Made by a program: the position numbers and the translations under genes. From Dysgonomonas gadei ATCC BAA-286 (GTDB taxonomy: Bacteria; Bacteroidota; Bacteroidia; Bacteroidales; Dysgonomonadaceae): a DNA stretch of 32,000 bases. Shown piece after piece: positions 1 through 32,000 of this stretch. Each line of letters begins with the position of its first letter. Position 1 is the stretch's first letter. The DNA lies in NCBI RefSeq assembly GCF_000213555.1, contig NZ_GL891988.1, positions 77,823-109,822 on the forward strand. Direction: 5' to 3'. The notes below the pieces were generated by a model. The model searched no databases, was not told where the DNA came from, and worked only from the letters and a program-made list of their open reading frames with translations.

Positions 1-1077
1 GCCCGCTCTGCATTGGTACAATTTGCTCTCTATGGCGGTTATTTTGTGATGGGTATTCCCGCCGGACTGATAATAAAAAAATATGGGTATAAGAAAGGAA
101 TTGTTTTCGGGTTACTGGTCTTCGCTGTCGGAGCATTTCTCTTTTATCCGGCAACATTGATCAAGACATTCCTTCCTTTTCTTATAGCCCTGTTTGTCAT
201 TGCCTGTGGGCTGACCTGCCTTGAAACGGCAGCCAATCCTTATACAACGGTTTTAGGCCCTGCCCAATCGGGGGCAAGGCGTATCAATCTGGCTCAATCC
301 TTTAATGGCCTGGGCTGGATATTAGGCCCTTTGGTGGGAGGATTACTTATCTTTTCGGATAAAGGCGACCCTTTTGCGGCATTGGCGACACCTTATATCG
401 GTATCGGGGTGGTTGTATTGCTTATCGCCGTACTGTTTATACGCACTCCTTTGCCGCAAATAGCCGCAGGAGAAACGGAAATTTCTGAAAATACGGTGAC
501 AACAAAAGCCAAAAGCTGTTATAAAGACTTGTTGAAATATCCCCTTTTTATATTCGCTGTTGTGGCGCAGTTCTTTTATGTGGCCGGGCAGACCGGTATA
601 GGCAGCTTCTTTATCAATTATGTAATTGAGGTACGTCCCGATATATCGCATCTGGAGGCTTCCCAGATACTCGCATTCGGAGGGATGGGTATGTTTATGG
701 TCGGTCGAATATCGGGAAGTTATATGATGAAATTTTTTAATCCTAAGAAATTACTGGCTGTATATTCTGTAATGAATATCTTGCTGATGATTGTTGTGGT
801 TATGGGATTGGGTATGATGTCGGTAGTATGCCTGTTTGCATCATATTTCTTTATGTCGATCATGTACCCTACAATATTTGCGATAGGCATAAGCGGATTG
901 AAAGAGAATACAGAGAAGGGCTCTTCCCTTATCGTGATGGCTGTAGCCGGAGGTGCAGTTATCCCTATGCTGATGGGGCGTATAGCAGATTTATATTCTA
1001 TGGCTGCCGGATTTATAATTCCGTTGGTTTGCTTTACGGTGATATTCGCTTTCGGGGTGAGTAAACTGAAGAATTAA
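1..1077 (+). CDS. Sugar MFS transporter, FucP/GluP (fucose / glucose-galactose:H+ symporter) family; N-terminus cut off by the window edge
   Basis: Frame 1 is open from nt 1 (the 'M' at 13 is an internal TTG). Many hydrophobic helices. Motifs GLTCLETAANPY and RRINLAQSFNGLGWILGP are typical of this subfamily. TAA stop at 1075-1077. Confidence 0.8.
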   Translation, partial: ARSALVQFALYGGYFVMGIPAGLIIKKYGYKKGIVFGLLVFAVGAFLFYPATLIKTFLPFLIALFVIACGLTCLETAANPYTTVLGPAQSGARRINLAQSFNGLGWILGPLVGGLLIFSDKGDPFAALATPYIGIGVVVLLIAVLFIRTPLPQIAAGETEISENTVTTKAKSCYKDLLKYPLFIFAVVAQFFYVAGQTGIGSFFINYVIEVRPDISHLEASQILAFGGMGMFMVGRISGSYMMKFFNPKKLLAVYSVMNILLMIVVVMGLGMMSVVCLFASYFFMSIMYPTIFAIGISGLKENTEKGSSLIVMAVAGGAVIPMLMGRIADLYSMAAGFIIPLVCFTVIFAFGVSKLKN

Positions 1078-1418
1078 AGATTTATTTCTTTCATCGGGTT
1101 CCAGAATACGGATTTCCAGTTCTTTATCCTGTCGTTGACTACAATGACACCTTCGGCTTCAAGCAGCTTTTGCATTTCCCCGGAATTACCGAAAGCTTCT
1201 TTTGCAGACAATATCCCGCTGCTATTGACTACACGGTGGGCAGGAATACTGCTTTTAACGGAATCGCATTCACCCATAACACGCCCTACCATCCTCGACA
1301 TATTAGGATAGCTGATGGCTTTAGCTATGGCTCCATAACTGGTTGCCCGCCCGTAAGGTATCATTCTGACAATCTCATAGACGGCTTCGGTAAAATCTTC
1401 TTTATCGAGTTTAGACAT
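1074..1418 (-). CDS. MGMT-family DNA-binding protein lacking the acceptor cysteine (alkyltransferase-like, ATL)
   Basis: 114 aa. It has the MGMT C-terminal-domain pattern (IPYGRATSYGAIAKAI...RMVGRVMG) and IPAHRVVNSSG where true O6-alkylguanine transferases have PCHRV. The Ala codon is at 1239-1241. It overlaps the convergent permease gene by 4 nt. Confidence 0.75.
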   Translation of the reverse strand: MSKLDKEDFTEAVYEIVRMIPYGRATSYGAIAKAISYPNMSRMVGRVMGECDSVKSSIPAHRVVNSSGILSAKEAFGNSGEMQKLLEAEGVIVVNDRIKNWKSVFWNPMKEINL

Positions 1419-1504
1419 GGTTTAATGTTTATACAAATATAAGATTAAATTCGGATGGATAAATGATGATGTTTTTATAAGAGGTTTATCTATACATAGA
1501 GTCA

Positions 1505-1908
1505 ATAGCCTTTAGCTATTAGCTGACAGTTCTTTGAAATAATTAATTAGTAAATTAGCATATTAGCAAATGAGTGAAATAGTGTAACCTTTGTTACCTT
1601 TTATTTTTAAACACGGAGTAAAAGGAGTAGCACGGAGTTTTTTTATTTACGGGATGCTTCGCTTCACCTGCTTATGAGTTGATGACTGTTAACTGATATA
1701 TCTGTAACCTTTGTTACCTTTTTGCGCCTTTGCATCTTTGCGAGCGTTATCTCTCATCCCTGATTAATATGAAGTTACAGAGTTTTTAGAAGAAAAAGTG
1801 ACAATAAAAATTGAGTGAAAACTGTCAGGTTTGTCAGGTTTTGTACATTAGCTATCGGCTAACAGCTATCAGCTAATAGCTAAAAATGTGTTACTTTTGT
1901 TACCTTTT
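1505..1908. repeat. Mosaic intergenic repeat, copy A, built from short doubled words
   Basis: GTAACCTTTGTTACCTTTT at 1584-1602 and 1704-1723, and GTTACTTTTGTTACCTTTT at 1890-1908. TGTCAGGTTTGTCAGGTTTT at 1823-1842. AGCYW word arrays at 1505-1528 and 1847-1886. GATGACTGTTAACTGA at 1680-1697. The same modules recur at 15768-16283 in a different order. Confidence 0.85.
1577..1667 (+). repeat. ~90-nt conserved core of the repeat family (copy A)
   Basis: aaatagtgtaacctttgttaccttttatttttaaacacggagtaaaaggagtagcacggagtttttttatttacgggatgcttcgcttcac aligns by eye at roughly 85% identity with 15997-16086. Confidence 0.85.
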
Positions 1909-1960
1909 GAGGTATAAGATAACACGGCTTTTCGAAACATTTCTTGAGCCCTAATGAAAA

Positions 1961-1988
1961 CAGGGGCGCCATATTATGACTACCCCTG
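1961..1988 (-). terminator. Possible intrinsic terminator of the GH97 gene
   Basis: Stem CAGGGG (1961-1966) / CCCCTG (1983-1988), about 20 nt past the GH97 stop, followed on the minus strand by TTTTCATT. The 16-nt loop is long, so this is only moderately convincing. Confidence 0.35.
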
Positions 1989-2008
1989 CAACAAAGTATA
2001 TTGTGTAA

Positions 2009-4015
2009 TTATTTCCTTGTTATTTTGATTACATAACCTCCACCCGGAGCCATAGATACCGGCAGCTTTTTATTTGACGGAATATCTATTGTTTCTTTCT
2101 TGTAGTCGCGGGCGGCACGGTCGGCATTTATCCCGTCTTTGAATACTTCACCTTTGAAACTGCCTTCCCCTAAGAAAGAAAGGTCTAGTTCCATGTTGCG
2201 GGCATCCCAGTTAGTCATAACACCTACATACCAGGTGTCACCTTTTTGGCGGGCAATAGATAGATATTTTCCTATTTCCCCATTCAATGAGATGGTATTA
2301 TCCCACACTGTGGGTACGGTGGCGATAAACTCTGTACATTCCGGTTCCGACATGTAGTTAGATGGACTATCACATAACATGTTCAGAGGGGATTCGAAGA
2401 TGATGTATTCGGCCAGTTGACGGCAGCGCGTGCCCTGACTCATGGCTTCATTATACACATTTTTGTAATTTCCTTTTGTCGCATTACGCATTGCGCCTTG
2501 TGTATAGTCCATCGGACCTGCTACCTGACGTATAAATGGAATAGTAACATCATAGGTAACCTGATCGAGTTCGGGACCGGACCATTTCAATTGCTCCAGA
2601 CCATTTACTCCTTCAAAGTTGATGACATTCGGATAGGTACGTTGCAATCCGGTTGGCTTGTATGTACCGTGGAAATCTATAAGTACTTTGTATTTAGCTC
2701 CCATTTCAGCTGCACGGCGGTGAAAGTCTACCATGATCTGGTCATCCCTATCCATGAAATCGACTTTAAATCCTTTGATACCCATCTCGCTATAATGCTT
2801 GCAAACCTTTTCCAAGTCCCTGTCGAAAGCATGATATCCGGCCCATAGGATAAGGTCTACATTTTTAGCTTTGGCATAACTTACCAGCTCTGGAAGATTG
2901 ATCTCCGGTATTACCTGAAACAGATCGGCTTTTTTGTTGACAGCCCACCCCTCATCGAGGATTACATATTCAATGCCATATTCAGATGCAAAATCGATAT
3001 AGTATTTATATGTCTCGTTGTTTATACCTGCACGGAAGTCAACACCATACAGATTCCAGTCGTTCCACCAGTCCCAGGCTACTTTTCCGGGTTTTACCCA
3101 GGAATAATCCCCTTGGGAGGGAGTCGCAAGTTTGTATACCATATCACTGTCGGCGAGTTCCGAATCTTTTTCAGCAACAATAACCGCTCTCCATGGGAAG
3201 TTCGTAGGACCATCGGATTTTGCTATAAATGATTCACGTGAATCGACCAATATCTGGAGTTCGTTATGTCCTCCCTGACGCGTATCTTTGGGGTAAGGGG
3301 CGAATACACCTTTCAGGCCGTTCGCTGTTTCAGCCGGATACAAAAACATTCCCGGATAATTCATCAGGTCAGCCTCTGTAATGCAAACCTTTTTTCCTTT
3401 CGCTCCTTCAACTACCAACGGTGAAATACCGAGGCGCTTCTTGTTCCATACAGATAGAGCTATATTGTGATATGGCTGCTCGAACGAGTTGGAGAACTGG
3501 CCCTCAAGAGGTGTGGTTTCCGGTTTGTTTGCATAAGCAACAAATACTTTCTGATCGGCAGGAAAGTTAAACTCAGCTTGTTCATTTTCTATAACAAACG
3601 GTTTCTTTGAGGTAGAGACAAAGCGATAAGCAATACCATCATTATAGGCGCGAAATATAATATTATAATCACCTTTGAACTTTAGAGTCAGTTCATTATA
3701 GTTATCCTCAATTTTATTTCGTTTATAAATAGAAGCGTCAATAATTTGATTTACAGTCTTTACGGATGAGCCGGATAGCTTGGTATTAATACCAAAGGTG
3801 CTGCCATCAGTTAAGGTCATAGACACCGGCGATTTAGCCAGCATTATATCTCCATCATGAGACACTGAATATCCGACTGTTTTGCCCACGCTGATACTGG
3901 CTTCCAGCTTGCCATCAGGAGATTTCAGGGCGAACTGCTTTTGGGCAGTGACTGTCATTGTATAACAGAATAAAAGACAGAATAAAGACAGGATTACCGG
4001 ATTGTTTTTTCTCAT
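2009..4015 (-). CDS. Glycoside hydrolase family 97 protein with signal peptide; probably the retaining (alpha-galactosidase-like) subgroup
   Basis: 668 aa. N-terminal signal peptide ending TVTAQ. GH97-type core: WVKPGKVAWDWW, YIDFASEYGIEYVILDEGW, GFKVDFMDRDDQ, FHGTYKPTGLQRTYPNVINFEGV. As I recall SusB, Asp-rich DFMDRDD replaces a Gly-containing segment and HG replaces the HE base motif, which suggests the retaining type. Confidence 0.8.
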   Translation of the reverse strand: MRKNNPVILSLFCLLFCYTMTVTAQKQFALKSPDGKLEASISVGKTVGYSVSHDGDIMLAKSPVSMTLTDGSTFGINTKLSGSSVKTVNQIIDASIYKRNKIEDNYNELTLKFKGDYNIIFRAYNDGIAYRFVSTSKKPFVIENEQAEFNFPADQKVFVAYANKPETTPLEGQFSNSFEQPYHNIALSVWNKKRLGISPLVVEGAKGKKVCITEADLMNYPGMFLYPAETANGLKGVFAPYPKDTRQGGHNELQILVDSRESFIAKSDGPTNFPWRAVIVAEKDSELADSDMVYKLATPSQGDYSWVKPGKVAWDWWNDWNLYGVDFRAGINNETYKYYIDFASEYGIEYVILDEGWAVNKKADLFQVIPEINLPELVSYAKAKNVDLILWAGYHAFDRDLEKVCKHYSEMGIKGFKVDFMDRDDQIMVDFHRRAAEMGAKYKVLIDFHGTYKPTGLQRTYPNVINFEGVNGLEQLKWSGPELDQVTYDVTIPFIRQVAGPMDYTQGAMRNATKGNYKNVYNEAMSQGTRCRQLAEYIIFESPLNMLCDSPSNYMSEPECTEFIATVPTVWDNTISLNGEIGKYLSIARQKGDTWYVGVMTNWDARNMELDLSFLGEGSFKGEVFKDGINADRAARDYKKETIDIPSNKKLPVSMAPGGGYVIKITRK

Positions 4016-4054
4016 TATTAGTTATATTTGAAGGTTTATTATCCAATTTACAAG

Positions 4055-5140
4055 CTATCTTTTCAGATTAGCAACAAGTCTATTCACGATTTCACACATC
4101 TTACCGTAGTTCTCGTCCATCGACCGCAGTAGTTTATATTGCGCATGTGTGCGTATCAGGTTATGAGTGTCGTTCTTCACTCTGTAATAGTTATCACCGT
4201 CAATGTAATCCATGAGGAAGCGGAGAACCTGCTCGAAGGTAATGTATTTAGCAGAAAAGGCTAAATTCTCTATTTCAGCCGGGGTAAGGAAGGTGATTGC
4301 CTCGGATAGGTAGCCTGCCGTGTATCCTTCAAAGATATCCATCTTGATATACACATTATCCGGATTTTCATCATCTTCTTTACCGGCATTGGTATATGAA
4401 CGGATCGCATCACCATAGTCATTGAGGCACATACTGCTAAGTACTGTATCCAGGTCTATTACACATAATACATTACCTTGTTTGTCAAACAATATATTAC
4501 TGATCTTGGTATCATTGTGCGTAACCCGTACCGGGAGTTCACCAGCTTCGAATTTGTTCCATAAAGCAAGCATTTCGTCGCGACGGCTCTCTATCCATCC
4601 AATCTCTTTTAGCACATGTTTTTTGCGCCCTACCGGGTCTTTTGCCAACACCTCATCCCATTGCTGAAAACGGAACTTCATATTGTGAAAACCAGGTAAT
4701 ATATCGACTAACGGATCCTTCATATCGGCCAGCATGGCTTGAAACTTACCGATTCCTCGTCCCCCTTGTGCAGCTAATGCCGGGGAATCTGCGTAGTCAT
4801 AAGCAATTGTATTATCAATGAATAAACATGCAGCCCAATATTCTCCGTCTTCATCGAGATAGTATAGCTTATTATCCAGCGTAGGTATTATTGTAAGAGC
4901 CTCACGCAAGGGATTTCCACCTTGTTTGATAATCTTTTCTTTGAGGTGGTTGGTAACTTTATGTATGTTATCCATCATGGCAGGAATATCTTTGAAGATA
5001 TTCTTGTTTTTCTTCTGCAGTATATAGTTAGGGCTATTTCCTATAGTTTCTACAAAAAAAGTATCGTTGATAAGTCCTTCGCCTATAGAGCGTATGTCCT
5101 GTACAACCCCGTCGAAAGCAAAGTGTTCTCCTACATTCAT
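4055..5140 (-). CDS. APH-fold phosphotransferase, N-acetylhexosamine 1-kinase (NahK/LnpB)-like anomeric sugar kinase
   Basis: 361 aa. Brenner/catalytic-loop motif VRVTHNDTKISNILFD followed by VIDLDT. C-terminal HNLIRTHAQYKLLRSMD resembles the NahK tail as I remember it. It starts 39 nt upstream of GH97 on the same strand. Confidence 0.65.
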   Translation of the reverse strand: MNVGEHFAFDGVVQDIRSIGEGLINDTFFVETIGNSPNYILQKKNKNIFKDIPAMMDNIHKVTNHLKEKIIKQGGNPLREALTIIPTLDNKLYYLDEDGEYWAACLFIDNTIAYDYADSPALAAQGGRGIGKFQAMLADMKDPLVDILPGFHNMKFRFQQWDEVLAKDPVGRKKHVLKEIGWIESRRDEMLALWNKFEAGELPVRVTHNDTKISNILFDKQGNVLCVIDLDTVLSSMCLNDYGDAIRSYTNAGKEDDENPDNVYIKMDIFEGYTAGYLSEAITFLTPAEIENLAFSAKYITFEQVLRFLMDYIDGDNYYRVKNDTHNLIRTHAQYKLLRSMDENYGKMCEIVNRLVANLKR

Positions 5141-5795
5141 CGGCTAGTGGCGTTAATTTAAGATATATAATGCTGGATGCATTTTAAACTAAAGAACAGA
5201 ACGAAGATAGAGGTTTCATTTATATTAACATCTATTTTTTTATATTTTTCTTAGGCCCTATTTAAAAATTAATTGAGAAAAAATTAAAGGGCTTCTATAA
5301 AATTTGACACTGTCTCAAAAAGAGTGTAGATACAACCTTTAAAGATAATGCAGAATATAAAGTAAAAGAAAACGGCAGGCTTCCATTTACATTTTCTTAT
5401 TACTAATTGGATTATTGTCGATTACATCTTTCTCTAGATGTAACAACCAGGATGACAGAGGCAATAACAAAGAAATAGAAATATATTTACAACAGTCATT
5501 CCGGTCGGTTGTACCTCCTACATTTGGAAAATTATAGCAAAACATTACAAAGAGTTATACAAGCTTCTTTTAGAAGAAACTCGGCTTTGAAACTAGAATT
5601 TAAATTTTCATTCACGAATAATAGTACCATAGATTCAATTGTTGTTAAATTATTAATATCAAGCAATATCGGCGTTTTGAGTTCAGCCAAGTAAATATAC
5701 ATTGCTGATACACAAAAAAACTTAACATGATATTAGATATCAATTGCAAGTATGTCGAATCATTTAGCATAAACTATGTTTATATATACAACAAA

Positions 5796-5820
5796 TAAGC
5801 GACTAAATATTAGTCGCTTA
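5796..5820 (-). terminator. Rho-independent terminator of the metallophosphoesterase gene
   Basis: Perfect 10-bp stem TAAGCGACTA / TAGTCGCTTA with a 5-nt loop, 22 nt past the stop at 5842. It is followed on the minus strand by TTTGTTGTATATATA. Confidence 0.7.
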
Positions 5821-5841
5821 TTCCGGATTAAATAGTGTTTT

Positions 5842-7422
5842 TTATTTAGGAAGCTCTTTTATCTGATAACTGCTGTTTTGAGTAAATACCCGTCCAAACA
5901 TATCAGTTGCCCGAACCTCTATACGATGTTCTCCCACAGAAAGAGAGCTTGGGATATTAGCGCGCCATAAATGGCGGCATATCTGTGGATTCGATGGTCT
6001 TCTTACAGGTTTCACTTCATTTGAGTAGTCCCAGTCTTGCATATAACGATAATACGCCGGATCATAATCTTCTATTTTTGTCATTTTAGTCCAGGTCCCT
6101 TCATCAACACGATATTCGACGATATCATTATCTGATCCCATAAAGAAATTGGCATATATTCCCGATGTAATCCATCTACCTTTGTAAGGTACCACTTTAG
6201 GGTTATATATGGATATCTGGTAATCGTCAGATTGTCCGGCTACCTTATAATCTAATGTATATCTATCACCCTTTACATTTATAATTGCATATCCTTGGGG
6301 AGTTCCATCACGCATTGTGGATGTTGGCAGACCTTTAGCATTGAGTATCCCCGAATACCAATCGCCACAAGTGGTTCCTACATTATATTCGTGGATTGGT
6401 TTTACTCTATTCAGCCCATCTTCTTTTCCTATAAAATTATGAGACTGAATATGTGTATGGGCAGATAAAACCAATACATTTGGATAATTATTTAACAATG
6501 CGTAAAATCGTAGCCTGTCTGCTTCTCTAAAAGCATCTTTATCTTTCCTATCAAACAAAGGAATATGCATACTGATTATAATGAGATGATCCGGCTGTAC
6601 AAATTTCAGATCATTTTCTACAAATTTCAGTTGATCCTCTCTTAATCCTCCAAGATATCCTTTGCCTGTGACAGGGTTAGGATAAAGAATATCATCCAGC
6701 ACAATGTAATGCGCTTTCCCATAATTGAAAGAATAGTTCGCCGGGCCAAAATTAGATTCAAATGTTTCGTCAGAGAGTATATCTTCCTTGGCATCATAAT
6801 TCATATCATGATTACCAATGACGTTATACCAAGGCAATCTCATTTGTTGTATGGCCTTTTTATATGACAGATGGAGGCTCAGATTGTCTCCGACAAGATC
6901 GCCTAATGTAATCCCAAAACTGAGTCCATTCCTGTTTTTAGCTTCGTCCACAATACCTTTTGTGAAATATTCAACTTCTTGTTCTGAGTAGGTCTGAGAA
7001 TCCCCAAAGATAAATGAAGAATAGATTTCGGGCTCATCGTATTTGATAAGGCCGAAGTCTATTGATTTTGGCAGTTCTCCGGTTGGTTCTACTCCTTTAT
7101 AAAATGAGGCGGGTGATCCTTTAGGTTTATGCATATAATAAGATTTCGGGAAATTATATTCATTGACAGGAATTTTATATCCGGTTGGCTTTATTACAAA
7201 GATGATATTATCATCGCCTACAGGTAAATTATACTGACCTTCGGAATCAGTTAACACGACATCAATTCCGTTTGACACGGCAACATTTGCAATCCCTTTT
7301 TCTTTTTTCTCTTTTTTTTCATTGTTATTTCCGTCTTCAAATACATAGCCTTTTGCTATTTGCTGTGCCGATAAATTTAATAAACTGGCTAGAGATAATG
7401 TAATAAGTAATATACTTTTCAT
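5842..7422 (-). CDS. Secreted calcineurin-like metallophosphoesterase with an N-terminal Ig/carboxypeptidase-regulatory-like domain and a C-terminal beta domain
   Basis: 526 aa. Signal peptide LLNLSAQQ. Phosphoesterase motifs GDLVGDN, GNHDMNYD, MHIP and SAHTHIQSH. Motif I reads GDSQ (Gln where DxH is usual). Confidence 0.8.
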   Translation of the reverse strand: MKSILLITLSLASLLNLSAQQIAKGYVFEDGNNNEKKEKKEKGIANVAVSNGIDVVLTDSEGQYNLPVGDDNIIFVIKPTGYKIPVNEYNFPKSYYMHKPKGSPASFYKGVEPTGELPKSIDFGLIKYDEPEIYSSFIFGDSQTYSEQEVEYFTKGIVDEAKNRNGLSFGITLGDLVGDNLSLHLSYKKAIQQMRLPWYNVIGNHDMNYDAKEDILSDETFESNFGPANYSFNYGKAHYIVLDDILYPNPVTGKGYLGGLREDQLKFVENDLKFVQPDHLIIISMHIPLFDRKDKDAFREADRLRFYALLNNYPNVLVLSAHTHIQSHNFIGKEDGLNRVKPIHEYNVGTTCGDWYSGILNAKGLPTSTMRDGTPQGYAIINVKGDRYTLDYKVAGQSDDYQISIYNPKVVPYKGRWITSGIYANFFMGSDNDIVEYRVDEGTWTKMTKIEDYDPAYYRYMQDWDYSNEVKPVRRPSNPQICRHLWRANIPSSLSVGEHRIEVRATDMFGRVFTQNSSYQIKELPK

Positions 7423-7608
7423 AAAAAAACTATTTATTTTTATTATATTAATAATGATAGTAGTATTAAAAAGAACGTGAAAGATTCTAACTTATCTGGA
7501 TTTTTATTATTGTCAGACTGTAGTACTTCTAACCTTTCACGGATGAGGGTAATCGTAAAAAAAATTACATCCTATCCTTATATTTAATAGTCATATTTAG
7601 GTTTTCAT

Positions 7609-8238
7609 TTATTGTCCAGATGAAATTTCATTAAATAAGCCTGGATCTTTATTCTCATTTTTTTGTTGATACCTTATATTATATAGTTTACTAAGGCTCT
7701 TTTTTATAAATGAATTCGCTGCTTTAGATTTATAATTGACAGTTCTTTCATCAATATTCAAGCATTCGGAAATTTCTTTGATAGACAATTCTTCCTGCCA
7801 AATAAGGGTTATAACTTTCTGATCAATCTCGGGTAATACCTCAAGTATGTTGTTTATCAATTTATTGACCTCCTTAAAATCAAATTCTTCTTCCACGTGT
7901 GTATAATGTACGACGGTTTCTATTTCGTCCATATCTTTTCGGTTTTCACTTCCAGTTAGCTTAAAATAAGAAGATTTCAAATAGTCAAGCATTCTGTAAG
8001 TATAATGATGTAACAGAAAATTGCGGGCAGATCCCTTATCATTCGTTTTTATCAAAGCTGGCTCCGACCACACATTTATCCAAAAATTCTGTGTGATTTC
8101 ATTTGTCAGATTAATATCCCCAGTACGGTTATATGCCCATTTATAAAGTAAATGCTCATACCTATCATAAAATATATTAAAGGCTTGCTCATCTTTTAAA
8201 GCGATAGCCTCTAACAATTCTCTATCAGACATAGTCAT
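7609..8238 (-). CDS. ECF-type RNA polymerase sigma-70 factor
   Basis: 209 aa. Region 2 (FNIFYDRYEHLLYKWAYNRTGD...TQNFWINVW) and region 4 HTH (LSIKEISECLNIDERTVNYKSKAANSFIKKSL). An alternative ATG lies at 8232. Confidence 0.8.
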   Translation of the reverse strand: MTMSDRELLEAIALKDEQAFNIFYDRYEHLLYKWAYNRTGDINLTNEITQNFWINVWSEPALIKTNDKGSARNFLLHHYTYRMLDYLKSSYFKLTGSENRKDMDEIETVVHYTHVEEEFDFKEVNKLINNILEVLPEIDQKVITLIWQEELSIKEISECLNIDERTVNYKSKAANSFIKKSLSKLYNIRYQQKNENKDPGLFNEISSGQ

Positions 8239-8497
8239 AATGATTTGGTATATTCCGGATGTAAATGTATTTCTTATATATTACGGGACTGTTAAGAAAA
8301 CAAAAATTATAAATAAATATTTTTTTGATAAGAACGTGTTTGGTAAAATATTGTAATATAGTATGATATGCTGTTGTTGCAAATTTGAAACAATCACTTA
8401 ACAGTTTTGTTGCCCGATCTGACAACGCTTGACTCGTTTATCTTTATAGAAGGGGGTGAATTCCTGCAAAGAAAATATAGCCCCACAAAATAAAGAA
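8239..8497. promoter_or_regulatory. Divergent control region between the ECF sigma gene (-) and the FecR-TBDT genes (+)
   Basis: 259-nt AT-rich gap between two divergent start codons. It contains a near -7 box TATCTTTA (8439-8446) on the + strand. No promoter was proven. Confidence 0.35.
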
Positions 8498-9541
8498 ATG
8501 AATAAAATAGATCACAGAAAGAAGCAATCGCATCTGGAGTATTTAAAAAAACTGCTCCTGATATCTCGCATATTCGAACTTTTTACTCAGGGTAAATTGG
8601 ACCGGGATAGTGAAAAGTTGGTCGAAGACTGGAATCCGGAAGATACCACCGAATATTATAAAGGAAACGAAGAATTGTTGGCAGAGGGGCGTAAACAAGC
8701 TAAAGAAAACATATTTTCAATACTTGGTATCCATAATCCGGATAAAAAGAAAAAAACACCAGTCTTTTTTATATACTTGCATAAATATGCAGTAGTTGCG
8801 GCTATTCTGATTATTGCTATCTTTTCAGGAATATATACAATTGATAAATTCTCAAATCAAAAGAGTAATCTCCTTTCAAATAATAACTTTAGTAGCCTGC
8901 TTTGCCAGACAGACAGCTATGAAATAAAACAAATAACATTACCTGACGGAACAATCCTGCATGCTAACCGCAACAGCAGGATATTATATATCGAACAAGA
9001 ATATAACCTTAGCAAACGTGAAATATGGATTGAGGACGGAGAAGCCTTCTTTGAGGTCGCTAAGAACCCTGAAAAACCCTTTATTATACATTCCGGAGAT
9101 ATACAAACCACTGTTAAAGGCACATCTTTTAATGTAAAAGCATATAAGGGAATCAGGAAAAATGAGGTTTCGGTACGTTCCGGCAAGGTCGAAGTGATTT
9201 GCGGTGATAAAAAAATAGGGACATTGGTTGCCAATCAACAAATTACCTATGATACACAGACCGGAGAATACAATGAAAGCTCCGGTAACTGGCAGGACGC
9301 AGCTGCCTGGATGCAAAATCGGCTGGTACTGAAGCAGGCAAATGTAGATGAACTGAGACTGAGGCTGAAACAGGTTTATGGTATAGATCTGGTCATTACA
9401 GGAGGAATTCTGGAACAAAATCATTTTAATGCATCTTATCCAAGAGATGCACAGATTGGGAATGTTTTACAAAACATTTCTGAAGTATACGATGTGAAAT
9501 ATAAGTTCGAAAACCCACAAAGAGTTATCATTTACAAATAG
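8498..9541 (+). CDS. FecR-family anti-sigma factor / transmembrane sensor
   Basis: Single TM (YAVVAAILIIAIFSGIY) and a FecR domain (ITLPDGTILHANRNSRILY...GEAFFEVAKNPEKPFIIHSGDIQTTVKGTSFNVKAY). ATG at 8498 is preferred over the in-frame GTG at 8456. Confidence 0.85.
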   Translation: MNKIDHRKKQSHLEYLKKLLLISRIFELFTQGKLDRDSEKLVEDWNPEDTTEYYKGNEELLAEGRKQAKENIFSILGIHNPDKKKKTPVFFIYLHKYAVVAAILIIAIFSGIYTIDKFSNQKSNLLSNNNFSSLLCQTDSYEIKQITLPDGTILHANRNSRILYIEQEYNLSKREIWIEDGEAFFEVAKNPEKPFIIHSGDIQTTVKGTSFNVKAYKGIRKNEVSVRSGKVEVICGDKKIGTLVANQQITYDTQTGEYNESSGNWQDAAAWMQNRLVLKQANVDELRLRLKQVYGIDLVITGGILEQNHFNASYPRDAQIGNVLQNISEVYDVKYKFENPQRVIIYK

Positions 9542-9718
9542 TACACACAATAGGGATATAACAGTTGATAGTCCCCTTTTGATTATTGGATTTTTTTACA
9601 AACAGAGTTTTTCTAAGAAGAAGAACGGCCATTTCCTTGTCTTATTTTATACAAGAATGAATCAATTTGAATATCTAATATATAGCTAAGTAACAAAAAA
9701 AAGAAGAGAAAATAACAA

Positions 9719-12700
9719 ATGAAAGAGTATCTAACAGTAAAAGTTTTCCGGTACATAATACTACTGGTCGTAGCAACGGGGTTACCAGTATGGCTGAACG
9801 CCCAGAATAATAAAATCCGGTTACCGGAAGAATCATTAAAAGCCCGTATAGAGAGGATTGCAGCGAATAGTGGTAAAAATATTATTTATGACGACAAATC
9901 ATTCAGCAATATTCAGGTTCCGGCAATAGACGGAGACAGCAAGGATATTAATTTACTATTGACTAAAAGCCTGGTTTCAACCGGATTCACATTTAAAAAT
10001 ATGCCGGATAATTCGATTGTTATAAAAAAGCGACAGGATGCAACAACTGAGACTGCGACACCCAAGGCAAGAGGCAGCCTGCAAGGTACAGTCCTCGATG
10101 AAAAAGGCGCACCTGTTATCGGAGCCACAGTCGGCGTTCCGGGAACGACTATCGGTACGGCTACAGATGCTGACGGTAAGTATAAATTATCGAATATATC
10201 TTCCGGGACTACGGATATTCAGATCAGCTTTATGTCTTTTGAAACATTAGTGGTAAAAGACGTGAAGATAACAGCAAATAAAATAACTCCTTTGGACGTC
10301 GTACTCAAGGAAGCTACAACCCAACTGGGGGAGGTTGTGGTAACAGCAACATACAATGAAGCGTCAGCAACAGGACTGTATGCCAGACAAAAGAACATGG
10401 CAGCCATGAGCGATGGTGTCAGTGCCGATATGATTAAAAAGACCAGCGACAATAATGTGGCTCAGGTGCTCAAGCGTGTATCGGGAGTTACCATCGACAA
10501 CGGAAAGTATGTGACTGTACGCGGTATGAGTGAGCGTTACAATAATGTGCAGCTCAACGGGGCTTCATTACCCAGTACCGAGCCTAACCGCCGCAACTTT
10601 GCTTTTGACGTAATCCCTTCAGGTTTGGTGGATAATGTGACTATCAGCAAAACTTTCAGTCCCGATATGCCGGGTGAATTTACCGGAGGATTGGTGGAAG
10701 TAAATACTTTGGCCGTTCCGGATGAGAAATTTCTGAACCTTGGTATCGGAACAGGGATGAATACGATCAGTACCGGAAAAGATTTTTACAGCAATAAACG
10801 TTTCGGAGCCGACTGGTTCCTGGGGGAAATCGATAAGCGGAAATGGTATTCCGGTAAAGATGAAGCGGCTACCGCACAGAATATCATCAATGCAGGACAG
10901 AAAAACACATATGGTTTGAGTAAATATACAGCGCAGCCGCTTCAGAACTATAGCCTGACGGCGGGGCTTCCTGTAGACCTGGGAAAAAGCTCTTTGGGCG
11001 TTGTGGCTGCTCTGACCTATCGTCACGAAGAAAACACGGAAGAAATCCTTGAAGCGCATATGATTACCCGCGACAGCATTTTTAAGCCATCGGGTAAAGG
11101 TTCATACCGCTATAAAGCAACCACAAGCATAGGGGCTGTGCTGAATACCGGCTGGCGAATGTCCGGACACAGTATTACTTGGCGCAACCTGTTCAATAAC
11201 CGGTTTAATCATACCAACCAGCAACGGTTTATTTATAAATATTATGAAGGTCAAAAGCTTGTGGAACAATACAGCGTACCCTTGATAAGTAGCCTGTGGC
11301 AAACTCAGTTAGACGGTAAGCACGACCTCTTCGGAGGAAAGTTGGTTGCCTCATGGAATGCTTCTTATAATGACATCATCCGGACAAACCCCGACGACCG
11401 TATGGCTCAGGGCGCTATTGTCGGGGAATCGCATGAAGGAGCCAGTTTTGCCGATTGGAACTGGGCTACCGGTTATGGAAATAGCTTTAATGTGGGGAGT
11501 GGACACATTATGTACAGCAGGTTGCATGAGACTAAAAAGAATATCGGAGCCAATCTGGAATATCCTTTTACGATAGATGGCAACCGTCAGAGTATCAAAG
11601 CCGGATACCTGGGCGCATTCCGCAGAGCCGGTTTTGAGCAACAATACCTGAAAGCGATGATAGAAGACAATGCTCCCAGGGCGATAGGACTACCTATAGA
11701 AGAGTATTATGCTCCGGAGCGCTTCGGCGGCAATCCTTTAGTATATGAGCTTTCCGGTATGCAAGCGACAAGAGCGGATTATTATACAGGGAGCCAGGAT
11801 ATCCATGCCGGCTATCTGATGGGTGATCTCAGTTTCTTTAAAAAATTACGGTTGATCGGAGGTGTACGCATGGAGAAAACAGATATGACCGTAACTACCG
11901 AGATATTAGAAAAAATAGTAGGGGCGACCCCCAAAGACAGTACTGTAATCATCAAAAAAACAGACTGGCTGCCGGCTGCGACCCTCATATACAGCATAAC
12001 ACCCGAACTGAATGCCCGCGCCTCATACAGTAAAACCCTTGCCCGTCCGGATTTCAGGGAATTGTCCCAGTCAAAGTATTATAACGTGGATGACCGCGTA
12101 TGGGTAATTAACGGTTCCGGCCTCGAACAAAGCCGCATCCATAATTACGATGTCCGGGTAGAATGGTATCCACGTCCGGGGGAAGTATTATCTGTCAGCT
12201 ATTTCCGGAAGAAATTTATCAAGCCGGTGGAAATGGTTATGCGTATGCTAAGCGATGCGCAGAACTTTGAAATGTATAGTATGAACCTTGATAACTCTAC
12301 GGCCAAAGGTTTTGAGCTCAACTGGCGTAAAGAATTAGGATTTATTTCCCCGTTGCTGCATGACCTCTATTTCACGGGAAACTATACATGGATGGAAGCC
12401 AATGTAAAGTATAATCAGGAGAAACTATTAAATCCGAATATAGAAGATTCTAATCCGGACTTCGACCGTGACCGCCCCTTACAGGGATTAAGTCCCTATA
12501 CCCTCAATCTGGGAATTGCTTATGAGGGAAGCATAATCGGCGCTGCTGTCAACTACAACCGCAACGGGCGTAAACTGGTGTATGCAGGGGAAGAGACAAA
12601 GTATGACCAGTATGAAAATTCACGGGATGTATTAGACCTGCAACTTTCAGCACGTTTGATGAAAGATCAGCGTCTGGAATTAAAGTTCAATATATCCGAC

Positions 12701-12901
12701 ATCTTCAATCAGGATTTTATTGTGTACCGTAACACACGGGTAGTAGATTATACCGCAGAGAATCCCAATCCGGATACCGGAACCGCCGGTACTTACTACC
12801 TCGATCTGACAGGTGATATGGATTACAACAAAGGCGATTACATAATGAGCCGGATAAAGAAAGGTATAAATCTGTCAATAAGCGCAAGTTATAAATTTTA
12901 G
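9719..12901 (+). CDS. TonB-dependent receptor/transducer with an N-terminal STN signalling domain and a CarboxypepD_reg-like domain
   Basis: 1060 aa. Signal peptide WLNAQ. STN-like LKARIERIAANSGKNIIYDD...NSIVIKK. GTVLDEKGAPVIGATVGVPGTTIGTATDADGKYKL. Plug region VAQVLKRVSGVTIDNGKYVTVRGMSERYNNVQLNG. C-terminal SASYKF. Confidence 0.9.
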   Translation: MKEYLTVKVFRYIILLVVATGLPVWLNAQNNKIRLPEESLKARIERIAANSGKNIIYDDKSFSNIQVPAIDGDSKDINLLLTKSLVSTGFTFKNMPDNSIVIKKRQDATTETATPKARGSLQGTVLDEKGAPVIGATVGVPGTTIGTATDADGKYKLSNISSGTTDIQISFMSFETLVVKDVKITANKITPLDVVLKEATTQLGEVVVTATYNEASATGLYARQKNMAAMSDGVSADMIKKTSDNNVAQVLKRVSGVTIDNGKYVTVRGMSERYNNVQLNGASLPSTEPNRRNFAFDVIPSGLVDNVTISKTFSPDMPGEFTGGLVEVNTLAVPDEKFLNLGIGTGMNTISTGKDFYSNKRFGADWFLGEIDKRKWYSGKDEAATAQNIINAGQKNTYGLSKYTAQPLQNYSLTAGLPVDLGKSSLGVVAALTYRHEENTEEILEAHMITRDSIFKPSGKGSYRYKATTSIGAVLNTGWRMSGHSITWRNLFNNRFNHTNQQRFIYKYYEGQKLVEQYSVPLISSLWQTQLDGKHDLFGGKLVASWNASYNDIIRTNPDDRMAQGAIVGESHEGASFADWNWATGYGNSFNVGSGHIMYSRLHETKKNIGANLEYPFTIDGNRQSIKAGYLGAFRRAGFEQQYLKAMIEDNAPRAIGLPIEEYYAPERFGGNPLVYELSGMQATRADYYTGSQDIHAGYLMGDLSFFKKLRLIGGVRMEKTDMTVTTEILEKIVGATPKDSTVIIKKTDWLPAATLIYSITPELNARASYSKTLARPDFRELSQSKYYNVDDRVWVINGSGLEQSRIHNYDVRVEWYPRPGEVLSVSYFRKKFIKPVEMVMRMLSDAQNFEMYSMNLDNSTAKGFELNWRKELGFISPLLHDLYFTGNYTWMEANVKYNQEKLLNPNIEDSNPDFDRDRPLQGLSPYTLNLGIAYEGSIIGAAVNYNRNGRKLVYAGEETKYDQYENSRDVLDLQLSARLMKDQRLELKFNISDIFNQDFIVYRNTRVVDYTAENPNPDTGTAGTYYLDLTGDMDYNKGDYIMSRIKKGINLSISASYKF

Positions 12902-13236
12902 TAAATAATAATCATCAGGTGAGACGTCACCGGTGTAAGAATAGATGGGTACTTATCGCGTGTGCAGGGAGAATAGATCAACCGTTTTGACGTTTGCCGA
13001 AACCTGGAATATACAATGGAAGAAATAAGAGGCTTTTACCTTTAAGAAGGAAAAGACCAATGCATAAAAAAGCATGTTCATCGTTTTCCGCAAAGCAACA
13101 AAACAACGTTTTCCAGAGGGTCGTTTTACGGACATTTTACACCGGAAATGAAAGCGTATCCGTTTTTCCCAGCTAGAAGTAAAAACCGAAAATGTTAATT
13201 AAAAGGGGAAATTTAAAACACTTAAAAGTAAAAAAA

Positions 13237-14538
13237 ATGAAAAAGCTTATTTTTTTCTTGGCTGTAACAGTAGTATCTGTTTTATTTACAGGATGCTCTA
13301 ATGAGATAACGGATGAAGGCCCTGCAAATGTGGCAACGAAAGCGACGGTAACCATCCCTCACAATACAATCATCACTTCAGATGTTACGTGGAGTAATAC
13401 GAATGAGTATATCCTGAACGGGAAAGTCTATGTAAAGGCACCTGCCACACTGACTATTCAGGCAGGAACTACAGTGAAAGGTGTATATAATGCCGATCCG
13501 GAACTGGCCTCTGCCTTAGTCGTAACACGCGGAGCAAAAATCAGCGCTATCGGTACTTTAACCAGTCCGGTAATCCTGACTGCCCAAAATGGACAGGAAG
13601 GCGGTTGGGGAGGACTTGTTCTTCTTGGGAAAGCTCCTCTTAACAGAGTCGATCAGTTGATAGAAGGTATTAATCCTTCCGTTGTGCCTTCAGGCGTTGA
13701 CGTGTATTACGGAGGAGGCGGAGCCGGACTAGGTGATGCTGACGACAATTCAGGAACATTACGCTATGTACGTGTGGAATACGCCGGGGCTAAAATCTCA
13801 GAAGCGAATGAATTAAATGCCTTTACTTTCGGAGGAGTAGGCCGCGGAACAACATTAGACCATTTACAAGCTTACCGCGGAGCTGATGATGCATTTGAAT
13901 TTTTCGGAGGGACTGCAGATGCTAAATATCTGGTTTCTACCGCGACAGACGATGATGCTTTTGACTTCGATTTCGGTTACCGGGGGCGTATCCAGTTTGC
14001 CGTTTCCACTATTGATCCTTCATTGAGCTATTCCAGCGATCCTAATGGTATCGAGTGTGATAATGACGGAACCGGATCAGCGGCAGAACCTTTTACGCAT
14101 CCTACATTAAGTAACCTTACAATCAGCGGTACACAATCAGGTTCGGCAGCCAATGCTTTAAAGTCTGCAGCTAACTTCCGTAGAAATGCACAGTTCACTT
14201 TAGTAAACAGTGTACTTTATGGATTCCCTTCAGGCGTGCTCAAAGAAACAACCAACTCGTTCACATTATTGAATAATGTGGTTTCTTCTACAGTTGCTAA
14301 TCAGGAATTCAACGCGTTTACTCCTGATGTAAGCAATCTTGCCAGAGCCTGGAATAATCTGATTCTCTCTAGTCCATTTGGCGCATACAAATCAAGCGCT
14401 CTGCAACCTACCGGTGGCGCAGCAATAGATGGAAGTTACTATTCACATACAGATACCTGGTTTACCAATACACAATATAAAGGTGCTTTAGGTAGTAGCG
14501 GTGCTAACTGGTTAACACAAGGAAGCTGGGTGAGATAA
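13237..14538 (+). CDS. Hypothetical surface lipoprotein with beta-helix-like Gly/Asp repeats (TBDT partner candidate)
   Basis: ATG at 13237 gives MKKLIFFLAVTVVSVLFTGC|SNEITDEG (lipobox plus acidic tail). Repeated motifs FGGVGRGTTLDHL, DDAFEFFGGT and DDDAFDFDFGY. I recognise no characterised family. Confidence 0.7.
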   Translation: MKKLIFFLAVTVVSVLFTGCSNEITDEGPANVATKATVTIPHNTIITSDVTWSNTNEYILNGKVYVKAPATLTIQAGTTVKGVYNADPELASALVVTRGAKISAIGTLTSPVILTAQNGQEGGWGGLVLLGKAPLNRVDQLIEGINPSVVPSGVDVYYGGGGAGLGDADDNSGTLRYVRVEYAGAKISEANELNAFTFGGVGRGTTLDHLQAYRGADDAFEFFGGTADAKYLVSTATDDDAFDFDFGYRGRIQFAVSTIDPSLSYSSDPNGIECDNDGTGSAAEPFTHPTLSNLTISGTQSGSAANALKSAANFRRNAQFTLVNSVLYGFPSGVLKETTNSFTLLNNVVSSTVANQEFNAFTPDVSNLARAWNNLILSSPFGAYKSSALQPTGGAAIDGSYYSHTDTWFTNTQYKGALGSSGANWLTQGSWVR

Positions 14539-14644
14539 CGGATAATGAAAAGATCAAATTCTGATTAAATAAACAAATAAACAGGAGTACATACCGGTGG
14601 GTACCTATCGGTTATGTACCCTGTTTGAAAATAAATATAAACAA

Positions 14645-15679
14645 ATGAGACAAAAAATATGGATGGGTATTATCTGCCTCTTCCTTCTTTCAATAACGAG
14701 TTGTAGTACAGATGAAGAATTAAATGACACAGTTGATGGATTTTATACATTAAATGCTGACTTTGTCTCCCCTTCCAATATCAGAAACAATTACGCTATA
14801 TTGTTTAATAATGATACAATAAAGAATACATACTATGTAGGCAGGGCCAATCCCTCCGGAATATTGACGGTCTTTGAAAAAGGAAGCAAAGAGCCGGTTT
14901 ATACGGAAGAGTTGAAGCTGGCAAGCAATATGAATGTTCAATTCATCAAACTTGGAGACAAAATAGATACCTATTCCGATGATAAATACACGAAATTCAG
15001 CCTGGATATAAAATGGGCTACAAATGAAGACCGGGACAAATATAAAGCAACTTTTAATGGTTCTGAATTAAATACAGAGCAGGGGAATATCAATTATGTA
15101 TTGACAGAAGCGCTAACGGGCTCATTGCAACTGAAAAAGATAGATGACGGAAATTTAGTACTCGACAGGGAAATAACTGTGGAACCAAATGGAACGTTTA
15201 CATTCTTACAGTTGTCATCTACTGAATTTTTAGCTATGCCTCCGGGAGATGAAGAAGACCCTGAGTCAAATGATTATAAAAAGATAAGAGTATACTACAC
15301 CATAACAGACGACTTAAGGGAAGAATCTTATACAATTAAATTCTATACCTTCGATTCATGGTTATACGATAAAGAACAGGTGGTAGATATTGGCTATGAA
15401 TTTGAAATTAAAGCAGGGGAATTATCTCCTTATATTTTAGTGTACGGACGTACTTTTGAAAACGAAAATGGTGATGGCGGGCCGGCTTTCCTTACATACG
15501 ATCTGATTGCAAAAGACGGGACTGTAGTAAGGGAACATGATCCAAACCAAACAGGAATAACCTTTAATGATCCGGATTGGGGCGGAGGAGATTATTACAA
15601 ATATTTAAATAAGTTTGAGACTTACAATATAAATTTTATTGGAGCTGGAACCTTAGTCTTAGAAGAAAAATGGGAATAA
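14645..15679 (+). CDS. Hypothetical surface lipoprotein (orphan)
   Basis: ATG at 14645 gives MRQKIWMGIICLFLLSITSC|STDEELND (lipobox plus acidic tail). D/E/K/Y/T-rich with predicted beta-rich composition. An in-frame GTG at 14597 is an alternative start. Confidence 0.65.
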   Translation: MRQKIWMGIICLFLLSITSCSTDEELNDTVDGFYTLNADFVSPSNIRNNYAILFNNDTIKNTYYVGRANPSGILTVFEKGSKEPVYTEELKLASNMNVQFIKLGDKIDTYSDDKYTKFSLDIKWATNEDRDKYKATFNGSELNTEQGNINYVLTEALTGSLQLKKIDDGNLVLDREITVEPNGTFTFLQLSSTEFLAMPPGDEEDPESNDYKKIRVYYTITDDLREESYTIKFYTFDSWLYDKEQVVDIGYEFEIKAGELSPYILVYGRTFENENGDGGPAFLTYDLIAKDGTVVREHDPNQTGITFNDPDWGGGDYYKYLNKFETYNINFIGAGTLVLEEKWE

Positions 15680-15920
15680 TTATTTTTATTCTATCATTAA
15701 TGTTGATTAACAGGATTTTAGAGCAAGTGAAGCTGAATTTTTCCGGAAAAGTTTATCTATGTAGGTAAGCTGGTAGCCTTTAGCTGGTAGCTGATAGCTC
15801 TTTGAAGGAATGAATAAGCCCCCTCAATCCCCCAAGGGGGACTTACAGAGAGGGAAAAAGTAGCAGGAGAAAAGAGAGGGAAAATATGTAACTTTTGTAA
15901 CCTTTGTTACCTTTTTGGAA

Positions 15921-15988
15921 TTGTAGGGGTGCCCCTTGTGGGTACCCGCTAATAGCAATAACGGGCGACCACAAGGGGGCACCTACAA
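15921..15988. repeat. Long imperfect hairpin embedded in repeat copy B
   Basis: Left arm ttgtaggggtgccccttgtgg (15921-15941) pairs with right arm ccacaagggggcacctacaa (15969-15988). About 20 bp pair, with small bulges. The loop itself contains cccg...cggg. This module is absent from copy A. Confidence 0.75.
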
Positions 15989-15996
15989 AGAATGCA

Positions 15997-16086
15997 AAAT
16001 GTGTTACCTTTGTTACCTTTTTCATTTTAACCACGGAGTCAAAGGAGTAACACGGAGTTTTTAATAAACGGGATGCTTCGCTTCAC
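15997..16086 (+). repeat. ~90-nt conserved core of the repeat family (copy B)
   Basis: aaaatgtgttacctttgttacctttttcattttaaccacggagtcaaaggagtaacacggagtttttaataaacgggatgcttcgcttcac aligns with 1577-1667. Confidence 0.85.
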
Positions 16087-16397
16087 TCAGCATGACAGGG
16101 TATAAGAGTCCTCAAAAGGCTAACGGCTAAAAGCTATCCGCTAATAGCTAATTCTGTTACTGATGACTGCTAACTGTTCACTGATTTCGTGTTACTTCTG
16201 TTACTTTTTAACCATATATGGTTAATATATGTAAAAATAATAGTATAAAAACAGTAAATAAAGTGTCAGATGTGTCAGGTTTTAACGCTATATAGTTAAT
16301 TAATGTAAAACTAATTAATAGTTATAACTATTGATTTTGTGCACTACCCTGATAGAACTAATGGCTTTGTAATACATTGTATAATCTCCTGTATATT

Positions 16398-17624
16398 ATG
16401 AAAGATAAGAGTCTTTTACATATTTGGTTTCAAAAACGGGGAAGTTATCTTGTCATATCCCTTTTTGCATTATTGTTTATGACAGGATGCTCTTCTGACG
16501 ATGATGATACTGTTCCTGTTGCGATTTCATACACGACATTGATTTATATGGCCGCAGATAATTCATTGGACAGTGATGTGGATTATACTATCGCGAAAAT
16601 AAAAGAAGGAGCTAAGAAAAGTGCAGGAACAGCAGTGATATATGTAGACAGGAAAGACGCTTCCCCACGGCTTTTCAAAGTCAATAGGGACGGGACAGAA
16701 ACCGTCCTGAAAAGCTATGAAGAAGAAAATTCCGCGGATGCTGAAACATTGGTACGTGTCATTCAGGAAACAAAGCAATTGGTGCCTTCCGAAACATTCG
16801 GGCTGGTAATCTGGTCGCATTCTATGGGCTGGTACCCTGCCACTTATATCGAAGAAGAGAGTAATGAAAATATCAGGTTGAAATATGTAGCCATCGATGA
16901 AAATCCCGATATACCGGAAAGCTCCATTTCTTTTATGGAAGTGGATGACATGGCAAAAGCATTGCCGGACAAAGTAGCCGAATATATCTGGTTCGATGTC
17001 TGCCTGATGGGGACAGTGGAGGGCTTGTATGAGTTTCGCAGTAAGGCGGATTACCTTGTGGCTTCACCGACAGAGGTATTGTTTGCAGCAGATTACGATG
17101 CCTCGGGTGTTCCTTATGCTAAGGTTCTGCCATTACTGTTTGGGGGTAAGAACGAATTGACGGATGCCTGTAAAATCTATTACAGGCATTATAACGAAAT
17201 GAAATATGAAATTCTTCGTTCGGCAAGCATTACGTTGATAGATGCCAAAGAGTTGGATGGGTTATACGCGGAAACAGAGAAAATTCTTTCGGGGAAATTA
17301 TTGGATATTGAAAATATGACAACCGAAGGTATTCAGACATATCATACTAAAAATATCCCGCAGATATTTTTCGATTTCGCAAACTTTATCAAAGTAAGCA
17401 GTACAACAGAGCAATACAGTTCATTCGAAAAACAGCTTTCCCGGGTTGTCCTTTATAAAGCGGCCACAGCTACTTTTATGGTCAGCGCGGATAATAAGTT
17501 TAGCATCGATCCGGCAAAATTTAGCGGGTTGAGTGTATATATCCCTTTGCTGAGGTGGAAAGGGACGAATGATTACCGGTATTATTTCTCACGGATGGAA
17601 TGGAGTGAAGTATATGGAGAATAA
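16398..17624 (+). CDS. Clostripain-related cysteine peptidase (family C11, clan CD), surface lipoprotein
   Basis: ATG at 16398 gives ...LFALLFMTGC|SSDDDDTV. C11 pattern LIYMAADNSLD. Catalytic-His context VIWSHSMGW (His codon 16818-16820) and catalytic-Cys context IWFDVCLMGTVEG (Cys codon 17001-17003). Confidence 0.8.
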   Translation: MKDKSLLHIWFQKRGSYLVISLFALLFMTGCSSDDDDTVPVAISYTTLIYMAADNSLDSDVDYTIAKIKEGAKKSAGTAVIYVDRKDASPRLFKVNRDGTETVLKSYEEENSADAETLVRVIQETKQLVPSETFGLVIWSHSMGWYPATYIEEESNENIRLKYVAIDENPDIPESSISFMEVDDMAKALPDKVAEYIWFDVCLMGTVEGLYEFRSKADYLVASPTEVLFAADYDASGVPYAKVLPLLFGGKNELTDACKIYYRHYNEMKYEILRSASITLIDAKELDGLYAETEKILSGKLLDIENMTTEGIQTYHTKNIPQIFFDFANFIKVSSTTEQYSSFEKQLSRVVLYKAATATFMVSADNKFSIDPAKFSGLSVYIPLLRWKGTNDYRYYFSRMEWSEVYGE

Positions 17625-17752
17625 GTAATCTTTAAATTGAAACTAAATTACTTCTTCCAGAGATGCATACGATAATATTTATCAGGATGTATCGGTAAAG
17701 TTGAGACTGCATTCTTTCATAAATTTGATCTGGCAGCAAATGAGAAAATAGT

Positions 17753-18661
17753 TTATATTTCATTCTTTCTAAAGACTTTCGGAGTAGCCTGCTCACTCTT
17801 TTTAAAGAACTTAATAAAATGTGACGGATCTTCGAATCCCAGACAGAAAGCTATCTCATTGATCGTCCAGTTGGTATGTTTCAGCAAGGCTCTTGCTTCT
17901 AAGGCTATCCGCTCTGAGATTAATAGCTTTGTAGTTTTTCCTGTGACTTCTTTCAGTACCTTGTTCAGGTGATTGACATGGATATTTAGCTGCTGTGCAT
18001 AGTCACCGGGAGAATGAAGGCGAATACTTTGTATGGTCGACTCTATCGGAAACTGTCTTTCCAGTAGTTCGAGGAATAAAGATGTGATTCTGTCAGAGGC
18101 ATGAGATTCTTTATGTCCAACAGGCTGCATTATAGCAGGACGCATCTTTAATGCGGTGTGAATAAGTTCTGTAACCAGATTTCGAAGGACATCGTATTTA
18201 TAGACATAATCGGAATTAATCTCCGAAAACATCTTGTCATAAATTATACGTACCTGCCTGAATTCTTCATCATTCAGATCCAAGATAGGTATTCCATGAG
18301 GCTGAAACAAAGGATAGGCTTTAAAATCGCCATATCCTTTGAAAAAATCTTCCGTGAAAACACAAAATGCGCCTGTCTTATCCAGACTCAAAGGTTCCCA
18401 GTTATAGGGAACCTGAGGATTTGCAAACAACAGCATGTTATTTTCCACAACCAGCGTTTTGTCGGCATAATGAACGGTATTACTACCGGATATCAGGCTT
18501 ATTTTATAGTAATCCTTACGGCTGTATGGGATCGTATGATCCGGTTGTATATAATCATCCAGAGAAAAGACATTGAACTGGCCTATCTTTCCGATAATCT
18601 CACTAGGTAAGATCCCTAATTTAATGCGATAAAAATCTGCTAATGACAATGCCTTTTCCAT
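17753..18661 (-). CDS. AraC-family transcriptional regulator
   Basis: 302 aa. C-terminal double HTH (YAQQLNIHVNHLNKVLKEVTG...INEIAFCLGFEDPSHFIKFFKK). It lies 31 nt downstream of the SDR gene on the same strand. Confidence 0.85.
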   Translation of the reverse strand: MEKALSLADFYRIKLGILPSEIIGKIGQFNVFSLDDYIQPDHTIPYSRKDYYKISLISGSNTVHYADKTLVVENNMLLFANPQVPYNWEPLSLDKTGAFCVFTEDFFKGYGDFKAYPLFQPHGIPILDLNDEEFRQVRIIYDKMFSEINSDYVYKYDVLRNLVTELIHTALKMRPAIMQPVGHKESHASDRITSLFLELLERQFPIESTIQSIRLHSPGDYAQQLNIHVNHLNKVLKEVTGKTTKLLISERIALEARALLKHTNWTINEIAFCLGFEDPSHFIKFFKKSEQATPKVFRKNEI

Positions 18662-18692
18662 TATAATACAAGCTTAAATACTCTTTTCCTTT

Positions 18693-19457
18693 TTAAATAT
18701 TTTGTCCTCCTGAAACCTCAATCCGCTGGGCATTCACCCATCGTGCGTCATCAGTACATAAAAATGCAACTACTCCGCCAATATCCTCGGGCAAACCGAC
18801 TCTTCCTAATGGGATCGTACTGGCGGTTATTTTATTGACCTGTTCGTTATCTCTGACAATACCTCCGCCAAAATCAGTGGCTATAGCACCAGGAGCAACA
18901 GCGTTAGACCGAATACCTCTGGCTCCAAGTTCTTTTGCCTGATATCTTGTTAATACCTCAATAGCTCCTTTCATAGATGCATAAGCGGAATATCCGGGCC
19001 GGGAGAAACGTGCCAGACCTGTTGAGATATTGATGATACCACCTCCGTCTTCGAGTATGTTCAATGCTTTTTGGGTAAAGAAATAAACACCCTTGAAATG
19101 GATATTGAAAAGACTGTCGAAATCCTCTTCGGTTGTTTCGGCAAAAAGAGAATTAATTCCGATGCCTGCGTTATTTACCAGATAGTTTATTTTCTGAGTA
19201 CCAAATTTCACAGACAACTCCTGCTTAAGTAATTCGAAAAAAGAATCGAAGCTTTTTACATCGGCAGTATTGAGTTGGAGAGCAATGGCTTTTTGTCCGA
19301 GTTGCTCTATCTCTGCGATTGTTCCTAAAGCACTTTCCTTTTTGCTGTTGTAGGTAAGGACTACATCCAGCCCTTTACGGGCTATATTTAAAGCCATATT
19401 TTTACCTAGCCCACGGCTGCCGCCTGTTACTAATGCGATTTTTGATTGTTGTGACAT
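18693..19457 (-). CDS. SDR-family short-chain oxidoreductase
   Basis: 254 aa. Cofactor motif TGGSRGLGKNMA, NNAG, and catalytic YSAYASMKGA (YxxxK). Confidence 0.9.
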   Translation of the reverse strand: MSQQSKIALVTGGSRGLGKNMALNIARKGLDVVLTYNSKKESALGTIAEIEQLGQKAIALQLNTADVKSFDSFFELLKQELSVKFGTQKINYLVNNAGIGINSLFAETTEEDFDSLFNIHFKGVYFFTQKALNILEDGGGIINISTGLARFSRPGYSAYASMKGAIEVLTRYQAKELGARGIRSNAVAPGAIATDFGGGIVRDNEQVNKITASTIPLGRVGLPEDIGGVVAFLCTDDARWVNAQRIEVSGGQNI

Positions 19458-19481
19458 AATTCAATAGTTTTAATTACAACA

Positions 19482-19489
19482 CAAAGATA
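19482..19489 (-). promoter_or_regulatory. Candidate Bacteroidota -7 promoter box (TATCTTTG = TAnnTTTG) for the SDR-AraC unit
   Basis: The plus strand reads CAAAGATA. On the minus strand this is TATCTTTG, 25 nt upstream of the SDR ATG (19457). Confidence 0.3.
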
Positions 19490-19573
19490 CTGGTATATAG
19501 CTCATTGATACTGTATGATTCAATCCGCTTATGGTAAAAATCAAATAATTGGCTAGCTTCTCTTCGAAAGACT

Positions 19574-20038
19574 TTAGTTGTATATCAGAATATAAGCATT
19601 TAGATATGTTGCTAAAAACAGCCAAAGAATATAGGGAATAAATAAGATCCCACTCACTTTTTGCGCCGGATAACATTTAAAAGCATAATATAATACACCC
19701 AGATCCAACAAGATAATATTGATAAAACCTAAAAGAGGGTTTTGCAGATAAAAGAATGAAATGCTCCATGTAAAATTAAGGAACAACTGAACCGCAAATA
19801 ATGAGGTGAGAAATTTCTTGTTCCGTTCTTTTGAGTTCAATATCAGCCCAATAGAAATGCCCATACATAGGTATATTATACTCCAAGCAATAGGAAAAGC
19901 TATATTGGGCGGAGTTATTTCCGGTTTATTCAATGTCGGATACCATGTTTGTATAGATTCCGATTGAAAATAACTGGCTGTGAATCCGACTAAAAAACAA
20001 ATTATTACAGGAAGTAATATGTATAAAAATTTTCTCAT
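19574..20038 (-). CDS. tspO: TspO/MBR family tryptophan-rich sensory protein
   Basis: 154 aa with five hydrophobic helices. WYPTLNKPEITPPNIAFPIAWSIIYLCMGIS and a Trp-rich pattern are typical of TspO. Confidence 0.8.
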   Translation of the reverse strand: MRKFLYILLPVIICFLVGFTASYFQSESIQTWYPTLNKPEITPPNIAFPIAWSIIYLCMGISIGLILNSKERNKKFLTSLFAVQLFLNFTWSISFFYLQNPLLGFINIILLDLGVLYYAFKCYPAQKVSGILFIPYILWLFLATYLNAYILIYN

Positions 20039-20068
20039 ATGGATGAATGTTAGTTCTTGTTATCGCTG

Positions 20069-20500
20069 TTATGCTATGATCTCCCAATCCTCAATCCCTC
20101 CTTCTATTGTTTCAAATAAAGGATGCGGTTTTAACTCAGTCAATGCAGGTAGCTTTATAAAAAGTTCCGGGCTTCGTTTTTGAAGTTTTCGCCTCAGATG
20201 CTCATACTCATATTCCAATTGCCCTTTGGTTACAGGGATGGGAGAAATATACTCAATCATCCGGATCTTTTCTTTGCTATATGAAAAATTCCTTCTCATA
20301 GCTTCTTTGTATACTTCGGTAAGGAAAGCATCGATGTAGAGATTTGGATCAGGACTATTCTTAAAACGAATCAATTGAGGGTGATTCATATATCCCTTGG
20401 TCTTTCCTAAAAGCACATTCTTAGCCAATAACCCTTCACGCCACGAGGCATTAAGCCCTGCCGAGTCAAGATACTGAGGATGTAAAGACCATAACCGCAT
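20069..20500 (-). CDS. Pyrimidine dimer DNA glycosylase / endonuclease V family protein
   Basis: 143 aa. The N-terminus MRLWSLHPQYLDSAGLNASWREGLLAKNVLLGKTKGYMNHPQLIRF matches the conserved start of this family as I remember it. Confidence 0.7.
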   Translation of the reverse strand: MRLWSLHPQYLDSAGLNASWREGLLAKNVLLGKTKGYMNHPQLIRFKNSPDPNLYIDAFLTEVYKEAMRRNFSYSKEKIRMIEYISPIPVTKGQLEYEYEHLRRKLQKRSPELFIKLPALTELKPHPLFETIEGGIEDWEIIA

Positions 20501-20503
20501 GTA

Positions 20504-20983
20504 TTATTTTGCTAAGAGTTTTTCGATAGTCCCCGCAATCTTTGACGGATTAGTTATCGGAGCATATCGGTCAATGACATTTCCTTCTCTGTCGATCAGG
20601 AACTTAGTAAAGTTCCATTTTATAGAATCCCCTAGGATTCCTTTGCTATTTTGCTTCAGGTATTTATAAAGAGGATCTGCATTATCTCCGTTTACCTCAA
20701 TCTTGCCAAATGTGGTAAATGTAGTTTTATACTTCATTTCGCAGAAAGAGGTAATTTCATCATTGGTTCCGGGGGCCTGTTTTCCAAACTGATTGCACGG
20801 AAAATCCAATATTTCAAAGCCCTGATCCTTATATTTAAGATATAAATCCTGTAAATCCTTATACTGTGGGGTGAAGCCACATGCCGTAGCTGTATTAACA
20901 ATCAGCAGCACCTTTCCCTTATAGTTGGATAACGGGACATCATTGCCTTTGCTACTCTTTACGGTAAAATCATATATACTCAT
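20504..20983 (-). CDS. Glutathione peroxidase (Cys-type)
   Basis: 159 aa. [12 protein letters not shown] (Cys codon TGT, plus-strand ACA at 20879-20881), FPCNQFGKQ and [12 protein letters not shown]. Its stop codon lies 3 nt upstream of the start codon of the downstream glycosylase gene. Confidence 0.9.
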
Positions 20984-21086
20984 AATATACTTGTTTTACG
21001 ATATACAACAATCTCAAACGATTTTAGATTAGACGGTGGTAATTTTTATTGAAATATCCTTTACTCGCTTTATAAATAGACATTGA

Positions 21087-21449
21087 TTATTTCAATAGTA
21101 AGATGACAATTGCAATCAGAGCGGGCAAAGCCTGCTTGAAGAAGATTGATTTCTGAGCAGTGATAGCTCCATAAATTCCGGCAATAGCGACACAGCTAAG
21201 AAAGAATAATGCTATATTCTGGCTCCAGTCCGGACTGTCAATCAACAAAGACCAGATGAGTCCGGCTGCCAGAAATCCATTGTACAAACCTTGATTAGCA
21301 GCCAGTCCTTTGGTCTTCTCGAATAACTCATCCGGTATACTTTTGAATGTCTTACGTCCCTTTGTCGTCCATGCAAACATTTCAAGCCAAAGGATATAAA
21401 TATGCTCAAGAGCTACAAGCCCTATTAATATTTTAGATAATATTTCCAT
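21087..21449 (-). CDS. Small integral membrane protein, DUF1304-like
   Basis: 120 aa with four hydrophobic segments. The N-terminus LIGLVALEHIYILWLEMFAWTTKGRKTF resembles DUF1304 proteins. Confidence 0.6.
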   Translation of the reverse strand: MEILSKILIGLVALEHIYILWLEMFAWTTKGRKTFKSIPDELFEKTKGLAANQGLYNGFLAAGLIWSLLIDSPDWSQNIALFFLSCVAIAGIYGAITAQKSIFFKQALPALIAIVILLLK

Positions 21450-21741
21450 CTGCCTAACCTTTATAATAGTATTTACTGTACGAAGTTATATATTTAAAGA
21501 ATACAGTGTTTCCCCAAAAGATTTATTTTACAAGACGATTCTTACATTCTTTGTCTTTTTTCATTTCTTTTTTCTGATTTTTCTTTTCATTTTATGTTAA
21601 ATAGTAAAAATGCCATCGATCGAATAACTATAAATAATGAGATTCTATATTATAAATCGCAATTTCTAGGTATTTATATAGATAAAAGAAAGAACGAATT
21701 TTGCATTGTATTTTAATTTTTGTGAAAATAACAATAAAAAA

Positions 21742-24612
21742 ATGAATAAGATAAAGATTAAGAATATCCAAAATATTTGGATAAAATTAAACTCTCCATT
21801 CAAAATCATAGCTTCCATTCTCATCCTCTTTTTTTCTTGCATATCTTTTGCTAACGCTCAAAGTCCTAAATATAGTATTTCCGGAAAAATCCTTGAGGAA
21901 AGTGATCAAAAACAATTGGTAGGGATGGAATATGTAACGGTTTCTATTCCTGAATATGCGATGGGGACAGTAACTAATGAGGATGGATATTTTGCCATGC
22001 AAAATATTCCTTCCGGAAAAGTAAGATTTAAAGCCAAGTATGTAGGCATGCTTGAGATTGACACATTGCTTGAAGTCAATAAAGATATCTCATTATCATT
22101 TACATTGAAAAAAGAGAACTTCAGGCTATCGACAGTAGTTATTACAGCGACGAATAATAAGGCCGGACAATCTACGGCATCTTTCATATCCCGTAATGCG
22201 ATTGATCACCTCCAGGCAACTAACTTATCAGATATTGCATCATTACTGCCGGGAGGTCTAACATCTAATCCTAACCTGACGAATGCTAAGCAGATTAAAA
22301 TTAGAGAAGTCTCGGCCGATAACTTGGGAGTTTCAATGATGAATACTTTTGGTTTATCTATTATCAAAGATGGCTCACCTATCTCTAATAATGCTAATTT
22401 GCAGCTAATGAGTCCTTCTGTTGCCGGAGCAACAACAACTTTAGCGGGTGGTACTCCTCCAACCGGCGGAACAGATCTTCGGCTGATTTCTACTGATAAT
22501 ATAGAATCGGTAGAGATTATAAGAGGCATTCCTTCTGTACAATATGGGGACCTCACCTCTGGAGCTATTATTATAAACTCGAGAGCAGGTCAGCACCCTC
22601 TACGTGTCGCAGCCAAGACAAATTCAAATGTTTATCAGTTTTCAGCTGCATCAGGATTCAATCTGGGAGGTAATAAAGGTGCTTTAAATGTAAGTGGAGA
22701 TTATGCGCATAATACCAATGATCCTACAGAGTCATATAAAACTTACGAACGTAGTAATATTAAGGTTCTTTATTCTAACCGGTTTTTTGATCGGTTATCT
22801 ACAAATACATCGATTGATTTAGTTTATGGTGCTGATAGAAGAAGGCAGAATCCCGATGATGAAATAACCAAGCTGCATCAAAAAGGAGATAACATTGGCG
22901 GAACCCTTAATACGAATGGTATTTTACGGATCGCTACCCCGTGGTTGTCGAATATACGGTATGTTGCCTCTGCTTCTTATACATCCAAAAAGAGTTATAT
23001 GTCTCAATTGTATACAAATGCGACATCTCCCTATTCGATGACGACAAATGATGGAACTGTTTTATCCAACAGACCCGGAGTCGATATTTTTGACAATAAT
23101 GGTAATAAAATTACAAACTTCAGTGATGCAGATGCAAATTTATATGCAGTCCAACTGCCTGCTAGTTATGAAGGTAGATATGATATAGAAGGAAAAGAAG
23201 TGAATGTGTTTGCTAAACTGATGGGTACTCTGTTTAAGCGATTGGGAAATACAAACCATACTATTTTAGTCGGGGCTGATTTCAAAACTGACGGAAATGA
23301 AGGAGCTGGTAAAACTTTTAGCCAGACAGAACCTCCTTATAGAGATCTAAGTGCTCCAAACGCCTCTTTCCGACCAAGAAGCTATAAAGATATCCCCTAT
23401 GTTAAGCAATTGGGATTATTTGCCGAAGAAAATTTTAGATACAGCTTTGGAGACCACAAACTTCAGATAACCGGAGGGCTTAGATATGATAAAATATCGG
23501 TAGTAAAAGATGTTTTCTCTCCCCGGGTAAATGCTTCTTTCGAAATAATTCCTCAAAAACTCTCTATCCGGGGAGGGTATGGGGTAACGGCAAAAGCCCC
23601 GAGCACCCTGTTTCTATATCCCGAATTAGCATATTTTGAATATGTAAATATAGATGAGTTAAGCAACGAGGCTATCCCTGAAAGTGAAAGATTGTATATT
23701 ACAACTACGCGCGTATTCGATACGCAGAATAAAAACCTGAAAATAGCCAAAAGTAAAAAAGCTGAGGTAGGTTTTGACTTGAATATAAAGCAAGCTACCT
23801 TATCAGTAACCGGCTTCATTGACAGATTACAGGATGGTTACTCCATGTCTCCTACAATAAATAGTTTCAGGCCGGTCACCTATTATGCTTACCAAAGGAT
23901 TAATGACGAGATTGTACAAACAGAGGCCTTACCTGTTTTAGCAAAATATTATACACCGACTAATAATATACAATCTAAAGCTAAAGGAGTTGAATTTGAT
24001 CTCAACTTGGGACGTTTTGATGCTATCAGAACTGCATTTTCTATAAATGGGATGTGGATCAGGAATCAAAGTTATTCGAGCGATTATACCTTTTTTGATG
24101 GTAATAGCGGAACGGGTGAGAAAAACCGGACTCATATAGCATTGTATGAGAAAGGAATGGAAAAGAATAACTACCAGCGATTTACTACTACATTGAGAGC
24201 CACGCACAATATTCCTGAAATAGGTTTTGTTGTTACTCTGACAGCGCAGGCTATCTGGAACGAATCGCAATGGTACAATTACGGAAACGACTCTATTCCT
24301 GTAAAATATATATCGAAGAATGATGGATTAGTATATGATTTTGACCCGGGTAGGAAAGATGAAGCTGAATTTAAGCCATTAATCCGACAGGTTAATGATA
24401 AATACTATATCAGAGAGAATTATCCTCCTGCATATACATTTAATATAAATGTAACGAAGGAATTAGGCAATTATATGCGGGTTTCATTTTTTGCCAATAA
24501 TATGTTTCGAACTTATTATAAAATTAGATCTAACCGGGAACCTAGTACTTACAGGAATAGGAAACAACAGCAACAGTTCTTTTTTGGGATGGAACTATCT
24601 CTGACATTGTAA
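21742..24612 (+). CDS. TonB-dependent receptor (CarboxypepD_reg-like N-terminus, plug, barrel; no STN domain)
   Basis: ATG at 21742 (the ORF-track start at 21706 is TTG). Signal peptide SFANAQ. ISGKILEE...GYFAMQNIPSGKVRFKAKYVG. Plug region ATNLSDIASLLPGG...IESVEIIRGIPSVQYGDLTSGAIIINSR. Long beta-rich barrel. Confidence 0.85.
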   Translation: MNKIKIKNIQNIWIKLNSPFKIIASILILFFSCISFANAQSPKYSISGKILEESDQKQLVGMEYVTVSIPEYAMGTVTNEDGYFAMQNIPSGKVRFKAKYVGMLEIDTLLEVNKDISLSFTLKKENFRLSTVVITATNNKAGQSTASFISRNAIDHLQATNLSDIASLLPGGLTSNPNLTNAKQIKIREVSADNLGVSMMNTFGLSIIKDGSPISNNANLQLMSPSVAGATTTLAGGTPPTGGTDLRLISTDNIESVEIIRGIPSVQYGDLTSGAIIINSRAGQHPLRVAAKTNSNVYQFSAASGFNLGGNKGALNVSGDYAHNTNDPTESYKTYERSNIKVLYSNRFFDRLSTNTSIDLVYGADRRRQNPDDEITKLHQKGDNIGGTLNTNGILRIATPWLSNIRYVASASYTSKKSYMSQLYTNATSPYSMTTNDGTVLSNRPGVDIFDNNGNKITNFSDADANLYAVQLPASYEGRYDIEGKEVNVFAKLMGTLFKRLGNTNHTILVGADFKTDGNEGAGKTFSQTEPPYRDLSAPNASFRPRSYKDIPYVKQLGLFAEENFRYSFGDHKLQITGGLRYDKISVVKDVFSPRVNASFEIIPQKLSIRGGYGVTAKAPSTLFLYPELAYFEYVNIDELSNEAIPESERLYITTTRVFDTQNKNLKIAKSKKAEVGFDLNIKQATLSVTGFIDRLQDGYSMSPTINSFRPVTYYAYQRINDEIVQTEALPVLAKYYTPTNNIQSKAKGVEFDLNLGRFDAIRTAFSINGMWIRNQSYSSDYTFFDGNSGTGEKNRTHIALYEKGMEKNNYQRFTTTLRATHNIPEIGFVVTLTAQAIWNESQWYNYGNDSIPVKYISKNDGLVYDFDPGRKDEAEFKPLIRQVNDKYYIRENYPPAYTFNINVTKELGNYMRVSFFANNMFRTYYKIRSNREPSTYRNRKQQQQFFFGMELSLTL

Positions 24613-24638
24613 AAGTAATATAAACCAGTAATAAGAAA

Positions 24639-25889
24639 ATGAAAACAAAAAACATACTAGCATATATCCTGTTATTTAGCTCGCTCTTATTTATGGCTTG
24701 CAATTCTTTTGAAGAAGCATCCGATGCTGGGGAAGTTAGCGAAATAGATGTAAAAATTAGTGTACAGTCCTTAGTTCCCGGAGTAACTTCATACGAAGGT
24801 TTTACTATTACATTTAAAAATGTAAAATACGGTACTGTCTATACCTCCGAACTTAATGAAAGTTCAATAACGCAATTGAAAGTTATTCCGGGCATTTATC
24901 AGATTGACGTAAGCGGAGAGTTTATCGATGATTCTCATGATACTTATTTATTGAATGGAAATAAAGTAAACTTCCCGGTTGTTGAAGACGGAGCTACGAT
25001 AGATATAACTGTAAATGGATTGCGTAAGAATGATTTAATGTTTAAGGAAATATTCTATGCAGGTACTGCGAATTTTTATTTTAGGAATCAATTTTACGAA
25101 ATATATAACAACTCTGAAGATCAGATAATATATCTCGATGGAGTTCACTTTGCCAATTTAGCCCCGCTTACAGCTACAACAAAACTTCCCCTATGGCCGG
25201 AAGAAGATGGAGATAGATACGTGTATGCAGAACGTGTATGGAAATTTCCCGGAAATGGGACAGATTACCCTCTGGCACCGGGAGAATCGTGTGTTATTTC
25301 TCAGTTCGCTGCTAACCACCAATTACCTCAATATAATCCGAACTCCCCGATAAATGGATTTTCCTCTGAATTTGAGTTCAATATGGATAATGCTAATTAT
25401 CCGGATCAGCCAGCCATAGATATGACGCATGTATTCTATGACGGATTAGAGACAAAAGGAAGTTTACCTCAATATTTGACATCTGTCTTTGGAGGAGCAT
25501 ACGTTATTTTTAAACCTCTTGCGGGGGATGTTTACGACCCTGTAAATGATCTGTCTATGCGAACCAAGGATTTATCTGTCACGGCGACCAAATTGTATGC
25601 CAAAATTCCGATAACCTATGTTATAGATGCAGTAGAAGCAGGGCATAATGAGAGTATGCTTACAGCTAAACGTGTTCCGGCAGCGTTAGACAAAGGTATG
25701 ACATATGTTGGGGCTACGTATAATTCACAGGGAGTGGCTCGTAAAAAAATAGGAGAGCATAAAGATGGGACACCTATTTTGCAAGACCTCAATAATAGTA
25801 CAGAGGACTTTGATAGAGGAGTTGTCCCTGAATTCAGACGTTATGGATCAAAGATGCCAAGTTGGAATCATACGTTGTCCAATAAATAA
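24639..25889 (+). CDS. Surface lipoprotein with a lamin-tail-domain-like C-terminal half (possibly DUF4876 family)
   Basis: 416 aa. LLFMAC|NSFEEASDAGE (lipobox plus acidic tail). LTD-like FKEIFYAGTANFYFRNQFYEIYNNSEDQIIYLDGVHF. It starts 26 nt after the TBDT stop. Confidence 0.65.
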   Translation: MKTKNILAYILLFSSLLFMACNSFEEASDAGEVSEIDVKISVQSLVPGVTSYEGFTITFKNVKYGTVYTSELNESSITQLKVIPGIYQIDVSGEFIDDSHDTYLLNGNKVNFPVVEDGATIDITVNGLRKNDLMFKEIFYAGTANFYFRNQFYEIYNNSEDQIIYLDGVHFANLAPLTATTKLPLWPEEDGDRYVYAERVWKFPGNGTDYPLAPGESCVISQFAANHQLPQYNPNSPINGFSSEFEFNMDNANYPDQPAIDMTHVFYDGLETKGSLPQYLTSVFGGAYVIFKPLAGDVYDPVNDLSMRTKDLSVTATKLYAKIPITYVIDAVEAGHNESMLTAKRVPAALDKGMTYVGATYNSQGVARKKIGEHKDGTPILQDLNNSTEDFDRGVVPEFRRYGSKMPSWNHTLSNK

Positions 25890-25914
25890 AGATTGAAGAC
25901 TAAAAAAGAAAAAG

Positions 25915-27468
25915 ATGAAGAATATTAAACAACTTGTTTCGGCAATTATCCTATTTGTATTCTCAATGGTTGCGTATGGACAAGATAAAATAAACACTCC
26001 TGCTGCATTTGAAACATTCAAAGATAGAAGCCAATGGATGTACACAAATAATGCTGCCGGTTTGTTACTGGATAAACCGATAGATTACGCGGAGGTAAAA
26101 TTCTCATACGATTCTCATTCGGGTAGTTTCCATCGTCCACAAACAGGAGAGAAAATCAATGATCTCAAGTTTGATGTTGAAGGAGCTGTATTTGTGGGAA
26201 ATGTATATGCTTGGGGTAAGTTTAACTATACTCGTTCTAATATTAAAGATACCCAATTTAATGCTTCTATTATTGATCCGTACCGGGATATGCCATATAT
26301 GGTTGCAGATACCAATATGAGTAAGTGGAACAATCAGATCTACGATTTACAGTTCAAAGTGGTGACACCTAAAATATGGAATAAATTGTCCCTGGGGTTA
26401 GAAGGTAGCTACAATGCTGCTAGTGGAGCTAAGCAACGGGATATTCGCACCGAAAACTACTTCTATATATTACAGGTAAAACCGGGAATTGTATACTCTA
26501 TCAATAATAACCATCACATAGGTGCAAATTTTGATTTCCAAACATTAAAGGAAGAATCGAATATGTCCAATGTGAATGTCTATGTAGATCAGAACTACTA
26601 TGCTTTGTATGGATTGGGGACAGCTACCAGGGGACTGGGATCCGGGCGTACGACAAATTATGAAGGAAATGGTATTGGAGGAGGATTTCAGTATAATTAT
26701 CAGGGATTCTTCAATTTGCTATTTTCATCAAATTATAATTATAAAGTAGAGGATGTAAAAATATCATTTACATCGCCTGAAGAAAATGCAACAGTCAAGA
26801 GTAAAATATGGAGTGGTAAGTTGCAATTGAATAAACGGCTCAATAAAACCACTCACTATTTAACCCTGAATTATGCAGATAAGAAAATAGACGGAATTGA
26901 AGCTATAACACAATATGATAATACAGAGAATCAGAGTGGATATGTAACTATATATAAAGATATACGCTCAAAGTATAAGTTTCAACAAGCATCACTCGAT
27001 TATGATTTTACAATTGACAGAGACTTGGAATATAATTGGAAATTCGGAATTGGAGTGAAATATACAAACAAAGAAGATGTCTATCTTACTCCGCGATCTG
27101 AAAAAAATGCCGAAAATCTTATTGCTCAATTCAGAATAAAAAAGAATTTTATTCTTTCAGATGATGTATTAAAGAGAAGAGTGTTATTGGGAGCCGACTA
27201 TAGTTATAATAACAATCTGTCGGGAGGATACAGTTACAATGGCAGCCATCCTGAATATATAGTTGTTACCCAATTTGAACAGACTGATACAGATTATCTT
27301 AATTCCAACTTTTATTCCTTGGGCGCAAATCTAACATATTCTCAAAAGATAAAAAAAGATATACTGGCCAATCTGTTTGCTAAGGCTGAGTTTAGATATA
27401 CGAAAGCTACTTCTTATGAGTTTGGTAATCGAAATCGATTACAAATATCAATAGGATGTAATTTCTAA
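25915..27468 (+). CDS. Outer-membrane beta-barrel protein of unknown function (possibly DUF6850 family)
   Basis: 517 aa. Signal peptide MVAYGQ. Alternating aromatic/polar strand pattern rich in Y/N/G. C-terminal ISIGCNF (terminal Phe). Confidence 0.65.
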   Translation: MKNIKQLVSAIILFVFSMVAYGQDKINTPAAFETFKDRSQWMYTNNAAGLLLDKPIDYAEVKFSYDSHSGSFHRPQTGEKINDLKFDVEGAVFVGNVYAWGKFNYTRSNIKDTQFNASIIDPYRDMPYMVADTNMSKWNNQIYDLQFKVVTPKIWNKLSLGLEGSYNAASGAKQRDIRTENYFYILQVKPGIVYSINNNHHIGANFDFQTLKEESNMSNVNVYVDQNYYALYGLGTATRGLGSGRTTNYEGNGIGGGFQYNYQGFFNLLFSSNYNYKVEDVKISFTSPEENATVKSKIWSGKLQLNKRLNKTTHYLTLNYADKKIDGIEAITQYDNTENQSGYVTIYKDIRSKYKFQQASLDYDFTIDRDLEYNWKFGIGVKYTNKEDVYLTPRSEKNAENLIAQFRIKKNFILSDDVLKRRVLLGADYSYNNNLSGGYSYNGSHPEYIVVTQFEQTDTDYLNSNFYSLGANLTYSQKIKKDILANLFAKAEFRYTKATSYEFGNRNRLQISIGCNF

Positions 27469-27477
27469 ATAATTCAG

Positions 27478-27511
27478 TAAAGGAAATGAAGAAATCACTT
27501 CATTTCCTTTA
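27478..27511 (+). terminator. Strong intra-operon hairpin (attenuator, partial terminator or RNA-stability element)
   Basis: Perfect 14-bp stem TAAAGGAAATGAAG (27478-27491) / CTTCATTTCCTTTA (27498-27511) with a 6-nt loop. It sits in the 78-nt gap after the barrel gene. There is only a weak T-run afterwards. Confidence 0.5.
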
Positions 27512-27546
27512 CTTCATTTATAAAGATCAAAAAAACTAAAATAGAG

Positions 27547-29751
27547 ATGAAAAAAACTTATTTGTTATTGGCCATTAGTTTGCTATTATCCAGCATAGTA
27601 TGCGGGCAAAGCATTGTGAAGCCATCAATTAATACGAAGACAACTTTTGCAATAATAATTGATAGTAAAAGCTATGCAGAAGCTAAAAAAGAAGTAGACG
27701 AATATAAGAAGATCATCGAGAATGATGGATTAGGTACATATATAATATCTCATACATGGACCAAGCCTGATGAGATACGCGAGATATTAATCAAACTATA
27801 TAATGATAAAGAAGCACCACTGGAGGGTACTGTTCTCGTTGGGGATATTCCAATTCCGATGCTACGCGATGCCCAGCATTTAACCTCAGCATTCAAAATG
27901 GACCAGAAACGAAACTGGCAACAGTCAAGCGTGCCTTCTGACAGGTTTTACGATGATTTTGGTTTAAAATTCGATTATCTAAAACAAGACTCGATAAAAT
28001 CTTTATACTTTTATTACTCACTTCGGCCAGACTCGGAACAAGTCCTTTCTTCTAATATTTATTCAGCACGAATAAGACCTCTTGAAAACGGTAAAACGGA
28101 TAAATACAGCCAGCTGCGAGCCTATCTGCAAAAAGTAGTAGATATACGTTCTTCTGAAAAAAGTAATATTATCGATAATCTGACTGTAGCACGAGGACAT
28201 GGATACAACTCAGAGTCGAGAGTAGCATGGTCGGGAGAACAACTTGCGTTAAAGGAGCAATTTCCTAATTTATTTGCTGCAAATAATTTTGTGAAATTTA
28301 TGGAGTTCGATTCTTATTGGCCAATGAAAGCTTATTGGCTGAACGAGGTCCAACGCCCTGATTTGGATGTAATGCTATTCCATCATCATGGATCGAATGA
28401 TTATCAGTATATAAACGGATATAAAGAGGGAAGCGATGTAAATACATCTAAAGAAAACATAAAGCTGTATCTACGAAGTAAAATCTCCGGTGCTGTAAAA
28501 AAAGGAAAGGATAAAGAAGAGACAATTGAGTATTATATGAAATCGTTAGATGTTCCCAGGTCTTGGTGCGAGGAGGCATTTGATCCGGCCATACTTGCCC
28601 AGGACTCCATATTGAATGATTCTCTGGATATTCTGGTAAGGGACATTTACACAATAACACCTAATGCGCGTTTTGTGATGTTTGATGCCTGCTACAACGG
28701 GTCGTTCTATGAAGATGAATACATTGCCGGCGCATATTTATTTAATAGTGGTAAAACCATCGTTACACAAGGAAATACAGTTAATACTATTCAGGATAAA
28801 TGGCCTGATGAATTTTTGGGCTTACTAAACAGTGGTATTCGCATCGGATTATGGGGGAAATATGTCCATTTTCTTGAAACGCATATCATCGGAGATCCAA
28901 CGTATCATTTTGCGAAGAATCTGAATTCGAATATCAATATTAATGAAGCGCTTACAATTCATAAGAATGATATCGCATACTGGAAGGAAGCATTATCGGA
29001 AGCAGATGCAGATATAAAAACAATAGCGCTACGTGTACTTTTTGATAACGATTATAAAAACATCTCAGATCTGTTGAAACAGACCTATTTCCAATCTCAG
29101 GATATGGTTATAAGACTTGAAGCCTTACAGTTATTGTCGAGAATGGATAATGATGATTTCATTGAGGTTTTAGCTGCAGCCATGTCAGACAGCTACGAAC
29201 TAACCCGCCGCTATGCAGCAGAATATATTGTAAAGAACGGATCGGAAAAGCTAATTTCATCTCTTGCGAAGGCTATATTGAACGATAATACCTCAAAACG
29301 TATAAACTTTAAAATCTCATCGGGGCTAAGAATGGTCAATCTCGAGAAACTGAAAGCAGAATTAGAATTACAAGCTGCAGGAAGACCATTTTACAGCAGT
29401 GATATGCTGGACAAAACGCTGAAAGAGATAGAATCTGTTCAGAAAAGTAAGGATAGTAGCCTTTCATTGATTACCAACACGGAGGAAAAGGCGAAGAACA
29501 GAATATTTGATATAACAAGATTCCGTAACCAGCCCGCATCGGATGGTATAGATACGTTATTGTCAATTGCTGCTGATACTGCGAACGAAAAGGCAATCCG
29601 TTCTGTAACGATAGAAGCGCTGGGATGGTTCAACTATTCATATAGAAAAGGATATCTTATTGAAAAGTTAAACGAAATTTTGTCTATTGAAAAAGACAGC
29701 GATTTAATCAATGAAACAACTAAAAGTATAAACAGACTAAAATCTAAATAA
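27547..29751 (+). CDS. Secreted protein: gingipain/C25-like (clan CD caspase-fold-like) N-terminal region fused to C-terminal HEAT repeats
   Basis: 734 aa with a signal peptide. C25 N-subdomain-like FAIIIDSKSY...GTVLVGDIPIP. His motifs RGHGYNSESRVAW (28198-28200) and LFHHHGS (28381-28395). Cys motif VMFDACYNGSFY (28690-28692). HEAT-like helices from about 28960 to the end. Confidence 0.6.
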   Translation: MKKTYLLLAISLLLSSIVCGQSIVKPSINTKTTFAIIIDSKSYAEAKKEVDEYKKIIENDGLGTYIISHTWTKPDEIREILIKLYNDKEAPLEGTVLVGDIPIPMLRDAQHLTSAFKMDQKRNWQQSSVPSDRFYDDFGLKFDYLKQDSIKSLYFYYSLRPDSEQVLSSNIYSARIRPLENGKTDKYSQLRAYLQKVVDIRSSEKSNIIDNLTVARGHGYNSESRVAWSGEQLALKEQFPNLFAANNFVKFMEFDSYWPMKAYWLNEVQRPDLDVMLFHHHGSNDYQYINGYKEGSDVNTSKENIKLYLRSKISGAVKKGKDKEETIEYYMKSLDVPRSWCEEAFDPAILAQDSILNDSLDILVRDIYTITPNARFVMFDACYNGSFYEDEYIAGAYLFNSGKTIVTQGNTVNTIQDKWPDEFLGLLNSGIRIGLWGKYVHFLETHIIGDPTYHFAKNLNSNININEALTIHKNDIAYWKEALSEADADIKTIALRVLFDNDYKNISDLLKQTYFQSQDMVIRLEALQLLSRMDNDDFIEVLAAAMSDSYELTRRYAAEYIVKNGSEKLISSLAKAILNDNTSKRINFKISSGLRMVNLEKLKAELELQAAGRPFYSSDMLDKTLKEIESVQKSKDSSLSLITNTEEKAKNRIFDITRFRNQPASDGIDTLLSIAADTANEKAIRSVTIEALGWFNYSYRKGYLIEKLNEILSIEKDSDLINETTKSINRLKSK

Positions 29752-29753
29752 AA

Positions 29754-30611
29754 ATGAAATATATCACAATATCTTTATTGACATTGCTTATTGTCATATT
29801 TGTAGGATGTAGTTCACAAAGAGTAAAGCCATCTGCAAATATAGTTTTCGATTCTTACGAGCAACATTTTATAGATTCAGTCTTACAGATTGGTCTTGAC
29901 AATGAGGCTTTGTTTACATTGTTAGGAGATCTAAAGCCAATGAGCTCGTTAGTTACATTCAATTATCCGATAGCGAATAATGATAGTACAAAGGTTTCAA
30001 GTTCTAAAATATTGGACAGATCTATTCATGGGAAATATCTGGATCGGTTGTACGCGATTGTGAAAGCTATAAACAAATCGAGCATTCCTGATCTTCAATT
30101 AGTGCTTATTCCATATCAAACCCCTCAAAAGAAAAACAGAATCTTACAATTAAGTGTTGTTAGAAAAAGTTCGCTGGACAGCTTATTGAAAGCTAAAGAA
30201 GAATTTTTTGGCCAGTTTGGATTAGTACCGGGGACCGATCCTAATGTAGTTGTCAGTACAATTGAATGTAGTGATAAATTTGAGAGGTGGAGAGGATACG
30301 GCTATCTTTTTGGCTATCCCGATTATGCTGTAGACTTCTTTATTAATGCATTTTTGGAAACTGAATCCACTGGTAAATTTGTGGAAAGAAACGCATTCAG
30401 AATACCTACATATTCTATGCCCGAAATGGGGAATTTTGTCTATACTTATCCCAAAGAACACACTCCTACAGCAGAAGTAGATTCGGCTATTTACTATAAA
30501 GGTGTGCATATTCTGGATAATTATAGGACATTGCGTAATAAATATATGAATGCAGACAGCACTGTACAATCTTACAAATTACTTCAGGATTTTTATAGAT
30601 CATCAAAATAA
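29754..30611 (+). CDS. Hypothetical lipoprotein (non-acidic post-Cys region, likely periplasm-facing)
   Basis: 285 aa. LIVIFVGC|SSQRVKPS. It starts 2 nt after the upstream stop. No family recognised. A conserved-looking patch is RWRGYGYLFGYPDYAVDFF. Confidence 0.6.
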   Translation: MKYITISLLTLLIVIFVGCSSQRVKPSANIVFDSYEQHFIDSVLQIGLDNEALFTLLGDLKPMSSLVTFNYPIANNDSTKVSSSKILDRSIHGKYLDRLYAIVKAINKSSIPDLQLVLIPYQTPQKKNRILQLSVVRKSSLDSLLKAKEEFFGQFGLVPGTDPNVVVSTIECSDKFERWRGYGYLFGYPDYAVDFFINAFLETESTGKFVERNAFRIPTYSMPEMGNFVYTYPKEHTPTAEVDSAIYYKGVHILDNYRTLRNKYMNADSTVQSYKLLQDFYRSSK

Positions 30612-30629
30612 ATAGAAGTTTGATTTTTG

Positions 30630-31934
30630 ATGAGCAAAGAAAAGATAACTAAGATCAGTGCTTATACTGGCATATCGATTGTTGTTGCGAATATGATTGG
30701 AACCGGGGCTTTCACAAGTCTCGGGTTTCAACTCGAAAGTATCACAAATACAGCCTCAATTATTACCCTATGGATACTTGGCGGCATATTGGCATTATGT
30801 GGAGCATTTAGCTATGCCGAGGTTGGAACTTTCTTTAAGAAATCGGGAGGTGAGTATACCTTTCTTTCCGGAATATATCATCCCGTAATAGGATATTTGT
30901 CCGGGTGGATATCGTTAACTGTAGGTTTTGCTGCTCCCATAGCATTGTCAGCTTTAGCTTTTACTGAATATTTTCCTGTCAAAACCGGGTATCCCCAAAT
31001 AATCTGTATTGCTCTCATTGCAATAATAACATTAATACATAGTCGTAATCTGAATTCAAGTTCTAAGTTTCAGAATATAACTACTTTTTTTAAAGTATTC
31101 TTAATTCTGGTTATTATACTGGTAGGAGTAATAGTCCCAACCGAACCTAATAATGCAATTAGTTTTGAATCGTCATATGTGAATGAAATTACATCAGCGA
31201 CATTTGCTGTTTCATTTATATATGTTACTTATTCTTATTCAGGGTGGAATGCTGCTGCATATATAACTGAAGAATTTAAAACCCCTCAAAGATCTCTACC
31301 TATTGCATTGATTGGAGGAACTTTAATTGTTACAATCTTATATACGTTGCTACAGATTACTTTCCTTAGTCATGTGCCCTTATCAGAATTAGTGGGGAAA
31401 TTGAATATTGGAACCATTACCAGTGAATATATGCTAGGACCCGGATTTGCGAAAATATTCAGCACCGGAATTTCACTTTTGCTTATTTCCGGTATTAGTG
31501 CTATGGTATGGGTTGGCCCCAGAGTTACAGCAAGTATATCTGAAAGACATCATCTATGGCGGTATTTTAAAAATAACTCAAAAGGAATTCCTGTAAAAGC
31601 GCTATGGTTGCAGTTCACTATTAGTTCTATATTAATTATTACCGGAACATTTAATCAAATAATGATTTATTGCGGTATATTGCTCACCTTCTCTTCTTTA
31701 TTGGTTATTGTGGGAGTGTTTATCTTAAGATATCGGAATAGAGGGAAGGTTATAGAAGGCTATAAGAGTCCATTTTTCCCTTTTTTTCAAATTATATTTG
31801 CAATAGTGGCTATCTGGATGATTGTATTCGCTTTCCTTAATAACACTTATGAGAGCTTAGCCGGATTAATAAATGTTATATTGGGATTGGCAACTTATTT
31901 TATTAAACCTAAGAAATGCCCGAATAAAATATAA
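30630..31934 (+). CDS. APC-superfamily amino acid permease
   Basis: ATG at 30630 (the TTG at 30627 is in frame). About 12 TM helices. N-terminal signature SIVVANMIGTGAFTSLGF and YAEVGTFFKKSGGEYTF. It starts 18 nt after the upstream lipoprotein gene. Confidence 0.85.
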   Translation: MSKEKITKISAYTGISIVVANMIGTGAFTSLGFQLESITNTASIITLWILGGILALCGAFSYAEVGTFFKKSGGEYTFLSGIYHPVIGYLSGWISLTVGFAAPIALSALAFTEYFPVKTGYPQIICIALIAIITLIHSRNLNSSSKFQNITTFFKVFLILVIILVGVIVPTEPNNAISFESSYVNEITSATFAVSFIYVTYSYSGWNAAAYITEEFKTPQRSLPIALIGGTLIVTILYTLLQITFLSHVPLSELVGKLNIGTITSEYMLGPGFAKIFSTGISLLLISGISAMVWVGPRVTASISERHHLWRYFKNNSKGIPVKALWLQFTISSILIITGTFNQIMIYCGILLTFSSLLVIVGVFILRYRNRGKVIEGYKSPFFPFFQIIFAIVAIWMIVFAFLNNTYESLAGLINVILGLATYFIKPKKCPNKI

Positions 31935-32000
31935 TCGGGAGTTCCTCCTAATAGTATTGTCGGATTGTAAGATTATGAGTTATAAAAAAGGAGGCCCAAT

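Follow-up and report, generated by a model that had tools for sequence, protein, structure and literature searches.

The six plus-strand genes at positions 21742 to 31934 of the window, the 32,000-nt stretch of Dysgonomonas gadei DNA to which all coordinates refer, constitute a real operon, and the comparison with related loci reveals a modular unit, in which a conserved core of four genes, hereafter T (g1), L (g2), B (g3) and H (g4), is joined by an optional add-on consisting of g5 and an APC permease (g6). The module is widespread in the Bacteroidota, gut Bacteroides included. We tentatively propose, as a reading that falls somewhat short of probable, that it is an uptake system for metal starvation, in which the T-L-B-H core would be combined with a lineage-restricted g5-APC step at the inner membrane and in which H would process the cargo in the periplasm.

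Organization of the operon

The open reading frame calls (Table 1) agree exactly with the six same-strand genes and the intergenic gaps of 26, 25, 78, 2 and 18 nt that had been predicted, and identical calls were found on two public contigs. A divergent minus-strand gene ends at 21449, and the gene downstream of g6 lies on the opposite strand. Genes for SusD, glycoside hydrolases and sigma/anti-sigma factors are absent from 21742-31934, as was originally noted. The upstream region (21450-21741) returned no Rfam family and lacks the exact TAnnTTTG motif, and the best match to a classical Fur-box upstream of g1 reached 13/19, no better than in control regions.

Table 1. Features of the operon, in positions of the window.
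Feature	Position	Strand	Basis
Presumed operon promoter/leader, AT-rich, 292 nt	21450..21741	+	Between divergent gene and g1 start
g1 (T), TonB-dependent transporter, 956 aa	21742..24612	+	Pfam CarbopepD_reg_2 and Plug
g2 (L), DUF4876 surface lipoprotein, putative lid of T	24639..25889	+	Pfam, lipobox
g3 (B), DUF6850 outer-membrane beta-barrel protein	25915..27468	+	Pfam
Perfect 16-bp stem-loop in the g3-g4 gap	27476..27513	+	Terminator-like scan
g4 (H), secreted, 734 aa, C25-like domain and HEAT solenoid	27547..29751	+	Pfam, AF2, invariant residues
g5, periplasm-facing lipoprotein, small unannotated family	29754..30611	+	Lipobox, synteny
g6, inner-membrane APC-superfamily permease (LAT-like), last operon gene	30630..31934	+	AA_permease_2

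Conservation and modularity

Among 80 genome loci anchored on H, 70 contained T, L and B as well. The T-L-B-H order recurs in these 70 loci, which come from ~20 genera, and the arrangement goes far beyond chance. B adjoins L in at least 70 loci, and the median junction lengths across loci are 14, 21, 40, 10 and 18 nt. Eight of the ten incomplete loci are cut by contig ends; L028 alone has full flanks and no T-L-B, and the B reading frame of L081 was missed by tblastn and found by clustering. The number of H copies per single B ranges from 0 to 3: in Bacteroides, Prevotella and Alistipes the order is T-L-B-H-H-H, the counterpart of BT1939-BT1934 in B. thetaiotaomicron, and the gut loci of these genera have no permease, while T-L-B occurs without H in three loci (L083, L088 and L090).

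The add-on is found less often. We recovered g5 in 11 of the 80 loci (~14%), nine of which also have the APC gene, and in related loci this gene adjoins or overlaps g5. The pair also occurs beside T-L-B that lacks H. When g5 itself was taken as the anchor, T-L-B(-H) was adjacent in five of six contexts; the sixth (L086/L087) is at a contig end, with a weak B-like match upstream and no APC gene after g5. The neighbourhood conservation that was to be checked thus holds for the core, not for a fixed six-gene system, as g5-APC is optional.

The transporter and its putative lid

The g1 product has a signal peptide, an N-terminal CarbopepD_reg_2 domain (E 1e-12), a TonB-box-like STVVITA and a plug (E 5e-10). 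Pfam gave no match to an STN domain, which bears out the original description of a TonB-dependent receptor without STN. The sole NCBIfam match at E<=0.01 was a weak one to TonB-siderophor (31 bits), and no sequence relatives were found in the PDB at E<1e-3. With the T proteins of most related loci, g1 shares 47-63% identity.

The g2 product matches DUF4876 (E 1e-47) and PDB entry 4Q1Z, a 'putative lipoprotein' (E 1.8e-141; ~60% identical, judged by eye from the printed alignment). Its lipobox Cys21 is followed by NSFEEAS, confirming the predicted lipoprotein with an acidic post-Cys stretch, and the family shares the motif C-[DNST]-S-F-x-[DE]. A lamin-tail-like domain, also proposed, was not recovered: residues 21-214 gave no match to LTD or any other Pfam family, even at E<=5. 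No His, Cys or Met is invariant across the L family, unlike what might be expected of a direct haem or zinc binder. The lid model comes from the literature, where DUF4876 is described as a putative lid of TonB-dependent transporters (TBDTs), backed by AlphaFold-Multimer contacts, by a proximity of BT1939 and BT1938 that is conserved across 81 genera and by the surface exposure of a B. fragilis homologue of BT1938; across 519 conditions, no fitness phenotype was seen for B. thetaiotaomicron mutants of T and L (bioRxiv 10.1101/2023.03.17.533168).

The second barrel and the HEAT-repeat protein

Over its full length g3 matches DUF6850 (E 1.6e-120). It has a type-I signal peptide and ends in ...GCNF, in line with the second signal-peptide beta-barrel with a terminal Phe that had been anticipated. 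Neither single-sequence nor profile searches found PDB relatives, and a literature search found no papers on DUF6850 or BT1934-37. The 78-nt gap that follows (27469-27546, stem included) folds at -21.4 kcal/mol, with the hairpin trailed by a T-rich tail. The B-H junction is the widest among the core junctions, and ~13 other loci also have hairpins here, of unrelated sequence. The element is possibly an attenuator or an mRNA-stabilising structure, and it could split the operon transcript.

The H protein (AF2 model, pLDDT 87) consists of an alpha/beta part (~aa 25-470) that contains His281 and Cys382 and a HEAT-repeat solenoid (~aa 470-734). The HEAT half of the predicted caspase-fold-like/HEAT fusion is supported by Pfam HEAT_2 (aa 509-583, E 5e-11) and by Foldseek matches to HEAT/alphaRep structures (probability 1.0). 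For the clan-CD half the indications are weak and sub-threshold. Foldseek returned generic two-domain matches alone for the N-terminal half (Raptor, GABA-B receptor), a profile search against the PDB gave no match, and g4 itself has no clan-CD match in Pfam. Within the family, Peptidase_C25 was the commonest weak Pfam match, with sub-threshold scores in four of the 40 proteins (best E 1e-4); the only match that was located covered the Cys segment, and hhalign aligned the Cys motif with a C11 profile (probability 19%). His281, Gly282 and Cys382 are invariant in all 128 homologues, paralogues included, and the motifs His281-Gly282 and Ala381-Cys382 vary little or not at all. As in C25 peptidases (gingipains, PorU) and clan CD, His-Gly and Ala-Cys follow consecutive beta strands (beta-alpha-beta-alpha-beta(His)-alpha-beta(Cys)-alpha-beta-alpha-beta in the AF2 model); H differs from C25 in a score under the Pfam gathering threshold, a ~100-residue, mostly helical insert between His and Cys, and the fusion to a HEAT solenoid in place of a type IX secretion (T9SS) C-terminal domain. 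Together these data weakly support a C25-like N-terminal domain; the invariant Cys/His pair could also bind metal instead of being catalytic. A type-I signal peptide was found in 120 of the 128 homologues, and the eight lipobox-like variants are K/N-rich after the Cys, not acidic. H would thus be periplasmic; its role may be proteolytic.

g5 and the APC permease

No Pfam, NCBIfam or PDB-sequence match was obtained for g5, and a fold search of the PDB with its AF2 model (pLDDT 90) gave nothing at E<0.05. Its lipobox Cys19, invariant in the family, is followed by SSQRVKP, which fits the predicted non-acidic lipoprotein that lacks the acidic export signal; acidic residues behind the Cys are absent from 12 of 13 family sequences. 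The family is small: clustering at 50% identity leaves only 325 clusters out of 1.84 billion proteins. The g6 product is an inner-membrane APC permease, as predicted (AA_permease_2, E 8e-50); its best NCBIfam match, the L-type amino acid transporter TIGR00911, scored 166 bits, far under the 702-bit cut-off. g5 appears to be a dedicated partner of the permease. Eukaryotic heteromeric amino-acid transporters consist of a LAT light chain and an ancillary heavy chain, and g6 with g5 as its obligatory-looking extracytoplasmic partner might be regarded as an analogous arrangement, although g6 scores far under the LAT family cut-off and PDB sequence and fold searches detected no similarity of g5 to the heavy chains 4F2hc/rBAT.

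A proposed metal link

Regulation by iron and haem in relatives is known from published work. In 150 uM dipyridyl, used for iron depletion, BT1933-39 were induced 3.5-7.4x, which is modest, and PG1019-22 of P. gingivalis, which may be another DUF4876 subtype, 20-214x (PMC10434189); BT3625-33 are a further locus induced by iron/haem starvation. The P. gingivalis DUF4876 gene showed an LFC of -5.4 in excess haemin (PMC10470040), and in the absence of haem a hemH mutant showed raised expression of PG1019/1020 (PMC13096392).

Metal-linked genes adjoin the module in a minority of loci. They comprise ECF sigma plus FecR (8 loci), Fur-family regulators (L084/85, L025 and L057), a FecBCD-type importer (Peripla_BP_2/FecCD/ABC_tran; 3 loci) and CobW/COG0523 (5 loci). 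In Segatella/Prevotella (L047, 48, 50 and 66) the COG0523/CobW genes are found immediately upstream, in the same orientation, one encoding a long His-rich tract; Limibacterium (L088) has two copies, and Sphingobacterium (L083) carries genes for a ZIP permease and for DUF4625 next to the module. In Sunxiuqinia (L075), a DUF4857+ABC pair resembling that of BT3625-33 comes after g5-APC. These signals are mixed, of iron type (FecBCD, FecR) and zinc type (COG0523, ZIP). Because the core is elsewhere coupled to FecBCD, Fur-family, ECF sigma/FecR, COG0523 and ZIP genes, we infer that its cargo is metal-linked. The original prediction of a SusD-less, envelope-spanning TonB-dependent uptake cluster is supported; its amino-acid or amine cargo is a weak proposal, because it was based on the permease, an accessory part, while other loci pair the core with metal-type genes.

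Proposed mechanism and alternative explanations

In the proposed mechanism, L on the outer face of T would capture a scarce, metal-associated substrate, which TonB energy would drive through T into the periplasm. There H, with its HEAT solenoid binding the substrate and its Cys/His gingipain-like (C25/clan CD) fold, would cleave or unload the cargo. B may be the machine's second part in the outer membrane, perhaps a channel or anchor. In Dysgonomonas and some other lineages g5 and the APC permease would provide the inner-membrane step, for an amino-acid-like product; elsewhere FecBCD-type or DUF4857-type ABC systems might provide this step, or no importer is encoded nearby. Expression would be expected in iron (possibly zinc) starvation.

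Dipyridyl is not an iron-specific chelator, and the module could serve the acquisition of zinc (or a zincophore) under Zur, the effect of 150 uM dipyridyl (PMC10434189) being zinc chelation. The COG0523 and ZIP neighbours agree with this and the adjacent Fur-family regulators could be of either metal type; nevertheless we consider it unlikely, as the haemin level itself affects the DUF4876 locus of P. gingivalis, the FecBCD/Peripla_BP_2, FecR-type and DUF4857 ABC neighbours are of the iron/haem/siderophore type, and a literature search found no zinc-limitation data. Rather unlikely is also a purely nutritional function, the capture, processing and import of peptides, proteins or amine conjugates by a protease (H) and an amino-acid importer (APC), with metal uninvolved. 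The C25-like Cys/His domain, the APC/LAT-like permease and the tight linkage of g5-APC to T-L-B all accord with it, and lysine appears to be the substrate of one TBDT whose lid is of another family (bioRxiv 10.1101/2023.03.17.533168). However, g5 and the permease are missing from most H loci, those of gut Bacteroides, Prevotella and Alistipes having no permease, the relatives are induced by iron/haem limitation with no report for amino-acid limitation, and what adjoins the module is not genes for peptidases or amino-acid catabolism but Fur-family, FecR, FecBCD, COG0523 and ZIP genes.

Two further explanations concern how the genes belong together. The perfect hairpin with its T-rich tail in the widest gap might end a T-L-B unit, with H-g5-APC as an independent neighbour; each sub-module is found without the other, and the two differ in evolutionary history, with identities in L005-L010 of 54-67% for H/g5/APC vs 22-32% for T/L/B. 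Such a division is quite improbable, since B-H adjacency and strand are kept in ~62 loci, often with a gap <45 nt and no hairpin, the g3-g4 gap has no promoter consensus, and H practically always accompanies T-L-B, with L028 as sole exception. Hairpins inside operons commonly tune stoichiometry and do not separate functions. The C25-like sortase PorU is retained on the cell surface through the PorV barrel, and the genes for Slam barrels lie beside those of TBDT/lipoprotein pairs. By analogy with PorV-PorU and Slam-TbpB, B and H, adjacent in most loci, might form a surface-assembly pair, in which B anchors or translocates H or L and the C25-like H is a sortase-like transpeptidase acting on surface proteins. 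This we regard as highly improbable, given the variable number of H copies per B, lipidated H variants without an acidic export signal, and an H C-terminus made of HEAT repeats without a T9SS C-terminal domain. Moreover, since T-L-B without H exists, neither the export of L nor its function as a lid can depend on H. The metal-starvation uptake system remains our preferred, if tentative, reading.

Relation to known systems

Functionally, the Fus system of Pectobacterium offers a possible analogy. It takes up ferredoxin by the TBDT FusA and the periplasmic M16 protease FusC (PMC5095587, PMC6071955, PMC7593965), and the D. gadei module might likewise combine TonB-driven import of a metal-bearing macromolecule with periplasmic proteolysis that frees the metal. 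The two are unrelated in sequence: FusC belongs to the M16 metalloproteases, whereas H combines a C25-like Cys/His domain with HEAT repeats, and Fus lacks a lipoprotein lid and a second barrel. SusCD/RagAB systems resemble the locus in the CarbopepD_reg-type N-terminus of the TBDT and the surface lipoprotein gene immediately downstream; unlike them, it has no SusD/RagB family protein or glycoside hydrolase, and BT1939 has been classed as non-SusC (bioRxiv 10.1101/2023.03.17.533168).

A DUF4876 lipoprotein adjoins a TBDT also in PG1019-PG1022 and BT3625-33, termed 'uncharacterised transport systems' (PMC10434189, PMC10470040, PMC13096392). BT3625-33 differ from the D. gadei locus: they include two DUF4876 genes together with PepSY proteins and an ABC system, and no DUF6850 or HEAT gene is annotated there. 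The four middle genes had been considered functionally uncharacterised; this holds for B, H and g5, for which the literature gave no defined role, and only in part for L, since the lid model and the solved homologue 4Q1Z have been published, as has the metal/haem induction. Price & Arkin cover the T-L pair alone (bioRxiv 10.1101/2023.03.17.533168), and no discussion of B and H was found in the searchable literature. The closest known locus is BT1939-BT1934, which has the same T-L-B-H order and, in BT1938, the same lipoprotein export motif as g2, but three H paralogues and no g5/APC, whereas D. gadei has one H (of the distal, third type) and g5-APC. In the orthologous locus of B. xylanisolvens (L063), T and L are ~54% and ~55% identical to those of D. 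gadei, and the N-terminus of L equals the corrected BT1938 N-terminus (bioRxiv 10.1101/2023.03.17.533168).

Organization of the operon

The genes g1 to g6 lie on the same strand with exactly the spacing given in the original prediction (intergenic gaps of 26, 25, 78, 2 and 18 nt), and two public contigs carry calls for these same six genes. Because the next gene on the 3' side, which encodes a FimA-like protein, runs on the opposite strand, g6 is the last gene of the unit. The genes specify a TonB-dependent transporter (TBDT; T), a DUF4876 lipoprotein (L), a DUF6850 barrel (B), a HEAT protein with a putative C25-like Cys/His domain (H), a second, non-acidic lipoprotein (g5) and an APC permease (g6).

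The gap between g3 and g4 contains a perfect 16-bp hairpin. Strong hairpins of unrelated sequence were observed at the B-H junction of around 13 other loci in related genomes (e.g. L004, L013, L032, L039, L053, L056 and L060), and their recurrence suggests a conserved need to set the expression of T-L-B and H apart. The Bacteroidetes -7 motif TAnnTTTG was absent from the upstream region and all junctions, which is uninformative, and an Rfam scan of the entire window recovered neither a riboswitch nor a leader RNA. A classical Fur box upstream of g1 (best match 13/19) was dropped as evidence, since the scores upstream of 34 T genes were no different from those of 297 control intergenic regions.

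Features of the window and of loci in related genomes (L numbers)
Location	Feature	Coordinates	Strand	Basis
Window	Separate TonB-receptor locus	7609-17624		
Window	ECF sigma factor	7609-8238	minus	
Window	FecR anti-sigma	8456-9541		
Window	SusC-like TBDT, 1060 aa	9719-12901		
Window	ORF, no Pfam match	13192-14538		
Window	ORF, no Pfam match	14597-15679		
Window	C11 clostripain-like cysteine peptidase	16377-17624		
Window	AraC-family regulator, short-chain dehydrogenase, TspO/MBR, Pyr_excise, glutathione peroxidase, DUF1304	17753-21449	minus	
Window	g1 (T)	21742-24612	+	ORF call
Window	g2 (L)	24639-25889	+	ORF call
Window	g3 (B)	25915-27468	+	ORF call
Window	Hairpin, g3-g4 gap	27476-27513		
Window	g4 (H)	27547-29751	+	ORF call
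Window	g5	29754-30611	+	ORF call
Window	g6	30630-31934	+	ORF call
L028	Solitary H homologue and flanks	5762-13271		
L066	CobW/COG0523	1230-2432	same as T	
L088	CobW/COG0523, two copies	2099-4282	same as T	
L071	~206-aa secreted protein	12227-12862		
L076	~206-aa secreted protein	12203-12814		
L078	~206-aa secreted protein	12194-12808		
L079	~206-aa secreted protein	9124-9744		
L082	~206-aa secreted protein	9358-9987		

Conservation and modularity

An alignment of 36 g4 homologues was used to fetch 80 genome loci from the at least 588 matches that were found in 185,579 representative species genomes; the six window proteins were mapped onto these loci using tblastn and all ORFs were clustered. 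T, L and B occurred alongside H in 70 of the 80, in a T-L-B-H order that is near universal (median junctions of 14, 21 and 40 nt). Eight of the remaining ten are cut by a contig end, and in L081 T and L were recovered by tblastn and B by ORF clustering, which leaves L028 as the only locus with full flanks yet without T-L-B. The number of H copies per locus is one, two or three, where T-L-B-H-H-H is the most common arrangement in Bacteroides, Phocaeicola, Prevotella, Alistipes, Odoribacter and Butyricimonas; the single H of the window corresponds to the distal paralogue.

Only 11 of the 80 H-anchored loci contain g5, nine of them together with the APC gene. The permease gene is almost always located directly 3' of g5, with overlapping stop and start codons in some loci. 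The same pair is also present beside H-less T-L-B genes of the window type (48-54% identical) in Sphingobacterium (L083), Limibacterium (L088) and Odoribacteraceae (L090). In five of six g5-anchored contexts g5 adjoins this TBDT module; in the sixth (L086/L087), where a contig end interrupts the locus, no APC gene follows g5 and just a weak B-like match is seen upstream. In the loci L005-L010 (Limibacterium, Proteiniphilum and Dysgonomonas termitidis), identity to the window proteins is 54-67% for H, g5 and APC and no more than 22-32% for T, L and B. Given this divergence, the receptor and the downstream parts have recombined, and on these sequence identities the difference from the window is one of shuffling between two T-L-B subtypes. 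The operon is thus a modular unit, with a conserved T-L-B-H core and an occasional g5-APC part, which is limited to a minority of loci.

Two further observations concern the surroundings of H. The solitary homologue in L028, from a Rikenellaceae MAG, is 50% identical to g4 and has ilvD-like and acetolactate-synthase-like genes on one side and a gene for ketol-acid reductoisomerase on the other; the surrounding 10 kb lack T-L-B. Elsewhere this MAG carries a T-L-B-H locus of the usual kind (L013). A secreted protein of ~206 aa without a Pfam match is encoded between H and T in the loci of Chitinophaga, Pedobacter and Sphingobacterium in which H precedes T-L-B; it is another lineage-specific unannotated component.

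The transporter and its lipoprotein

As originally predicted, g1 encodes a TonB-dependent receptor without an STN domain: Pfam identified CarbopepD_reg_2 and Plug (E 5e-10, aa 144-274), with a TonB-box-like sequence (STVVITA) where the Plug match begins. The barrel region had no TonB_dep_Rec_b-barrel match in Pfam and a weak TIGR01783 match (aa 145-589), and the ~680 residues C-terminal to the plug are as many as in relatives. The operon is not a SusC/SusD-type PUL, as g2 encodes a DUF4876 protein rather than SusD; likewise, no SusC-type NCBIfam model (TIGR04056 class) matched g1 at E<=0.01. Inspection by eye for the haem-receptor motifs FRAP and NPNL yielded NPNL in the plug region only, which we judged coincidental.

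The DUF4876 assignment suspected for g2 was confirmed (Pfam E 1e-47), and the protein matched the 'putative lipoprotein' of PDB entry 4Q1Z (E 1.8e-141). No LTD match was obtained within residues 21-214 even at E<=5, and the lamin-tail-like domain that had been proposed is reduced to a likeness at the motif level (FYEIYNNS...LDG). The g2 product is of the BT1938 type of putative TBDT lids: it combines DUF4876 with a lipobox whose post-Cys sequence (C-NSFEEAS) has the acidic residues of exported lipoproteins, and its gene lies 26 nt 3' of the receptor gene. The L family shares a conserved C-[DNST]-S-F-x-[DE] motif, as expected of exported lipoproteins. DUF4876 proteins have been proposed to act as lids of non-SusC TBDTs, on the basis of AlphaFold-Multimer contacts, a proximity conserved in 81 genera and the surface exposure of a B. 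fragilis homologue of BT1938; the predicted capping concerns Bacteroides pairs only (Price and Arkin, bioRxiv 10.1101/2023.03.17.533168). In that study the g1 ortholog BT1939 was handled as a TBDT, and BT1939/BT1938 had no fitness phenotype across 519 conditions. The L protein of the B. xylanisolvens locus L063 begins with the very sequence (MKKYLIYLFTLASTLLIGCDSFRD) that is reported there as the corrected N-terminus of BT1938, which equates the Bacteroides T-L-B-H-H-H locus with BT1939-BT1934.

The barrel and the HEAT protein

The guess that g3 encodes a DUF6850 protein ending in Phe proved correct: PF21012 was matched over its full length (E 1.6e-120, profile positions 1-464 of 464), and a signal peptide and an aromatic C-terminus (GCNF) are present, as expected of an outer-membrane barrel of this family. 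A search of the accessible literature retrieved no paper that mentions DUF6850 or BT1934-BT1937, in agreement with the original view that the middle genes are uncharacterised.

The H family comprises at least 2739 clusters, all of ~730 aa. HEAT repeats are evident in the C-terminal third of g4 (HEAT_2 E 5e-11), and PDB profile matches to alphaRep proteins reached E 1e-8. In the AF2 model (pLDDT 87) the C-terminal 260 residues form a HEAT solenoid, and Foldseek output for the full-length model was dominated by HEAT matches, with probability 1.0 to alphaRep, DOHH, YibA and CpcE/F. The N-terminal 450 residues form the better conserved half, for which Pfam and, with a 40-sequence alignment, a PDB profile search gave no usable match. 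His281-Gly282 and Cys382 are invariant in 128 homologues, paralogues included, as are Asp39, Arg133, Asp136, Gln416, Asp417, Glu444 and Gly449-Asp450-Pro451. Strands 275-279 and 376-379 of the model are followed by His281 and Cys382, respectively, and a mostly helical insert of ~100 residues separates the two. The surrounding elements run beta-alpha-beta-alpha-beta(His)-alpha-beta(Cys)-alpha-beta-alpha-beta, which would correspond to the connectivity of the caspase/gingipain (clan CD) fold. Peptidase_C25 was the commonest weak Pfam match when the 40 N-terminal domains were scanned singly (4/40, best E 1e-4), and one located match spans the Cys-bearing segment (20.8 bits vs a cut-off of 23). 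Furthermore, hhalign of H against a C11 (clostripain) profile, built from an alignment around the window's own C11 gene, aligned FDAC with the catalytic FDVC (probability 19%, E 1.2e-3, 26 columns). Considering these sequence matches and the predicted fold, a C25-like N-terminal domain is probable but unproven, and H is a candidate clan CD peptidase. Of the caspase-fold-like/HEAT fusion that had been proposed for g4, the HEAT part thus stands, and the clan CD part is visible at the sub-threshold level only. Raptor, which also combines a caspase-like domain with HEAT repeats, gave long Foldseek alignments (probability 0.33-0.38) but was discounted, as those with the GABA-B receptor and ATP-citrate lyase were equally long and of low probability. 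Type-I signal peptides dominate among the H N-termini (120/128) and the few lipidated variants are Lys/Asn-rich, not acidic, after the Cys, so that on sequence a periplasmic location is most likely.

The lipoprotein-permease pair

No Pfam match, PDB sequence relative or PDB fold match was obtained for g5, which has an exact counterpart (100% identity) among Dysgonomonas gadei proteins and a confident predicted model (pLDDT 90). Its family is small (325 clusters at 50% identity in 1.84 billion proteins) and 12 of 13 sequences have no acidic residue after the lipobox Cys. A few long proteins among its distant relatives (P0453, P0482, P0491, P0469 and P0443) carry a g5-like domain fused to erythromycin-esterase-like, PDZ and DUF5829 domains; rare fusions to HAD phosphatase and methyltransferase partners also occur among distant relatives. 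These fusions give no coherent functional hint. The g6 product matched APC models over its full length (AA_permease_2 E 8e-50, AA_permease E 1e-25); the nearest NCBIfam model is that of the L-type amino-acid transporter (LAT) family, far under its cut-off, and as no equivalog cut-off was reached the substrate is undefined. The strict pairing with a LAT-like permease suggests that g5 is an extracytoplasmic accessory or substrate-delivery subunit.

Proposed connection to metal starvation

Relatives of the operon respond to iron or haem starvation. The genes BT1933-39, annotated as transposase, hypotheticals, HEAT-repeat protein, DUF4876 and TBDT, were induced 3.5-7.4-fold in 150 uM dipyridyl, and PG1019-22 of P. 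gingivalis 20-214-fold in dipyridyl (PMC10434189). The P. gingivalis DUF4876 gene was strongly repressed by excess haemin (PMC10470040) and induced in a hemH mutant deprived of haem, in which study the authors term it an uncharacterised transport system (PMC13096392).

A minority of loci have metal-type neighbours, with mixed iron-type and zinc-type signals. An ECF sigma factor and FecR, together with a longer T (~1025 aa), lie beside the core in eight loci, and Fur-family regulators, whose PDB matches do not discern metal specificity, are adjacent in three lineages (L084/85, L025 and L057). In three Bacteroides/Phocaeicola loci the same strand carries a Peripla_BP_2/FecCD/ABC_tran importer immediately upstream, and in Sunxiuqinia an ABC ATPase is paired with DUF4857, as in the BT3625-33 locus, which is strongly induced by iron starvation. 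CobW/COG0523 genes immediately precede T in L088 (Limibacterium fermenti) and L066, and the Segatella copy has a His/Asp/Glu-rich tract of ~35 residues typical of zinc-linked COG0523. A ZIP permease and a DUF4625 gene are found near the core in Sphingobacterium, and L084 encodes another TBDT, accompanied by two DUF4625 lids. Based on the mixed neighbours, the lack of Fur-box enrichment and the expression data, we read the core as a putative transition-metal starvation system. The induction data, which come from relatives only, favour iron/haem, and zinc is a less likely option.

Proposed function and alternatives

The prediction of an uptake system holds. L would take a scarce metal-associated substrate at the outer face of T, which would then enter by TonB-dependent import; H would bind the cargo in the periplasm and cleave or unload it, and B would be a second outer-membrane component. 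The inner-membrane step may be left to locally linked genes, g5-APC here and ABC importers elsewhere. By analogy only, the nearest precedent in function would be the Fus system of Pectobacterium, in which a TBDT brings in ferredoxin and a periplasmic protease frees the iron (PMC5095587, PMC6071955, PMC7593965). In its fullest form, T-L-B-H would be an unrecognised, widespread Bacteroidota 'metal piracy' machine for import, periplasmic cleavage and metal release, a functional analogue of Fus from unrelated parts: a lidded TonB transporter for a protein, peptide or peptidic chelate that carries metal, a new family of gingipain-like Cys/His enzymes in the periplasm with a HEAT solenoid in 1-3 copies, DUF6850 as a novel outer-membrane barrel class and, for part of the lineages, a bacterial two-component LAT-like g5-APC amino-acid transporter that salvages the organic remnant. 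That all of this holds jointly we consider rather unlikely.

Several alternatives compete with this reading. A purely nutritional route for peptides or amines, as originally proposed, draws on the amino-acid-permease character of g6; deriving an amino-acid- or amine-like cargo from it over-reads an accessory permease that is missing from most loci. A zinc-specific system would agree with the COG0523 and ZIP neighbours; the expression data favour iron/haem, and a literature search found no zinc-limitation data for Bacteroides. Much less likely, B and H would act in surface assembly in a PorV-PorU- or Slam-like manner, for which an outer-membrane barrel and a probable C25-like domain are at hand; H is most likely periplasmic. 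Finally, the operon may consist of two independent transcription units divided at the g3-g4 hairpin, as the recurrent B-H hairpins would allow; the T-L-B-H order is maintained nearly throughout.

Overall, the six-gene finding is real and its first description accurate, with an interpretation that is partly right. The middle genes are functionally uncharacterised, and the T-L pair and the iron/haem regulation were already in the literature; what is new here is the single-H plus g5-APC arrangement of a kind of system that is already recognised but functionally unsolved. Among the at least 588 loci are those of dominant human gut and oral genera (Bacteroides, Phocaeicola, Prevotella, Segatella and Alistipes), and relatives belong to the iron/haem-starvation stimulon, the response that matters in nutritional immunity and inflammation. 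DUF6850, the C25-like/HEAT protein, g5 and, functionally, also DUF4876 are without an assigned role, and for two of these no literature was found. Identification of the cargo would help to explain how Bacteroidota get metals without siderophore synthesis, and could reveal a new periplasmic cysteine-peptidase family, an outer-membrane barrel class and an APC accessory lipoprotein. With three or four functionally blank proteins in a module that is widespread in host-associated Bacteroidota, its interest is moderate to high.

Other loci in the window

Upstream of the operon, on the minus strand, lies a stress-response-like cluster that is not conserved beside the module in other genomes; it includes a member of TspO/MBR, a tetrapyrrole-binding family. 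A separate TonB-receptor locus precedes this cluster. It is sigma/anti-sigma-controlled and ends with a clan CD peptidase gene, and is possibly directed at proteins or peptides.
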